Source of the DNA: Candidatus Altimarinota bacterium
GTDB taxonomy: Bacteria > Patescibacteriota > Gracilibacteria > BD1-5 > UBA2023
Direction: 5' to 3'
Assembly (NCBI GenBank): GCA_031423995.1
Contig: JANPGO010000007.1
Coordinates: 1 to 50,037 of the forward strand
DNA: 50,037 nucleotides
In this document: positions 1 through 50,037 of the stretch, piece after piece
Layout: the number at the start of each line of letters is the position of its first letter
Position numbering within the stretch: position 1 is the first letter of the stretch
Program-made: the position numbers and the translations under genes
Notes under the pieces: generated by a model
What the model was told of the DNA's origin: nothing
What the model saw: only the letters and a program-made list of their open reading frames with translations
Databases searched by the model: none

Positions 1-75
1 TGGCTCCCCGAATTGGATTCGAACCAATGACCTACCGGTTAACAGCCGGTTGCTCTACCGCTGAGCTATCGGGGA
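1..75 (-). tRNA. tRNA-Asn (anticodon GTT), CCA encoded
   Basis: The reverse complement folds as a canonical cloverleaf. Acceptor TCCCCGA/TCGGGGA, D stem GCTC/GAGC, anticodon stem ACCGG/CCGGT with loop CTGTTAA, T stem ATTGG/CCAAT with loop TTCGAAT, discriminator G, then CCA. Total 75 nt. Confidence 0.9.
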
Positions 76-85
76 AAGTATGCTA

Positions 86-110
86 TGGCTCCCCGAATAG
101 GATTCGAACC
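86..110 (-). repeat. 25-nt copy of the tRNA-Asn 3' end (T arm, acceptor and CCA); not a complete tRNA
   Basis: tggctccccgaataggattcgaacc matches positions 1-25 at 24 of 25 nt. Beyond nt 110 the similarity stops. No 5' acceptor strand (TCCCCGA) and no D or anticodon arm can be found. Confidence 0.7.
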
Positions 111-330
111 TCATTTCGAGTGAATCATATTCCAGGAACGCGAGCATATTATGAAAGTCGCCACGATTGTCAAAAAAATTTTTCACTTTTTCCCATTTCT
201 CCCTAAGATATGGATGTTTGGTGGAATGGTAGATACTGGTAGTTTGTTTATAGATATCAACTCCTCCTCTCTACACTGCAGATCATCCATTACCATTCCC
301 TACCATTCCCTACCTACTACCTCTCAATCC

Positions 331-2088
331 TTGAACCACCTCAATATCAACATCGACCACTATGAACGACTTGGAGATATCATTCTCTGACCCATTCATA
401 CCGTTATCAATGCCGATGAGCGAATCGCACTCGTAGGAAAAAATGGAGTGGGAAAAAGTACGCTCCTGAGGATCATGACAGGCAATATAACGGATGCTGT
501 AGGCAGTATCGAAAATGTCGGAAATATGACCATTGGCTACCTCGAACAGATCCACTTCATGGATGAATCACGTACGGTCAGAGATGAGCTCAGAGATGCT
601 TTCTCCACGCTCAGAAAACTCGAGTCCTCCATACGAGAAGAGGAGAAAAAAATGGAAGAAACAGGGGAATATACTGAATATACAGAACTCATCGAGCAAT
701 ATGCACTTCTCGGAGGATATACCTATGAGAATGAGATCGAGCGAGTCGCTCGAGGGATCGGCATATTTTCCCTTCTGGGTCGTACACTCCATGATGTTTC
801 CTGAGGTGAGCGGACCAAGATCGCTCTCGCGAAAACACTCCTCGCAAAACCGGAGTTCCTCTTCCTCGATGAACCGACAAACTTCATCGATCTCGAGAGC
901 GTGAAGTGGCTCGAGAAGTACCTCGAAGAGAGCTGGAAGTGAGGCTATGTCATCGTCTCTCACGATCGTGAATTCCTGGATCGAACCTGCAACAAAGTGA
1001 TCGAGGTACTCGGGGCACAAGGAATAATCATCTATATAGGAGACTATTCATACTCTGTGGAAACGAAGGAACTCGAGCATGCCCGTGCAGTGAAGAAATA
1101 TGAAGAACAGGAAACCTATATTGATACAGAGAAAACTCTTATCAATCGTTTCCGTGCTGGCTCTCGTGCAGGATTCGCCAAGAGTCGAGAACGAGCTCTC
1201 GAAAAAGTAGAACGCATCGAAAAGCCGGTAAGTGAACAAACTATCGAATTCCGATTTGATACGCCGAAAGATCGCGTGAATGAGACAATACTGCGAATTG
1301 AGGATGGATTTGTCGGACGAAAAGAACCGCTCTTCTATATCCGTGAGGCGGTACTCGCCGCTCGTGAGCGAATCTGAATCATCGGTGAAAATGGGGTGGG
1401 AAAAAGCACCTTCCTCAAAACCATACTCTGAAGTCTTTCTGAGTGATCTCTCACTCCAGAGAAAAGCAATGAGACAACAGGAAAAATAAAGCTCCTCGAG
1501 GGAACACTCCATATCGCACCATGAGTGGTAGTCGGATACTACAGTCAGATGCATGAGTCTCTCAATACCACTGAGAGTATTCTCGAGAATTTCCATAGTC
1601 ACGGACTTCCCTACTCTCCAGAACGGATCGGATGAATCCTTCTCAGATATGGCTTCGCGTATCATGACTCGTCCAAGATCGTCTGAAAACTCTCATGAGG
1701 AGAACGTTCACGACTCCTTTTCTCCATGATTGCTGAACGACCATACCATCTCCTCATCCTCGATGAACCCACCAATCACCTCGACTCCGATGCACGAGAA
1801 TCACTCGAACAAGCGCTCTCACTCTATACAGGTACACTCCTCTTCATCTCCCATGATCGATACTTCGTGAACAAGATGGCAGAGAAGCTCTGGATCATCG
1901 AGGACGGCGAACTCATGCTCTCCTATGGCAACTATGATGACTATGAATACAAGCGTGAACATGGGATCTCACTCGATATGTCACTCTTCACCGCGGAGGG
2001 AGAACTCGATCTCGTTCTCGAAGAAAAACTCGGTATCAAAGAAGCGAGGAGAATCAAGGAAAAATATGCGAGAAAGAGGAAATAACTC
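331..2088 (+). CDS. ABC-F family ATPase (two fused ABC cassettes, no membrane domain)
   Basis: One frame is open to TAA at 2086-2088 when TGA is read through. Walker A GKNGVGKST (436-462) and GENGVGKST (1384-1410). Signatures VS-TGA-GE (TGA 802-804) and LS-TGA-GE (TGA 1696-1698). Walker B LFLDEPTN and LILDEPTN. A charged linker separates the cassettes. The start is uncertain: TTG 331 leaves the usual ~30 aa before Walker A, and ATG 151, 214 and 226 are also in frame. Confidence 0.85.
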
Positions 2089-2170
2089 TCATGGAAAAAT
2101 GAGAACTATAATGAAACATTATCCAATTATAGTATATTTGAGAACTGAAATTCCCCATCACATGCTGTTT

Positions 2171-2202
2171 GAAAGAAACCCCTTAATTAAGGGGTTTCTT
2201 TC
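2171..2202. terminator. Bidirectional hairpin between convergent genes
   Basis: Perfect 32-nt palindrome gaaagaaaccccttaattaaggggtttctttc. It lies between the ABC-F stop (2088) and the giant-gene stop (2220). Confidence 0.7.
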
Positions 2203-2219
2203 AGCTAGGAAAAGATCAT

Positions 2220-5200
2220 CTATTGCATCCATTTACATATATAGGTCATAGAGACAGCATTTGATGATGTAGTATTACAAGTGATACTACTTGCGGTACC
2301 ATTCGCTCGACAATAGAGGGCTGTACTTGCTGGTACTGTGAATGCTGCAGAGCCATTACAACTGAGTGCTACCGATGTACTCGCAGGAACTCCTGTACAG
2401 GTCATAACAGCTGGTGTTGCATTACTGACTGTTGTAGCAGCTGTTGTACAAACTCAAGCTGCACTTATCTGAGTACCTGCTGTTCCTAGCTTGAATGTCC
2501 CATTCACTTCGAGCTGAGAGCTTGGAACAGAGGTCCCACCGATATTTACATTTCCTCCGTATGGATTCATATAGAACGATCAAGCGGTGGTTGCATTGGA
2601 CTTCGCTTGCATAGAGTCATTATCGAACATGATATTCGTCGAGGCATACGAACCAAGTCAGAGGTAGGCTCCCGTTGTTGTCAGTGCAGTAATGGTAGGA
2701 AATGTACTCCCTGAGAGTGTCACCATACTCGATGGCTTCGTCGTACCAAAACCTATCATACCACCACCTGAGATTGCCTGAAGCTGAGAGTTGAATCCAG
2801 TATTGATAAAGAAATATTCATTATGATTGGCTGGAACCGTGAGAACTCGTTGCCATGGAGCAGGTGTCTGATACGGAGAATCATTGGTATAGAGTCCTCA
2901 TCCGACCGCACCATTGAATCGTCCACTTCGAGCAAAGAGAGGGGCATCACCTCGTGCACCGAGAGCGAGCTGATATCCATAGGTCGATCCCTTCGCCGTC
3001 ATGGTGAAGGAATTTGCTGGACTCGCAGGAACTCCATAGGTATCATTACCACTACAATTATATGGACTTGTTCCATAGGTTCCATTCCATGAACAGACTC
3101 CTGATGTTCCGTTCTCTCGGAAAAATGGTCCATTATTCGATGTACTCGATCCATCACTCACGACAAATGATTGTGCTGTCGGAATATCGAAGTATTTATT
3201 GTAGTCATAGCTAATCAATCGATTCGCGACATCTGGATCTGGTGTTGGTGGTGAAGATGGATTTCATGCTGTATACACGACGACATCCCCGTTACTTATA
3301 GGAACGACATTTCCTGAAGCATCGACTCCGAGTCCAACACTGGCTCCAGTATAGGTCGTAGAAGTATTACTGAGTCGATTCATACGCAATCCTGAGATAC
3401 CATTGGCTCCACCATCGATATTGAATCGTGCTGTGAGAGCTGCCGACGACCCTGTTCCGATACCGATATTTCCTCCACTTCCATAGATCCAGTTGCCGAT
3501 ATTGAGCTGATTCGATGCTGTATTGCTCGGTACCTGCGCTCCATTCCCGATAGCGATATTGCTCCATCCTGAAGTGATACCACTCCCTGCCATGTACCCG
3601 AGAACAGTATTGTTCGAGGCCGTACTCGTCGCTCCATAGAGCGCATTATGTCCGATGGCAACGTTCCCAGTTCCTGTTCCGAGATTGTAGAGAGATTGTC
3701 CACCGATAGCCACATTATAGTCGGAGCTCGTCGCGACTCGAAGTGCCTGATACCCGATCGCTGTATTCCAGGTTCCATCATTATCATTGTACATGGCTTC
3801 CTTACCGAAGGCTGAGTTATTGAATCCTGAAGTACTCTGGCGGAGTGCCTGATGACCAAATGCTGAGTTGGAATAGCCAGTCGTCATCGTATAGAGTGCC
3901 TCGTTCCCGAATGCAGTATCCGCATTTCCTGTCATACCGATTCTCAGAGCCCCTGCACCCATACCGATATTATTGGTACCACGGAAATTCAGATAGTTCA
4001 CGGACCCTGACCAGATTTCGAAGATACTGGTTGCACCTGTATTTCAGATAGCAACATTCGCACCATTATCATAGAGGAGTGAGTTCATGAGACCATTTCC
4101 ACCTGCACCGAACTTCGTTATATAGTTCGCTGTACCCCCTGTAATTCCTGATGCCGTCGTCGTTCCTGAGAATCCGACTTGCCAGCTCGCAACTCCACTC
4201 GCATCTGAGACAAGGAGTTTTCCGAGCCCCTGGGTTCCATTGATGAGCTGAATCGTACCACCAGACACGGTGAGGAGTTGTCCTGGAGCAGAGGTACCAA
4301 TACCAACATTGGCTCCTGTACCGAGAATGACAGAGTTCGAAACAGAAGCGATAGTATTTGCACCGATAGCAGATGTATTATAGAGTCCATCATAGAGGAT
4401 TCCTGCATTGGTACCAAGTGCTGTATTATTATATCCCGAGAGATTCCCGAGTAGTGTACCACTCCCTATAGCGACATTTCCATATCATGATGTATTGAAT
4501 CCAAGAGCTGTCGACCCGAGTGCAACATTATAATTTCCTGATGTATTCAAGAAGAGTGAGCCGTATCCATTAGCAGTATTATAACTTCCAGTGAGGTTAC
4601 TTTGTAATGCATTGTTTCCATTCGCGGTATTATAGCTTCCTGTAGTATTTCCAACAAGAGTACCTACACCGATAGCAGTATTATTATTTCCTGTAGTATT
4701 CGCGAGCAATGCACCAGCACCTATTGCAGAGTTTAGAAAGCCTGTGGTATTATTTTGCAGATTCGATGCTCCGATAGAGGTATTATAGAATCATGTAGTA
4801 TTCGAAAGGAGCGAACCTGATCACACTGCTATATTAAAATATCCGGTCGTATTCGAGTAGAGCGCACGATATCCGAAAGCAGCATTTCCATTTCCTGTCG
4901 TACTGAATTTGAGTGCCTGATATCCGATGGCAGTTTGATAGTCGACACCTGTGGCGGTATAGAGCGCTTCATACCCCATAGCAACATTTCCTAGACCTAT
5001 CTGATTCTGATTCAGTGATCTCGCTCCGTATGATGTATTATATGAAGCTGTTAGGTTATTATTCTGACTCGTGTATCCAACTGCAGTATTGGCAGCTCCT
5101 GTAGTGATCTGAGTCAATACTCCTCATCCTACTGAGGTATTCTGCGATCATGATGTGAGTGAATTGAGTCCATTGTGTCAGACTGCAGTATTCGCATTTC

Positions 5201-8200
5201 CTGTAGTTATGCTTCCTAGAGTCAGCATACCAATAGCAGTGTTGAATCCAACTGCACCACTTCATCTTCCTATGGTCAATCCGTTGATCACCGCATCCCC
5301 GCCACTGAGGAAGAGGAGCGCCCCTGTCGATGAAGTTGTAGAGAGAATACGGAGTTTCTCAGTATTATTTGTCATCATGATGAGCGGTTGAGCATTGATC
5401 GATCCGATATAGTCATTCGATCCTACCGTGTTTCCTGAGAGAGACCAGTAGGTTCCTGAGAGTGCTGAACTCGTTGATTGCCATGAGCCAATACCCGAAG
5501 CATCTGAGACGAGGAATTTCCCAACTCACTGTGTCCCGTCGATGATCTGGATTGTTCCACCTGAGACGGTGAGTTTCTGTCCTGGAGCAGAGGTTCCGAT
5601 ACCGATATTTCCACCACTTCCGTAGATCCAGTTTCCGATATTGAGCTGATTGGATCCGGTAGATGATGCCACTTGGGCGAAGTATCCGATGGCGATATTC
5701 GATGAACCAGTAGTGATAGAGTATCCTGCAGAATGACCAAGTGCGGTATTGAAGTTTCCCGTGGTATTGGAGATGAGAGAGTACATGCCATTGGCAGTGT
5801 TTTGGTATCCTGTGGTGTTGGAGTAGAGAGCCTGAACGCCATTAGCTGTATTTTGTGCTCCAGTGGTGTTGGAGTAGAGGGCATTGACTCCATCGGAGGT
5901 GTTGTTGACTCCGGTGGTGTTGGAGTAGAGAGCATTCACTCCATTCGCGGTATTCGATGTTCCCGTGCTGTTGGAGAAGAGAGCCCAGACTCCATTCGCG
6001 GTATTGGAGTTTCCCGTGGTGTTGGAGGAGAGAGCATTATGACCATTCGCGGTATTGGAGTTTCCCTTGGTGTTGGAGGAGAGAGCAGAGCGTCCATTGG
6101 CGGTGTTCTGGGCTCCCGTGGTGTTGGAGGAGAGAGCAGAGTTTCCATTCGCGGTATTGGAGAATCCAGTAGTATTCGAGTAGAGTGCCTGGTATCCAAA
6201 TGCTGAATTCGCAACTCCTGTCGTACTGAATTTGAGCGCCTGGTATCCTACAGCAGTCTGAAAGTCGACACCCGTTGATGAATAGAGAGCCTCGGTACCC
6301 AGGGCGACATTTCACGATCCAGTGACATTTGTTCGAAGTGCAGTGTATCCATTTGCGGTATTATTGGATCCTGTGATATTATTAAAAAGGGCATCTCATC
6401 CATTCGCGGTGTTGTAGTCTCCTGTCGTACTGAACCAAAGTGTGTGATATCCATTCGCGGTATTCCAGTTTCCTGCAGTATTAGCAGGGAGCGACCAGGC
6501 TCAATTCGCGGTGTTGTAGTATCATGTAGTATTCGAAAGAAGTGAGTACAAACCATTGGCAGTATTAAAGCCTCCTGTCGTATTGGAAAAGAGTGCTTTA
6601 TATCCGTTCGCGGTATTCCAGTTTCCTGCAGTATTAGAAGAGAGAGCTTGGTAACCCAGAGCGGTATTCGTTGCAAGTTGCCCACTTCCCATACCTACAG
6701 TGATACCATTTATCACCGCATCTCCCCCGTTCATGAAGAAGAGAGCTCCTGTCGATGAAACCGCAGAGAGGATTCGCATCTTCTCTATTCCATTCGTCTT
6801 CATGACGAGATCCTGTCAGTCAGTGGTTCCGAGATAGTTGGTTCCTGCAGTCGTTCCAGCATTTCCTGTCGTACTCCAGTTATTGACCGATGTCGGAACA
6901 ACTTGCCAGGTCGCGAGACCGAGAGCATCGGAGGTGAGGACCTTGTTCACTCATGGAGTTCCACCCTTGATCGTCACTTGACCAGAGAGATAGAGATTGT
7001 TCCATGACTGAGTCGTATTGTTACCGATATCACGGTACGCAAGTGGAGCCGCGAGATCAGGAAGGAGGGATCCTGAGATCGTCACATTGTTCACGGTACG
7101 ATTCACGAAGGTATCCGATATCACCTTCCCCTGTACTGTAATATCACCTGTCACGAGTGCCGAACCAGAGACAGTCAGCTTTTGGCTTGGAGAAGAAGTA
7201 CCAATACCGATATTTCCAGTAGAAAGTGTTGTATTCGCACCATCTACACTGGTACCAAAGATGAGATTTCCGATATTGAGCGTATTGTTGCTCGTCGGCG
7301 TCGGTGTATCGATATCATACCCGAGGACGATGTTATTGTTTCCTGTTGTGATCGACTCAGCTGCCTTGTATCCGAGAAATATATTGTTAGAATAATCCGT
7401 TGCACTAATACCAGCACCAGCAGAGTTTCCGAGAGCAACATTATTCGATCCCGAGCGATTACTCGTAAGTGCTGATACTCAGAGTCAGACGTTATCACTT
7501 CCTGTTGTATTACTCGCCAGACCAGCTATAGATATGTTATTGTTTCCCCATGTATTCTGCTGTAGAGCAGCGGCTCCAAGGGCAACATTATTCGATCATC
7601 AGCGATTTGCCCAGAGAGTGAACCATCCGAGAGTTGTATTCGTCGTACCTGTACCATTCGCTGCATTTGAATTTGGTCACACGATCGTTGATCCTGCTGT
7701 TGCCGATGGGATTCCTGCACCTATCATCAAGCTCGATGAATCTCCACCGAATTTTACCCCGTTCACGAGGATATATCCACCCGTGATCGTGAGTACCTGA
7801 GAGGAGCTCGCGAGCCTCATACGTTCGACTCCATTTGTCTTGAATACTACATCTTGTGCATTATTGCTTCCGATATAGTCATTCACACCGACCGTGTTCC
7901 CTGAGAGAGACCAGTAAGTTCCAGAGAGTGATGCAGTGGTCGACTGCCATGAGGCAACCCCAGCAGCATCTGAGACGAGGAATTTCCCGGCTCACTGAGT
8001 CCCATCGATGATCTGGATGGTACCACCCGAGACGGTAAGTTTTTGCCCGGGAACTGTGGCTCCGATACCGATATTTCCTCCACTTCCATAGATCCAGTTG
8101 CCGATGTTGAGCTGATTGGATAGAGTTGTCGATGGGAGATTCGTATTTGCTCAGAGGGCAATATTGTTTGATCCTGTTGTTATATTGTATGCAGCACCAC

Positions 8201-11200
8201 TTCCGATCGCTGTATTGTTATTTCCTGTCGTATTCGAGTAGAGTGAATTGTATCCAAATGCAGCATTTCCAAATCCTGTAGTACTCTTGTTCAATGCTTG
8301 GTATCCCACTGCCGTTTGATAATCAGAACCAGTCTGTGTATAGAGTGAGTAGCCACCGAGAGCGACATTTCCAGATCACGTCTTATTAGCTAGAAGAGCT
8401 GAGTCTCCCATTGCAGTATTAAATCATCCGGTAGTATTTCGACCAAGTGAGTCAATACCAACAGCGGTATTATTCGATCAGCTCGTATTCGCCAAAAGAG
8501 CCTGCATACCGATTGCGGTATTATACCATCCAGTGGTATTTTGCTGAAGTGCAGTTGCACCATTTGCGGTATTATATCTTCCTGTAGTATTTCCGAGGAG
8601 GGCAGTATCACCAATTGCAGTATTCCAAACTCCTGTCGTATTACGGTTAAGTGTGTAGTAGCCGATTGCGGTATTCTTTCAGAAAGCTGTATCTGTATTT
8701 GATGCGAGTGTCTGGTATCCGATGGCGGTATTATTTACTAATTGTCAGCTTCCTCGTCATACTGTAAAGCCGTTGATCACAGCATCCCCACCACTGAGAT
8801 AGAGAAGAGCTCATGTCGATGAAGTTGCCGAGAGGATTCTTGCTTTCTCCACTCCGTTTGTTTTGAATACCAGATCCTGTCAGTCAGTGGTACCGACGAA
8901 GTTCGTCCCTGCAGACGTCCCACTATTCCCTACGATATTCCATGAGTTTGGAGAAGCAGGAACTATCTGCCAGCTTGCAATACCACTGGCATCTGAGGTG
9001 AGAACTTTATTCACTCACTGAGTCCCGTCGATGATCTGGATCGTTCCTCATGATACAGTGAGTTTCTGTCATGGTACAGTCGCTCAGATACCGATATTCC
9101 CAGCACTTCCATAGATCCAGTTACCGATATTGAGCTGATTCGATGCGGTTCATGAAGGGACTTGAGCATCATATCCGATCGCTATATTACTCGATCCTGT
9201 AGTGATACCAGAGCCAGCTCGGTAACCAATACCGAGGTTCTGAGTACCCGTCGTACTATTTCTGAGTGCCTGGTATCAGATAGCAGTCTGGAAGCTGACA
9301 CCTGTAGCGCTATAGAGAGCTTCATTTCCTACTGCAACATTGCCAGAGCCAATAGTATTGGAGTAGAGGGCAACGAATCCATTCGCAGTATTGTTCGATC
9401 CTATGGTATTGAGTCCAAGTGACCATCAACCATTCGCAGTATTATTCATTCAGTTGGTATTTTGCTGAAGTGCGATCGCTCCGTTCGCAGTATTCCAGTT
9501 TCAGGATGTATTGAATTGAAGCGTACTCGAACCAAGAGCTGTATTAAATGATCCTGTGCTATTCCCTTCGAGTGCAGAGAGTCAGATTGCAGTATTCAAG
9601 TTACCACTCGTATTGAGCCTGAGACTAGAGCCTCATATTGCAGTATTAAATATTCATGTAGTATTGGTACTGAGAGCAATATTCCCAAGAACAGTATTTG
9701 AGGCAGATTGCCCACCTCCCATACCTACAGTCATTCCATTGATCACGGCATCTCCAGCATTCACGAAGAGAAGTGCTCCTGTTGATGAAGTCGCAGAGAG
9801 GAGACGCATCTTCTCAATTCCATTCGTCTTGAAGACGAGAGCCTGGGCATCGGTTGTCCCGACGAAGTGGGTACCAGGACTCGTTCAGGCATTTCCGAGT
9901 ACGAGCCATGCGTTCGAGGCAGCAGATGCAGGTTGCCAACTCGCGACACCATTTGCATCAGAAATGAGGATTTTATTGAGTCATTGACTACCGTCGATGA
10001 TCTGGATCGTACCACCTGAGATCGTGAGCTTTGCTCCAGGAGTCATCGTCCCGATACCGACAGAGCCACTCGCCATACCAGTGGTTCCCATACCAGAACC
10101 ATAGATGACGTTTCCGAGAGAGAACTGATTGTCTTGATTCGTATTCCCGACTGCAGAGCTCCCGAGATAGATGTTATTATTCCCTGTATTCATACCAGTT
10201 CCTGCAGCGGTACCAAGGGCGACATTATAGTTTCATTGCATATTGTAGCCTGCTGATTGTCATCCGATAGCTACATTATTGAATCCGCTCATACTCTGCC
10301 CTGCACCACTTCCACCGAGAGTCGTATTGTAGTATCCATTCGCTCAGATTCCAGCAGAGTAACCTCAGACGAAGGAGTTGTAGGTTCATGAACTACTGAC
10401 TCATACAGCATATCCACCGAGTGCGGTATTTTGTTGTCAATTCATATTCCATCAAGCAAAATATCAACCGAGAGCGAGATTCTGATATCCTTTCATAAAC
10501 ACTCATACTTCATATCCTCAGATTGCAGTATTCAGTGTGCCTGACATCAAGAATCCTGGCCATCATCATCAGATAGCTACATTCTCATATCCATTCATGA
10601 ACCATCATGCATAGGCTCAACCGAATGTTGCGTTATAGTTTCATAACATTTGATAACCTGGACTAAATCATCCTATTCCAGTCTGGTTGGTTCATGTCGT
10701 CTGAAATCATGCACCATTTCACAAGAAGATACTATTCGTAAACGTTCATGTATATGCACCTACTCATGTGATATTTCCATTCGTATTGAATCTCAGCCTC
10801 TCAACTCCATTCGTCTTGAGCACCAAATCATTAGCATTATTCGATCCGATGAAGTCATTGACCCCCACAGTATTTCCTGAGAGTGACCAGTAGGTTCATG
10901 AGAGAGCTGCACTCGTTGATTGCCATGTACCAATACCTGAGGCATCTGAGACGAGGAATTTCCCCGCTCATTGAGTTCCATCGGTGATCTGGAGCGAGCC
11001 CGAGACCGTGAGTTTCGAGGTCGGTGAGGAGGTGCCAATACCGATATTTCCTGTGGAGATGGTGGTATTGGTTCCATTGATACTCGTACCGAAGATGAGG
11101 TTTCCGATATTAAGTGTATTCGAGCTCGTTGGTGTCGGCGTATCGATATCATATCCGAGGACGATGTTATTCGCACCCGTCGTGAGAGCATCTCCTGCCT

Positions 11201-12209
11201 GATATCCGAGGAGAACATTATTCGAGGAGGTGAGGACATATCCAGCTCGATGTCAGAAGACACTATTATTCGAGCCCGCTGAACTGAACTTCATAGACTG
11301 TGTTCAGACAGAAGTATTATATGAACTCGCTGTATTTGTCTGTTGACTCGAGAATCAGACTGCGGTATTATAATTTCCATTGATAAGATAGGTCATCACT
11401 CCTCATCCGAGAGAAGTATTATAACTTCCTGTGGTGACACAACAGAGACCATTATGACCGACAGCAGTATTCGCATTTCCTGTCGTGATAGAGTCAAGAG
11501 TAAATGCTCAAAGTGCCGTATTAAACGCTACAGCGCTACTTCATCTCCCGACTCGCATATCTCCGATGAGGAGATCTCCGCCAGTAAAAGCAATAACTTG
11601 TCCACTTGCATTCATCGTGGAGAGGATTCGCATTTTTTCTGTATTATTCGTCTTCAGTACGAGATCCTGGGCATTGATCGATCCGAGGAAGTCATTTGTA
11701 CCTATAGTATTTCCCGAGAGTGACCAGTAGGTTCCTGAGAGGGTTGCGCTCGTCGTCTGCCAACTCGCGAGTCCTCCTGCATCGGAGACGAGGAATTTCC
11801 CGAGTCCTGGAGTACCTCAGGTGATCATGATCTGACCATTCACCTGGAGTTTCCCTGAACTTGCAGATGGCGTCATACCGATTCCGATATTTCATCCTGC
11901 ATTGTAGAGGTTAGCACTCCCTGTCCAGGTTGTCCCATTGTGGTAGATTGTATATCCAAGCGCACCCGTCATATTGAGTCATGTTGCGGATGGAGTGATA
12001 CAGATCGGCACTCATGTGGAGGTGAATCCTCGGATCACATCACCATAGATAGGACATCCAGGGAAGATATTATCGAAATAGGTTCGATAGGTTCCCCCGA
12101 CGATCTCTCAGGCTGGTGCACCAGTTGGGTAGGTGAGTGCCGATGCGAACGAGATGAGCGAGACAGAGAGTATGAGGGAGAGAGCAAGTGCCAAGAAGCG
12201 GTGACGCAT
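2220..12209 (-). CDS. Giant secreted fibre/adhesin-like repeat protein, 3329 aa
   Basis: ATG at 12207-12209 opens MRHRFLALALSLILSVSLISFASA, a signal-peptide-like N-terminus. I walked the frame codon by codon. About 85 in-frame TGA codons, no TAA or TAG until TAG at 2220-2222. All track ORFs that carry the repeat motifs are in this frame: 2220, 2898, 3264, 4044, 4485, 4821, 5526, 6522, 6951, 7677 and 9981. Content: 17-aa repeats of the form NTANGxxALxSNTTGxx, and about nine neck/knob motifs NQLNIGNWIYGSGGNIGIG..P.QKLTVSGGTIQIIDGTQG.GKFLVSDA.G.ASWQ. Confidence 0.85.
5736..6160 (-). repeat. Tandem 51-bp (17-aa) coding repeat array inside the giant gene, about 8 copies
   Basis: ggtgttggagtagag recurs every 51 nt. 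The array encodes ...SNTTGxxNTANGxxALY... units. It is the most regular part of a repeat pattern that runs through the whole gene. Confidence 0.8.
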
Positions 12210-12226
12210 AGGAGTGAAGTGAGGAA

Positions 12227-13573
12227 TTACTGAATGACAGAATCGAGACCAGGAGGAGGATCAGCAGAGACAGCGCTATTGAAGTCTATTACCATAGACG
12301 ACTTCTCGAACCTGACATCCGTGAATGGAACGGATTTCTGCGTTGGATCGGTATAGTCATAGGTACGGAAATAGTTGAGATCATACACCTGTGAGAGGAG
12401 GGTCGTACAGTTCGAGATGACAACGGGACAGACAGATGGTGTCTGGAGGGCACCCCCGATCGTATTTTTTGAAATAATTCATCACTTGATATATATCTGT
12501 TGGGCTGGGATATTCCATGCTCCAGAGGCAATATACGATGTGATCGGATCTGTTGTCACCGTTTTTTCTCAGGAATAGAGCGATCCCTCAGCATAGATAA
12601 ACGCATAGATTTGATTCACATTCTTCGTGATGATGATATTTCCTCCATTTCCATTCGCATCCTTCAGTGCAATGATCGCTCGCGGATGCGTATCAGTCGG
12701 ATCACCGATGAGACTCTGGTTCAAGATGATATCTCGACCCTCGATGATGATCGAACGCTTCCCTGTCGGCCAGATCCATCCGAATGAGGTATCATAGTCA
12801 AAGGATTGTCCTTTCTGGTAGATGAAGTTTGTACCATTCCCTGATATGAGGTTTGCTGTTGGGATATTTCTCGAGAGCAGTGCGATATTCTTGCGAATCG
12901 TATTGAGGATTTCTGATTGTGAGACATTGCTGAAGACATATCAGACATTCTGGTTGGTCATGTTATAGATACGGCTTCCCGCGATATTTCCGATGACTGC
13001 GATCTTTCCGATAAAGTTGACACTGACCCCGTCGAAAGTGATACCTGTCTGATCAAGTGCTCCCGAGTCAACAGGAGAAGCAGCATAGGCATAGAAAGGG
13101 ATATAGCCAAGTGCACTACTGTGACCAAACCCCTCAAGTACTCATCGTGCTGGATTGTAGTAGACACCCGATCCTCCATCGATGAATGATCCTGAGAGTG
13201 CTATCCATCCACCATTCTGTGACCAGGCAAACCCTGTTGCTGGACAGACGATACTCGTATCTCGGAAGACTGTATCAGGACAGACGATACGAGCCCTCTC
13301 GACACTTCATTCCTGATGATCCAGCCTGACCCAACCGATCTTGCTCACCCAGAAGACTCCTGTGAGGTACCCATCAGTATCGATCATAGCAGCCGAACCA
13401 CTATAGGATGTGCCGATGTCGAATGTTACCTTTCCAGGATGACCTGCAATCCATATATCATCAGGGGTGAATGAGCCTTTAATACGAAAATACTGTCCTG
13501 CACTCATCACGAAGAAGAATGAAAGACTGGATACTAGAAAAATGATGATCGCAAATAGGACTTTACGACTCAT
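12227..13573 (-). CDS. Secreted or membrane-anchored protein with G(F/Y)AWS..GW-type repeats, 448 aa
   Basis: ATG 13571-13573 opens MSRKVLFAIIIFLVSSLSFFFVMSA, a signal or anchor sequence. I walked the frame by hand: 7 in-frame TGA codons, then TAA at 12227-12229. Motifs GVFWVSKIGWVRL and GFAWSQNGGWIAL. C-terminal part contains ...IIIEGRDIILNQSL..IIALKDANGNGGNIIITKNV..IYIKGGIISKNTIGGA. The stop lies 17 nt upstream of the giant-gene start. Confidence 0.75.
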
Positions 13574-13721
13574 AAAAAATGAATACTATTTGTTGAGGAA
13601 TGGAAAAAAGTGAGCTGAAAAACTGAGACTTCGCTTGATAGTACAGAAAAACAGGGAAAAATCACAAAAAAAAATATTCCACAATTCATTTTTTTATTTA
13701 TTATATAGATTTATCCAGCGT

Positions 13722-14495
13722 ATGCCTATATTCGAAATTCATATTTTCAGTCTCACACTCGCCCCAACATGGTATTGACTCATGTACGCATTGGGATTTT
13801 TTCTCTGTTATGAATATATGAAACGTCAGGCGAGATTGAGAAATGGAGATATTGATACACTGCTCTTCTTTATCTTCCTTGGAGTGATACTCGGGGGGAG
13901 ATTTGGCTATGTATTTCTCTACAATGCATCATACTACCTTGGGCATATCTGAGAAATACTCATGCCGTGGAAATGAGGAATGAGTTTCCATGGTGGAGCT
14001 ATTGGAGTCATCATTGCTGTCTTTCTCTTTGCATGGAAACACCGGTATGCTGTTTTCGATATTTCTGATCCTCTTGTCACGATACTCCCTGGAGCACTCG
14101 GGCTCGGACGTATAGGAAACCTTATCAATCATGAGCTCCTCGGTTTCTCTGCCTACACTTGACCATTCGGCATAATAGAGGGTGGTGTGAGGCATTTTCC
14201 AAGCCCACTTCTTGAGGGATTTTTGGAAGGCATAATTCTCCTCGTTCTAATGTTTCTCTGGAAGAAATATGAAACAAGGTACGAGAGAAAACCCTGATAT
14301 GCTTCTGCATACTTTCTTCTCTTCTACGGAATATTTCGGATATTTTCAGAGTTTTTTCGCCTTCCTGATGCTCATATAGGGTACCTCTTCGGAACCAATT
14401 GGGTCACTCTCGGAATGATCTATAGCCTCCCCATGCTTCTCTGAAGTGGTATTGTCTGGTACTATGCAAGAAAGAGGTGAGCTGAAAGCCGATAG
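13722..14495 (+). CDS. lgt: Prolipoprotein diacylglyceryl transferase
   Basis: Frame open from ATG 13722 to TAG 14493-14495, with 7 TGA codons. Motifs [27 protein letters not shown] and [13 protein letters not shown]. Multi-pass hydrophobic profile. Confidence 0.85.
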
Positions 14496-14630
14496 GAATT
14501 AGATATAGTTGAGTGAACTGGATGAAAAAAATCAAGAAAGTGCCATCTAGAGGAAAGTATGGATCTTTATTTCATTCTCTACTGTCTTGTTATTCAACGC
14601 TCTCTCCTATCTGCTATTCTCTATCTGCTC

Positions 14631-15140
14631 CTATCTCACTCCCATCATTGCGGATCATGGGAGGAAAAATCCAATACCCGTCATATTCTTGATCTTCACA
14701 AAGAGATTCCAGTACGATATTGCCCTATTGACACTCGCAAAATGAGATCGCATAAGACGCTCATACTCGATGATAAAGTCTCGTATATAGACAAAGTACT
14801 CGTCCTTCTGAACAGACTTCGTATGCATAGAAAGTTCCATGAGAAAGAGGAAGTCATTCTGGATCTTGGCATTGAGTCCGAGTATGTCATAGAGTGTTCG
14901 AAATTCTTGGATCATAGCCTGAGTATGGAGACGTATGATATGATCGAATGACTCTTCTCGATCAATATACGGTCTCATGACTTCGATGAGTGCGGGGATT
15001 TTTCCGATCTTTCCGAGAAAGAGATCAATCAGTATTGATTCCTGAACGGCAACATATTTTGAAAGCACGAAAAAGAAGATTGCATAGATACTGAGGAACC
15101 CGATAGCAATACTGAGAATGACGATTCCAAAAGAAAACAT
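14631..15140 (-). CDS. LemA-like single-pass membrane protein
   Basis: N-terminal TM helix (FGIVILSIAIGFLSIYAIFFFVL) followed by a helical domain with LemA-like spacing (IDLFLGKIGKIPALIEVMRPYIDRE). One TGA is read through. The true stop is TAG at 14631-14633. The family assignment is weak. Confidence 0.5.
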
Positions 15141-15269
15141 ATCATTACTATAGGAAGAAATTCCTCTTTTTCAAGAAAGTTCTTGAAAAAAGTAAAAGTC
15201 TTCGTATTCTGAATTCTGGATAAAATCATTGAGACTTCTCTAAAAATTAGAAAAATCCATACAACAATC

Positions 15270-16703
15270 ATGAAACGATACGATATTCGCCTCTCCCTGA
15301 TAACATTTACGATTGAAATCGCCGGCATTATTGGACTTTTTTTTGTGAGCTACTTTCTCAGGTCAATCACGGACGGTATCCCATTCGTCCAACTTCGAAT
15401 ACCCTTTATCAGTGAAGCACAATTTATCCCCTTTGTCCTCTATTGAGTACTCTTTTGGTGAGCAATATTTTCCAATGCTCGACTCTATACCTATGTGCCC
15501 GACAAGCCAATCATCGAAACACTGAGAGAGACAATTTCTCGAAGTATACTTTGGTTTTTTATCTATATTGGTTTTGTCTATCTCTCGACAGGATTTCTCT
15601 TCGAGAAAGAAATACCACGACTCATCATCCTCTATGTCTGGATCTTCTCGACCACTTACTCAGTCATCCTCCGACTTTCACTCGCAGCGATCATGAACCT
15701 CTTGTATGAAAGATGAATACTTCCTCGTAAAAAAATCCTCGTCATCGTACCAAAAGAATGAGAATCATATACTCTCCTTCCGCATCCATCGATCGAATAT
15801 ATCTATCAAGATGCGAGTCAGTATGGAGCAATTTTTCGATCTATCAGAGAAAAGTCTGTCGATGCTGTTCTCTCACTCCTCTGAAAAAATGAAACGAAGA
15901 AAACCCTAGAAGTCATCAAACTCTGTGAAATCTATGGTATCAGTTACTCGTATCCGAAGATACTCCCATCAGTATTAGAAATTCCAAAACGAGATACAAT
16001 CATCTGAGGCATTCCAGTCGTAGAGAGTACCTCTGTATCGATCACTCATTGGGAACGTATCATCAAGCGTACTGGGGATATTATTGTTTCAATTTTTTGA
16101 ATTATCACTCTCTCTCCCCTCTTCTGTATTATTGCACTCATGATACAGTTCGAAGATCCCTCATGACCAATACTCTTCAAAAACCGCCGTGTATGACTCT
16201 GAGGAAAAGAATTTTTCCTCTATAAATTCCGTTATATGTACTGGAAATATAGTATCAAGGATGCCTATGGTGTGAAGGAAAATGAAGATAGTGCACTCCA
16301 GTATGAAGAACATCTCAAAGAATCCAACGATACTCGTGACTGACCGCTCTACAAGATCACTGATGATCCACGGCGGATGAAGGGAGGAAGAATTCTCGAG
16401 AGACTCTCCCTCGATGAACTCCCTCAGCTCTTCAATGTCCTCAGAGGTGATATGTCTCTCGTCTGACCCCGACCGCATCAGCCTCGTGAAGTCAAGGAGT
16501 ATGAAGAGCATCATTACCAAGTTCTGACTATTAAGCCAGGTATCACTGGGATGGCGCAAGTCTATGGACGAGAGGAAAATACTTTCGAGGAAGAGGTTGG
16601 TCTCGATACCTACTATATCGAGCACTATTCCCCGATACTCGATCTCCTCATCCTCATACGTACAGTATTTGTCGTTTTGCAGCGAGCCTTCAGGAGGAAA
16701 TAA
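15270..16703 (+). CDS. Polyprenyl-phosphate sugar phosphotransferase (WbaP/EpsL-type 'bacterial sugar transferase')
   Basis: Frame walked from ATG 15270 to TAA 16701-16703. N-terminal TM segments. C-terminal catalytic domain motifs: [65 protein letters not shown]. Confidence 0.85.
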
Positions 16704-16821
16704 GGAAAAGAGGAAGTCTTTTTTGGAAAATCGAGAAAATTTCGTATTATCGACAGGAATAAAAAATGAAAGATATTCCATCCTGATTCCTATGTATTGA
16801 TATCTGATACTTTCCCTTGTC

Positions 16822-16849
16822 CTAAATTCTAAAATCTAAATTCTAAAAT
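16822..16849 (+). repeat. 2 x 14 bp direct repeat (4 x heptamer TAAAWTC), 10 nt upstream of valS
   Basis: ctaaattctaaaat occurs twice in tandem. It ends 10 nt before ATG 16860. Confidence 0.6.
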
Positions 16850-16859
16850 CTCACCTTTT

Positions 16860-19682
16860 ATGTCTGATTTTCCAAAACACTATACCCCACAGGATACTGA
16901 GAAATCTATGCAAGATCTCTGGGAACGAGAAAAATGCGCTCTTCCTCATGCAAGTACAACAGGGAAAACCTTCTATATCCCGATTCCTCCGCCAAATGTC
17001 ACAGGCAAGCTCCATATCGGTCATGCACTCATGCTCTCACTCGAGGATATCATGATCCGATACCATCGCATGATCGGGGATGAGACGATATGGATTCCTG
17101 GCACGGATCATGCAGGGATATCCACGCAGGCGCGTGTCGAAGATCGTCTGAATAAACAGTGAACGCCGCGAAAACAAATCGGTCGTGAGAAATTCCTCGA
17201 AGCATGTAAAGAATGGGTGAGTGAATATGGTGGACATATCCAGTGACAGGTTGCCCGTATGGGTGCATCCGTTGACTGGACTCGTGAACGATATACCTTC
17301 GATGACAAGTCGAATGCACTTGTTGAGAAGATATTTATAGACCTCTATAACAAGTGACTCATATACCGTGGTGAGTATATGGTGAACTACTCTCCAGTCC
17401 TCGAATCTGTCATCTCTGATATCGAGGTCGAACACAAGGAAGTCGAAGAGAAAATGTATTATATCAACTATTTCGTTGCTGGAAGTGACAAGGAACTCCT
17501 CGTTGCTACGACACGTCCAGAGACACTCCTCGCTGATCAGGCAGTAGCGGTACATCCGAAAGATAAACGGTACAAGAAACTCATCGGTCGATCGGTCATA
17601 CTCCCAATAGTGAATAAGGAAATCCCTATCATTGCTGATGAGATGGTCGATATGGATTTCGGAACTGGTGTTGTGAAGATCACTCCAGCCCACGATCCTG
17701 CAGATTTCGAGACAGCAAAAAGACACAATCTCCGAATGGACTATCGTGTGATCGATCGCAACGGTATGATGACCAAGGAAGCAGGAATATTTGCAGGTCT
17801 TCTCGCAAGTGGGGAAGGCAGGTCAAATATCGTCGAACTATTGAGAAGCAAGGGAAATCTCGTGAAGGTCGAACCATACACCCATAAGGTTGGTTTCTGT
17901 GAACGCAGTAAATGTCGAATAGAGTCGGTCGTCTCAACACAATGGTTCGTCAGCGCCTCTGTCATGGCAGAGAAAGTCATCATAGGATACAAAAAGAAGG
18001 ACTTCGAAATCATTCCAGAACGATTCAATAAAACATTTGAGGACTGGATCTATAATCTCCGTGATTGGTGTATCTCTCGCCAGCTCTGGTGGGGTCACCA
18101 GATACCAGCATATTTCGATACCAATACGGGAGAACTCCTCGGGGTGACGAGTGATCCGAGTGAGATCTATAGGAAGCAATGTGAGAAGTATCATCTTCCT
18201 ATCAATACTCTGACTCTACAAAGTCTGAAAGCTTCTCAAAAACGAAGAAATTCGGATGAAGTATGACCACCGCAGTGAATCGTATCTGGTAATACGACGA
18301 ACGAGGAAGCGGAACACTGAATTCGAAGTTCGAGTTTTTCAGAAGCTTTCATGAAGAGGGATGAGGATGTCCTCGATACATGGTTCTCGAGCGCACTCTG
18401 GCCATTCTCGGTTCTCGACTGGGACTTTGAGACACCGAGTGAATTTTTCGAGAAATTCTATCCAGCTGATGTTCTTGAGACAGGACACGATATTCTCTTT
18501 TTTTGGGTTATTCGTATGTTCCTCATGGGCTATGAATACACCGGACAGTCTCCATTCAAAAAAGTATATCTCCATGGTCTCGTACTCAATGAAGATGGAA
18601 AAAAAATGAGTAAAAGCGCTGGAACCGTGATCGATCCTCTTTCGATCATCGATAAATACTCAACAGATGCACTGAGACTCGCCCTTGTTCTCGGGAATAC
18701 CCCGGGGAATAATCTCAATTTCTCCATCAAAGATGTCGAAGAATATGGATTTTTTCTGAATAAACTCTGGAATATTGTCCGATTTTCCTGGATGAATGTC
18801 GGAGATATCAACGAAGATCGTACAGTCATCGAAGAGAGAATCAAGACACATGAGCAACACCTCCTCCCATATGAACGTTGGATCCTTTCTCGACTTTCGA
18901 GCATCACCAAGAAGATGACAGCAGGAATGGAGGAATATAGCTTCTCATCGAGTGGACTCGAGCTCCTCGCATTTATCCGTGATGAGTTCGCCGACTTTGC
19001 AATCGAGGCATATAAAATAGAAAAAGATATGAGTATTGTTGGGAAAGATGTCATGAAGCTCTGTATTCTCGATATTCTTGGCCTGCTCCATCCATATGCT
19101 CCTCACATTACAGAGAAACTGTATGGTTCAGTTACTGGATGACGAATTCTGATGATGAGTACATGGCCGGTCTCAACGATCGATTCAGAGAAGTCGAGTG
19201 AGGAGCTCATGACTCGAGTCTTTGATATTGTGAGGATCATTCGCAATATTCGCGCAGAATCAAAGGTACCAGCAGGTGAACTTCGTGATATCATGATCAT
19301 AACTCCTGAAGTATATCGTAGCGGGATAGAAATAAATGCTCGCATTATTGCTTGACTTGGACGATGAAGTTCTATCGAAGTCGGGAAAAAACCGCCAAAA
19401 TGATCAGGCTATGCCTATGGGGTTATCCACGGTATAGATATTTATGTCGATGCTCGTATCGATGCATCCAAGATCGAGGAAGAACGAGCACGACTCGAAT
19501 CACAGATAGAAGAAAAAAGGTTCTATCTAAGAACTCTTTCTACAAAGCTCCAGAATAATGCATTTATTGCCAATGCTCCAGAAAAAATTGTCCGAGTAGA
19601 GATGGAGAAAAAAAATCAGGCAGAAACAGAGCTCAAAAAACTCGAAGAGAAATATCATACTCTCACAACGGAGATAGACTAA
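16860..19682 (+). CDS. valS: Valyl-tRNA synthetase
   Basis: PPPNVTGKLHIGHA (HIGH motif), TRPETLL, WWGHQIPAY, DEDVLDTWFSS, KMSKS and a C-terminal coiled coil. Track ORFs 16860, 17379, 18351 and 19152 share one frame and are joined only by TGA codons. TAA at 19680-19682. Confidence 0.95.
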
Positions 19683-21662
19683 TTAGTCTGCAATTCTGAA
19701 AGTATAATCATCTTCAACAAACCGTCACTTCATCGCAGAGAGACATCGGATGATATTATTGTGCCAATTGGCACTCGATGATGCATAGATTGGCCCATCA
19801 CCATTCCCCCAACGAGAGAGATCGCTCACATGGGTATACTGAATAAGGAACCTATTGTTGAGAGTCTTTCCCATCCAATCGACCCCCTCTTGTGCCGTGG
19901 TGAATGAATATGTATCTCCACTGTCCGTATTTCCGATATTTCCGATATTGTAGTCGGTCTTCATATGATTCCCAAGTGTGGTCTCAGCAAGACCGACACA
20001 CATGAGGAAACTTGGATCAACATGGTATTCGAGTGCCGAATTGACCCACATATTCCAATCCTTGTATTCCTGACTCGCATACGTTGAGAGGAGGTACTTC
20101 TGTCGATCTTCTTCTGTGTTTCCCTTGAGCGTGAATTTGACTTCATAGGCACTCAGATCTCTTCCAGTTCAGAAAGACTCAACCATATCCCCGAGGAATT
20201 TTTCCTGATAGCGGGATGGAAGACTCGGATATTCAATCTGATTCAACGAGAGAACTCTGAGTGGATCAAGCGCACTGCCATCATGCCATACTTCAAAGTG
20301 AAGGTGTGATCCACTCGTCATCGGTCCAGCACCTGGAGTTCCAGGAGCTCCTCCACTTTTTGCGATGAATTGACCCTTCGTGACGAACTGATATGGAAGG
20401 ACATCAACTTCTGAGAGATGTCCATAGACGGTCACGTATCCATCTGGATGTCTGAGTGCAATGTAGGAATACCCTCATGGTGCAGGAGGAAGAATATAAT
20501 AGACATATCCATCCAGCGCAGCCGTCACATCACTTCCTTGATCGATCGCGATATCGATGGCATCATGCTGACTTCAGAAAGCCTCATAGTAGTCAGGGTC
20601 TCGGAAAAATGTCGTAATCGTTCGTGAGTTCACTGGCCATCGAAGAATATTAGTCGTCCCTGTGAGCACTTGAACTCACTTGAGAGCACGTTCATTTCGA
20701 TAGTAGGCGAGCATGATCGAACATTTTTGAACATCATGTGCCGTCTTTTTGACAACATTACATCCGTTCTTCTCAAGAAGGACATCGAGTGAGGCATTAT
20801 ACGCCTTCGTTGCATCCTGCCATGCCGTCTCTACAGTCATTTCTGCCTCCTTCTGAGAGTCGATATATTTCTGAAAAAGGTCTTCCTGTCATTTTGTGAT
20901 GTCAATAAGTTTCTGCCGTTCATTTCCCTGAATAATGAGGTTCGATTTCTGTCTTTCAAGTGTTGTATTGAGGTTTTCAAGATCAGCTATTTCTTCTTTG
21001 AGCTTGAGGTTGAGCCGATAATAGTCCTGTATGAGAGCCTTATATTCATCAACGAATTTTTCTCAGAGTTCACTGACGAGAGATTTGTAGGTGATATCCG
21101 TGATGATTCCATCGGTCGAGTCAGATGAAAGTACTAATCCTTGAACGATATCAATATCATTATTTTCATCATAGACAAATGCTCACTCTGAATGAATGCT
21201 CGCAAGGTATTGAAATATCACACTCCGATTTCTGACAATCTTTCGTTTGAGTTGTAGTGAAGTGATTTGGTATTCTTGGATCTTTGAACGTTTTTCGATG
21301 ATTGATTGTTCGCTCGTATCAATATTCTCTTGTGTTTTCGCGACTGCATCATCGATGAGCCAGAGAGCCTCTTCGAGTGAATTTCGTTTTTCTGTTGCGA
21401 GATTTTTTTTAATACTATAGGTTTCCTGCACTGATTGGAGTTTTCGCTTCAGTCATTCAAGACCATTCATACGGTATTCATTCTGGAGGAGCTCTGTCGA
21501 ACCAGACTGTCCAAAAGGCAATGTCTCAAAAAGCATTTTATACTCAACATCTTTGAAGTTCTCAAGAACACGAGCAGACGTACCTGGATTGATGGCGAGT
21601 ACCAGGAGCGGAGTTGCTACTGAAAAGAAGAAGAGGGGAAGAATTATATATTTTGCATTCAT
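19683..21662 (-). CDS. Secreted coiled-coil M23 (LytM-type) metallopeptidase with an extra C-terminal domain
   Basis: Signal peptide MNAKYIILPLFFFSVATPLLVLA. Long heptad-like region. M23 motifs: HDAIDIA, YIALRHPDGYVTVYGHLSEV, TSGSHLHFEVW. The C-terminal ~160 aa contain CVGLAETTLGN..NIGNIG, which may be a muramidase- or glucosaminidase-like fold. The true stop TAA is at 19683-19685, after read-through of TGA 19725-19727. Confidence 0.8.
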
Positions 21663-21762
21663 ATGACTATGCTATCATGTATACGAATTTGAAGCAATAA
21701 ATCCCATGAAAGAGACAAGGAATTCGACTTGTCGATTTGATGAATCACAGGATTATAGAGTC

Positions 21763-23121
21763 CTACTTCGTGAATTGGTGAAAAAACTGCTCTTTCTTTC
21801 GCATCCACTCATCACTCTGACGACAAAGGAGATGAGAATCCTCGGTATGAGCAATGAATTTTTTGATCCCTTCTTCCAGAAAGATCGTATTCTGACTCCC
21901 TTTCACATAGATAATCGTTGGAGTTATCTCACCTTCAGAAAGGAGTTTCTCGATAGATTTGCCCATATCTCGACTCGAGAGCGAATATTCAGTAGGATAA
22001 TGCTCGGAAAGAAGTGGATAAACATGTTCATGCATAAGTGGTCAAACGAGGAAAAATCGTATATCATGATATGTCCGTACATGTTCGATGATGAATGTTG
22101 CAAGGTTCATATGGAGGTTTTTTGCCTCTGTTCCGAGTTCTCGCATATCTCCAAGGAGACAGAAGATTCGATGTGTGGCAGAAAATGGAAGGATCGATTC
22201 AATCCCCCGACAGAGTGACTCGTACCCACCGTTGTAACTCCCATCGATGATGACCGATTGTTTTTTGCCCTCAAGAATTGATGATCTTCCTGCCTCTGGG
22301 ACAAATTTCTTTGAACATTTCTCAATATGAAGCGGATCAATCCCGAGGAGAAAAGCGATTCCGAAAACAGGGAGTACGTTTTCTACCTGATATCATCAGA
22401 ATGCGGGGAGAGAAATAGAGTAGGTTGTCTCCTTGAGGTGTACCTGGGCATCTACTCAAGAAATTGCCATATGCATATGTGAGGCGTCTATATCAGACAT
22501 TCCTCCCATACTATAGTAGAGAGCGTCTCGATCGATATATTGTCTCAGTCCTTCATAGACAATAAGTCGCTTCGAATGCTTTGCAAGGAGGAGTTTCGCA
22601 TTTCTATAGGACTCGAATGTTCAGAATTGTTCGATATGGTTTGGTGCAACCGGCGAGATGATACCAATATCTGGATGCGCGATGGAAAGAAGGAACTCCA
22701 TCTCACCTGGTCGATCGATTCCATATTCGAGAACCAGATATGGAGGATACGATCGAAATAGTCGACTGACTGCGACGAGAAATACCCACATCCAGAGGAA
22801 TGGATTTTTTCCACCAGTCCTCACTCCAATAATCGAGAGTGGGAGCCCGAATTCTCCATTATAGTGATACGGTGAGATCATCACTTCTTTCTCCCCGAAT
22901 TCCTGTTTCAAGAACGTAGCAATATGGGCTGTGATTGTTGTTTTTCCAACTGTCCCTGTCACTCCAATAATAAATGGCTTCTTGATACGGATGAGAGATC
23001 GAGCAAAAAAACCGAGAACAAAGAGAAACATAGTGGAAAATACAATCTCGGCAAATAGTAGGAAAATCGAGGAAGAAATCAAGAAAAAAACTTTCCTCGG
23101 GTCTCTGATTTTCATTTGCAT
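21763..23121 (-). CDS. murF: Mur ligase, most like UDP-MurNAc-tripeptide--D-Ala-D-Ala ligase
   Basis: IIGVTGTVGKTT, YNGEFGLPLSIIG, VLEYGIDRPGEM, IIDGSYNGG, LLGDMRELG. Frame joined across 5 TGA codons to TAG at 21763-21765. Start is ATG 23121 or 23115. The longer track ORF reaching 23478 is an artefactual N-terminal extension. Confidence 0.75.
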
Positions 23122-23169
23122 AAAGAGAAAACTTCTATACAATTTCTTTATATTTTTTCCCATACACCT

Positions 23170-23547
23170 ATGGCTCAAGTGATTCGCAATGATTTTACCT
23201 TTACCATTTTGGATGAGATCCAGGCAAAGTATCCAGAACTCGTCGATCTTGTTCTCGGCAGTGAGTCGATAGACAACAATGAGAAACAATACTGGTTCGA
23301 TATCATGCCTTCTATGACAGATGAGCAGGTAGATAGGCTCTTCAATATTCTCATGACTGAGCGCCGTCAACTCGAGGAGCTCAATATCAAGTATCAGGAA
23401 GAGATTAAAACGCTCAATGAGAAACACCTCATCCAGTGGCAGAGTCTCCAATCCCAAAAGGCAAAAGAAAAAGTGCAAGAAGCGGAAAAATCTGATCGTT
23501 CAAAACAAGATGCAGATGATGCACTTGGACTCCTTCAGAGTATATAA
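23170..23547 (+). CDS. Small coiled-coil protein of unknown function (125 aa)
   Basis: ATG 23170 opens MAQVIRNDFTF... The protein contains YWFDIMPSMTDEQVDRLFNILMTERRQLEELN. It is divergent from murF. Confidence 0.6.
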   Translation: MAQVIRNDFTFTILDEIQAKYPELVDLVLGSESIDNNEKQYWFDIMPSMTDEQVDRLFNILMTERRQLEELNIKYQEEIKTLNEKHLIQWQSLQSQKAKEKVQEAEKSDRSKQDADDALGLLQSI

Positions 23548-23620
23548 TTATTTCTTCAGAGGACTATTTTGGTCAGATTAACTTTCTGAATAGTATTCAA
23601 TCACCTCAATACGTTTTTCA

Positions 23621-25546
23621 ATGAGTTCTCACTATTCTTTCGACATCATACGGCACAAGAATCCAGAGAGTAAGGTTCTCATCAGATCACATGTTCTCCA
23701 TCCGCATAGTGATATCACAATCATCTGTATTATCAGTGCTGAAAGAGAAAATGTTGTGAGCGTCCTCGAAGACCATCTTCTCGAATCAGTCTCATCTACG
23801 GGTTGGAATGAGGGTGAAGAAAATGCTGACTTTTCATACGTCACTGAAAAATACAATCATTTTCTTGGAAATCTTGCACAATCAGACCTCATAGGAACAG
23901 GAGCACTTTTTGCAACACTTATTCGAGACAGTCTCATGGTCTCCACACTCTGATGAATGTGTGCAATCCTCTGTGAGAAGGATGGTGAGATCAGCATCGT
24001 TGCAGAGGAGCGAGATGAAGAAAAAGAATTTCAATCGATCTCGACAGGAACCATCCCTCACAAAGGAAATGTTTTCTTCTGTTCAAAGCCACTCAATGCA
24101 TTTCTGGGCGATGACTTCTTCGATGAATGCAGTCATATGAAAAGTGAGGTTTTTCGTGAAACGATCGAAGGACTTTTGATACGCGATCATCGAGATAGCC
24201 TCGATATCATACGCATTCTTCAGGAACATACCTCTCCTGAAAAGTGAACCTCACATATTACCCGATCAAGAAAAGTGAATCATCAGATCGATATTGCCCG
24301 ATGATACTTATTTGATATTTTTGAATCGCTTCTCCACAACCGAAAAATTGAGGTATTTTTCGAACGTATTCGTGTCTTCCTTGGAACAAAAAATAGTCAG
24401 ATACTTATATTTTTTCTCATTACTGGGGCGATTCTCTTTTTTCTCCTAATATCGGTACTTATCAAAGCGCTTTTTCAGGTGTCTAATAGTCCTCAAGTTG
24501 ATATAAAAAATCAGATTCTTGAAGCGCAGAATCTGATTGAACAGAGTCAAAAACTGACTTCAAACTCAGAAGCTTTCAATCAGAACATTCATACCGCTGA
24601 GAATATCCTCTTCAAGATTCGTGATAAGCAAGAGTACATGAAAGATACTCAAGAACTTCTTCAGAGAATCGAAGCAATGAAGAAAGAGATGTATGATATT
24701 CAGACTATTGATCTCAAGAAACGGACAAGCATATTGAAGTTTAACCCCCTTGATATATCACCCATTTGAATCTTTGAAATGGGTAATAAGTTGAATCTTA
24801 TAGGGAAAAATTCGGCAATTTTCGGATATATTCAGTGAAGTACTGTTCCGAATGCATCACCATATCCACCATGAGAAGAGGCTATAAGTGTTGATGTTAC
24901 TGACGATGGGAATTTTTACTTTCTCACAAAAAATAAACGAGTTCTCTCAACTAAGAGAAACGAGGTAACGTATGTCAGTGTCACTGGACAAGATTCATGG
25001 GAAAATGCAGAAAAAGTGAAAACATTTAATAATAATATTTATCTCGTTGATTCTGACTGATGACAGGTCTACAAGCATAAGCCTGGGGTGAACTGATTTT
25101 CTCAGAAAACTCCTGTACTTTCACGAACACTTTCTTGAATACTCGATATCGGAATCGACGGATGATTCTATGTTGTGACTGATGAACCTCGCATCTATCG
25201 AATGATTACAAAGGATGGATTCTCTCAGAGTGGCATCACTTTGAATAAAGTCCCCGGTGAGTATTCACTTGGGAATGAAGTTGCTTGAACTTCTTTGATT
25301 GTGAGACCGAATTTGAACTTTATCTACATTCTGAGCAAAGACAGAATATGGATATTTGAACCAGATTCTAAGCGGTTCCAAGATGTTCGATCATGGACAT
25401 ATGTAGCACAACTAGAGATATCAAGTGATGAGAATATTCGAAGTATCAGTATCCCTCGTGATGGACTTATCTATATAGTAACCAATCTCTGAGTTTACAG
25501 TATCCCATTTGATTTTATTGATAGAAATATAATTTTGAAAAATTAA
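23621..25546 (+). CDS. Single-pass membrane protein, 641 aa, function unknown
   Basis: Track ORFs 23621, 23957, 24479 and 25295 share one frame and are joined only by TGA codons (walked by hand). TM helix ILIFFLITGAILFFLLISVLIKALF near 24410-24480. C-terminal half is beta-rich. TAA at 25544-25546. Confidence 0.65.
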
Positions 25547-25547
25547 T

Positions 25548-26162
25548 ATGTTTCGTACTGAAGCTGTCATACTTTCTATACAGAGGATCCGAGATCATCA
25601 GACACGTATTATCATATTTTCGAAGGAGTATTGAAAGATATCCTGTTGGTACAAAAAAAATCTCACTGCTGATATCGGAAATATTGTACTGATAATTGTT
25701 GAGAGAAAATGAAGGGAGAATCATATTGAGTCTATTGAGCTCAAATCTTCAATTACAGGACAATTACAAAACTACTGAGAAGTACATCACTTTCTCGAAG
25801 TACTTCATTCACTCTATCAGTTTCTTCCTGAAGGCGAAGAGCAAAAGGATCTCTATAGTGATATTTCGAATTCTATATTGAATTTCTCATATCATGGAAT
25901 TAAAGAAAATCCTTTGAAGGAAATCAATTGAGTATGCAAAAGACAACTTTTCCTACTCATCCATATCCGAATCCTCAAACAACTTGGATTCTTGAATCAG
26001 TGACTCTTTGGAGGATCAGAAATACTGAACTACATCTATCACTATATCGAGAAGAAAACTCTAAAAGAGATTTTTGAGGGAAAAGTATTGGAGGCCGATC
26101 TTCTCGAAAGATTAACATCTATTATTCAGGAAACACTGTATAGATTTGAATACTCAACCTAG
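25548..26162 (+). CDS. recO: RecO-like DNA repair protein
   Basis: N-terminus MFRTEAVILSIQRIRDHQTRIIIFSKEY-G-KISCWYKK matches the RecO OB-fold start. The length (204 aa) and the C-terminal helical part fit RecO. Frame walked to TAG 26160-26162. Assignment by eye only. Confidence 0.5.
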
Positions 26163-26237
26163 CCATATTCGTGAGGAATATTCAAAATCTATAGAAAAAT
26201 AGATTCTCCACTCACTCTAAAATTATACTATTATCCA

Positions 26238-27212
26238 ATGACTCTTTCCACTGTTCTCATTTTTGTTACGATTATTTTTATACTTGGTACACTCTTTTGA
26301 AGTTTCTCAACTGTGCTTATAGAACGCTGGAAATATGGAAAATCAGGTATTGTGGCAGGAAGAAGCGAGTGTCCACTCTGTCACCATACACTCTCTGCAT
26401 GAGAATTGATACCTCTCTTTTCTTATATATTTCAATGAGGAAAATGTCGAGGATGCAAGAAGCATATATCATTCTGGTACCCTCTTACAGAGGTATTTTT
26501 CTGAATAATATTTCTTGTAATGTCATACATAAGTATATCGATGCACAATGAACTTATAAGCATAGCTACTCTTATCCTTCTCATACTCTGATTCATTACA
26601 GGAGTCTATATGCTCTATGATATTCGCTATACTGAAATTCCTGATCAGATACTTGTGCCTTGAATAGTATGATATAGTATACTTATCATACTATGATATT
26701 ATCTCTCCCCAGTTCGTTCCTATTTATTTTGAATTAATACGTATCAGAGTTATTCGGCTTTCATGATCGACCATTTTCGATGAGCAGTTCTCATATATTG
26801 ATTTTTCTATCTGCAGATTCTCATTCCAGGATGATGGCATCTCTTGAGGAAATGAAACATTCGAGCCTTTATAGAACTTCTTCTTTCATTTTTTGTGTTC
26901 CCATTTGAACTCATTCTTTCAATGTTTTTTAAAAAGAAGGATACTCCCTGAGAGTCTGGGGAAGACATTCCAGCATGGATAGGTTGAGGTGATTTGCGTG
27001 TAGCGCTCTTTATTGGACTCACCCTCTGAACTATTCATACACTGAGCACCTTATTTTTCGCCTATATAACAGGATCGATAGTATGAGTCGCTCTTATAAT
27101 TCAAAAAAGGAAATGATGAAATTCTCACATTGCATTCGGTCCATTTCTCTGAATAGGATGGATGATCTCTATGCTCTTATATATCAGTATTCTCAACTTT
27201 ATTTCCCTATAG
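26238..27212 (+). CDS. pilD: Prepilin (type IV leader) peptidase, A24 family
   Basis: Zinc-ribbon-like CPLCHHTL..GKCRGCKK in the N-terminal part, then WYPLTE. Two aspartate motifs: YDIRYTEIPD and G-TGA-GDLRVALFIGL. FGPFL near the C-terminus. About 8 hydrophobic segments. Frame walked by hand (22 TGA codons) to TAG 27210-27212. Confidence 0.85.
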
Positions 27213-27380
27213 ATTCTGTTTAGTAGAATATTGTTTAATAACACTATTCTACAATAACGTCAATTGTTTTTTCCTTTCAGGATCAGTTTTTTCTCGACAG
27301 ATAGAAAAAGAATTATATAATCAGCATCAAATCTTCCTTCGTAGGAGCGAATTTTTTCTATACATAATCTCGAAATACAC

Positions 27381-27905
27381 ATGGACGAACAAAAAATCAA
27401 GGCTCTTAGAGACCTTATCCATTCAGCACAAAACTCAATTCACTCAGCAAAAAAGATTCTCAACGCACTTCTTGGAGATGATGAAGACGATCTTTGACTC
27501 GATACTTCTGGACTCATGAACTATACTTCATGAGATGATCGCGTGGTAGAATGAGTATTCACGGGTGAATCCATGCTTGGATCTGATGGGAATATGTATC
27601 CAGTACCTCAGAACTACGCGTCAAAATCGCTTCTCGTCCAATGAAGCAAGCTTAAAGCGCTGATTCATCCGAATGGAAAAATCGTCTATAAAATTATTTG
27701 AGAGATTCCCTTTGAAACACTGGTGGGAATTATTACAAAAAATGGGGAGAAATATCAAATCGTTACAGATGCAAAAGCCTATAGTGTCCTACTTGCCGCA
27801 ATCACATTCCATCACTGTTCCGTTGGGGATACAGTGAGTATTCGAATTCCCGAAGGAAAAGATGCAACTTATGCTGTTATAGAGACAGTTATACCGAAAA
27901 AATAG
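27381..27905 (+). CDS. Conserved hypothetical protein (174 aa)
   Basis: Frame walked from ATG 27381 to TAG. Contains EGVFTGESMLGSDGNMYPVPQNYASKSLLVQG..LKALIHPNG. From memory this looks like an uncharacterised CPR protein family. Confidence 0.7.
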
Positions 27906-27937
27906 TCCAGATTTTATTCTCAACTTATCAATAGCCT

Positions 27938-29338
27938 ATGCGTTCCACCACTCATACTCGGAGTAGTAGAAGTGAATCTCCATTTTCATGGAATTGGCTC
28001 ATTGTTGTATGAATTATTGCTGGTATTTTCGGTCTAAATTGGCTTTTTTGATGATCATCATGAGGAAGTGTTGACAAGAGCAACTGACTTCTCGTTATCC
28101 CTGGATCCGGAAGTGAAGTCTATATCAAGCAGGCTCACGGTTCATCAAAACAAATTGAGTGAGAAGAGTCACTCTATACTACTGATGAATCCCTTTCGAT
28201 TATAAATGGCTTTGCTGAAATTCGTTCATCATTTTTGAACGGATTTCTCGATAAGTCATCTGAGCTTACCTACCTAGAACACCGAAATGACGGCGAAAAA
28301 ATTGATTTTATTCGAGGGAGGCTCTGGATTGAATCACATGGAAATACTTCCATTCAGATGAAAAACCTCGAAGCAACAGCCAAAAATGGCGACGTTATTA
28401 TGGTGGAACAACCAAATCAGATATTCAGTACACTCTATGTATTGAAGGGCAATATTTCTATTACAGCTGGTGGTGGAAATAGTTATACGCTGACTCCTGG
28501 TCGAAAAATTATGATATCAAAATCAGATCTTGCGAACCCTGGAACAACCCTTGATATGCTCAGTGGCCCAATAGATGATACTTTGAAGCAGAATCCACTT
28601 TTTATTCTTAGAAATGGTGGGACACTCCTTTCCGTTTGAACAGGCACTATGAGCCTCACTGGAAGAGTACTCAGTAGTACAGGTTCACTTTCTGGAAGCA
28701 TGATTCAAAATACATGAGGCAAATTTATAGAAATTACATCCCCTCTGGATGAATCCATTATAGCAACACAGACGCTTGAGGTTGTAGGGAAAATACTCTC
28801 AAAGGAAGTGAAACGAGTCACACTCAACGATATTGATGCAATCGTGAGTCCAGTTGACGCATCATTCTCACTCAGAGGAATGACACTCAATGGAGAGACA
28901 TTGAATCTTGTTTATAAGGCATATTCGAAAGATGCTACTCTCCTCGAAAAATGAGTTCTCACTCTCTATCCGAAAAATCATCAAACCTGAGCAGATAAGC
29001 TCACTCCAACGAATTTCCCGGTAAATGATAAAGATTATAAAATCACAAGTCCTCTCGAGAACCCTTATAGTACCACAGATGCAAATACTACTGTTCGCGG
29101 TATTGTTCCCAAGAATACTATACAGTATATCACGGTAAATAATTTCCGACTTAAGAAATTCATCCCGAATTCAACATCATGGTATTATTTTGCAAATATC
29201 AGTAATGACACACTCAAAGAAGGTATCAATCTCTACGAGATCGATTTCTATGGTCAAAATGATACTCTCCTCTATAAAAAACTCTTTACTATCGTGAAAG
29301 AGAAGAAATCTACAATATCTGGTGAGAATCCATTATAG
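27938..29338 (+). CDS. Membrane-anchored protein with a FecR-like beta-sandwich region (466 aa)
   Basis: ATG 27938. TM anchor WNWLIVVGIIAGIFGLNWLF. A segment with FecR-like alternation: FIRGRLWIESHG..VIMVEQPN..YVLKGNISITAGGG..LTPGRKIMIS. Frame walked to TAG 29336-29338. Confidence 0.65.
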
Positions 29339-29395
29339 AAATTACACAACCACCCTCGCTCTTATACTCTCTCAGCAAAAGAAGATACTTTCCCT

Positions 29396-30043
29396 ATGAA
29401 GAAAATTTGATTCATGCAATTCATCCGTTCCATTACAGGTTCAACCATGATTGAGCTTATGGCAGTACTTGCCATCATGGGTATGGGAATAGCATGACTT
29501 CTTGAAACGATATGATCTGGTATTTATTTTGCGAAGGATACAGAAAACAATATTAAAGCAATTAATCTTGCTCGTGAATGAATAGAGTGAGTTATCAATA
29601 TCCGAGATACCAATTGGCTACGATTCTCGGGTGATAGAGTGAACTGTTGGCGAACCAAGGATTATAATGGATGATGCATCAACGATAGTTCCTTTGTTTG
29701 ACTCATTGCCTCTGGATCATATACAATTTTTACTCGAAATGGGGCCTGGGTTCTCTCTGGAGCAACACAGATTGATCCGACTGCTAACTGGAATGGATAT
29801 GCAAATATGTACATGGTAGGTCTTGACAGTGGAGGATTTTTTACTCAGACAGGGGTAACCACAACACAATGATGTAGTAATCAAACACAGACTGGATGCT
29901 TAACTGTTTTCGCTCGTGAGATTTCTTTGACCGTAATCGGAACTGGTACAATGAACGTCAAAAGCATCATTCGATGGCAAGAGCGACGTCCGATGAGTGT
30001 GATTCTTGATACGACACTCACGAATTGGAAATCTAATTTCTAA
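29396..30043 (+). CDS. Prepilin-type N-terminal cleavage/methylation protein (minor-pilin/pseudopilin-like)
   Basis: Class III signal: ...RSITG|STMIELMAVLAIMGMGIAG, with Glu at +5 and a hydrophobic helix. 215 aa. TAA at 30041-30043. An alternative start is ATG 29414. Confidence 0.75.
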
Positions 30044-30077
30044 TATTTGCCAAGAAGAAACATATATGATATGCTTG

Positions 30078-30108
30078 ATCGGAATTACAAATATAAATTC
30101 CGATTTTT
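30078..30108 (+). terminator. AT-rich hairpin plus T-run directly before the next start codon (weak terminator or attenuator)
   Basis: atcggaatt (30078-30086) pairs with aattccgat (30096-30104). A tttt run follows, then ATG 30109. Confidence 0.4.
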
Positions 30109-31572
30109 ATGTCTTTCTCTCTTGGATGGCTCAGTCGTGGCATCATGTTCATATGGTTTTGTAACTGTATCATAGGAGCAGGCATAGCTGTACATGAAGT
30201 ATGGATTCCTTATATGAATGCTGGAAACGACTCATATACAAAGATTCAAAGTGATCCTTTTGATGGAACTGTCATGCCTATTGCGTATATCCCAGATTGG
30301 ACAAAATCAGAAAACCAAGATAAATCAAAGCGTTTTGAAGATATCAATATTAGCGAGTATATTCCTATACCCCAATATGATCCGATTGCACTCCTCGATA
30401 CCAAGAACTCAACAAAAGCTTCGACTATTCTTCACTATACGTATTTCACACCATATATGTGAAGCTATCGATTGAATTATAAGGAATTCGATGGAAGTCA
30501 TAATGCAATAGATATCAGAGTTCCCATTGGTACACCGGTACTCTCGATTGCAAATGGAATAGTGGTAAAAACTATTGAGGCTGATGGCTCTGGAGATAGA
30601 TTTATCGTCATTCGACATGATGGAGTCAATTTAGAAGGAAAAGTTCAGTCATTGTATTCATGCTACCTTCACCTTTCTGAGATCCTCATCCAAGAAGGAA
30701 CAAAGGTACGAAAAGGTGATATGATTGGTCGTACTGGCATGAGTGGTATCGCGACCACTCCACACCTTCATATACAGATAGATACAGCTGATGCTCCATT
30801 TCACCCATACTGGCCATTTACTTCTAGTGATTCTCGAGCCGCATGACTCGGGTTCTATGACTCAATCAATGCATGACTCGGAAAAGAAAATGCACTCAAA
30901 TATTCGATCAATCCAATGAGTTTTATAAATATGTATCTGGGTGGAACGACAGTTCCAACATTCTCAACTGCTCCAGTCACACAGTGAACAGAGGTAGTGA
31001 CCGATCAAGGAACTAAAACCATTGCATCCTATGTATCTGAGAATGATCCGTGTACCAAGAAACGGTACAATGATGTGGGAGAGACAAGTACTCTAGGGAA
31101 GATGCTCTACCCACTCGTTGATAAAAAGTGTCTTTTTCAAAAAACTGATCAGAGTTTCTCAAGCAAATGATATATTAGTCAGCGAGAAGCTATTACTAAT
31201 CTTATGAAGTTCTATGGTATAGTTCCTTCGAATGGAACGAGTCACTTTCTTGATATTCCTATCGGTGATGTCTTCCAAGGATATGCTCTTGTAGCCTATC
31301 GTCGTGGTTTGCTTGATGGGAACTATGCATATCCAGAAAAGATTCTCTCAAAATGAGAGTTTATCGAACTCCTCGTGAAAATTGCCCAGCCTGAGAAAAA
31401 TCCTTCACAGATTCGAATATATAACGATGTTGATCCGATGAATCCTCACTACAAGAGTGCTCAAGACTATTGATATATGGTCCGTGCTCGTGGTGGCAAG
31501 CTCTATACAGAGAATATCCTGACTCGCGCTAATATGGTACAGATGCTCGCAGCAATACAACAAAAAAAGTAG
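30109..31572 (+). CDS. Membrane-anchored M23 metallopeptidase with three SLH-like C-terminal repeats
   Basis: N-terminal TM (GIMFIWFCNCIIGAGIAV). M23 motifs HNAIDIRVPIGTPV, IVIRHDG, YCHLSEI, GMSGIATTPHLHIQID. Then three ~55-aa units of the type Y/F-x-D-(V/I)........G..........(S/T)(K/R).E....L. Frame walked to TAG 31570-31572. Confidence 0.8.
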
Positions 31573-31620
31573 ATTTTTCTCGAGAAATCTATACAGTACA
31601 GGCATTCTCAATTTTCTACT

Positions 31621-33024
31621 ATGGCAACAAAAAAGATACTCTTCTTCGTCCTAGCAGGTATACTCGGACTTGGTTTGATTTTTTCACTCTGGAAAATCAC
31701 TCACACTGAGCAATCAACTCAGTCTGGATCAACAGGATCACTCTCAATATGGATTGTCGGTGATACAACGATAGGATATGATACGCTCATTGAAGGATTT
31801 CGAACATATGCTCCAGAGTACAAGAAGACTACAATAGAATTCCGAAAATTTAGTGACTATGCATCCTATCAAAAGATTCTTCTGAGCACCCTTGCAGATG
31901 GAAAAGGTCCAGATATATTCATGGTAGACGCTGGTGCTGATGCCCTGCTTCAGAGTAAAGTAGAACCAATTCCAACATCACTGTTGCATATTTCCGACTT
32001 TGACAAACGATTTGAGGACCTTTTTCTCACTCTTATTGAGAGTTCTGGAACGACAGATGCTACGAATTCTTTTCTTCGTTGAGTTCCACTGTGATATGAA
32101 GCACTCGGAATGTTTTACAATAAATCTCTCCTCACACAGATTCCAAAAACCTGGAATGAAGTCAGTATGCTCTATACCGTGAATCCGACTGCTAATGTTT
32201 TCCCAACAAATATTGGTATGACTTCTCGGTATACACCTTATAGCCTTGATATCCTTTGACTTTTCTTGGTACAATCGTGAATCAGGGAATATAATATGCT
32301 TGATAAAGCTGAGAATACTTATGAGAATTTCTCTTCATTTGCAACGACTCCAATTCCATATACCAATTCAGAAGACTCAGGAATTCAGGATCAGTCTGGT
32401 TCATTCCAGTCTCTCTGGGATATGCAAAATTCGCTTTCTGAGAAAAAACTCACAACGATTGACCTCTTTATGCGATGAAAAATAGCATTTATTGTGGGAT
32501 ACCCGAGCCTCATACATGAGCTCGAGGACGCCAAGAAACGTGCATGAATTGAAGGAATAAAAAGTATCATTCTCACGGAAAAAATTCCTCAGTCATCATT
32601 CTCACAAAATTCTGTGAATCTGGCACGATATTCTTACTTTGGTATATCAAAATCTTCACAAAATGGGTCACTTTGAGTAAAATTCCTCGACTACCTTTTG
32701 ACAGAAGATGCGGAAAGAAGGTTCTTAAGTTCATTCCCAAACTATATTCCTGCACAGAGAAGTTTTTATGAAACTTCGAAATCAGTGTCTCTCTCAACTA
32801 TATTCTCTCGTGCTAAACTAGATAGTTTTATCCCTTGACCGTGAGAAGAACTACAGCTCTTTGATTATGGAAATAAAATCGAATTTGAAAAAATTCTCAC
32901 AGATAATATTGACAGAAATGGAAAAATAGATAAAGATAATATATCAAAAGTAGTAATATCCCAGATCTGATGTGAGGTACACTCTATCTCGGGTGATGGT
33001 CAAAAAGATGGTTGTGTAGAATAA
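31621..33024 (+). CDS. Extracellular solute-binding-protein-like protein (ABC SBP family 1-like), signal-anchored
   Basis: Signal anchor MATKKILFFVLAGILGLGLIF. SLSIWIVGDT, YAPEYKKTTIEFRKFSDYASYQKILLSTLADGKGPDIFMVDAG and GVPLGYEALGMFYNKSLL are typical of sugar-type SBPs. No permease or ATPase genes are adjacent. TAA at 33022-33024. Confidence 0.65.
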
Positions 33025-33092
33025 AGAAGAAAGTTGCATGTTTCTCTATCTTCTGCTACAATAATTTCGTTACTTTCGTTTATTCGTGAATT

Positions 33093-33521
33093 ATGATACT
33101 CTCTCCACGTCAAAAAAATATTATCATCCTCTTCTTTTCAAGTTTTTCACTGATTTCAGAAAAAACATTTGCCCTTTGTAGTGGTTGGTTCAACTTTGGT
33201 GATTGTGAGTTCAAAATACCTGTTGGATGCGAATCTAAAGACTGTCTCAAAGATTGAGTTGGTATTATTGGAAGAGTAATGAAAGGACTGACAAATAAGC
33301 CACTCTCAGAGTATGCCCAGGATGTGGTTCTGTATTTTCTCAGTTTTATCTCAATCATTGCCGTCATCTACATTATCTATGCTGGATTTCAGATACTCAT
33401 CGGTGGTGGCGATGAAGAGAAGATGAAAAAAGCAAAAAATATCATTCTTTATGTCATCGTGGGAATTATCGTCATGTGGCTTGCGTATGCTATAGTTGAG
33501 TGGATTATGAAGCTTCTCTAA
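33093..33521 (+). CDS. Small two-TM protein resembling TrbC/VirB2-type (conjugative or T4SS) pilins
   Basis: 142 aa. N-terminal leader and a Cys-rich stretch. Then two hydrophobic helices (VVLYFLSFISIIAVIYIIYAGFQILIGGG and IILYVIVGIIVMWLAYAIVEWI) separated by DEEKMKKAKN. That layout matches VirB2/TrbC-like pilins. Confidence 0.55.
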
Positions 33522-33578
33522 TTTTGGACTTCCATCATAAACTCCTTTTTTCAAAAAATTTCCGACACCGTATCACTT

Positions 33579-36500
33579 ATGCTCCACAAGAATCGATTCA
33601 TTTCCATCATTACCCTCCTTCTCGTACTTTCTACGAATATTCTCCCTTCGTTCCTTTCTGGATGAGGAACAACTTTTGCATATACTGAGAGTACAAAAAA
33701 TACCTTCATTGAGTATCAGAAACAGCTCACATCCATTAAGGAAGATATAGAGGCTGACTTCCGAAAGAATGGGACAGCAAGTTCGAGTATGCTCCAGAAT
33801 GCGAAAAATATTGTACAAAGTGCCTATGATCGACTTCCTGATACTCTTGATTTCTCAACTGAGAATGCAACGGCAAAAAAATGAACCGATCTCGCTATTG
33901 ATCTTGCATTGAAGAATCCGACATCACAAACCTATGTTAGCAATGCCGTCTCTGCTGTAGAAAAATTCTCAAATGAAGCAAAGATTCTGAAAATTGCCTG
34001 ATCTATCAATGCCAATCCAGTAAGTGGAAATGCCCCACTCTCAATATCATTTCTTGCTGCGAGTGTGAAAGATCCATCAGGAGTAAATCCTGACCCAAAT
34101 AATTATATTTGGTGGGTTCGGGATAATGGTGGCTATAGAAGAGAGATCGGTCGTTGACCAACTCTCAACTATTCTTTCAATAAAGAATGAAGTTATCAGG
34201 TATTTCTCGATGTTATTTCTGGAAGTAGGAATAGTAAATGATACACTGATGTCCTTCCCCTCTCAACCTCACAGGATATCCAGGTGCTCCCACGATTGGG
34301 GGAAATAGTGCTCCTCATCAATGGAGTGAATGTGAGTACACTCTCATCCCTTAAAATTAGTCCGGCACTTGGAAAGATCGGAATTATTTTTGATGCTACC
34401 GCATCACGAGCTATCAGTAATGGTACAATCAAGAAAACGAAGTGGGATTTTGGAAATGGAAATACCATTGAGTACAAATGATCTCCCGTAATTGAAAGAC
34501 AGCTGTATGTCAATCAAGGAGCCTATCAGGCTTCTCTCGAGCTCGAAACGAATGAAGGAACAACATTCAAAAAAGATTTTCAACTCATCGTTATTGATCC
34601 AACTGCTACTATATCAACTGATAAAACGAATGGCTTTGTCGGTGATGACTTCCAAATGAAGGCGATGACTTACTTTACGAATACTCGAAATGTCGAATAT
34701 ACCTGGACGGTTCAATGAGCAAATATGAACGACCTTCATCCTGTGGTACAAATCGGGCAAAACTTTTCATATAAATTTCCAAATGTATGAGACTATATTG
34801 TGACCCTCATATCAAAAAGTCCAAATGGAACAGAAGATAGAGACAGTAAAACAATCACCATTGATTCTCATGAGCCAGTCGTAAATGTAGAGAATCCAAA
34901 AAATATTTCCCCAGAGAAACCAAATATTTTTATCTTCGATGCATCTCGATCAATAGATCCTGATACGAATAGTACAAAAGATTTAACGTATAAATGGACT
35001 ATCGATGGAAATGATGTGGCTCTCGATAATCAGGAGAAAGATGGAGCGATAGGGAAATATATGTTCAATGAGAAATGAACCCATACATTTGCTGTAACTG
35101 TTATCAATAGTCATGGGAAGTCAAAAACCGTTGAAAAATCATTAGACGTAATTTCCACACTTTCAGTCAATGTGAATATTGTCCCCAGAGCCGCTCCTAT
35201 TGGAACACTTGTGAGTTTCCAAGCGATTTCTCCGCGAGCCGCCTTCTATGAATGGAATCCTGGTGACGGAACACCCACTATCAATGGTCAAATGAGTAGT
35301 ATCGACCACGTCTATAAAAAAACGGGGATATATTCAGCAACATTGAATGTAAAAAGTGCTGACGGAACAGAGTCTAATGCAATAGAAAGAAAGGTCTACG
35401 TCACTGATGCGAATAATCCATTTGCACTCATAGAGGTCAGTAACGCATCGAATAGCGTTCTTGAAGATTCGACTGCCTGTGGTGCTTATGGGTGAGCTTT
35501 TCTCGTGAATCGCTCAGAGTGAACAACTATAGATGGGTCAAACTCAGTCAATATTGATGGGTCAAATTGAAGCCTTACCTATACATGGAAGTATCTCGAT
35601 CGAGTCAAGACTGGACCTACTCTTTCTGAGAAATTCACCGAACTCGGATGTTTTCCTGTCGAACTAACAGTGAAGAGTATGCAGAATGGAGCATCTCACA
35701 TAAGTAAACGCTATATACAGATAAAAAATATTCCCCCAAAACTCACTTCTATATCAACAAAGATTGATCAAAATAAAAAAGACAGTCAAAAAATACTGAT
35801 CAATGTGACTGCCGATGGTGCACGCGATGAAGATGGAGTGATCACTTCATATATTTGGTATTATAAAACTGAAAGTGATGCTGAACCCCAGAATATCAAA
35901 ATTACCCAATCTCCAACCACGACATTTATCGTACCAAATATCACTGAGAAATACACGTTCTGAGTGATTCTCGAAGATAATGATGGAGCTAAAGTACGGT
36001 CAGAAGATCTGATCAAGGATCAGTCCCCACTTCTGGTTTCCAACGATAATGGAAATATCAATATGCCTCTTATTGGTCTCTCAGTACCAAAGACACAGGT
36101 TCTTGCAGGAGAAACTGTGAACTTTGTTGTCACAGCAAAGACCATAGTAGGTACAGATATTACGAGTAAAAGTGAATATCAATGGGACTTCGATGGTGAT
36201 GGAAAGATTGATCGAAAAACTACTGAAGCACGAACGAGCTTTGTCTATCCAAATTCATGAACTTTTGCTGCAAAGGTAAAGGTTACCTACAATGGAACGA
36301 GTAATACAAAGTATCAAAATATTGTCGTAAAGAACGAGCTAAAAGCTCAAGCACATGGATATAAAAGTGGTGATACCATCTACCTCATCAATACAAGTAG
36401 TGGTATCTATGATAGTGCATTTTGGCAGGTAGGTGATATACAATCAGACTCTCTTTATGGCATTGCTGTACCGGCATCTGGAATCTTTGGTTCATGAGGA

Positions 36501-38591
36501 TCAAAAAAATCACTCACAGTCAATGCATGAGGAAACGAGACTTCAACGATTGATATCTCACCTGCAAATATTCAAGAGATAGAAAGTACACTTTCTTGAG
36601 GAATATTTGTACAGTCTTTTCCTCAAATATCCAATGCTGAAATCCATGTTCACACTCGAGGAGACAAGATCTTGCTTTGAATGTTCGGGAATACATGAGC
36701 AACACAATATACTATCGATACCAATACGAAAATTGATTCCGACACCAATGGAACTCCAGATGATGATATAGACAATAAGGACTTCCCTTCCTATAAGGAT
36801 GGGTCCATTTACAGCTTCAATACATCAGATATGAAGTTGCATCGACAAACACTTCGTCTCGCTGTGATGAAAAATACCACGGTACTCTGAAGCCAACAAA
36901 TTGATATCATCGCTGACTTTATTTCTGATATTACTCCAGAAACTACGAATCTACTTACAGATTCTGGATCTGAATCATTTTCTCAAAAAGAGAAAGAGAA
37001 TCTCGAGAAATTTCAGGCTAAAATACGGACTATTCAGTCTGATGAAAGAATTATTCTCACTCAAGACTACAATTCTCTTATCGAGAGCTGGGATGATACT
37101 CTCGAGCGAACAAAGAAACTTATCGATATCCAAGAAGAAATCAATGGAAGTGCATGAGTCACAGATACCGACAAAAAAGAACTCTCAGGTATTATCGACA
37201 GTATTCTCGTGGGAGATGCAAATGCAACGGATGAAGTCACTGTAGCAACCCGTGTTATTGAGAGCCTTGTATCGTCGACCAATCCAAACCACAACACTAT
37301 AATAGAGAAGCTTGAATCAATCAAGTCACATCCGAACAATCTCAAGGAAAATAAGACCCTCGGTTCAGAGATACTAGCCCTAATAAAAGATGATACATCC
37401 CTTGAAGATAAATATAAACTTCTCATCCGGAGTCAGCTCCAGATAATCTTGAATGGATGACAAGAAAGTATCTCATCATGACTCGTTGTTTCAGGAGAAC
37501 AACCTAGAGGAACAAGTTGATTTTGGTGATTCATCACTGGAACAGTCAAAGTATTCGGGATTATTATTATTGTTATAATCATCATTATTCTTATTGGATT
37601 TATCCTGTATCGATTTTCACGGAAAAATAACGATATTGGTTTCCAAGACTTTCTCATCGACTCAATATTTCATACAAGAAATTCCAAGTGACCATCTTCT
37701 TCAGGTGATTGAATATTTGCGAAGAAAGAAATATTTGCGAAGGTAGATCCTCTTGCCACAGCAATTCAGGAAAGTATACCAAGTATTGTAATACCAAGTA
37801 GTAGCCCCGTAGAGGATCCAATGACAAAATTTTCCCAAATGTCTGTTCAGGAAGTGACAAAAGATGAAATCCTGGTAAAAACACCAATTCAGGAAGAGGT
37901 TGCAAGTATTCCCGACTGGCTCAAGCCAAAAAATGATGCTCACACAGAAACTCTTCCACCTATTTTTTCTGAAACACCAATTTCTACTGACAATACACTT
38001 CCTACCAATTCGGATGACACTATATTCTCATGAGAAAATAACTTACTCCCATCTGAAACCTTTCCTATACCAGAAGCATCTCTTCCCCCTGAATTCATCG
38101 CCGATACTGAAGCACCTCTTCCTTGAGATATTCACTCCAATAAAGAAGAAGATCCAAATCTTCCAGATTGGCTCAAAGGGATGAGCGCTGATGACGATAT
38201 CATTCCGCTAAATGCTCTCAGTGATACAAATAGTACAGAATGAGTTGTTGACATGAATATCTCTCCTGAAAGTCCTGAGGAGATTCCAGCTACTCCTCGC
38301 ACTCAAGAAGAATTGATTCCTTTCGAATGAACTTCACTGAAAACACCAGAAACGGTAACAAATAGTGAAGCTCTTCCTGATTGGCTCATAGATTCGGTCA
38401 CACCTACAAGTCAACAAGAGACAGTGAAAAATAGTGAAAAATTTTCGAGTGAGAAATCTCAAAAGTGAGAAAAAACTCCAAAAAATAAGAAGCCAAAAAA
38501 AGAAATACAGACTGGAAGCAAAAAAGACCTTTCTCATCAACCACAAGATACAGTATCTCAGAGTACTGATCTTCCAGACTGGCTCAAATAA
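33579..38591 (+). CDS. Giant type-I membrane protein, 1670 aa: signal peptide, ~8 PKD/Ig-like domains, helical region, TM helix, disordered tail with 4 PDWL motifs
   Basis: Frame walked from ATG 33579 to TAA 38589-38591. Track ORFs 34284, 34800, 35172, 35670, 35964, 37209 and 37821 are all in this frame and are joined only by TGA codons. PKD hallmarks: WDFGNG, YTWTV, YKWTIDG, YEWNPGDG, YTWKY, YIWYY, YQWDFDGDG. Asp-rich DSDTNGTPDDDIDNKD. TM helix at 37551-37610. Confidence 0.85.
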
Positions 38592-38596
38592 TTTCT

Positions 38597-38629
38597 CTCC
38601 CAAATCAAAGAATTTGGGAGGTTTTTTTT
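38597..38629 (+). terminator. Rho-independent terminator
   Basis: ctcccaaat (38597-38605) pairs with atttgggag (38612-38620), followed by gtttttttt. Confidence 0.75.
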
Positions 38630-38677
38630 GACGAGAAGGGAGAAACCCTATATACTGAACACAATTAATCTTTTCGT

Positions 38678-41002
38678 ATGGAAGAACTCGATTCAAAAAA
38701 GGAAGAAACTCCACATACTCCATCTCCAGGCTCTCTCATTGAGGAGATTTTGAAAGTGCAAAAATGACAAACTTCCGAGTCATCTAGCGAAGAGATAGGT
38801 GGAAGTCAGGAATCCTCATCTCCGCAAACGAACCCTCCACCAGAAATAAAGAAACCTCGTGAACCAATTTCACCGGGAATGTTCCTAAAGTTTATTGGGA
38901 CAATACTCTTTATTTCAATCATATTCTTCGGAAGTTTTCTTACCTATATTGTCTTCAATCCGGACCAAGCTACCTTCTTTATCAATATCTTTGGAATTAA
39001 TCCGAGTGATATTGCGAGCCTTCTGAAGAAGCTCATCAATGGAAGTTTCTGAATTGTTATCTTCATTCTCTCAATCCTCTGGTTTGTATCACTCTTTCGA
39101 GCTATCTGGACAAAGAAAGATCTCAAGAGAAAAAAACTCCTTGCATGGCTCACGGCAGGTCTTATTGGGATTATTCTCTTTTCCATCCTCGCTTTTTGGG
39201 CATACCTCTTCTCACGGATTGATCTTATTCCATTCGATAATCTGAAGGGATCAATTCTTGTCTACGACAATGATCTCTACACTCATGCGGAAACAAAAGA
39301 GTATGCACTGCTCGGTGAGGGATCCAACATATTCTGACCTATCACCCTCATGTTCAATCTCAAATGGAATGCCTCTATGATTGAGAAAACACAATGAGTG
39401 ATGATCAAAAGCTTCAGGATCGATACTGATGGAGGAGCCTGCAATGATGGTACATCTGTCGTCATGTGAAGCAATGTTCTTGATGAGAAGAGTATCGTTT
39501 GTACATTTGATGCCGTCAAGACATACAATATCAATGGTGAATATACCGTCGTCACACGAACTGGGGAGGAACAGAAACTTCCGATGAATATCAGTCCCGT
39601 CGAGATACGATGACTTGTAAAAATCACTCGATCAAAAAATATTCAAGGAAATCATATCATGTCACTGGATGCTGGTAGCCTCAAACGGCTGGGGAATCCA
39701 CGTTGGATATTTCTCCAATCAAATAAAGTCGAAGAAAAATCAAGTATCACACAAACTATCTCCAATATCCCTCAATACGTCTGCCTCAGACTCCTTACAG
39801 ATAACTGTGACCGAGAGTTTATTCTTGAAGATAAAGATATCAGGGAAGTACAGTGATCAATTACGAGTAACCAGGATACCATTGATCCCCTACTCTTTCA
39901 TCTCTGACTCTCAGGATCGAGTATAGATCCGAATCAGATTACCAATATCGAATGGCTCCTTATTGATCACCAGTGATCTGAAGCGGTCATCTGTACAAAA
40001 TGATGAGATACTTGTGATTTTCGATTTGGCTCATATGGCATTGCCAATATTCAGGCACGGATCGAGATGGCAAACCATGATAAATATACCCTCCAAACTG
40101 AGATCAGTGTTCGTGAACCACTTCAGCTCTCGAGAAATATGCGAATACTCGATGAGAATTGAGTCCTCCTCAATACCGTTGATACATATAAAAGTGATCT
40201 GAAAGCTTTTGTGATAGAAAATACGCTCACACCTCCTGCCAATCTCACCCTCGATGCTCGAGATGTAAGATCAAACAATGAAGGATATGTACTTGAGTCA
40301 GTTGTTTGGAAAATAGTGAATATCAAAAAAACGGAAGAAAAGCGATGAGATAAAATTTCTATAAGTCTGTTGGAGCCACTCCGTTATACTATTACAGGAA
40401 TGTATACATTCAAACGAACGAGTGGGAATGAGAGAGAAACAGCAATGGATAGTGTGATCATAGATATTGAGAGAAAAAGTCTTATGCCACGTCTCAAAGT
40501 GACATCAAGTTCGGATTATGTGCCCTCAATGATTACCGTTGATGCATCAGAATCAGAATCAGATAAATGAGAGATTAAGAAATTTATTTTTGACTTCTGA
40601 GATGGAAAGATGCCAGCTGAATGAGATTCGATTCAACAATATGAATATGTCACTCCGGGTCAGAAGATTATCAAGCTCACGATCATTGCTGAAAATGGTG
40701 ATCGGGCAGAGATGAAGAAAATTATTGTTCTCAAGGATGAAGCCAAAAAAATAAACTTTTCCCCAAGTATGACACCAGGGATTGCAAATACGGTAATCGA
40801 CTTCGAAGCACAATGAACGAATGGACAGATAGAAGACTATATTTGGAACTTCTGAGATGATACGCCACTCTTGCATTGATACAATGCAATCCATACATAT
40901 ACGAAGGAATGAACATACCTTATCGAACTAACAATCATCTATAGTGATGGAACCCGTCGATCCGACAAGAAAAAATATGAAGTAAGTAGTGCTCCTCAGT
41001 AG
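38678..41002 (+). CDS. Polytopic membrane protein (3 TM) with a large beta-rich ectodomain ending in two PKD-like domains, 774 aa
   Basis: ATG 38678. TM segments FLKFIGTILFISIIFFGSFLTYIVF, IVIFILSILWFVSLF and LLAWLTAGLIGIILFSILAFWAYLF. PKD-like FIFDFGDGKMPAEG..YEYVTPGQKIIKLTI and YIWNFGDDTPLLHGYNAIHTYTKEGTYLIELTI. Track ORFs 39659 and 40370 are in frame. TAG at 41000-41002. Confidence 0.75.
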
Positions 41003-41119
41003 AGGAAATATCCTAGAATAAAGGTTCGGGGATAGTAAAGAGTATTTCTCTTGTGAAATAGGTAAAACTGCATACATTCAGAGTAATTCTCTGCATATAT
41101 TTTATAATAATTATTGAAT

Positions 41120-42574
41120 ATGAAAAAGACTCTCCTGTACTTGTCCTGTATTATTATTGGATTGCTTTCCACTCGAAGTGTTTTTGCAGTCGATACAGCA
41201 ACAACGACATGAGATTCTATCGGCATATACATAGGAAATATCGATAAAAAAGTTGAAAAAATGACAACTCCTGATAAAAAAGAATACTATAAAGTAATAA
41301 TAACTAAACTCGAGGATCGGATCAATCAGTATAAAAAAATCCAGGATATGCTTCAGTGAAGAATAAAAAGTATTGATTCATTCCCTATCTGAACAATCAC
41401 AGGGAGCGTTATTGATACTACGAATTGGGCAACATCACTCCAGTTTCAGGCAAAAGAATGTACAATATCTCTCTGAGCCACAGCATGTTTCTCTCCTCTT
41501 TTTGTCAGTGCTCCAAGTGGAAAGCACTTTACAGTAAGAAATATAACAAGAAATATAGTATCCAATGACCTTATTAATCCTTCAAATTATAAGACTGTGC
41601 TCGGTTGGACGAATCCAATATACTCAGTCACGAATTCAAGTTTTGATAACCCTGCCAATTTGCTCCAGTTTGGGGAAAATAAGCTGGATCTCATGGATGG
41701 TGACCGTGTTGTCACGAGTACTATTTCGGTTGCGACATGCGCTTCTGGAGGAACATGGAATGGAAAAAATTGCGTATCTACAACAACGAGTGAACTGAAT
41801 CCAACAGATCCACAAGTTTGATCTGTATGAGCATCGGGCATTATTCCTCCTGTAAAAATCACATGATCAGATTGTAGCATTCCGAAAGGTGAGAGTACAT
41901 GTTTGACATATATTTATGTATATGGTCCGCCTTGAAAAGACTATACTGTAGTTAACCTTACGCGAAATATCACAACTCAAATAATTCCAGACCAAAACAG
42001 TACCTCCCTTGTCATACAAAAGTATATCCTTAATTCAAGTTCTGACGGAGATGTTGCTAATAAACTAAAATACGGTGAAAATAATATAATCATACGCGAT
42101 GCAGCTTGAAATGGGATAGTAAAAGGGCTATATCGATGATCATGTGAGACTGGATTAGTATGGAATGGGAAGGTCTGTGAATGAGTACAGTTTAAACTTC
42201 TCAGCTACATAACAAAACAAGGCGAGAAAACCTATACTGATTGAGCAGTAATTCAATATAACCCATCTCTTGATTGATATCTGACACTCCGTGGAACTGG
42301 ACCAATCGGAAATGTGCAAATACAAAATTCAAAATCTATAACTTCAACTTATGGAGGGGTGATGAGAGCAACAAATACAGCATGAACATGGCAACTTTGG
42401 AATATTAATACGGATGAATTTATCACCAATGGAACGAATTCATATACTATCTGGGATGGGAAAGATATATCATCAAAGATCGAAATCCAAATTCAAGGTA
42501 TTACCAATCAAGTAATCCAGCCTCCAGTAACATGAGGAGGACGAAGTGGATGATTCCAGAAGAATCTCGAATAA
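41120..42574 (+). CDS. Secreted protein with an internally duplicated ~110-aa domain (484 aa)
   Basis: Signal peptide MKKTLLYLSCIIIGLLSTRSVFA. Two related domains end in TCASGGTWNGKNCV and SCETGLVWNGKVCE. Frame checked against track ORF 41597. TAA at 42572-42574. Confidence 0.7.
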
Positions 42575-42590
42575 TGGAGGAGTATTGAAT

Positions 42591-42630
42591 AGAAAAACTC
42601 TGGATTGCTTCAGAGTTTTTCTATTTTTTT
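42591..42630. terminator. Bidirectional rho-independent terminator between convergent genes
   Basis: Perfect 12-bp stem agaaaaactctg (42591-42602) / cagagtttttct (42611-42622), followed by attttttt. The pyrH stop codon (42621-42623) lies in the 3' arm. Confidence 0.65.
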
Positions 42631-43340
42631 GCATGAACAAATGTACCGATAATATCTTCGGAGCATATCTGATCGATATCTTCGATATGACAGACATAGA
42701 TGGGCATCCCTTCATCATGGGCAAGCGCGATCGCCGCTTGATCCATGACTCGGATATCGCGTTGGATGACTTCATGAAGATGGAGGGTATCATGCCTCAC
42801 TGCATCTGGATATTTCTTTGGATCTTTGTCATAGATCCCATCGACCTTCGTTGCCTTCACAACGACATCACAGGAAAGCTCAAGTGCACGCAGAACCGCA
42901 CACGAATCGGTCGAAAAATACGGATTCCCTGTACCTCAGACACAAATAGCCACTCTTCCCTGCTCAATATGCCTCAGTGCTCGTCTGCGGATGAATTCCT
43001 CAGCTACGCGTTGGGTCGGGATTGCACTCATCACCCGTACATCAACTCATTCATCCTCAATCGCCTCACCGATCGCGAGACCATTGATGATCGTTCCCAT
43101 CATTCCCATATAGTCTCCTGTAACACGGTCAAATCCACCAGCCTCAAGTTCTATTCCACGAAAAATATTTCCTCATCATACAACGATCACGATCTCAAGT
43201 TTCTCGACCTGAACGAGGTGTACGATTTTTTTCGCAAGAAAAGAAAGGAACTTCGGATCGATCCCATATCACTGTTCTCACTGAAGCGCTTCACCAGAAA
43301 GTTTGAGAAGGATTCGTTTCGGGGTATGGTATTTTTTCAT
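42621..43340 (-). CDS. pyrH: UMP kinase
   Basis: [59 protein letters not shown] 43338-43340, TAG 42621-42623. Confidence 0.9.
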
Positions 43341-43349
43341 AAGAAGGGC

Positions 43350-43952
43350 TTAGAAGTGAAATCCTCGAGTAAAGAGAAAGAAAACAAAGGAAAATGCGAG
43401 TACGAGAATAAAAAGGATAGTAAGTCCAAGAATCATGGAATTACGCTTGATAATCTCCTTTTCGAGAGAAGTAACTGTATCTATGAGTCACTTGGTGTCC
43501 TCATCACTTTTGGACTTGGCACTCTCGAGGAGATAGGTCGCTTTCTTGTAGTCCATGAGGGGGATCGAGTTCTGGAGTTCGGTTTCTGTCTTTCCAAGAC
43601 GGTAGGAGAGATCTTGAATAATCTCATCTTTTCTCGATATCACAGCCTGTGCCTCTTCATATATACGAGAAAACTCAGCTATTGCTTGTACGGAATATTC
43701 TTTGGGGACAATATTGTGACTTCGTTCCTCATTCTCAGTACGGTAGTCTTCCTTATCAAGGATTACAATATAGTCATCCTCACGTCGTGCAGGGTCCATG
43801 AGACGAAGTGACTCAATATCTGTATCTTCGAGATACATTTTTTTGCCTATTCTCCGGGTACGAATGCGCCCAGCCTGAATATGACGATCTACCGTTCGAG
43901 TAGAGACTGAGAGGCGACGAGCCGCCTCAACACGATCAATCGCAAAAGACAT
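43350..43952 (-). CDS. Excisionase/MerR-type HTH protein with a C-terminal TM anchor (200 aa)
   Basis: N-terminus AIDRVEAARRLSVSTRTVDRHIQAGRIRTRRIGKKMYL, then a coiled region, then after one TGA the hydrophobic tail MILGLTILFILVLAFSFVFFLF. TAA at 43350-43352, 9 nt upstream of the pyrH start. Confidence 0.7.
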
Positions 43953-44089
43953 ACGTAAAATCTTGAAGCTAAGGTATAGAGGAGGAGTTCTGAAAAAAAC
44001 TTCCCAAAGTTTGACCTATTCTATAAAAAACCTCTAAAAAAACAAATTCCATTTTCTTCAAATAATGAAAGTTGTTTGATATGTTCTTT

Positions 44090-45865
44090 TTAGCTTTCCC
44101 TCTTACTATGGAGGAGCATCTCAAGTGCACTTTCTATTGATGGAGCGGAAGTTATTGCTCCTGTATTTACAAAAAATATTTGATCTGCATTTTTGATCGT
44201 ATTGAGTCTGTGTGCGACAATAACACGGGTTGTTGTATTGGGAAGTTTATCCAGAACATCTTCGAGGAGTTGCTCAGTGATGGTATCAATATTCGCCGTT
44301 GCTTCATCGAGAATAAGGAGTTCTGGTTTTCTGAGAATGGCCCGCATAAAGGCGATCAGTTGTCGCTGACCAAGACTCATAGATATTCCTCAATGCGTGA
44401 CGATGGTATCAATTCCATCAGCAAATCGGACAAAGAGTGCATCGAGTCCTGAATCCGAAAGTGCCTGATCTTGTTCTTTCTTCGAATCTGGACCATATTC
44501 ACTATTGCCATAAAAGATATTCTCTCGAATTGTTCCAGAAAAAAGAAAAGGCTCTTGGAGAATAAATCCAATCTTATTCGTACGTTCTTCGGGTATATAT
44601 GTACGAATATCCCTTCCTCGAAAGAAGATTATTCACGATGCTGGATCATAGAGTCGTGCCATGAGGGAGGCAATCGTTGTTTTTCATCCTCCTGTTGGTC
44701 CAATAAGAGCATAGGTTTTTCATGGGAACAAAGAAAAACTGCATGATCTCAAAATATTTTTTCCTTCAGGATAGTGGAAAGATACACTTCGAAATTCCAA
44801 GAGTGGAACAAGATCTCCTTTCTCATATAAATCCTCTCAATGTTCGATACGAGTGAGATCCGATGTGAGTGAGAGAACTTCGGAAATGCGATCAAGTGAT
44901 GCGAGTGCAATCTGGAAGGATGACCATGCAGATGCAAGTTGCCTGAGTGGTGTGTAGAAATTATTCACATAGAGCTGGAATCCTATGAGAAGCCCTATTG
45001 TCAGATTTCCCTGTTGAACGAGATAAATACCAAAACAAAGTGCTGTCAGTTGTGCGATATTGGATGCAAATCCATAGAGAGCAATGAAAAGAGTGCTCGC
45101 GACTCAGGATGCTATGTTTCATCGATAGTTTTGCGTATTTGTTTCTTGGAATTTCTTTCTGAAATAATCGAGACGATTGAAGGCAACGACCACCTTGAAA
45201 TTGGCTATACTTTCCTGAATTTCCGAACTCATATTGCCAAGTGTTTGGAGACTTTTGAGGTTTTTCTCCTTGACCCATGGGGAGACAAATTGGGTAATTA
45301 TGAGGACTCAGAGTGCTGGAAGGAGGCTCAATGCTCCAAGCTCAAAACTCAGGATGAGCATGAATATGCCTGTACCAGCCATGAGAAAAACATTGCTAAT
45401 AAACTGGATGAGTCCTTGGGCAATGAATTGATTGAGTTTATCGGTATCATTGTTGATACGAGAGATGAGGTCACCAGCCTTATTTTGATGGAAGAAAGCA
45501 ACGGGAAGATCCTGAAGCTTCGTAAAGAGGGCATTTCGAAGATTATAGAGGACTCGACGTCCGACGCTTCCCATGGATTTTACCTGAATATAACTCGCGA
45601 GACTTCCGATAAGATAGATCACAAACAAGATCACCGAAAAATACAAAATACCTGAGAAATCCTTTTCTAGAATAGAGGTATCAATAATATGGCTCATAAT
45701 TACTGGTGCAATCAGTGTCGCAAGCGAACTCACGATAACTGCAAAGAGCGTCATCCATATGTTTTTCTTTTCGCCAATCAAAAACGGAGAGAATTTCTTT
45801 ATTGACTGGAAAATCGACTCCTTTTTTGATGCTTTCGTGATACTAAGTGTGTAGTCTTTAGGCAT
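44090..45865 (-). CDS. ABC exporter half-transporter (TMD-NBD) with a consensus catalytic site
   Basis: Six-helix TMD. Walker A GPTGG-TGA-KTT. Signature-like MSLGQRQ. Walker B LLILDEATANID with Asp-Glu intact. H-loop VIVAHRL. Frame walked by hand (8 TGA codons). TAA at 44090-44092. ATG 45863-45865 overlaps the upstream gene by 8 nt. Confidence 0.85.
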
Positions 45866-47591
45866 TGATACTCTGTTGTGAGGAATAAATCTGCACATAT
45901 TCTGGAGAACTCGTCATGAGTTCTCTGTGTATCCCCTGCGCAAGCATCTCTCCTTCCATGAGGAGTATGATCTGTTCATAGTGCTCTATCGGGGCAATCT
46001 TCTCAGTAATAGAAATAAGTGTGATATTCGGATAGTTCTTTCGAAGATTTTCAAGGATTTTTTTCTGAGTTTCTCCATCGAGTCGTGCTGTGAAGTCATC
46101 GAGAAAGAGGATTTTCGGATCCACTGCTAGTGCTCGTGCGAGCATAATGCGCTGTTTTTGTCATCATGAGAGACTTGACCCTCGCTCAGATACAACTGTA
46201 TCAAGGTGCTCCGGAAGACCCTCGATGAAGTCTCGAAGTTCGGCCGTATCGATTGCCTTCTCGATGGCACTATCATCAATATCATTCCTGAAGGCGATAT
46301 TTTCGCGAAGACTCAGATTGAAGATGCTACTCTCCTGGAAGTTAATCCCAATCTGAGGATAAAATCATTCTCTGTCGATCACTGTGAGATCTATACCATC
46401 ATAGGAAATCGTTCCAGAACTTGGTTCGAGGAGTCAAGAGAGGAGATAGAGAAGTTGTGTCTTCCCTGCAGCAGTTGGCCCCATGATGGCTGTACTCGAT
46501 CCTGATGCTATGGAGAAAGTGATATTTTTGAGTATTTGCTTTTCCCCAAGAGTCAGTGATACGTCCTGAATCTCGATCGAACCGTGAAGGTCTGGGAGAA
46601 TATTTCGTTTTTTATGTTTTTTTTCGAGAGTGAGGACTTCGCGAATTCGACCATATGATGCCGTTGCCTGAGCGATAGAATTGCTCGTGAATCCGAGAAT
46701 AATAATCGGAAATATGAGAATCGCGAGATAGGAATTGAATGCGACGAAGTCTCCAAGAGTCATACTCCCCGTGATGACAAAATGCCCACCAAGCATCAAA
46801 ATGACCAGAGTTGCGATATTGGAAGTAAATGTCACTATTGGAATGAGGGTTGCGAAGAGACTCAAGATCGAAAGACCAATCTCCTTGGCTTGAGTATTGA
46901 GTTCGATGAACTTTCTATATTCATATGTTTGAGAATTGAGAAGCCGTATGAGGGCTGCTCCGAGGATACTCTCATTGATCGCATTATTGAGTCGATCGAT
47001 ATTTTCCTGTGAACTCTTGAAGAGGAGACGAACTCGCTTGAACACGAGTGCGAAAGCAATACCAATACAGGGCATGATGAGGAAAACTGCGAGTGCAAGT
47101 TTCCAATTCATGAGAAGGAGGAGTACTCCAGACCCGAGAATCATGAAGATCGAAGAGACGATCGATGCAATTGCTTGAGAAATAAAGGTTTTGACGCCAT
47201 CAACATCGGAGGTGAGATTTGTGAGGAGCTTAGCCGAACTTAAGGTTTCGACCGTACTGAAATCCTGTTCCGATATTTTTGCAATGAGCTCGGCTCGGAG
47301 GTCTTGTGCGACTCGTTCAGAGGCATAGATCTGAGCAATATTCTGAGCATAGACGAGGAAGAAGAGAAAGAGTGTCACTCCTGCAAATGCAGTTACTGTC
47401 CAGATGAGATCAAAATTTCCTATTCCATATGAATCGATTGCAGTAGCAATAATCTTGGGAACCACGAGATTGAGCCCTCCTGAAAGAAGCGTCAAGAGTA
47501 TAATCCCACTGATCATGAGGGAATATGGTTTCAGAAGGGAGAATATATTGGCGGAAGGTGCTGGTAGTTTTTTTTGCATAAAGAAAATCAT
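45858..47591 (-). CDS. ABC exporter half-transporter (TMD-NBD) with a degenerate catalytic site
   Basis: TMD. Walker A GPTAAGKTQ. Signature LS-TGA-TGA-QKQR (46161-46166). Walker B ILFLDDF, where Phe (46092-46094) replaces the catalytic Glu. Start is ATG 47591 (MIFFMQKK) or 47579 (MQKK). TAA at 45858-45860. Confidence 0.85.
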
Positions 47592-47667
47592 TGTATCTGA
47601 AAAGAGGGGAAAAACAATGCACAAAAAAAGTCCGTATTTCTACGAACATAATTGTATTGGATCAAAC

Positions 47668-48121
47668 TGGTGGAGATGGCGGGAACTGCCCCCGCGTGTA
47701 AGAAGGTACCGACTGTGAGTCTCCTATCTAGAGTCTTTTTTGGATACATGTTCCCAAGCAGGAAAAAAGACAAAAAATGAGAACCGCATCGAATCATATA
47801 CGCATATTCCTATGAAGCGATGAGACCTTCAGAATACGGACTTATAATACATCTCTCCCTTATAAGTTTCAGAGAAAAATGGTTGTAGCAGGCCATACGG
47901 CACTCAGTCTCGATAGAAAGGCTACACCCTTGAGCGATTAGGCAACAAGAGTTGAATTTGCTGGAGTGAATTTTGCTACTGTTGCGCGAGCAAGAGAAGT
48001 GAGTCCACCGAAGCGAGCTGATGTGTTTGCATCTGTGATTTCCCCTTTGATAACGAGGCGAGGCGCCCCGAGATAGCACACAGCAAGTACGAGTCTCCTT
48101 ATCGAATACTATATCATCCCC
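47668..48121 (-). ncRNA. ssrA: tmRNA (SsrA)
   Basis: The 5' end GGGGAUG pairs with the 3' end CAUCUCC, followed by ACCA, and the pairing includes a G3:U wobble. GUAUUCGAU element near the 5' end. T arm GCGGG/CCCGC. Internal tag frame GCA AAC ... GUU GCC UAA at 47938-48030. Track ORFs 47588-47797 and 47810-48079 are spurious. Confidence 0.8.
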
Positions 48122-48282
48122 AGAGTAATTAAGTGAAAGTTGAAAGTATAAAGTTTCAATCGATGTTAAGGAACGAGGGGGATTCTACAGAAATAACCGA
48201 AAAATCAAAATTCTTCAGTATTTCTTCACTTAGAAATTCTGTTCATATTCAGGTTTCCCAATAATTATTCTTATTTATTGTA

Positions 48283-48353
48283 TCGTCATCCTGAACGAAG
48301 TGAAGGATCCATTGCATCAGAAACTTGGATTCTCCGCAAGCTCAGAATGACGA
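48283..48353. repeat. Inverted pair of short hairpin units (REP-like)
   Basis: tcgtcatcctgaacgaagtgaaggatcc faces the reverse complement of tcgtcattctgagcttgcggagaatcc. Each unit has its own 5-bp stem, ATCCT/AGGAT or ATTCT/AGAAT. Confidence 0.5.
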
Positions 48354-48402
48354 AATATTCATCAGTTTCAGTATAAGTTTCTGTTATAAAGACTTTCTAA
48401 AC

Positions 48403-48436
48403 GAAAAAACTCCCGAGGATACCAATACCTCGGGAG
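48403..48436 (-). terminator. Rho-independent terminator of the 48457-48930 gene
   Basis: On the minus strand, ctcccgagg pairs with cctcgggag and is followed by ttttttc. Confidence 0.7.
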
Positions 48437-48456
48437 AAAACACTGATGATGACCGT

Positions 48457-48930
48457 CTATCGAGAATGCAGAGTGGTCAGGATAGTCTTGGCACTGGGAG
48501 AAGCGAGATCTCATTGGATGACAGCGATTCCATTTGGAAGGCGAGAATACGCCCGTGGAGTGTCAACCGGAAGTCCTGCATCTATCGTCTCTATCGGGGT
48601 GTCCCGATAAAATGTGACCTGTACTTTTCCATCCTCGGAAACCTTCGTCTCTGATGGCTGTACGGTAACCTGATCAGACTGAGCCGTCTCTCGACTCGCA
48701 TAGGAATCTCACTCTACCGAACGGAAACCGTAGGAGAATGTGTTATTCCAATAAGGAGCTGCGACGGTGATCTTCTTTTCTCATCATCACTGCGGAGCAG
48801 AGAGGAGAGAACTATACGATCAGAAATTATCAGTCGAGTTGTAGATACCAACAAGTACCAGAAGTGTGAAGATCGCTGAGATCCACTCCGATCCTTGATG
48901 ACGTGTATGTCTCTGGATGGGATGTTTCAT
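48457..48930 (-). CDS. Small signal-anchored protein (157 aa), function unknown
   Basis: ATG 48928-48930. TM helix WISAIFTLLVLVGIY. Frame walked by hand. It includes three consecutive TGA codons (48781-48789). TAG at 48457-48459. Confidence 0.55.
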
Positions 48931-49124
48931 AATCTATTTACAAAAAGAGCAAAATAATTATAGCACACTTTCTATGTGAGTCAATTATTTTGAAATATTT
49001 TATATACTTGTCAAATACCAATTCTGCAAAAAGTGGATTTTTTCTGGGAATGAAGTATATTTTGGCTTAGGATAAACAAATCGACTCGATGATAACTGTT
49101 ATTCTATTGCGATTAACTGATTTT

Positions 49125-49427
49125 ATGCCAGCAAGTATCATCACACTCATAACGATTCTCTACGCAAGCGCATGAGTTATTGCGCTTATTGGATTTCTCC
49201 CTACTCTCAAGGATCTTTTTCTCGATAAGAAAAATAGCGCTAATCCCCTCACAGCAATGACTTGGGCTACAACGAATGGAATAGCTACTTTATATTGATT
49301 TTTTGTAGTGAAAGACATTTTATTCACGCTCATATCTTGAATCTCCTGTATTTGTTTCATTATGATCTTCGGCATGAGTCTCTACCTTTCTAAAAATTGA
49401 ATCTCCTATGAGTCTACATCTCTATAA
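49125..49427 (+). CDS. Small 3-TM membrane protein, SemiSWEET/PQ-loop-like
   Basis: 100 aa with three hydrophobic helices. The loop GFLPTLKDLFLDKKNS sits where a PQ-loop motif would be. TGA 49398-49400 is read through to TAA 49425-49427. An alternative in-frame start is ATG 49089. Confidence 0.45.
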
Positions 49428-50037
49428 TACCCTCACTCGCACGCTCGAACCATTCAAGCCACTCAAACAAGATGGAGTCAAGGTCTACTATTGTGGACCA
49501 ACACCGTATAACTATGCACATATCGGAAATCTCCGTAACTATTTAATGGATGATTTCGTCGTGCGAAGCATGCGATTTCTCGGATACAAGGTAAAAACGA
49601 CGATGAATATCACTGATGTCGAGGATAAGATCATCCGTGATAGCAAGAATCAAGGAAAAACGATAAAAGAACTAACGGATTTCTATACAAAAGCATTTCT
49701 GGAAGACTGTGGGAAACTCGGGATAATCCCCGCAGACAATATCATGCCTATCACGGAACTGATCGATGATATGGGGGAACTCATTGATGGACTCATCCGG
49801 AAGTGATATGCGTACCTCGCTGATGATGGAAGCATCTATTACAGTGTCAGCAAATTCAAGAACTATGGAAAACTCGCCAATCTGGACTTCAAGGGAATGA
49901 TATCGAGTGTTCGCGTGAAAAATGATGAATATGACAAGGAACAGGTTGCAGACTTTGCTCTCTGGAAGGCATATGATCCTGAGAATGATGGGGAGAACAA
50001 GTGGACAATATCGGTCACACTCAACGGTGAGAAAAAA
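49408..50037 (+). CDS. cysS: Cysteinyl-tRNA synthetase (3' end cut by the window)
   Basis: LYNTLTRTLEPF, YYCGPTPYNYAHIGNLR (HIGH-type motif), NITDVEDKII, LIRK-TGA-YAY. Confidence 0.9.

Follow-up and report, generated by a model that had tools for sequence, protein, structure and literature searches.

The window, the whole 50,037-nucleotide stretch of Candidatus Altimarinota DNA that was analysed, contains a giant fibre gene preceded by a short orphan gene, up449. The chain begins with a signal peptide and an N-terminal domain (N-domain), followed by eight neck/knob modules alternating with arrays of 17-residue repeats. After module 8 come a ninth, neck-only copy and a Cys-containing C-terminal region of ~400 residues. 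The features are as follows.

12227-13573, minus: up449, membrane-anchored or secreted orphan protein of ~449 aa (448), 17 nt upstream of the fibre gene
2220-12209, minus: complete fibre reading frame, 3,329 codons and a TAG stop, genetic code 25, 85 TGA read as Gly
12138-12209, minus: signal peptide, aa 1-24, MRHRFLALALSLILSVSLISFASA, assigned by inspection, cleavage probably after ASA
11928-12137, minus: lineage-specific N-domain, aa 25-94, conserved in orthologues, Cys pair C52/C70
11550-11927, minus: module 1, aa 95-220, with capping loop GNIGIG..KLQV, terminal strands, linker SDAGGLASW, and restart W.L.GN...KTNN.EKMRI
11118-11522, minus: array 1 of 17-residue repeats, aa 230-364
10704-11123, minus: module 2, aa 363-502
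10227-10634, minus: array 2, Gly-rich variant of the 17-residue repeat, aa 526-661
9726-10133, minus: module 3, aa 693-828
9135-9734, minus: array 3, aa 826-1025
8760-9143, minus: module 4, aa 1023-1150
8115-8675, minus: array 4, aa 1179-1365
7749-8120, minus: module 5, aa 1364-1487
7392-7718, minus: array 5, aa 1498-1606
6696-7289, minus: module 6, aa 1641-1838, split by a ~50-aa insertion after KLTVSG
5649-6668, minus: array 6, the longest and most regular, ~20 repeats, aa 1848-2187
5271-5654, minus: module 7, aa 2186-2313
4359-5243, minus: array 7, aa 2323-2617
4095-4358, minus: module 8, partial, aa 2618-2705, with capping loop, strands, and linker, lacking the KTNG.E.MRI restart segment
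3507-4007, minus: array 8, aa 2735-2901
3405-3515, minus: ninth copy, neck only, aa 2899-2935, NQLNIGNWIYGSGGNIGIG...
2223-3404, minus: C-terminal region, aa 2936-3329, unique domain with C3039/C3052 and a further capping loop (GGNVNIGGTSVPSSQLEVNG)
2223-2453, minus: terminal Cys-rich unit, aa 3253-3329, six Cys, ending ...YICKWMQ

The fibre gene has the coordinates of the original prediction, with the strand corrected to minus. One 9990-nt open frame with about 85 TGA codons had been noted, and reverse-strand frame 0 of 2220-12209 contains exactly 85 TGA, 0 TAA, and 1 TAG, which serves solely as the terminal stop (2220-2222); stops are abundant in all other frames. Translation with table 25, proposed as a check, gives one uninterrupted chain of 3,329 residues that starts MRHRFLALALSLILSVSLISFASA|LTYP and consists to 60% of Gly, Thr, Asn, Ser, and Ala. 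Genetic code 25 applies because TGA sits on the invariant glycines of the fibre. The near-invariant Gly of DGTQG.GK is encoded by TGA in six of the eight modules, and the 17-residue repeat has an excess of TGA at its two invariant glycines, while the invariant Trp of SWQ is TGG every time. TGA makes up 13-41% of the Gly codons in each of nine window genes counted. The assignment of TGA to glycine is demonstrated directly in the fibre gene, whose product is a genuine secreted protein, 3,329 residues long, from a Gracilibacteria cell with a recoded TGA. An exact 50-mer of the window is absent from the GTDB representative genomes.

About nine neck/knob blocks had been predicted; eight are borne out as modules and the ninth is a neck only (NQLNIGNWIYGSGGNIGIG, about nt 3470-3512). 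The K-L-T-V-S-G cores lie at nt 11852, 11015, 10031, 9065, 8042, 7181, 5576, and 4277, all within 10 nt of the eight positions first given. The segment W.L.GN...KTNG.E.MRI, thought to follow each block, does so in seven of the eight and is missing after block 8. The ~50-aa insertion of module 6 is also found in the close relative L080. A body built of 17-residue repeats is likewise confirmed by autocorrelation, which peaks at lags 17, 34, and 51 with up to 0.6 identity (aa 1850-2170), and by at least 73 in-register units with the consensus N-T-A-[NILV]-G-x-x-A-L-x-S-N-T-T-G-x-x. The repeat HMM covers ~1,900 of the 3,329 residues.

The predicted signal peptide is Sec-type by inspection (MRHR, a hydrophobic core, and ASA|L) and is kept in orthologues, and the fibre N-terminus is conserved in P0004 and 15 related loci. 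The N-domain, presumed to be the cell-proximal anchor, forms a conserved family of its own across Gracilibacteria. It resembles neither Bdellovibrio nor Bacteroidota N-domains; a BLASTP comparison of aa 1-100 with the N-terminus of L026, a protein like the mosaic adhesive trimers from a Bdellovibrio metagenome-assembled genome (MAG) used here in place of HD100 sequences, and with other relatives gave nothing better than E=0.66. The mature chain carries no sortase, lipobox, or transmembrane anchor. Its partner up449 is conserved beside the fibre gene across Gracilibacteria and has no Pfam, PHROG, or PDB relatives, profile searches included.

At the other end, the C-terminal region is presumed to be the distal tip. 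Its terminal Cys-rich unit is common to the orthologues L039, L041, L014, and L080, with other tips elsewhere. The C-terminal pieces match nothing in PHROG, Pfam, or NCBIfam (the C-terminal 415 aa in the Pfam/NCBIfam search), and Pfam searches find no S74 chaperone in the protein.

Homology of the module and the arrays

Kinship of the module emerged from profile searches. Pfam and NCBIfam return no match for the whole protein or for seven pieces of it, and phmmer with a 478-aa piece finds nothing in the PDB, where the module profile alone succeeded. Its matches are Bd2133 (8OND, 6.6e-13), Bd3182 (8OJN, 1.9e-5), and Bd2439 (8OL4, 1e-3), then more weakly 8OML (0.012) and, marginally, MyRF (7DC3, 0.048), with alignments centred on GNVGIGT..P..KL.V. 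Bd2133 and Bd2439, together with Bd1334, belong to the NS74 subgroup of the mosaic adhesive trimers (MATs) of Bdellovibrio bacteriovorus, described by Caulton and colleagues (2024, PMC10769870). The MAT capping-loop motif is V-G-G/N-pi-x-x-P-x-x-x-L (PMC10769870). In the Bd2133 alignment, the capping loop corresponds to GNIGIG..KL, the linker A906-T912 to SDAxGxxS, and W913 to the invariant W. Given the matches to Bdellovibrio MAT structures, the "neck" is therefore a beta-helix capping loop of MAT/S74 type. In this alignment, read with PMC10769870, the predicted neck/knob block consists of the capping loop, the last strands, and a short linear linker, with no globular knob; what had been called the "knob" corresponds to the last strands and the inter-domain linker.

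The arrays match the PHROG tail-spike and virion-structural families 23837, 6002, and 4636 at 1e-36 to 1e-28, and by tblastn they are 40-52% identical to proteins annotated as tail fibres in cultured phages of Roseobacter, Pelagibacter, Methylophilales, and Prochlorococcus. The repeat-array profile has no match in the PDB. Fold matches in BFVD are to viral S74 and fibre proteins, down to 1e-9. The prediction of a segmented, fibre-like protein akin to tail fibres is upheld by the module profile, which matches solved trimeric beta-helix fibres, by the matches of the arrays to PHROG families and to tail fibres of cultured phages, and by the S74 trimerisation chaperone at the end of relatives. AlphaFold2 monomer models were less informative: the full module (P0001, 10-sequence alignment) reached pLDDT 54 and is unusable, and array 6 with its neck reached pLDDT 65, with two regular strands predicted per 17 residues and no significant PDB fold match; the array may fold as a single-chain solenoid or as an intertwined triple helix.

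Kinship with YadA and Hep_Hag proteins, also proposed, is not supported, as there is no Hep_Hag or YadA_anchor Pfam match at E<=10, be it for the entire protein or for arrays taken singly, and no significant fold match to a trimeric autotransporter adhesin (TAA) head. The suggested HMMER search for Hep_Hag, tail-fibre, and S74 models was empty in Pfam and productive in PHROG, where the arrays find tail spikes. Membership in the TAAs is rejected on the lack of Hep_Hag, HIM, and YadA_anchor domains, of a PDB match for the repeat profile, and of a C-terminal beta-barrel; the chain ends in a Cys-rich, soluble-looking unit.

The module belongs to a very large family that lacks Pfam annotation (>16,000 representative clusters). 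An exhaustive search found it in 16,482 representative proteins, many with 5-31 matched stretches, among them P0014 with 21 full modules and a cultured Chryseobacterium with 8. The idea that a concatenated nine-unit design might be unusual is not supported; reiterated modules are common in databases. The S74 chaperone occurs in 66 of 162 relatives. It is present in P0016 and P0005, and in P0005 as well as in orthologues at the fibre locus it directly follows the neck motif shared with the window fibre. The family is present in many non-predatory Bacteroidota, in which the "restart" motif opens the stalk directly after the protein's own N-domain, and a Bdellovibrio MAG protein combines the module with a short 17-residue array. 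Gene calling with table 11 breaks genes at TGA and so conceals the family in recoded lineages. Tail-fibre-like proteins of Gracilibacteria are described nowhere in the literature searched, and the supplements of the MAT paper leave CPR or Bacteroidota homologues unmentioned. Thousands of giant proteins now labelled "hypothetical" would gain an annotation from Pfam-style models of the module and the 17-residue repeat.

Variation of the locus and proposed role of the fibre

The order Lgt, up449, fibre, ABC-F is kept in at least 12 distinct MAG loci of Gracilibacteria. Orthologues of the fibre are 1,521-2,392 aa long and bear at least four types of tip; the syntenic L003 and L011 end in S74 (E about 1e-30), and others have three further types. 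The stalk is mosaic even between close strains with 95-97% identity elsewhere: they differ in the middle of the gene, and colinearity is lost at about nt 10260-10270, in array 2.

About eight fibre units are joined head to tail in the chain. Each comprises a solenoid-like array, whose 17-residue N-T-A-x-G...N-T-T-G repeats are of the kind present in cultured-phage tail fibres, closed by a MAT/S74-type capping loop (GNIGIG..P..KL.V), a few terminal strands, and the short linker SDAxGxxS; the stalk-start motif of single-unit relatives, W.L.GN.GT..NF.GTTD..L.F.TNN.ERMRI, comes next. On balance, the protein is probably a Sec-exported giant fibre of the phage-tail-fibre and Bdellovibrio MAT kind, of a subtype without the S74 chaperone, and a candidate for host binding. 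Homology to trimeric structures and the S74 chaperone of orthologues suggest that three chains would form one fibre. Scaled from Bd2133, where 370 residues span about 14-15 nm, it would measure on the order of 100 nm and have flexible joints where the linkers lie. The N-domain would hold the fibre at the cell surface, possibly via up449, and the Cys-rich tip would bind a surface structure of the host or prey of an epibiotic, metabolically reduced, host-dependent bacterium. Recombination among diverged repeats and swapping of tips may retune reach and specificity, as in the evolution of phage host range.

By analogy, the fibre is a plausible, good candidate for attaching an epibiotic CPR cell to its host. 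Fibres of the MAT kind are exposed at the surface, where they bind glycans (PMC10769870; PMC12428579). Deletions of Bdellovibrio MATs caused no measurable drop in predation (PMC12428579), so the family's own role in predation is unproven. A target other than a host cell is also possible because the family is common in non-predatory Bacteroidota. Almost nothing is known of the hosts of Gracilibacteria or of how they attach to them, and published discussion has centred on type IV pili; the locus offers a concrete, conserved, and testable candidate for a host-recognition fibre with a constant base, a variable stalk, and swappable tips.

A bolder proposal, which we advance tentatively and consider doubtful, is that the up449-fibre cassette chiefly determines the host range of this Gracilibacteria clade, acting in cells as the receptor-binding module does in phages. 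Here up449 would be the envelope dock and the N-domain a constant adaptor, recombination among diverged repeat units would tune stalk length (1,500 to 3,300 aa), and tips would change hands by horizontal exchange. If true, CPR epibionts and Bdellovibrio-type predators use the same toolkit of prey-finding fibres, independently or via shared phage ancestry, and tip type could predict the hosts of uncultured Gracilibacteria.

The fibre might instead be a general surface coat or spacer, with a structural, anti-grazing, anti-phage, or surface- or biofilm-adhesive function in place of specific host recognition. The abundance of the family in free-living Bacteroidota and Ignavibacteria fits such a role, as do the lack of a clear predation phenotype for MAT deletions (PMC12428579) and the merely "fibrous" surface credited to the giant proteins of Vampirococcus (PMC8080830). 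However, orthologues swap tips while the N-domain stays conserved, and the stalk is mosaic between otherwise near-identical strains; together these mark a specificity determinant under diversifying selection rather than a passive coat, which makes this explanation unlikely.

It is very improbable that the repeat count is an artefact of chimeric assembly or of collapsed or expanded repeats. The related assemblies L082 and L083 do end inside the fibre gene, and close strains differ in its middle. However, the 9,990-nt frame is open under code 25 with a coherent domain grammar, and independent assemblies confirm, at 92-97% identity, 1.95 kb at its 5' end and 1.8 kb at its 3' end. Collapse in particular is unlikely because paralogous modules are only 64-85% identical in DNA and the longest exact direct repeat is 45 nt.

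On another reading the fibre is an ice- or mineral-binding adhesin whose Thr/Asn/Ser-rich beta-solenoid arrays would bind ice, as in giant RTX ice adhesins. This would suit the Gly/Thr/Asn/Ser/Ala-rich composition, the glacier-stream-style isolate names of the closest genomes, the relatives from glacier-fed streams, and a weak "antifreeze beta roll" Pfam match of P0014. We give this reading hardly any credence: such arrays are also present in phages whose hosts are marine or temperate and across many habitats that are not cold, the P0014 match is below threshold, and the window protein matches no ice-binding family in Pfam or NCBIfam. Least credible of all is a phage, prophage, or tailocin fibre gene that is chromosomal by chance, which would account for building blocks common to phage tail fibres and for relatives with S74 chaperones, but is rejected on the Sec signal peptide, the housekeeping neighbours (ABC-F, Lgt, ValRS, Mur ligase), and the conserved chromosomal synteny, with no further phage-like gene, module, or repeat among the other window ORFs examined.

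Comparison with known systems

Vampirococcus lugosii, compared by description only, is likewise a code-25, CPR-related epibiont with giant secreted proteins, for which host attachment and a fibrous surface have been proposed (PMC8080830). Its giant membrane or surface proteins, of 1,392-4,163 aa, carry WD40, TPR, PKD, and similar domains, whereas no tail-fibre or MAT-like architecture is reported (PMC8080830). The TAAs YadA, Hia, and UspA1 share a superficial N-[ST]-[AV]-x-G pattern every 14-17 residues and a fibre-like adhesin logic, but the window fibre lacks Hep_Hag (PF05658), HIM (PF05662), YadA_anchor (PF03895), and a C-terminal beta-barrel.

Closer in design are multi-module proteins of Bacteroidota and other phyla, such as those of Chryseobacterium polytrichastri DSM 26899 (1,853 aa, 8 module matches) and Chitinophagaceae (MFT3826183.1, 9 modules), and P0014 (3,108 aa, 21 modules and an S74-like end). 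They share the module, its reiteration, and often the alternation of array and module, but use the standard genetic code and have different N-domains and mostly S74 ends. None is characterised, and their database label is "hypothetical protein". Among phages, S74 fibres and spikes such as the K1F endosialidase stalk and the T5 pb1 L-shaped fibre can be compared, as relatives carry the neck motif ahead of their S74 cleavage site. Arrays 40-52% identical are found in the tail fibres of Roseobacter CRP-7, Pelagibacter HTVC111P/112P, and Prochlorococcus P-SSM2. Unlike these, the window gene is chromosomal and Sec-exported, has no phage neighbours, reiterates its units many times, and is without the C-terminal Peptidase_S74 domain (S-D-x-x-x-K cleavage motif).

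The Bdellovibrio MATs differ in several respects. The Gracilibacteria fibre has an unrelated N-domain (compared with MAG protein L026), is ~3x longer with eight reiterated units, belongs to a code-25 CPR bacterium, and occupies one conserved locus with an orphan partner gene, in contrast to a paralogous family of 21 members. To our knowledge, CPR bacteria have no outer membrane. All 21 Bdellovibrio MATs carry a beta-rich N-terminal domain of ~130 aa directly after the signal peptide, and their fibres are homotrimeric and intertwined, are exposed at the surface, bind components of the prey envelope, and end in an S74 chaperone/protease or, in its place, a swappable tip (PMC10769870). The likeness lies in a common plan, in which a signal peptide and a conserved N-domain are followed by a long fibre of repeats and then by a C-terminal tip that varies; among relatives some have S74 and others lack it, with orthologues swapping tips; and the beta-helix unit and its capping loop are homologous by sequence.

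Reading frame, code and anatomy of the fibre gene

The fibre gene (2220-12209, minus strand) is open in frame 0, with no TAA, one TAG that is the terminal stop, and 85 TGA codons, and all remaining frames across this interval are closed by stops. The long open frame with about 85 TGA codons that the original prediction described is therefore real. Translation with table 25 gives 3,329 residues that begin with a Sec-type signal peptide. The protein is organized as follows.

Anatomy of the 3,329-residue protein
aa 1-24: signal peptide
aa 25-94: lineage-specific N-domain
Eight modules ("neck/knob" blocks), alternating with eight arrays of a 17-residue repeat
nt ~3470-3512: ninth neck, a neck-only copy after the eight modules
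Last ~400 aa: C-terminal region, which has a capping loop of its own and ends in a unit with six Cys

The K-L-T-V-S-G cores of the eight modules lie at nt 11852, 11015, 10031, 9065, 8042, 7181, 5576, and 4277, as had been proposed, and the degenerate ninth copy corresponds to the neck-only unit. The predicted body of 17-residue repeats is also recovered, with autocorrelation peaks at lags of 17, 34, and 51 (maximum 0.6) and a consensus of N-T-A-[NILV]-G-x-x-A-L-x-S-N-T-T-G-x-x drawn from at least 73 in-register units. The repeat HMM covers ~58% of the chain. Each block had been expected to be followed by a W.L.GN segment; the restart motif W.L.GN...KTNG.E.MRI follows seven of the eight and is missing after one. 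Block 6 carries an insertion of ~50 aa.

Codon usage within the repeats follows the recoding of TGA as glycine. Of the eight modules, six use TGA for the near-invariant glycine of DGTQG.GK. TGA is also enriched at both invariant glycine positions of the 17-mer, and the invariant module tryptophan is TGG in every case. TGA makes up 13-41% of glycine codons in all nine window genes counted. The best-scoring related loci belong to Gracilibacteria MAGs, and contig JAYWEZ010000073.1 (GCA_043779325.1; locus L082) matches window 10260-23574 at 96.6% identity. Together, the codon usage, the relatives, and the contig match place the window in the chromosome of a Gracilibacteria bacterium that uses code 25.

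As far as can be told, the structure of the gene is not an assembly artefact. Its paralogous segments share 64-85% DNA identity, its longest internal exact repeat is 45 nt, and its 5' 1.95 kb and 3' 1.8 kb are confirmed by independent assemblies at 92-97% identity. Two public contigs, L082 and L083 (JAYUDY010000050.1), terminate within the orthologous fibre gene, which evidently breaks short-read assemblies, so that complete copies like that of the window are rare. In the protein database searched, homologues from recoded lineages appear only as pieces of 80-200 aa; genes were called with TGA as a stop, and homologue counts for code-25 organisms are therefore too low.

Kinship of the modules and arrays

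Pfam, NCBIfam, and single-sequence PDB searches with the fibre protein gave no match. A profile built from 21 modules of the window protein and of database relatives matches crystal structures of the mosaic adhesive trimer (MAT) fibres of Bdellovibrio.

Matches of the module profile in the PDB
8OND: Bd2133, E 6.6e-13, four stretches
8OJN: Bd3182, E 1.9e-5
8OL4: Bd2439, E 1e-3
8OML: "Cell wall surface anchor family protein", same deposition series, E 0.012
8ON4: "Cell wall surface anchor family protein", same deposition series, E 0.027
7DC3: MyRF, E 0.048

In the alignment with Bd2133, GNIGIG..P..KL.V is the capping loop of Caulton et al., whose motif is V-G-G/N-pi-x-x-P-x-x-x-L (PMC10769870). 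The strands after this loop close the second beta-helix, SDAxGxxS lies opposite the linear linker A906-T912, and the invariant W of the module lies opposite W913, with which the next domain begins (PMC10769870). The block once described as a "neck/knob" is thus no globular knob, and is a beta-helix end cap with a hinge-like linker. The neck directly precedes the S74 trimerisation chaperone in relatives (database protein P0005 and Gracilibacteria locus L003). In Bacteroidota proteins with a single unit, the post-linker motif opens the stalk right behind the N-domain. The long chain can accordingly be read as a head-to-tail series of about eight fibre units.

The arrays have their kin among phage tail fibres. 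They match tail-spike and virion-structural families of PHROG (1e-28 to 1e-36) and share 40-52% identity with proteins annotated as tail fibres in the cultured phages Roseobacter CRP-7, Methylophilales phage Venkman, Pelagibacter HTVC111P/112P, and Prochlorococcus P-SSM2. An AF2 monomer model of array 6, of moderate confidence (pLDDT 65), has two strands per 17 residues; it has no significant match among PDB folds and matches viral fibre and S74 proteins in BFVD, down to 1e-9. The YadA/Hep_Hag kinship first suggested for the repeats was not found with Pfam on the protein and arrays or with a repeat profile against the PDB.

Reiteration of the module is typical of a large, unannotated family, as judged from the counts of multi-module relatives. 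In an exhaustive HMM search the module was found in 16,482 representative proteins with a cut-off of E<=1e-3, of which 3,734 also passed E<=1e-10. Many have lengths of 1,000-4,669 aa and between 5 and 31 matched stretches. Local re-scoring gave the following counts.

Full modules per protein
P0014: 21
P0035: 9
P0036 (Chitinophagaceae): 9
Window protein: 7, plus 3 partial matches

A protein of the cultured Chryseobacterium polytrichastri has eight module matches, two of them full-length. Alternation of arrays and modules also occurs in P0092, P0022, P0105, P0027, P0031, and P0016, most of which end in S74. Such proteins go by "hypothetical protein" at their source, and by length the window protein is among the longest of this type. 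Another giant multi-module relative, P0050 (4,669 aa, JGI), bears the source name [quoted passage not shown], an evident misannotation. A MAT-like protein of a Bdellovibrio sp. MAG (L026, ORF 7286-11074) contains the module and a short 17-residue-repeat array, so the two co-occur outside CPR and Bacteroidota.

The conserved locus and its surroundings

The fibre gene belongs to a cassette of Lgt (divergent), up449, fibre, and ABC-F (convergent) that is conserved in at least 12 Gracilibacteria-type MAG loci. The orphan gene up449 (12227-13573, minus strand; 448 aa) lies 17 nt upstream of the fibre gene and adjoins it in all related MAGs. Its product has an N-terminal hydrophobic segment and recurring G-W motifs (GYLSGxFWLGNVGW, GxAWSxNAGWI, and GFGWSxxLGWIPF). 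The family counts 95 database homologues of ~450 aa, none of them named, and searches of Pfam, PHROG, and PDB, profile searches included, found no relatives.

Complete orthologous fibres are 1,521-2,392 aa long and keep the N-domain, and at least four different C-termini occur. The syntenic fibres of L003 and L011, both from Gracilibacteria MAGs, have a Peptidase_S74-like chaperone directly behind NQLSIGNWIYGSGGNIGIG..KLHVNG, and others end in three unrelated tips (..CMWMQ, ..YYISVIQ, and ..NIAGGGI). The stalk differs even among strains whose flanks are 95-97% identical, or 92-97% with the gene ends counted in (L080, L081, L082, and L083). Colinearity is lost inside the gene, at nt ~10260-10270 and between nt ~4035 and 4894, and module order and number differ; L080 differs in both and has a longer Gly-rich array. 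This suggests that the stalk varies between strains through recombination.

The same synteny is shared by L027 and L041, labelled Candidatus Peribacteria. Their long ORF is open only with TGA as sense; that of L041 shrinks from 2,278 aa under table 25 to 77 aa under table 11. Either the taxonomic label or the code assumed for them seems to be in error.

The fibre gene is the one ORF of the window with the module or the 17-residue repeat, and the window ORFs examined include no phage-like gene. Other features are listed below.

Other features of the window
1-75, minus strand: tRNA-Asn (GTT), at the very start
19683-21662, minus strand: secreted protein of 659 aa; long N-half resembling a coiled coil, M23 peptidase domain, weak glucosaminidase-like C-terminus
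26238-27212, plus strand: prepilin-peptidase-like membrane protein, by sequence inspection only
29396-30043, plus strand: pilin-like protein, weak N_methyl match under the cut-off
33579-38591, plus strand: second giant secreted protein (1,671 aa); C-terminal transmembrane segment, low-complexity tail
38678-41002, plus strand: 775-aa membrane protein with PKD domains by Pfam, after the gene of the 1,671-aa protein

The 1,671-aa and 775-aa proteins are candidates for further surface or adhesion proteins, and the M23 protein is a possible cell-wall hydrolase that could matter for a predatory or epibiotic lifestyle. The prepilin-peptidase-like and pilin-like genes would be type IV pilus components ~15 kb from the fibre locus.

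A fibre model and its known counterparts

Homology with MAT and S74 fibres makes a homotrimeric, segmented fibre the most likely product. Scaled from Bd2133, in which 370 residues span ~14-15 nm (PMC10769870), its length would be of the order of 100 nm. The constant N-domain would anchor the fibre, possibly via up449, and the variable tip would be displayed to the host cell. For the window fibre, we infer trimerisation, anchoring, localisation, and ligand alike. Such a fibre would suit the epibiotic way of life that has been proposed for these lineages, and it would agree with the idea of a "giant surface protein" put forward for Vampirococcus (PMC8080830). Deletions of Bdellovibrio MAT genes have no clear predation phenotype (PMC12428579), so function is uncertain even in the MAT model family.

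The literature searches gave no paper on MAT-like or tail-fibre-like fibres in CPR bacteria, Gracilibacteria included. As a kind, the phage-derived trimeric adhesive fibre is already known. The window protein is an undescribed variant of it: its N-domain is new, its orphan partner is conserved, it concatenates eight units, and its host is a recoded CPR bacterium.

Follow-up and report, generated by a model that had tools for sequence, protein, structure and literature searches.

In-frame TGA codons, which are read as glycine in the bacterium studied here, accumulate in one segment of a giant gene, forming a genuine cluster that is also seen in relatives. We consider it probable that the cluster reflects ordinary heterogeneity in synonymous codon use within an AT-rich, glycine-rich protein module and carries no special signal. 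The DNA analysed, referred to below as the window, is a stretch of 50,037 nucleotides, which samples 50 kb of chromosomal DNA from the genome (Table 1). The clustering was first described in a sequence-only reading of the window, and its counts proved exact: the segment contains 23 TGA and 24 GGN codons (12 GGA, 9 GGT, 2 GGC, and 1 GGG), with 23 of the 86 TGAs in the gene (27%) located within 5.3% of its length. The frame used for these counts is the minus-strand ORF 2220..12275, which has 86 TGAs; the giant gene itself has 85 TGA and 449 GGN codons. The TGA-TGA-TGA run reported in the segment was also confirmed, and is the only in-frame run of this kind in the giant gene. At the local TGA share of 0.49, each GGG tripeptide has a ~0.12 chance of being encoded entirely by TGA, so the triple run is unremarkable in itself.

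A second TGA triplet, which the same reading placed in a small gene at 48781-48789, fared less well. The plus strand at these positions is TCATCATCA, and three consecutive TGAs are found only in the frame of a minus-strand ORF that is marginally gene-like. The codon-usage log-likelihood of this ORF (+0.07) is among the lowest for real genes, with overlapping ORFs at -0.09 to -0.28. The fetched loci contain no homologue of the ORF, and Rfam gave no match. From its codon usage, it is plausible that the ORF is a real gene.

Table 1. Features discussed in the text, with positions in the window unless a relative's locus is named.
Feature	Position	Strand	Description
Giant gene	2220..12209	-	3,329 codons plus stop, ATG at 12209; open only if TGA is a sense codon
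TGA-rich segment	10233..10766	-	178 in-frame codons, residues 482-659 of the giant protein
TGA-TGA-TGA run	10563..10571	-	encodes Gly-Gly-Gly in '...NVAIGGGWPGF...'
TGA-free stretch	5529..6311	-	ordinary 17-residue (51-bp) repeat array
Conserved 448-aa gene	12227..13573	-	directly upstream of the giant gene, same strand; syntenic in L001
Small ORF	48457..48933	-	158 codons; its frame reads 48781-48789 as TGA-TGA-TGA
Orthologous module in L001	L001 9512-10621		TGA-rich

Genetic code 25 is in use in the window

Use of genetic code 25 (TGA = Gly) by the genome from which the window derives was confirmed without circularity. The longest ORF in the window is 426 codons under the standard code and 3,351 codons with TGA as sense, and ValRS, ABC-F, MurF, and other proteins are full-length once TGA is a sense codon. 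At equivalent repeat positions of the giant gene, TGA swaps with GGN. An alignment-column test with 62 ValRS sequences and 958 TGA codons found that 65.5% of the ordinary-codon residues sharing columns with TGA are glycine, while tryptophan is outside the six commonest residues in these columns, which rules out code 4 (TGA = Trp). The window's ValRS is 87-92% identical to sequences from Gracilibacteria MAGs, and its best matches (59-92% identity) are nearly all from Candidatus Gracilibacteria or Patescibacteria/Peribacteria, which assigns the window to the Gracilibacteria. The sole tRNA in the window is a tRNA-Asn; the relative L030 encodes a tRNA with anticodon UCA together with G1-C72, C2-G71, G3-C70, and U73, the glycine identity set according to published criteria (PMC8629427). 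Assignment of UGA to glycine has been validated by proteomics (PMC4032931), and release factor 2 (prfB) was reported to be absent from BD1-5 genomes (PMC6851277). UGA in the Gracilibacteria lineage is an ordinary glycine codon, presumably decoded by tRNA-Gly(UCA).

Every credible gene in the window contains in-frame TGA, with 332 in ~15,950 codons, and TGA makes up 23% of glycine codons window-wide (332/1,445). The presence of TGA in every gene and at conserved glycine columns matches the published descriptions of code 25 in Gracilibacteria (BD1-5) and Absconditabacteria (SR1), with no difference in the code itself (PMC4032931; PMC6851277; PMC8629427). In the code-25 literature found with a limited search, uneven TGA use within one gene is not addressed. 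Because every gene already carries TGA, the earlier suggestion that the segment could act as a barrier to standard-code ribosomes, phages, or recipients fails; in addition, published work concludes that phages of these bacteria are not kept out by the alternative code (PMC10746230).

The TGA-rich segment is a distinct module of a giant repeat protein

The giant protein is built from ~7 modules, each with a conserved neck (consensus GIGT..P..KLTVSGG.IQI.DG.QG.GK.L.SDA.G.A.WQ) and arrays of a 17-residue repeat. The ordinary repeat follows the pattern N-T-A-x-G ... N-T-T-G, with a DNA periodicity of 51 bp. The TGA-rich segment consists of a divergent 17-residue variant, N-x-x-h-G-G-x-x-x-G-x-x-M-x-G, with two extra glycines per unit, and is 26% glycine, rich in aromatic residues, and 43.5% FYMINK residues. 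It is the sole part of its region that lacks a DNA-level paralogue in the giant gene, is among the fastest-evolving blocks, and is the part least identical to the orthologue in amino-acid sequence. A blastn search with the segment as query recovered nothing in the window but the segment itself, with no second copy and no similar sequence that could serve as the template of a diversity-generating retroelement or other template copying. The reading frame is intact through the segment and a relative, L001, independently has the same patch, making an assembly chimera unlikely. RNA structure, an internal promoter, and a terminator were each considered as causes of the cluster and none was found: the segment's mRNA is not unusually structured (fold z-score -0.88), promoter-like sites are not in excess, and there is no terminator in the segment. 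Long plus-strand ORFs over the giant gene occupy its exact antisense frame and, reasoning from coordinates, are kept open by codon bias, so that an antisense gene was also rejected.

The N terminus of the giant protein (MRHRFLALALSLILSVSLISFASA) resembles a signal peptide when judged by eye. Pfam searches gave no match (E <= 0.01) in the N-terminal 1,478 aa, the segment, or the C-terminal 651 aa, and neither NCBIfam nor PDB sequence searches with the giant protein gave a match. Its homologues, repeat proteins of tail-fibre-like or adhesin-like type, carry Peptidase_S74, YadA_head, K1-lyase_C, or Gp53-like_C domains; Peptidase_S74 is present in P0104 and P0010, YadA_head only in one distant homologue (P0095), and P0104 joins the segment's module type to an S74 domain. 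The giant protein shares with tail-fibre-like and trimeric-autotransporter-head-like proteins a homologous neck and 17-residue repeats of Gly, Asn, Thr, and Ala. It also shares with tail-fibre-like beta-repeat proteins a predicted all-beta fold: AF2 predicts a regular all-beta structure for the repeat array and, although even the best Foldseek hit was not significant (E = 0.11), the weak neighbours are all beta-helices. In contrast to these proteins, the window protein is far larger (~7 modules, 3,329 aa) and has neither Peptidase_S74 (Pfam, C-terminal 651 aa) nor a YadA head or YadA_anchor (Pfam, NCBIfam). It is probably a secreted beta-repeat protein that acts as a surface fibre or adhesin. 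The product of the conserved gene directly upstream has a hydrophobic segment at its N terminus and gave no match in an NCBIfam search.

A large extracellular repeat protein with codon usage in its repeats that departs from the genome average has been described previously in a Gracilibacterium, in a gene with a PTD 9-mer repeat, a GAC/GAT shift, and hypervariation within the population (Sieber et al, 2019; PMC6851277). The window gene resembles that gene in these general respects but has 17-residue units and a shift between TGA and GGN.

Glycine density and TGA share in the segment

TGA is ~6-fold denser in the segment than in the window, a difference that decomposes into ~2.9x glycine density (47/178 codons are glycine codons, compared with 1,445/~15,950 in the window) and ~2.1x TGA share of glycine codons (23/47, or 49%, compared with 332/1,445). 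The cluster is the product of these two ordinary factors. The first follows from the architecture of the module: with four glycines per 17-residue repeat rather than the two of ordinary repeats, it has glycine codons at 2.9x the average density of the window.

The second factor stands out within the gene. When TGA and GGN labels were permuted within it, the observed maximum of 23 TGAs in 47 consecutive glycine codons exceeded that of each of 20,000 permutations, for which the mean was 13.4 and the highest value 21. For this genome, a TGA share of 49% is not extreme. A scan of the window that adjusts for local non-glycine GC content and neighbouring bases, and is corrected for scanning, gave a probability of 0.013-0.026 for a maximum of at least 23 anywhere, which is nominally significant and not extreme. 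When the 132 blocks of 100 codons in the window are ranked by composition-adjusted z, the one that contains the segment comes 5th (2.69), and TGA usage is overdispersed in general, with a block z-variance of 1.6-1.8. Whole genes in the window reach shares of 41-57%, with 20/35 (57%) in 26238..27212 and 41% in 14559..16703, and in AT-rich relatives TGA is the majority glycine codon (65-83%). The sequence-only reading had allowed that the density might lie within normal dispersion, and for the TGA share it largely does, except for a residual excess that is replicated in L001.

Dependence of TGA use on base composition and neighbouring bases

Of the glycine codons, TGA is the richest in AT, and how often it is used tracks base composition. 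Relatives of the window's genome span GC contents of 23-55% and TGA shares of 4-83% of glycine codons. The relationship between genomes, logit(share) = 3.72 - 13.05 x GC, takes the share from ~5% to ~80% as the GC content of Gracilibacteria falls from ~50% to ~24%, and the slopes within genomes are similar (-9.1 in the window and -11.3 in L001). Along the giant gene, TGA share decreases with the GC content of non-glycine codons (rho = -0.68, p = 8e-5). The TGA-rich patch is AT-shifted in both the window and L001, at four-fold sites (A3 0.41-0.44, compared with 0.28-0.30) as well as in amino-acid content; the segment itself has a non-glycine GC of 0.37 and a four-fold A3 of 0.44. In every lineage that carries it, the module forms an island shifted toward AT at all three codon positions. 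Neighbouring bases also play a part, with TGA disfavoured after T-ending and favoured after A-ending codons: among 15,012 glycine codons from 45 genomes, TGA share falls to 0.49x the genome mean when the preceding codon ends in T and rises to 1.54x when it ends in A.

These dependences resemble GC-driven synonymous codon usage, or directional mutation pressure (Muto & Osawa, as cited in PMC8629427), and intragenic heterogeneity of codon usage: TGA share follows GC with similar slopes between and within genomes, and both synonymous and non-synonymous sites of the patch are shifted toward AT. The segment differs in a 1.7-1.9x replicated excess beyond GC and neighbouring bases, which in relatives is found at module-specific glycines. 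Composition and neighbouring bases explain only a small part of the rise above the window-wide share, with ~11 TGAs expected in the segment at the window-wide rate, 12-14 when both are included, and 23 observed. Non-glycine GC differs little between the segment (0.37) and the other genes of the window (0.385), yet the TGA share of those genes is only 27%. An AT-rich block of the giant gene, codons 2501-2600 (non-glycine GC 0.325), has 1 TGA in 19 glycine codons, and composition is therefore not sufficient.

Several further candidate causes were rejected. Gly-Gly dipeptides and avoidance of GGAGG-like runs fail because an adjacent glycine has little effect, at 1.15x with one such neighbour and with a joint-model coefficient near 0; in doublets of glycine codons, the first and second positions are equally often TGA window-wide. 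Local glycine density, which might act through tRNA balancing, has no effect on TGA use. A general G->T mutational signature does not fit, as the four-fold sites of the patch gain A and not T.

An AT shift at all codon positions, together with the lowest amino-acid identity to the orthologue, could also arise if the module had been recombined in from an AT-richer member of the Gracilibacteria, where about half of glycine codons are TGA, and had not yet ameliorated. The range of GC content and TGA share among relatives could accommodate such a donor, and the homologue in L082 lacks the module and holds a different one at the patch site, showing that module content is variable. We nonetheless regard this mosaic origin as very unlikely. 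No donor-like sequence was found: L001 was the only locus above 35% identity, and targeted protein searches for the module gave only P0001 and P0104. In three lineages, the same module has a high TGA share and TGA positions that are randomised, which makes this an old and stable state. The change toward the flanks is gradual (0.54-0.65, then 0.29, 0.23, and 0.10).

The TGA excess is replicated in relatives

The module was found in three lineages, those of the window, L001, and L083; scans of genome contigs and metagenome contigs with the module alignment had no yield. After adjustment for composition and neighbouring bases, a 1.7-1.9x TGA excess remains in the segment and is seen again in the L001 orthologue, with 23 TGAs observed and 13.9 expected in the window (z = 3.0) and 20 observed and 10.6 expected in the orthologous module of L001 (z = 3.7); all 150 control blocks stay at or below z = 2.95. 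In L083, the module has 21 TGA and 35 GGN codons, compared with 1 TGA and 16 GGN in the adjacent neck and S74 domain. In L082, a homologue without the module has few TGAs at the corresponding site. The regional TGA shares of the window and L001 are correlated along the whole giant gene (rho = 0.56, p = 0.0025). Apparent clustered genes in L033 and L071, from a 37-gene scan, were wrong-frame junk ORFs.

This replication largely refutes the reading in which the segment is simply the most extreme stretch expected in any 50-kb window of such a genome, singled out because it is extreme. The modest adjusted scan probability, the overdispersion of TGA usage, and the presence of other blocks that exceed the segment's adjusted z are all compatible with chance. 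However, the L001 patch was not picked by the reader and has the higher z, the L083 module shows the same contrast with its flanks, and the correlation between orthologues extends along the whole gene. Chance combined with selective attention is accordingly the least credible of the explanations we considered.

The enrichment is replicated and its individual codons are not. In the alignment of the window and L001 modules, 19-20 of 41 aligned glycine columns are TGA in each genome, the TGA/GGN state differs at 19 of the 41, and statistically TGA placement in one genome is independent of that in the other (OR 1.3, p = 0.76). Between the window and L001, four-fold sites are essentially saturated, and the memory of TGA state decays about as fast as that of four-fold sites. 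Together, these observations indicate that the enrichment persists at the level of the region and is not passed on codon by codon. The proposal that the segment is old and has drifted from GGA to TGA cannot be the whole story, given that L001 has the same share with independent TGA placement.

The sequence-only reading attributed the skew to repeat modules of different ages. The link to module identity holds, in that the TGA-rich stretch is a distinct, divergent, AT-shifted, and fast-evolving module; the part of the argument concerning age does not. As reported, the stretch at 5529..6311 is free of TGA (0 TGA and 37 GGN in 261 codons), and with a local non-glycine GC of 0.467 the composition model predicts 5.4 TGAs (P(0) = 0.003; longest-run permutation p = 0.028). 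However, its repeat copies are 63-75% identical and therefore old, not recently amplified, and the L001 region aligned to it does carry TGAs.

TGA at module-specific glycines

Within the module, TGA is concentrated at some glycines. Pooled over the three lineages, it occupies 35/53 module-specific and 15/63 family-wide glycine positions (Mantel-Haenszel OR 5.4, CMH p 1.4e-5), a contrast that owes most of its strength to L083, in which duplication links the repeat units, and that has a CMH p of 0.035 without L083. In the repeat register, which sets offsets 5 and 9 against 4 and 14, L083 has TGA at the same two offsets in 13/16 cases and at the other two in 0/18; the counts are 14/21 and 8/25 in L001 (p = 0.037) and 8/16 and 7/20 in the window alone, where the four offsets barely differ (p = 0.5). 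The repeat units of L083 are 72-80% identical in DNA, which suggests that they arose by duplication. A related tendency is seen in ValRS, in which TGA is 1.5-1.7x over-represented at lineage-specific glycine columns and at 0.96x in conserved ones. In the giant-gene alignment of the window and L001, TGA is used at 24.7% of variable and 18.3% of conserved glycines (p = 0.15), with no preferred exchange of TGA with Trp or Arg codons. Young glycines, or volatility, were rejected as the sole cause, as the effect amounts to only 1.5-1.7x in ValRS and falls short of significance in the giant-gene pair. For the residual excess, we infer that module-specific glycines, which would be less constrained and often replaced, sit near the AT-biased mutational equilibrium, whereas ancient family-wide glycines may be held more at GGN. 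Duplication of TGA-bearing repeat units could add to the enrichment in some lineages.

A modified form of the module-history idea in the sequence-only reading assigns duplication a larger part. In this founder effect, the module was amplified from a unit with TGA at its two extra glycines and the TGA-free array from a unit without TGA, so that what is seen today is a memory of these units that fades slowly. The offsets shared by the similar units of L083, their enrichment in L001, and an array that is emptier of TGA than composition predicts all fit this history. We consider it unlikely, however, because the offsets barely differ in the window, where the module units have no detectable DNA-level similarity, and the copies of the TGA-free array are old. 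Moreover, TGA positions are independent between the window and L001, and since TGA memory decays like that of four-fold sites, which are saturated between the two, it should have been lost at this divergence, and yet both genomes hold a share of ~47-49%.

The same register preference, common to L001 and L083, and the replicated excess beyond composition could instead point to selected codon choice, in which slower or ambiguous reading of UGA at given glycines paces folding of a beta-solenoid or yields Gly/Trp micro-heterogeneity. Rare peptides with UGA read as Trp were reported from a BD1-5 proteome (PMC4032931), and ambiguity of UGA and UGG through U34 wobble has been noted (PMC8629427). We find this highly improbable. 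TGA is common, at 23% of glycine codons in the window and as the majority codon in relatives, and thus is not obviously slow to decode; the window itself has no register preference; aligned TGA positions are not conserved; alignments show no Trp/TGA exchange; and local glycine density has no general effect on TGA use. The earlier suggestion of a translational pacing element is likewise unsupported, with TGA far from the rarity expected of a programmed pause (it reaches 41-57% of glycine codons in some genes), individual positions not conserved between the window and L001 when the orthologues are compared, and mRNA that is not unusually structured. The cluster is probably without a function of its own: it is no barrier, and nothing points to pacing of translation.

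Implications for the use of a reassigned codon

With ordinary synonymous heterogeneity as the preferred explanation, the finding as it stands matters little beyond providing a worked example of TGA as an ordinary synonymous glycine codon, the use of which tracks composition and neighbouring bases both between genomes (~4% to 83% of glycine codons) and within a gene. In practice, it also bears on annotation. Gene calling with code 11 shatters TGA-dense modules and calling with code 4 mistranslates them as poly-Trp, so that they are nearly invisible to protein-level homology searches; the public entries for P0001 and P0104 have W where glycine belongs. The replicated TGA excess at module-specific glycines would, if selected, bear on position-specific roles of reassigned codons. 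There is a slim chance that UGA itself is selected at the module-defining glycines in the three lineages, with slow or ambiguous Gly/Trp decoding tuning the folding of rungs or the micro-heterogeneity of a surface module. If this were true, a reassigned stop codon would carry information beyond 'glycine'.

The TGA cluster combines high glycine density with a raised TGA share

The giant minus-strand gene contains a TGA-rich segment (10233-10766) in whose 178 codons the sequence-only reading had counted 23 in-frame TGA and 24 ordinary glycine codons (GGN). These counts are exact, and the TGA-TGA-TGA at 10563-10571 is confirmed as the sole in-frame TGA triplet run of the enclosing ORF (2220..12275), 23 of whose 86 TGAs lie within the segment. 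The TGA-free stretch at 5529-6311 also stands, with 0 TGA and 37 GGN codons. Local clustering in the gene is far above chance, with the maximum of 23 TGA per 47 consecutive glycine codons exceeding all 20,000 permutations in a within-gene test. A second triplet run, reported in a small gene at 48781-48789, is weakly supported: the plus strand there reads TCATCATCA, and three TGA codons occur solely in the minus-strand ORF 48457-48933, whose codon usage scores as marginally gene-like and for which no homologue was found. In the surrounding ~1 kb (48130-49090), which has no Rfam match, there are three unconvincing, mutually overlapping ORFs, with gene-like codon usage in that ORF only; the region may be non-coding or may hold a small gene that evolves fast.

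Two factors multiply to give the cluster, which is real: a module dense in glycine and an elevated share of one ordinary synonymous codon. The segment has 0.129 TGA per codon versus 0.021 in the window, a 6.2-fold difference made up of 2.9-fold glycine density (26.4% versus 9.1%) and a 2.1-fold share of TGA among all glycine codons (49% versus 23%). Whole genes in the same window reach TGA shares of 41%, 50%, and 57%, a range that includes the segment's 49%, and AT-rich Gracilibacteria have shares of 65-83%, far above it. Trained on the other genes of the window, a model predicts 15.7 ± 3.1 TGA for the segment and 139 for the giant gene, which is TGA-poor overall with 85 observed. This deficit largely vanishes when the higher GC of the gene is taken into account (100-103 expected). 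The 100-codon block with the segment has a composition-adjusted z of 2.69 (rank 5 of 132 blocks), and simulated scans of the 50-kb window, the part of this genome that the analysis covered, under a composition and neighbour-base model gave P(max ≥ 23) = 0.013-0.026.

TGA as a glycine codon

Under the standard code the window is without long ORFs; when TGA is read through, the 3,351-codon minus-strand ORF and full-length housekeeping genes appear, and GGN and TGA interchange at equivalent positions of the giant-gene repeats. The window ValRS is 87-92% identical to those of Candidatus Gracilibacteria MAGs, a clade in which code 25 is established and proteomically validated (PMC4032931; PMC6851277); reading of CGG as Trp has also been reported in some Gracilibacteria (PMC8629427). 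In a non-circular test of the code, we scored the ordinary-codon residues at columns with any of 958 TGA codons in 62 ValRS genes; 65.5% were Gly, and Trp was outside the six commonest residues. The window's only tRNA gene is for tRNA-Asn. A tRNA with anticodon UCA at another Gracilibacteria locus, L030, carries the glycine identity set (criteria from PMC8629427); it is labelled 'SeC' by ARAGORN and adjoins tRNA-Arg(GCG). The proposal that the segment forms a barrier, untranslatable by standard-code ribosomes, fails because in-frame TGAs occur in every gene and because the alternative code is reported not to shut out phages of these bacteria (PMC10746230).

Coordinates of features in the window and comparison loci
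Feature	Locus	Position	Strand	Description
Giant gene	window	2220..12209	-	3,329 aa; signal-peptide-like start
448-aa protein gene	window	12227-13573	-	N-terminal hydrophobic segment; directly upstream of giant gene
448-aa protein gene	L001	5413-6759		as in window
ABC-transporter gene, first of tandem pair	window	44090-45979	-	permease + ATPase fusion; ~120-nt overlap with second
ABC-transporter gene, second of tandem pair	window	45858-47639	-	permease + ATPase fusion
tmRNA (RF00023), near-threshold	window	47668-48121	-	full-length match, 44.8 bits vs gathering score 47, E = 3.8e-16
tRNA, anticodon UCA	L030	7371-7449	+	G1-C72, C2-G71, G3-C70, U73
P0104	L083	3-1211		divergent extra-glycine module fused directly to C-terminal Peptidase_S74 (tail-fibre chaperone); much shorter protein

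The tmRNA was missed by ARAGORN, and two provisional ORFs in the same place (47404-47847 and 47810-48079) were rejected as genes because of this match. The plus-strand ORF 46158-47243, which overlaps the second ABC-transporter gene, was discarded as junk.

Base composition and the choice between TGA and GGN

A single compositional law describes the TGA share both within genes and between genomes. Fitted to 76 Gracilibacteria loci, the between-genome relation is logit(TGA share) = 3.72 - 13.05 × GC of non-glycine codons, and the within-genome slopes are -9.1 for the window and -11.3 for L001, a relative's locus with the orthologous giant gene. Over the clade (L002-L081) the share runs from 4% to 83%, tightly tied to GC, and where genomic GC is ~23-27% most glycine codons are TGA. 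Along the giant gene, aligned with L001 in 27 blocks of 60 columns each, the share follows non-glycine GC (rho = -0.68, p = 8e-5) and, more weakly, amino-acid divergence (rho = -0.44), and regional shares correlate between the orthologues (rho = 0.56, p = 0.0025). In both genomes the segment is AT-shifted, in its four-fold sites as well as its amino-acid content.

The AT-rich block at 4706-5005 (giant-gene codons 2501-2600, counted from the 12275 ORF start; non-glycine GC 0.325) is the opposite outlier to the segment, with 1 TGA among 19 glycine codons (z = -2.9), and shows that TGA share is not determined by composition alone. Among 15,012 glycine codons from 45 genomes, the share is 0.49 times the genome mean if the preceding codon ends in T and 1.54 times if it ends in A; an A as the next base also goes with a lower share (0.76 times). 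These neighbour-base effects could reflect mutational context or decoding context, and local glycine density and adjacent glycines have little influence. In ValRS, glycine columns specific to a lineage show a 1.5-1.7-fold over-representation of TGA, and conserved ones are close to average. The TGA-free array of the giant gene has somewhat fewer TGA than composition predicts (P(0) = 0.003); its proposed recent amplification is refuted by copies that are 63-75% identical.

The TGA-rich module in relatives

L001 (JGI contig Ga0558119_01890; ValRS 88% identical) carries a syntenic orthologue of the giant gene with a module ~50% identical to the segment and likewise TGA-rich. TGA occupies 20 (window) and 19 (L001) of the segment's 41 aligned glycine columns, and the choice of columns is independent between the genomes (OR 1.3, p = 0.76), whose four-fold sites have reached saturation. 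The idea that the segment paces translation finds no support, since the codon is common, aligned TGA positions are independent between the window and L001, and the mRNA is unremarkable; the segment has no terminator, and promoter-like sites are not in excess. The L001 gene (6636-15203) is broken over four frames (6636-9545, 9164-10660, 10624-14580, and 14385-15203), an arrangement that frameshifts, pseudogenisation, or misassembly of the repeats could explain, and its public gene calls under code 4 give products with W at glycine positions.

A model trained on 15,656 glycine codons from 45 genomes, with both patches left out, gave 23 observed versus 13.9 expected TGA in the window (z = 3.0) and 20 versus 10.6 in L001 (z = 3.7), with 0 of 150 control blocks above z = 2.95. 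L082, a homologue locus, has an ordinary array at the module's place and is TGA-poor there. A third case, P0104 of L083, came from a targeted search and is again a code-4 call showing W where glycine is encoded. There are 21 TGA and 35 GGN in its module, and 1 TGA and 16 GGN in the adjoining neck and Peptidase_S74 domain. The module is known from three lineages: the window, L001, and L083. Gene calls at comparison loci are simple longest-ORF calls, with two wrong-frame ORFs left out.

The giant protein comprises ~7 modules, each with a conserved neck and arrays of a 17-residue (51-bp) repeat, ordinarily N-T-A-x-G ... N-T-T-G. Searches with its sequence against Pfam, NCBIfam, and PDB gave no match. 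The homologues of the protein are repeat proteins of tail-fibre-like or adhesin-like type with Peptidase_S74, YadA_head, K1-lyase_C or Gp53-like_C domains, and P0104 links the repeats of the giant protein to tail-fibre-like architecture. AlphaFold2 predicts a regular all-beta repeat for the TGA-free array (pLDDT 67); Foldseek returned no significant structural neighbour, and its weak matches are nearly all beta-helices. The 448-aa upstream protein, which has no NCBIfam match, might function as a partner or as an export factor.

Module-specific glycines

The segment is a divergent, aromatic-rich repeat variant with two extra glycines per unit (N-x-x-h-G-G-x-x-x-G-x-x-M-x-G); it is the sole stretch of its region outside every DNA-level repeat family of the gene, with no second copy elsewhere in the window. 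Pooled over the three lineages, TGA encodes 15 of 63 family-wide glycines (offsets 4 and 14; 24%) versus 35 of 53 module-specific ones (offsets 5 and 9; 66%), a contrast (Mantel-Haenszel OR 5.4, CMH p = 1.4e-5; 0.035 without L083) that is not significant in the window alone (8/16 versus 7/20). In L083, where units share 72-80% identity, duplication contributes to the pattern. Among ValRS orthologues, memory of the TGA/GGN state fades about as fast as four-fold-site memory, and codon-by-codon inheritance therefore cannot explain the enrichment common to the window and L001 at their divergence.

A modest excess persists and is replicated; it is tied to the module and, among relatives, to the glycine positions added in it. 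On the most economical reading, the less-constrained module-specific positions would lie near an AT-biased mutational equilibrium, ancient glycines would be kept more at GGN, and duplication of TGA-bearing units would add to the pattern.

Follow-up and report, generated by a model that had tools for sequence, protein, structure and literature searches.

The window, a complete contig of 50,037 bp, carries what we read as an envelope cluster specific to Gracilibacteria that consists of two adjacent units, neither of them a self-contained pilus or secretion machine. On balance we favour the reading in which the downstream unit (block B) specifies a membrane-anchored adhesive surface complex and the upstream unit (block A) contains a housekeeping prepilin peptidase (PilD). 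Functions throughout are predictions from domains, topology and synteny.

Genetic code, extent and conservation of the cluster

Translation with TGA as a stop fragmented the region into small ORFs, whereas restricting the stops to TAA and TAG raised long-ORF coverage from 17.7 kb to 132 kb. The TGA codons at positions 101 and 166 of ValRS align with Gly of Thermus thermophilus ValRS (1gax), and the conserved GGGD motif of PilD also includes a TGA. The codon is evidently read as Gly (code 25). Under this code all gene coordinates of the initial annotation were reproduced, and so were its intergenic distances of 32-168 bp between positions 26,238 and 42,574, but ten genes rather than the eleven it listed were counted there. 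The true start of the same-strand run is at 23,170, and the run comprises 13 genes in total. The two strong terminators reported earlier correspond to terminator-like hairpins: one at 38,596-38,621 (+ strand; 10 pairs then T8), 3′ of g08, and one at 42,587-42,626 (18 pairs and a T-run), between the convergent g10 and pyrH genes, which is likely a bidirectional terminator. The best promoter-like site (27,294-27,321, + strand; TCGACA-16-TATAAT, 11/12), in the 168-bp gap between g01 and g02, is a consensus match only. Taken whole, the promoter and terminator scans gave site counts not above the shuffled expectation.

The initial annotation proposed a synteny check on code-25 relatives, and gene order was found to be kept in at least 10 Gracilibacteria lineages. 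Genes g01 to g08 are in order in L001, the wider run from u05/u06 to g08 in L002, L003, L011 and L012, and g03 to g09 in L020, L022, L024, L025 and JGI 3300059473. Since the envelope genes are conserved together in Gracilibacteria, this is no chance juxtaposition in a single genome. In L013-16/18 an inversion has its breakpoints exactly between g04 and g05 and beside murF, and this inversion defines two blocks. As judged from these gene orders, block A is u09, u10, PilD (g01), g02, g03 and g04, and block B is g05, g06 and g07/g08, with g09 after g07/g08 wherever sampled.

The collinearity continues 5′ into u08b-u10 and in several lineages also takes in MurF, M23cc (a second M23 protein) and ValRS. 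Because these last three are also collinear, the order partly reflects slow rearrangement rather than module selection. In the extreme, a functional module would be absent, and unrelated envelope and housekeeping genes would have stayed collinear through slow rearrangement of small genomes. ValRS, M23cc, MurF, the RecO-like gene, pyrH and CysRS do hold their relative positions around the locus, the g02 product is cytoplasmic, g10 was inserted without consequence, and the g09 homologue of greatest divergence stands by itself. We nevertheless consider this explanation quite improbable: the core is intact although the flanks vary (in the L014 group neither ValRS nor M23cc is matched, and in L012 ValRS is not), the inversion breakpoints respect the block boundaries, gaps of just 32-117 bp and no more than two terminator hairpins are what operon-like transcription would give, and the fusion or fission of g07 and g08 described below directly shows that these two are functionally linked. 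The earlier proposal of one dedicated eleven-gene module also fails, since its boundaries are arbitrary, the inversion splits it between g04 and g05, g10 is an orphan and g02 is cytoplasmic.

At the 3′ end, g10 (41,120-42,574, + strand) codes for a 484-aa secreted protein whose duplicated domain, already noted, was confirmed (residues 107-215 versus 245-350, E=8e-15). A homologue search with it returned only its own product and one partial 37% match. No g10 was found between g09 and pyrH in L022, L024 and L025, where the AA_kinase gene directly after g09 is 74-79% identical to pyrH (UMP kinase; 42,621-43,340, - strand), the conserved 3′ boundary of the cluster. From this distribution g10 appears to be a recent lineage-specific orphan insertion before the convergent pyrH, outside the conserved cluster.

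Block A and the prepilin peptidase

The first gene of the run, u08b (23,170-23,547, + strand), is a code-25 ORF divergent from murF that codes for a 125-aa coiled-coil protein; a Pfam search with it gave no match, and a gene of 124-125 aa occupies the same position in L002 and L003. The u09 product (641 aa; 23,621-25,546, + strand) has a cytoplasmic domain of ∼260 aa, one TM helix (residues 261-279), a coiled coil and a beta-propeller-like ectodomain, with weak WD40-like/Tachylectin profile matches only. Its orthologues lie 5′ of PilD in L002, L003, L007, L011, L012 and L013-16/18, and u09 is a constant companion of block A. After a gap of 1 bp follows u10 (204 aa; 25,548-26,162, + strand), weakly RecO-like (RecO_N 18.3 bits, below cut-off) and conserved in position.

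The assignment of g01 (26,238-27,212, + strand) as an A24-family prepilin peptidase was confirmed by PF06750 (A24_N_bact, 87 bits) and by the catalytic and zinc motifs (D..IPD, G[GP]GD and two CxxC), which are kept in full-length orthologues; PF01478 (Peptidase_A24, 24 bits) fell just under the cut-off. In every lineage PilD adjoins a conserved prepilin-class g04. In the window g04 (29,396-30,043, + strand) codes for a 215-aa type IV pilin-class protein with the predicted cleavage site G|STMIE. N_methyl (16.8 bits) was below cut-off and the other matches (PilV; N-terminal PilA/Geopilin) were weak, but the G/A at -1 and the Glu at +5 are kept in 10 of 10 orthologues, which bears out the prepilin call. 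The g04 product is likely a substrate of PilD, and plausibly the only one at the locus. Processing of several pilin-like subunits by the adjacent peptidase had been proposed; this holds as plausible for g04 but not for g07, whose leader is an ordinary signal peptide that lacks a prepilin motif.

The other two genes of block A are of a different kind. No signal peptide or TM helix was predicted for g02 (174 aa, cytoplasmic; 27,381-27,905, + strand), which has an N-terminal helix and two small beta-barrels (OB/SH3-like; AF2 model pLDDT 81). Foldseek matched this model, with low TM-scores, to the RNase R/II CSD pair, IF1 and the Mpa double-OB, and its 290 homologues are all unannotated. With 64-87% identity among relatives, versus 64-66% for ValRS, g02 is the best-conserved gene of the region, equal to ValRS or higher. 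It is no appendage subunit, though it may dock to the surface complex. The g03 product (466 aa; 27,938-29,338, + strand) has one TM anchor (residues 15-33) and cupin-like and Ig-like ectodomains; Glucodextran_B-like matches were found in 8/8 orthologues and MPI_cupin in 5/8, and no relative was found among PDB sequences. Its former "FecR-like" label has to be dropped, as no FecR profile matched the window copy or any of the 8 orthologues.

The whole run could instead be a type IV pilus accessory set. PilD would mature g04, a minor pilin for priming or for the tip, and g04 would present g03 and the PKD proteins on a pilus whose assembly proteins, PilB and PilC, have their genes elsewhere; the appendage model of the initial annotation was in essence the same. 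The PilD-g04 pairing speaks for it. So do the type IV pili that are encoded and expressed in Gracilibacteria (PMC11452946) and that, as the same paper states citing Xie et al. 2022, Saccharibacteria require for host attachment. Against this model, a single pilin-class gene is present here, where minor-pilin sets usually comprise three to five, the inversion separates g01-g04 from g05-g08 with both blocks retained, g03, g08 and g09 are separately anchored in the membrane and lack a prepilin motif, and g07 has a normal signal peptide. We therefore rate it as very unlikely. Under the preferred reading, g04 would be matured by PilD and work with a type IV pilus apparatus whose genes lie at other genomic sites.

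The giant PKD protein and its neighbours in block B

The centre of block B is a giant protein that is split in the window. The g07 product (33,093-33,521, + strand) has a signal peptide, a Cys-containing mini-ectodomain and a VirB2-like TM hairpin (residues 78-96 and 117-135); PF18895 (T4SS_pilin) scored 42.3 bits, above cut-off, and TrbC 24 bits, below cut-off. The g08 product (1670 aa; 33,579-38,591, + strand) has its own signal peptide, a helical N-domain and, as previously proposed, a PKD array (PKD_4 134 bits in 6 stretches), followed in the predicted topology by a TM helix (residues 1325-1343) and a 327-aa disordered cytoplasmic tail. This tail carries four [LIV]PDWL motifs, the last of which is the C-terminus, and 3-4 invariant copies of [LIV]P[DE]WL are present in the relatives' tails. 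The motif was found in g08 orthologue tails only, and two or more copies occurred in 0/20,000 shuffles.

Both genes are in the same frame, with one TAA and 57 nt between them. In nine relatives the two are one protein. A single stop-free ORF spans g07 and g08 in L003, L011, L012, the L014 group and L020, and PF18895 occurs together with PKD in gene calls of 1784, 1750, 1768 and 1769 aa. The split form was found in the window, L001 and L002, where the stop codons differ and the signal peptides are new. By this comparison g07 is evidently a fission fragment of a giant protein, the single chain being ancestral and split in the window's clade. Further hairpin-plus-PKD proteins were detected (P0263, P0328, P0330 and P0297). 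The VirB2/TrbC-like character ascribed to g07 is thus upheld by PF18895, but the small pilin is, in the nine relatives, the N-terminal membrane hairpin of a PKD giant.

The predicted layout of the fused protein is a signal peptide, the small ectodomain with Cys, the VirB2-like hairpin, a PKD-rich ectodomain of ∼1,290 residues, a C-terminal TM helix and the motif tail. From hydropathy the giant is predicted to be membrane-tethered at both ends, and with a C-terminal TM anchor its extrusion as a pilus fibre is implausible. Since the hairpin is also genetically separable without loss, we infer that it anchors the protein in the membrane or forms a base for oligomerisation, rather than being a fibre subunit. 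Outside the closest relative, L001, g08 identity is 41-55%, where that of ValRS is ∼65%. Host-recognition adhesins are often hypervariable; these ectodomains are moderately conserved, which counts against such a role.

Next to the giant, g09 (774 aa; 38,678-41,002, + strand) has a disordered cytoplasmic N-terminus, a membrane bundle of three helices and a rod built from about six beta-sandwiches of the Ig/PKD kind (PKD_4 76.9 bits). Its two PKD stretches and three TM helices agree with the earlier call of a polytopic PKD protein. The AF2 model (pLDDT 80) shows an Ig-rod on a three-helix bundle, and Foldseek matched it to Ig-array adhesins and receptors; no VirB6-like fold was among the matches. 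Of its 68 homologues, those in L020, L022, L024 and the JGI 3300059473 contig lie directly 3′ of g07/g08, and in L025 a 160-aa gene call intervenes. It is the last conserved gene of the cluster, following g07/g08 wherever that end was sampled. The block is not universal, as the most distant homologue (29% identity, L023) has only housekeeping genes around it.

Block B opens with g05 (30,109-31,572, + strand), which codes for a membrane-anchored peptidoglycan endopeptidase of the M23 family whose C-terminal region is SLH-like. The anchored peptidase was substantiated (M23 76.5 bits; TM helix at residues 11-29; HxxxD and PHLH catalytic motifs conserved). The SLH-like repeats were significant in orthologues only (49.6 and 27.5 bits, a third scoring 15.5), the profile giving no significant match to the window's own g05. 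The g06 product (31,621-33,024, + strand) has a membrane-anchored MalE-type solute-binding-protein fold (anchor at residues 6-24; SBP_bac_8 51.7 bits, SBP_bac_1 36.9 bits). It is indeed an orphan, as no importer ATPase or permease was found near it in any neighbourhood listing of the relatives.

Block B (g05-g09) would then build a membrane-anchored adhesive surface complex around the giant, with g09 as a second membrane-anchored Ig/PKD rod beside it. As generic guesses, g05 might open the cell's own peptidoglycan mesh for passage of the large ectodomains or, alternatively, attack a partner's wall, and the transporter-less g06 might act as a ligand-binding receptor. The tail motifs would dock a cytoplasmic partner, possibly the double beta-barrel protein g02.

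Alternatively, block B might be the surface or mating-pair part of a scattered Patescibacteria T4SS, its hairpin connecting the adhesin to a channel that VirB4 powers and that other loci encode, with g05 VirB1-like and g08 and g09 PrgB-like. Besides the PF18895 match of g07, TrbC/VirB2 reached E≤1e-5 in the fused L025 orthologue and 144.6 bits in tandem-hairpin relatives, and PMC12102498 reports Gracilibacteria T4SS genes scattered away from virB4, with VirB6 undetectable there, and M23 domains in some VirB1 homologues. We regard this as unlikely: VirB4, T4CP, VirB3, VirB6 and VirB8 are absent within ±10 kb in the relatives' neighbourhood listings, the g09 fold is not VirB6-like, the hairpin family profile matches no solved VirB2/TraA pilin by sequence, and a protein held by a C-terminal TM anchor is unlikely to be extracted into a pilus. 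The evidence argues for a membrane-anchored giant adhesin complex over a polymerising pilus.

Comparison with known systems

The initial annotation found no match to the canonical T4P, T2SS, Tad or T4SS layouts, which stands. The missing pilus or secretion ATPase, platform and secretin were likewise not found in the 50,037-bp window or within ±10 kb in the relatives' neighbourhood listings. With type IV pilus systems (PilD, pilins, PilB/PilC/PilT, PilMNO) the locus shares an A24 peptidase whose catalytic and zinc motifs are intact and, in g04, a canonical class-III signal (G|xTxxE) with a hydrophobic N-terminal helix. It differs in lacking platform and alignment proteins as well as an ATPase for assembly or retraction, and in having one pilin-class gene, the other products having ordinary signal peptides or TM anchors.

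VirB2-like pilins are reported in 1,948 Patescibacteria assemblies (PMC12102498). The MPF-FATA-type T4SS pilins described there have the same domain of signal peptide and two-TM hairpin as g07 and its fused orthologues, which score above the Pfam cut-off, and the g07 hairpin is likewise away from virB4. The searched text describes free small pilins and pilin arrays, makes no mention of a hairpin-PKD fusion and reports no adhesins, with none of the PrgB-like type so far; here, in contrast, the hairpin is natively N-terminal in a PKD-rich protein of ∼1,750-1,780 aa that also has a C-terminal TM helix followed by a cytoplasmic tail. The surface sets of Gram-positive conjugation (adhesins PrgA/PrgB/PrgC and wall hydrolase PrgK of pCF10) resemble the locus in that large adhesins occur together with a hydrolase of the wall and a small hairpin protein of the membrane, in an envelope of the monoderm type. 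However, the locus products have no sequence or fold kinship to PrgB or PrgK, the hydrolase is of the M23 type rather than a lytic transglycosylase/CHAP, and VirB4 and VirD4 are unlinked here.

To our knowledge, the giant Ig/PKD adhesins of contact-dependent bacteria compared here are not anchored by a VirB2-like hairpin together with a C-terminal TM helix and a motif-bearing cytoplasmic tail. The best structural matches of the g09 model are rods of such adhesins, with low TM-scores that reflect generic repeat architecture only. The locus shares long surface beta-sandwich arrays with the giant Ig/PKD adhesins of Vampirococcus (PMC8080830) and Aureispira (grappling-hook GhpA, PDB 9flp and others) and with the RTX ice adhesin (4p99). 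In the related Vampirococcus, giant PKD-type membrane proteins have been proposed as host-attachment factors (PMC8080830), and the lineage studied here is likewise presumed to be an episymbiont or predator.

Genetic code and extent of the gene run

Under translation table 11 the window (G+C content 41.6%) broke up into short ORFs. When TGA was read as a sense codon, the six-frame coverage by ORFs of at least 150 codons rose from 17.7 kb to 132 kb. In an alignment with T. thermophilus ValRS, glycines were found opposite the TGA positions 101 and 166 of the window ValRS, and the GGGD motif of the prepilin peptidase g01 contains an in-frame TGA. These sequences indicate that TGA encodes glycine rather than tryptophan in the window, i.e., genetic code 25, and ORFs were called in this code, table 11 being unusable. 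The nearest database relatives are annotated as Candidatus Gracilibacteria or "Altimarinota". Many public Gracilibacteria protein entries (e.g., P0001, P0121 and P0123) are translated with table 4, with W instead of Gly at TGA; this lowers apparent identities by 2-4% and leaves spurious Trp residues in the consensus sequences of families. The near-identical database proteins P0001 and P0123, together with a TGA-free fragment of g07, served as queries for structure and representative searches.

The initial annotation had described 26238-42574 as a single eleven-gene appendage locus. All its ten gene coordinates were recovered under code 25, but the count is ten genes (g01-g10), and the co-directional run already starts at 23170, as three further genes (u08b, u09 and u10) precede g01. 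The intergenic gaps of 32-168 bp were confirmed. The terminator-like hairpins at 38596 and 42587 were the strongest two of the region, in a scan that overall was not enriched relative to shuffled sequences. The window makes up one entire contig of 50,037 bp. As had been noted, this contig encodes no PilB, PilT, PilC, VirB4, VirB11, secretin or coupling protein. A second surface locus lies at 2220-13573 on the minus strand. It consists of a giant secreted protein of 3329 aa (2220-12209) and, after it, a secreted protein of 448 aa (12227-13573); neither had a Pfam-level identification in this analysis.

Gene order and the two blocks

A scan of species-representative genomes with a single-protein query gave only one relative, L001, in which g01-g08 are collinear (62-87% identity). 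More relatives were obtained by scanning metagenomes with a profile of the g02 family (loci L004-L021) and by protein-identity look-ups. The order u09-u10-PilD-g02-g03-g04-M23-SBP-pilin/PKD was found in all sufficiently long contigs, both in the contexts of g02 homologues (L002 and L003) and in the metagenome loci L004-L021. Full-length homologues of g09 numbered 68. The gene lies directly 3′ of the pilin/PKD gene in L020, L022, L024 and one JGI contig, and one 160-aa gene call separates the two in L025; the remotest homologue (29% identity) stands alone amid housekeeping genes. Collinearity is not confined to the locus. Upstream it reaches MurF, a second M23 protein, ValRS and a sugar transferase in several lineages, and downstream it resumes with pyrH and CysRS. 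A less likely alternative is that the conserved order reflects plain collinearity, with no functional module. In the ORF-poor stretch separating the ABC exporter genes of the window from CysRS, a full-length match to tmRNA (RF00023) was detected at 47668-48121 on the minus strand (44.8 bits, against a gathering score of 47; E = 4e-16), which had been missed by ARAGORN and by the Rfam scan at gathering threshold.

In the lineage of L013-L016 and L018, g05-g06-g07/8 are inverted and lie on the other strand beside murF, and u09-u10-g01-g04 have not moved. This inversion defines block A (u09, u10 and g01-g04) and block B (g05-g09). The ORFs found 3′ of g04 in the inverted lineage matched no gene of the window, and by eye none was pilus-like. 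In L015, the gene next after g04 (12888-14573, plus strand) codes for a 554-aa secreted protein that is FecR-like by eye only.

The last gene of the run, g10, had no real homologues in the search and no significant match in Pfam or NCBIfam. It is convergent with pyrH (UMP kinase), which together with the gene of a 200-aa HTH-plus-TM protein occupies 42621-43952 on the minus strand; both were skipped by table-11 ORF calling, and they directly abut g09 in other Gracilibacteria. Since g10 is wedged between two genes that are adjacent elsewhere, it was considered a recent orphan insertion and rejected as a member of the locus. The order seen in the window is kept across relatives, but the unity of the locus is not: the run splits into two blocks and g10 is not conserved.

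Block A contains a prepilin peptidase. The g01 product matched A24_N_bact (PF06750) with 87 bits and Peptidase_A24 with 24 bits, and both catalytic Asp motifs, D..IPD and G[GP]GD, are kept in the orthologues. The pilin-like assignment of g04 held for its class-III signal, G|STMIE, with G/A at -1 and E at +5 in 10 out of 10 orthologues, but the N_methyl profile scored 16.8 bits, under the Pfam cut-off of 21.2, and a g04 profile found nothing in the PDB beyond weak matches of the N-terminal helix to pilins. The g03 product had been described as FecR-like. No FecR match was found in g03 or in eight orthologues at E≤1 by profile search, and no PDB sequence relative was detected; the only matches were weak ones to cupin and Ig-like domains. 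A single N-terminal membrane anchor is predicted for each of g03, g05 and g06. The conserved gene u09 (23621-25546; 641 aa), always found upstream of PilD, codes for a protein with a ∼260-aa cytoplasmic domain, one TM helix, a coiled coil and a β-propeller-like ectodomain, and it may be functionally part of block A. In block A the prepilin peptidase of the cell is accompanied by a probable substrate (g04) and by an Ig protein with a membrane anchor, and the block would presumably serve type IV pili whose motor genes lie elsewhere. Neither a PilB/GspE-type ATPase nor a PilC/GspF platform was found on the 50-kb contig or, in relatives, within the ±10 kb listed around the locus. A type IV pilus accessory set is a less likely reading of the cluster.

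The VirB2-like hairpin, the PKD giant and the cytoplasmic side

The g07 product matched PF18895 (T4SS_pilin) with 42.3 bits (cut-off 26.6) and PF04956 (TrbC) with 24 bits, under the cut-off of 27.9; in the L025 orthologue TrbC was matched at E≤1e-5. PKD domains were found in six stretches of g08. In the window, g08 lies in the reading frame of g07, with a single TAA and 57 nt between the two genes. They are also split in L001 and L002, the nearest two relatives by g02 identity (87% and 78%); the stop codons and their positions differ among the three split forms, in each of which g08 has gained a signal peptide of its own. A single stop-free frame in the DNA spans both genes in L003, L011, L012, the L014 group and L020, and products carrying PF18895 plus PKD were called in L022 (1784 aa), L024 (1768 aa), L025 (1769 aa) and the contig JGI 3300059473 (1750 aa). 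A fused:split ratio based on protein length was discarded in favour of stop-free DNA ORFs, because table-11 callers would end fused genes at the first TGA. In the fused layout a signal peptide is followed by a short Cys-containing ectodomain, TM1, a cytoplasmic GGGDEEKxKKAK loop, TM2 and a linker, and then by a conserved "AYTES..TF.EY" stretch, where a helical domain starts, and the PKD array. The topology predicted for the split forms agrees with that of the fused ones. These comparisons indicate that the split in the clade of the window is a derived gene fission, and such a fission is direct evidence that both products work together.

The initial annotation had taken g07 for a VirB2-like pilin. 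The likeness stood, with PF18895 above its cut-off, but the nature of the protein as a pilin is probably wrong, the hairpin being native to the PKD giant. In nine relatives it is covalently held within a ∼1,750-1,780-aa protein that has a second TM anchor, which speaks against a small free-standing subunit able to exit the membrane and polymerise. When the TGA-free hairpin fragment was searched exhaustively, 15,956 representative clusters were obtained at E≤1e-3, among them more hairpin-plus-PKD giants (P0263, P0328, P0330 and P0297). Many other matches, such as P0240 (1147 aa) and P0191 (820 aa), contain 3-11 tandem VirB2-like hairpins per predicted protein; these are either genuine poly-pilin chains or read-through of Patescibacteria pilin gene arrays. 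Tandem-hairpin proteins matched PF18895 with 263.6 bits in 11 stretches. Since chains with 8-11 tandem hairpins matched TrbC/VirB2 with 144.6 bits, the family-level tie of the hairpin to VirB2 is secured. A search of the PDB with the hairpin family profile gave no sequence match to solved T4SS pilins, only spurious GPCR helix pairs. The cluster could possibly be a T4SS-linked surface module that acts with a distant VirB4, but no VirB4 was found in the window or in the neighbourhood listings of relatives.

The fused protein is predicted to be tethered at both ends, and the hairpin is genetically detachable yet retained. From this we infer that the hairpin is more plausibly a membrane base or oligomerisation element than a fibre subunit.

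The M23 domain of g05 scored 76.5 bits, and the catalytic/zinc motifs H131xxxD and PHLH218 are kept. For the SLH-like repeats attributed to g05, the SLH profile scored 49.6 bits in the L012 orthologue and 27.5 in that of L014, both significant, and 15.5 bits in that of L002; the window copy gave no match. The g06 product has an SBP fold (SBP_bac_8, 51.7 bits). No importer permease or ATPase was found near g06 in the window or in the neighbourhood listings of relatives, and the two ABC genes of the window are of the exporter type. Two PKD stretches (Pfam) and three TM helices were found in g09, and in its structural model (pLDDT 80) a disordered N-terminus precedes a three-helix membrane bundle and ∼6 β-sandwich domains. 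The structural neighbours of the model were generic Ig-rod adhesins or receptors (the GhpA grappling hook, cytokine receptors and S-layer proteins). A divergent VirB6 was rejected for g09, as it has only three TM helices and the fold search returned no VirB6-like match.

The g08 protein is predicted to have a C-terminal TM helix (residues 1325-1343) followed by a 327-residue, acidic, disordered cytoplasmic tail (residues 1343-1670; 37605-38588). Within this otherwise divergent stretch all four Trp residues belong to [LIV]PDWL motifs, the last of which forms the C-terminus (...PDWLK-COOH). Three to four copies of [LIV]P[DE]WL are kept in the orthologue tails of L022, L024 and L025, and no other ORF of at least 100 aa in those sequences contains the motif; at least two copies were obtained in none of 20,000 shuffles. 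Such invariant motifs imply a cytoplasmic partner.

An attractive candidate for this partner is g02 (27381-27905; 174 aa), a cytoplasmic, double-β-barrel protein with 290 homologues that carry no annotation. Neither a signal peptide nor a TM helix was predicted, and there was no significant match in Pfam or NCBIfam. The model of g02 (pLDDT 81) consists of a helix and two small β-barrels; it was likened to CSD/OB pairs and to the Mpa coiled-coil plus double-OB module, with low TM-scores. Weak TagH_SH3-like profile matches (best E 0.0055) were too weak to assign g02 to a specific known family, and the lack of a signal peptide or TM helix, together with the OB/SH3-like fold, led us to reject g02 as a pilus part. 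The label "polysaccharide export, SLBB domain" on some JGI g02 entries finds no support in the model. The identity of g02 compares with that of ValRS as 78% to 65% in L002, 66% to 64% in L003 and 69% to 66% in L011; by this comparison g02 is conserved across Gracilibacteria as much as ValRS or more.

A candidate set for host-cell contact

Gracilibacteria and related bacteria are episymbionts or predators that have been cultured barely or not at all. The results fit a conserved Gracilibacteria envelope cluster built of two units. Block B, with its M23/SLH-like hydrolase, SBP-fold receptor, hairpin-anchored PKD giant and Ig/PKD rod, is most likely a membrane-anchored adhesive surface complex. 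The initial reading of the region was partly right in its composition and wrong in its unity, and it probably misjudged what the VirB2-like gene is.

A bolder proposal, which we regard as unlikely, is that a domesticated VirB2-like hairpin became the base of a new transmembrane contact device in Gracilibacteria. The hairpin of the giant PKD adhesin would oligomerise, or be engaged by scattered VirB4 machinery, and the [LIV]PDWL tail would be read by g02, so that the interior of the symbiont would be linked to host attachment, either mechanically or through signalling; the M23 enzyme and the SBP-like receptor would be built-in wall-opening and ligand-sensing parts.

Under the two-unit reading, the conserved genes from u08b to g09 are candidates for a role in host-cell contact, as a set that has clear boundaries and falls into two sub-blocks. 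Two testable handles are offered: an invariant cytoplasmic motif, putatively for docking, repeated 3-4 times, and an unannotated cytoplasmic protein conserved like an aminoacyl-tRNA synthetase. Table-11 gene calls would cut short the g07/g08 fusion, and such architectures may stay hidden.

In the literature searched we found no description of the cluster, of its two-block structure or of a VirB2-like hairpin natively fused to a giant PKD adhesin, and the repeated, putative cytoplasmic docking motif and the highly conserved cytoplasmic g02 were likewise undescribed. Every domain type of the cluster is already known. Gracilibacteria are reported to encode and express type IV pili (PMC11452946), and giant PKD-type membrane proteins of Vampirococcus have been put forward as attachment factors (PMC8080830). 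VirB2-like pilins have a wide distribution in Patescibacteria, and the T4SS genes of Gracilibacteria are dispersed (PMC12102498). At least one of the families that surveys of Patescibacteria list as "VirB2-like T4SS pilins" would, on our reading, be the membrane base of a giant adhesin, and counts of T4SS pili in CPR genomes that rely on domain matches may have to be revisited.

Follow-up and report, generated by a model that had tools for sequence, protein, structure and literature searches.

How might a giant surface protein of the Gracilibacteria reach the interior of the cell that carries it? Gracilibacteria and related CPR bacteria live as episymbionts or predators and have been cultured barely or not at all; contact with the host is assumed to run through their giant surface proteins. 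The window analysed here (the whole stretch of 50,037 nucleotides) encodes such a protein, g19, with repeated PKD domains and a long C-terminal tail in which a short peptide with the core [IL]PDWL recurs four times, the last copy forming the extreme C-terminus. We propose that these PDWL boxes belong to a docking tail, a general mechanism to which we assign a probability of roughly 85%.

The features of g19 and its neighbours are collected in Table 1. The protein is 1670 amino acid residues long and is read in genetic code 25 with 33 in-frame TGA codons; a near-identical protein (P0017) is present in a public assembly. In the orthologue alignment, TGA stands opposite Gly at 54.5% of aligned positions and Trp is outside the top eight residues, by which measure TGA is glycine in g19; code 4 (TGA = Trp) is ruled out by the same positions. 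A code 4 reading would put seven spurious tryptophans into the tail.

Table 1. Features of g19 and the surrounding gene cluster (window coordinates).
Feature	Coordinates	Strand	Evidence
Gracilibacteria gene cluster g12–g20	26238..41002	+	Collinear in most of 20 orthologous loci; Pfam
g18, T4SS-pilin/TrbC-VirB2-like small membrane protein	32970..33521	+	PF18895 E=2.2e-10; NF045849
g19, PKD surface protein	33579..38591 (stop codon included)	+	Code-25 ORF; Pfam; near-identical public protein
Signal peptide or N-terminal anchor MLHKNRFISIITLLLVLSTNILPSFLSGGGTTFA	33579..33680 (end approximate)	+	Sequence reading
Extracellular repeated PKD domains (predicted)	34020..36300 (limits approximate)	+	Pfam PKD/PKD_4
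Conserved pre-membrane helical stalk, aa ~1130–1300	36966..37478 (limits approximate)	+	Orthologue alignment
Single TM helix VFGIIIIVIIIIILIGFILY, aa 1325–1344	37551..37610	+	Hydropathy; positive-inside; AlphaFold
Juxtamembrane box YRFSRKNNDIGFQDFLIDSIFH	37608..37673	+	Basic stop-transfer stretch, then invariant GFQDFLID..F.H helix
Tandem duplication, 18 nt, encoding IFAKKE/IFAKV	37712..37747	+	Sequence repeat
Mini-motifs (V/E)DP(L/M): VDPL 37743–37754, EDPM 37812–37823	37743..37823	+	Alignment columns
PDWL box 1, IPDWLK	37908..37925	+	Family flavour IPDWLK[VAP]P
PDWL box 2, LPDWLK	38160..38177	+	Family flavour [IL]PDW[IL]K[GN]
PDWL box 3, LPDWLI	38373..38390	+	Family flavour LPDWL[VIMRK][DNS]S
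Basic patch KTPKNKKPKK before last box	38472..38501	+	Family KKPKK / PKPKKPK
PDWL box 4, LPDWLK, extreme C-terminus	38571..38588 (TAA 38589–38591)	+	WLK end in 30/30 tails
g20, polytopic membrane protein with C-terminal PKD domains	38678..41002	+	Pfam; locus comparison

From N- to C-terminus g19 consists of a signal peptide, a PKD ectodomain, a helical stalk, one TM helix and a 326-residue tail. In the test for a PKD-domain cell-surface protein (Pfam PF00801/PF18911), matches to PKD_4 (1.5e-39, 134.4 bits against a gathering threshold of 27) and to PKD (7.2e-33, 112.9 bits against 23.5) are well above the cut-offs; five stretches match PKD/PKD_4, the best of them at residues 530–605. The stalk (LIDIQE...TDEV...SHP...DKYK...) is the most conserved segment of the orthologue alignment, and ...AYTES, where the mature protein starts, lines up with the linker ...AQAA/TYSES of orthologues in which a further domain is fused upstream. 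Several observations bear on topology. First, the TM segment of the orthologue P0008 is modelled by AlphaFold as a helix with a pLDDT of about 90. Secondly, K+R is higher in the 15 residues after the TM helix than in those before it in 30/30 orthologues (means 2.63 and 0.33). Thirdly, in 11 species a T4SS-pilin-like domain with two TM segments precedes the PKD protein in one fused chain, and because this fusion adds no further TM segment it leaves the PKD part on the outside and the tail in the cytoplasm. On this computational evidence, together with the order of signal peptide and PKD domains, the PKD region is exported and extracellular and the tail is cytoplasmic, and the single TM helix and the inside tail described by the first-pass annotation are both borne out.

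The tail is composed to 65% of P, E, S, T, K, Q, D and N and has a net charge of -27, in agreement with the earlier description of a low-complexity tail of 326 residues after the membrane helix. Its four [IL]PDWL motifs lie exactly where they had been placed, the last one at the C-terminus, and their spacings compute to 84, 71 and 66 residues (previously given as 66–84). A small duplication had also been reported; it exists, but about 3 nt from the position given, and it is missing from orthologues. Peptides around the boxes read EEVASIPDWLKPK, EDPNLPDWLKGM, SEALPDWLIDS and QSTDLPDWLK, and every Trp of the tail (4/4) falls inside a box. Neither Pfam nor NCBIfam has a match anywhere in the tail.

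The recurrence of the motif is not a product of chance composition, one of the doubts raised at first reading. Two or more copies of [IL]PDWL appear in none of 200,000 composition-preserving shuffles of the tail and any 4-mer occurring four times in none of 5,000; the six frames of the whole 50-kb window contain no further P[DE]W[LIVM], and the motif is absent outside this protein family from ~835,000 residues of six-frame ORFs in code-25 DNA not selected for the motif. An origin of the four boxes as a DNA repeat or recent duplication is also ruled out: similarity among the copies at the DNA level spans only about 20 nt, and since the differences sit at synonymous positions (CCC/CCA/CCT, GAC/GAT, AAG/AAA) the constraint is on the peptide and not on a DNA repeat.

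The same picture emerges across the lineage. More than 35 Gracilibacteria species carry 3–6 PDWL motifs with their order preserved, and 3–6 motifs are present in all complete orthologues of the first genome scan (17/17) and all non-redundant complete tails (30/30). Each of these complete sequences ends in [IL]P[DES]WLK-COOH, preceded at position -1 by D in 19, E in 5, N in 5 and H in 1 of the 30 terminal boxes. The linkers between boxes are gap-filled and cannot be aligned across orthologues, and invariant columns of the tail are confined to the P-D-W-L-K boxes and the juxtamembrane box, so the expectation that the motif would be conserved in orthologues is upheld while its surroundings drift. 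Counted over 74 representative tails, the boxes number 322; every one of them has Trp (322/322), and 81% have Asp at the x position. Pro is present in 100% of boxes, and the consensus of the motif is [ILV]-P-[D>S,A,E]-W-L-[K>R,Q]. The juxtamembrane box follows a family-wide pattern, [GSA]FQD[FW][IL]I[DE], and is predicted to be helical (pLDDT about 75); between it and box 1, the DPL..SYTP and DP[LM] columns are conserved at least to 70%. By alignment, then, the only conserved elements of the tail are the GFQDFLID helix, two DP(L/M) mini-motifs, the basic patch and the PDWL boxes.

Structural models were taken from the orthologues P0003 and P0008 instead of the window protein. In P0008 the tail has a pLDDT below 50 in 203/319 residues, and peaks of 54–66 with short helices at 133–135, 200–203, 260–266 and the C-terminus coincide with its four boxes; the disorder suggested earlier is thus supported, with helices at the motifs. 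Such helical peaks are the usual signature of short linear motifs. For such motifs a conserved island of 3–10 residues within fast-evolving flanks is expected, and the boxes are conserved islands in unalignable flanks, within a disordered region with local structure propensity.

The gene neighbourhood of g19 is a cluster conserved in Gracilibacteria. It begins with a prepilin peptidase, g13 and a membrane protein (g14), continues with a type IV pilin-like gene (g15), an M23 peptidase and a solute-binding protein, and ends with the T4SS-pilin-like g18, the PKD tail protein g19 and the polytopic PKD protein g20. The NF045849 match of g18 is to a pilin-like conjugal transfer protein. Genes g18 and g19 are in frame and separated by a single TAA (33519–33521) and 57 nt; the equivalent of g18 forms the N-terminus of the PKD protein in the 11 other species mentioned above, and g18 is called as a separate gene in an independent assembly too. 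Gene g20 is always immediately downstream of g19, and we note that its disordered cytoplasmic N-terminus has a conserved motif of its own, S[LF]L.[DE]I[IL].A (GSLIEEILKV in the window). The only soluble protein of the cluster is g13, which is very highly conserved and has no match in Pfam, NCBIfam or PDB sequence searches; its predicted fold, a helix and two OB/S1-like barrels, gives weak matches (TM 0.25–0.3) to RNase R/II, IF1 and Mpa. As a partner for the boxes g13 is unsupported, its fold resembling no known peptide receptor. Among the loci compared, no cytoplasmic gene accompanies the pilin-like/PKD module with any consistency, and ftsZ and ftsA are absent from all tail loci examined.

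The motif is not restricted to the g19 family. The PDWL box also occurs in other CPR bacteria, in a separate family of shorter PKD-TM proteins (L088, L207, L209, P0141, P0142 and P0159), always within the same module of a T4SS-pilin-like gene, a giant PKD protein and the tail-bearing protein, and these sequence comparisons show the box to be portable between protein families. Boxes of this second family frequently have basic flanks (GKTPDWLK) and can carry T, A or M ahead of Pro, and some of the proteins continue beyond their last box. The pilin-like/PKD module is found in differing genomic neighbourhoods; in L207 a T2SSE ATPase gene lies ~9 kb from it.

When [DENK][ILMF]PDWLK followed by a stop is searched for in 185,579 species genomes, the list extends in two further directions. 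The search recovers two genuine FtsZ proteins (Tubulin and FtsZ_C domains) of other phyla, one encoded by a Peptoniphilaceae MAG (L136) and one by an Actinomycetota MAG (L137), both ending in ...LDIPDWLK; judged from these two, the exact heptapeptide DIPDWLK serves in nature as an FtsZ C-terminal peptide. TPR proteins of Chloroflexota/Anaerolineae (L066, L077, L129 and L033) end in DLPDWLK. Like g19, they have this terminal heptapeptide and, within acidic low-complexity sequence, several internal boxes of the form [ILVM]P[DE]W[LM]. They differ in being cytoplasmic, with N-terminal TPR repeats and no TM segment found, in having many degenerate DWL/DWM boxes (dozens of xDWL boxes in one protein) and in a conserved C-terminal module of their own, APDWLNAMVPGLDIDY...RFSFSRxPxWLRR; we found no characterisation of these proteins. 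Single ...PDWLK-stop matches in folded enzymes or short ORFs were treated as chance, ~100 being expected by our own estimate. A motif-only profile run against a 5.8-billion-protein database returned only four short fragments (56–77 residues, 2–3 boxes each), all ending in DIPDWLK, which are probably tails cut by a TGA miscalled as stop. In the literature we found no published description of the motif: full-text matches to 'PDWL' are unrelated abbreviations, and work on FtsZ peptide mimics and on Gracilibacteria PKD/pilin proteins yielded none either.

The FtsZ peptide, also called the 'grappling hook', CTC or CCTP, is the ligand of FtsA, ZipA, SepF, ZapD, MinC, SlmA, EzrA and MapZ. The tails were compared with FtsZ of the same lineage. 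Searching for the tubulin signature with its first Gly forced to TGA yielded about 60 ftsZ genes from code-25 lineages. FtsZ of Gracilibacteria ends in (D/E)DLD[VI]P[AST]FLR[KN]K, in keeping with the template that the PDWL box follows, and its peptide reads DDLDVPAFLRKKI; FtsZ of Absconditabacteria ends in ETPAF(I/L/M)R. The FtsA gene lies directly upstream of ftsZ in Gracilibacteria, and its product also matches PilM_2, weakly. Phe is present in 54/55 of the lineage peptides, with A/S/T/P at x, and there is zero crossover with the tails. In an HMM search with the 55 peptides (12,229 ORFs, 1.87 M residues) the PKD tails are not among the top hits, and tail and FtsZ peptide show no co-variation in same-genome pairs, of which there are only three. 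That the boxes closely mimic the FtsZ peptide of the same organism is ruled out by the profile and by the W/F and D/A partition, which is the pattern expected of two receptors, or at least of two tuned specificities.

The first-pass annotation had proposed that the boxes are short linear docking motifs, and conservation, topology and the exclusion of chance support that reading; binding itself we infer. The PDWL boxes would act as multivalent docking sites, each forming about one helical turn when bound, on acidic spacers serving as leashes of roughly 50–130 residues. They would hold or position the extracellular PKD/pilin-like structure, or signal from it, to a protein beneath the membrane. 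The working principle would be that of the FtsZ hook, a disordered linker followed by an acidic-Φ-P-x-aromatic-L-basic C-terminus. A widely conserved housekeeping receptor is favoured, because the module moves between neighbourhoods without a linked cytoplasmic gene and because the cytoplasmic Chloroflexota TPR proteins share the DLPDWLK end. As leading candidate we tentatively name a reader of FtsZ-type C-terminal peptides, in Gracilibacteria FtsA, and the earlier suggestion of a 'cytoskeletal' partner fits with this FtsZ-tail-like lead, whose canonical receptor is FtsA. If the tail bound FtsA at the membrane, the surface module would be anchored to it and to the site of division or the new cell pole; alternatively, the tail would compete with FtsZ at FtsA. 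The broader speculation that PDWL boxes mimic the FtsZ peptide, plugging CPR surface modules and Chloroflexota TPR proteins alike into FtsA or another FtsZ-tail receptor, we regard as doubtful. If true, multivalent tails would place the apparatus for attachment where the cell divides or at its new pole, or would influence how the Z-ring is anchored, and there would be an unrecognised class of non-FtsZ proteins bearing FtsZ-like hooks.

Of the other explanations, the one that survives best is that the boxes dock a dedicated partner outside the divisome, either a component of the pilus or secretion machinery belonging to the module (an ATPase of PilB/VirB4 type or an actin-fold protein like PilM) or an as yet uncharacterised protein of the CPR, and that the likeness to FtsZ reflects convergence on an amphipathic P-x-aromatic-L helix-cap. 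The strict partition between tails and FtsZ within the clade and the failure of the lineage FtsZ-peptide profile to find the tails both speak for it, as do the constant company of T4SS-pilin-like genes, the prepilin peptidase and type IV pilin-like gene inside the Gracilibacteria cluster, and the T2SSE ATPase gene near the L207 module; the weak PilM_2 score of FtsA indicates that related actin-fold receptors exist. However, the module has no consistently linked cytoplasmic gene, g13 is unlike known peptide receptors, and PilM's established ligand, the N-terminus of PilN (INLLP), has a different register. We consider such a partner conceivable, if on the unlikely side.

Less probable by far is that the boxes have no specific partner and act as 'stickers' on acidic 'spacers' in self-association or clustering, or insert their Trp and Leu into the interface of the membrane. 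Three to six aromatic boxes on low-complexity spacers, and Chloroflexota relatives with dozens of xDWL boxes per protein, would suit stickers, and interfacial Trp often anchors proteins to membranes. Six positions including Pro, Asp and Lys are, however, far stricter than a generic sticker or anchor needs, anionic membranes would repel a tail whose net charge is about -30, and the conserved order, the distinct flavours of boxes 1–4 and the stop right after Lys indicate specific recognition. That the tail lies outside the cell and binds cell wall, S-layer or host-surface components is hardly credible: topology does rest on inference and PKD surface proteins commonly bind external ligands, but the positive-inside rule in 30/30 orthologues, the order of signal peptide, PKD domains and single TM, the pilin-like fusions and the sharing of the terminal heptapeptide with cytoplasmic FtsZ and TM-less TPR proteins all argue against it.

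The docking reading has several practical consequences. A peptide of 6–7 residues, shared by more than 35 species and a further protein family, is a synthesisable bait for the partner. Should that be FtsA or another FtsZ-tail reader, the way CPR bacteria attach to hosts would be coupled to how they divide and polarise, and the 'grappling hook' would have been copied onto other proteins, which bears on the competition among the many ligands of FtsZ-tail receptors; should it differ, the box points to a cytoplasmic part so far missing from a surface machine that is widespread in the CPR. The motif is also an annotation marker for tails that are usually fragmented when code-25 genomes are mistranslated.

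Comparison with known systems places g19 as follows. Giant PKD membrane proteins of Absconditabacteria/Gracilibacteria such as Vampirococcus lugosii are thought to mediate host recognition or attachment (PMC8080830), and g19 is similarly large, membrane-anchored and PKD-containing; that report covers the ectodomains in general terms and does not mention a cytoplasmic tail, the PDWL motif or a pilin-like link. C-terminal sorting signals (LPXTG sortase, PEP-CTERM/exosortase) require motif, TM and short basic tail in that order, whereas in g19 the TM precedes the terminal motif by more than 250 tail residues. The C-terminal tip of SSB, an OB-fold ssDNA-binding protein, is a hub-binding peptide on an acidic tail (...DDDIPF-COOH). 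It docks several partners and resembles g19 in the acidic disordered tail and an (I/L)-P-aromatic element at the free C-terminus, and the tail of L088 reads ...DDDDIPDWLK. The likeness stops at acidic residues followed by (I/L)P: g19 ends in IPDWLK-type and not IPF-COOH, SSB has no internal copies, and the carrier proteins differ.

In E. coli ZipA a TM segment is followed by a charged, P-rich disordered linker and a domain that binds the FtsZ peptide. Like g19, it combines a membrane anchor with a long flexible charged linker toward a cytoplasmic division-type interaction, a putative one in g19, but the roles are reversed, ZipA bearing the receptor domain and the g19 tail the peptide ligands, and there is no sequence similarity. 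The FtsZ C-terminal peptide itself has eight residues with conserved D, P and F, is helical on FtsA and ZapD, and has many partners (PMC9939409). Both it and the terminal box of g19 come last, after a long disordered linker (30/30 for the tails), both follow the template acidic-[ILV]-P-x-aromatic-L-[KR] with conserved Asp and Pro, and a short helix on binding is known for the FtsZ peptide and predicted for PDWL. The differences are that Trp (322/322) replaces the conserved Phe, that Asp stands at x in place of A/S/T, that the tail stops at Lys without the basic variable extension of FtsZ, and that g19, in which Pfam finds neither a Tubulin nor an FtsZ_C domain, is not a tubulin-fold GTPase with one copy of the peptide but a single-pass PKD surface protein of a family with 3–6.

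The C-terminal tail of g19, the PKD tail protein of the window, would be a cytoplasmic, disordered tail carrying multivalent docking peptides, a reading that has strong computational support and to which we assign a probability of about 0.85. The window has a G+C content of 41.6%; with the standard bacterial code it falls into short open reading frames, and with TGA as a sense codon it contains long genes. Where in-frame TGA positions of the window or its relatives are aligned with orthologues using ordinary codons, 54.5% of the pairs are with glycine, and tryptophan is absent from the eight commonest residues opposite. Judged by these pairings the code is therefore 25 (Gracilibacteria/Absconditabacteria), and code 4 is ruled out. 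The overall architecture of g19 under this code is listed in the table below. The first-pass annotation had described a single transmembrane (TM) helix in a PKD protein of this length and four [IL]PDWL motifs (PDWL boxes 1–4) behind it, the last at the extreme C-terminus; the helix is present, the four cores match exactly at their recorded positions, and the fourth is directly followed by TAA. An antisense frame of 527 codons without TAA or TAG lies opposite the tail and is probably a by-product of composition; the plus strand is taken as coding because its frame is continuous and the motif it encodes is kept despite synonymous changes.

Features of the window and loci used for comparison
Feature	Position or locus	Strand	Basis or remark
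g19 ORF, 1670 aa	33579-38591	+	code 25; 33 TGA codons
g19 signal peptide	N-terminal	+	sequence
g19 repeated PKD domains	between signal peptide and stalk	+	PKD_4 E=1.5e-39, PKD E=7.2e-33
g19 conserved helical stalk	before TM helix	+	
g19 single TM helix, very hydrophobic	37551-37610	+	
g19 tail, 326 residues	after TM helix	+	code 25 translation
g19 juxtamembrane box	37635-37673		
Antisense frame opposite tail	37067-38647	-	
g18, T4SS-pilin/TrbC-like	32970-33521	+	PF18895, NF045849
g13, 174 aa, soluble	27381-27905		most conserved gene of cluster
g20 N-terminus	38678-38900		
g02 ORF, 3329 aa	2220-12209	-	stop-to-stop frame 2220-12275, 86 in-frame TGA
g22, provisional	42633-43958	+	
Fused g18-PKD loci	L006, L007, L009-L011, L014-L018, L020		
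FtsZ with DIPDWLK end, L136	JASBZD010000030.1		Peptoniphilaceae MAG
FtsZ with DIPDWLK end, L137	DPWC01000176.1		Actinomycetota MAG

All four tryptophans of the window's tail lie inside the motifs. That the motif might be as frequent as expected by chance, a concern raised at the outset, is contradicted by shuffles and scans alike: not one of 200,000 shuffled tails contained two or more [IL]PDWL motifs, no tetrapeptide occurred four times in 5,000 shuffles, P[DE]W[LIVM] is otherwise absent from all six reading frames of the 50-kb window, and [ILVM]P[DE]W[LIM] is confined to g19 orthologues across about 835,000 residues of six-frame ORFs, taken from code-25 DNA that had been fetched for different purposes. 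The four box copies share DNA likeness over only ~20 nt and differ at synonymous positions; the peptide is therefore what selection acts on.

The boxes are conserved among relatives. A search with the stalk, TM helix and tail recovered nine proteins at 32–53% identity, and the complete ones all have four boxes in one fixed order, each box with a characteristic form (box 1, IPDWLK[VAP]P; box 2, IPDW[IL]K; box 3, LPDWL[VIMR][DNS]S), followed by a KKPK patch and a terminal [IL]P[DSN]WL[KQ]. A GTDB scan with one genome per species places the family in 20 Gracilibacteria loci, and every one of the 17 complete proteins ends in [IL]P[DES]WLK and contains 3–6 boxes, the conservation in orthologues that the earlier reading required; a further scan, aimed at the terminal heptapeptide followed by a stop codon, adds at least ~17 more species of the family, its counts being lower bounds. 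The 30 non-redundant complete tails are 251–392 residues long with a median net charge of -29.5, 23 carry four boxes, no more and no fewer, and boxes account for 125 of their 137 tryptophans. When 1.84 billion representative proteins were searched exhaustively with a profile, 333 relatives emerged, in public databases that under-represent these tails, with TGA often taken as a stop. The tails of 74 of these hold 322 boxes in which the Trp is invariant, the x of PxWL is Asp (81%), the residue before the Pro is I/L/V (90%) and the residue after the PxWL is K (70%); the sequence between boxes is not alignable. Two DP(L/M) mini-motifs and a juxtamembrane box, [GSA]FQD[FW][IL]I[DE], are also conserved, with IGFQDFLID invariant in the window's subgroup. 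The latter box (IGFQDFLIDSIFH in the window) does not vary across the subgroup, is predicted to be helical, and is conserved more strongly than any other part of the tail, each PDWL box included; it may lie on the membrane surface as a helix or provide a further binding site.

Two lines of computational evidence agree with the cytoplasmic placement first proposed for the tail. First, the 15 residues after the TM helix contain more Lys and Arg than the 15 before it in 30/30 orthologues (means 2.63 and 0.33). Secondly, g18, the pilin-like gene upstream, is in the same frame as g19, with one TAA and 57 nt between them (33519–33581), and one ORF encodes both proteins in 11 other species, with no added hydrophobic segment at the junction. 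The split form occurs in the window and six others, where the PKD protein starts with a signal peptide of its own; a near-identical genome, assembled independently, shows the split too. From these reading frames g18 and the PKD gene are a natural split/fusion pair, which would link the function of the pilin-like protein to that of the PKD protein. Pilins of the VirB2/TraA type cross the membrane with two helices and have both ends outside; fusion behind such a two-helix part thus puts the PKD region outside and the tail inside after the final TM helix, and a tail outside the cell is very improbable. The predicted disorder likewise held in an AlphaFold model of the TM helix and complete tail of the orthologue P0008, standing in for the window's own tail, in which pLDDT is below 50 for 203/319 residues. 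The TM helix is confident, the juxtamembrane-box helix reaches pLDDT ~75, and the remaining local peaks and short helices fall only on the four boxes, the pattern that would be expected for short linear motifs folding on binding.

The g19 cluster is collinear in most Gracilibacteria loci, in the order prepilin peptidase, g13, membrane protein, type IV pilin-like protein, M23 peptidase, solute-binding protein, g18, g19 and g20, a polytopic PKD protein. The N-terminus of g20 is disordered and cytoplasmic, and one short stretch of it is conserved as S[LF]L.[DE]I[IL].A (GSLIEEILKV in the window, with KKPREP and then the first TM segment behind it), a candidate second docking peptide of the same module. 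The provisional g22, a long TGA-read-through ORF, has an odd Cys/His/Arg-rich composition. Similar ORFs follow g20 in 12 loci, and g22 could be either a genuine, rapidly evolving gene or a shadow ORF of an opposite-strand gene. Elsewhere in the window g02, whose start resembles an N-terminal signal peptide, probably encodes another giant surface protein.

PDWL boxes are also found on other carriers. A second, shorter family (781–1023 aa; L088, P0141, P0142 and P0159) combines a signal peptide with a DxDxDGDG/PKD ectodomain, a single TM segment, a distinct juxtamembrane box (P.L[TS]F[GE]EI[IL]) and a tail with 2–5 xP[DEPSN]WL[KNQ] boxes. Its gene follows a T4SS-pilin gene and a pilin-like/PKD giant lacking the tail in three independent loci, and because of this shared setting we regard the tail as a portable element of a single type of surface module, made up of a pilin-like anchor and PKD proteins, which may carry it on different subunits. 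Four very large, acidic, low-complexity Chloroflexota/Anaerolineae proteins (L066, L077, L129 and L033), which appear to be uncharacterised, have TPR repeats at the N-terminus and carry xDW(L/M) boxes by the dozen. Their C-terminal module (APDWLNAMVPGLDIDY ... RFSFSRxPxWLRR) is conserved, they end in DLPDWLK, and no TM segment could be recognised in them.

As to what the boxes bind, the FtsZ C-terminal peptide offers a template: an octapeptide, in which Asp, Pro and Phe are conserved, that ends a disordered linker, binds FtsA, ZipA, SepF, ZapD, MinC, SlmA, EzrA and MapZ, and is helical on FtsA and ZapD (PMC9939409). A genome-wide scan for [DENK][ILMF]PDWLK-stop gave, among the matches listed, at least two genuine FtsZ proteins (L136 and L137, with Tubulin and FtsZ_C domains), ending in ...NLDIPDWLK and ...DDLDIPDWLK with Trp where the canonical peptide has Phe; the exact heptapeptide thus functions in nature as an FtsZ tail. 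FtsZ of the lineage itself was sought through the tubulin signature GGGTG[ST]G... with its first Gly encoded by TGA, possible only in code-25 organisms, giving 66 hits (L140–L205), nearly all Gracilibacteria, Absconditabacteria or SR1, with ~60 FtsZ genes. We note that requiring TGA at a conserved Gly of a universal protein signature pulls code-25 genes specifically from mixed genomes. These FtsZ proteins end in (D/E)DLD[VI]P[AST]FLR[KN]K in Gracilibacteria and, systematically different from that D-[VI]-P-A-F-L-R-K-K, in E-T-P-A-F-[ILM]-R in Absconditabacteria/SR1; FtsA (FtsA and SHS2 domains) is encoded directly upstream of ftsZ.

We tentatively propose that the boxes would bind a receptor that reads FtsZ-type peptides, possibly FtsA. 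They match the template at all positions known to matter, FtsZ proteins with the identical peptide exist, and the box is terminal, after a flexible linker. Moreover, the module changes genomic neighbourhood without any linked cytoplasmic gene, which, together with the cytoplasmic Chloroflexota TPR proteins, suggests a widely conserved housekeeping receptor. Against an FtsA-type receptor are the basic flanks and variable pre-Pro residue of the second family and a strict partition of peptide classes, the tails having W and D and lineage FtsZ F and A/S/T. A dedicated non-divisome partner is only slightly less likely than a receptor of FtsZ-type peptides. The cluster's only soluble protein, g13 (64–96% identity among 290 homologues, all annotated 'hypothetical'), is predicted to fold as a long N-terminal helix and two OB/S1-like barrels (pLDDT 82.7), with only weak matches (RNase R/II S1, IF1, Mpa coiled-coil plus double OB), and nothing about it points to a receptor for the boxes. 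Self-association of the boxes or membrane contact by them is improbable.

Papers on Vampirococcus and groundwater Gracilibacteria mention giant PKD-bearing membrane proteins and pili in general terms only, and our literature searches found no published description of the PDWL motif, the tail or the pilin-like gene fusion. Among known systems, the acidic tip of SSB resembles the tail only in acidic residues followed by (I/L)P. Sortase and exosortase sorting signals have the reverse order of motif and TM segment, which rules out a signal of that type. The FtsZ grappling hook is alike in how the tail would work, but here a protein other than FtsZ is the carrier, an invariant Trp stands in place of the conserved Phe, and a profile of 55 lineage FtsZ peptides does not have the PKD tails among its top hits. 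The box thus follows the template of the FtsZ hook but, given the profile result and the partition of residues, is not a copy of the organism's own; the PDWL tail is not a member of the FtsZ-hook class, and would instead be an FtsZ-hook-type short linear docking motif on a new carrier.
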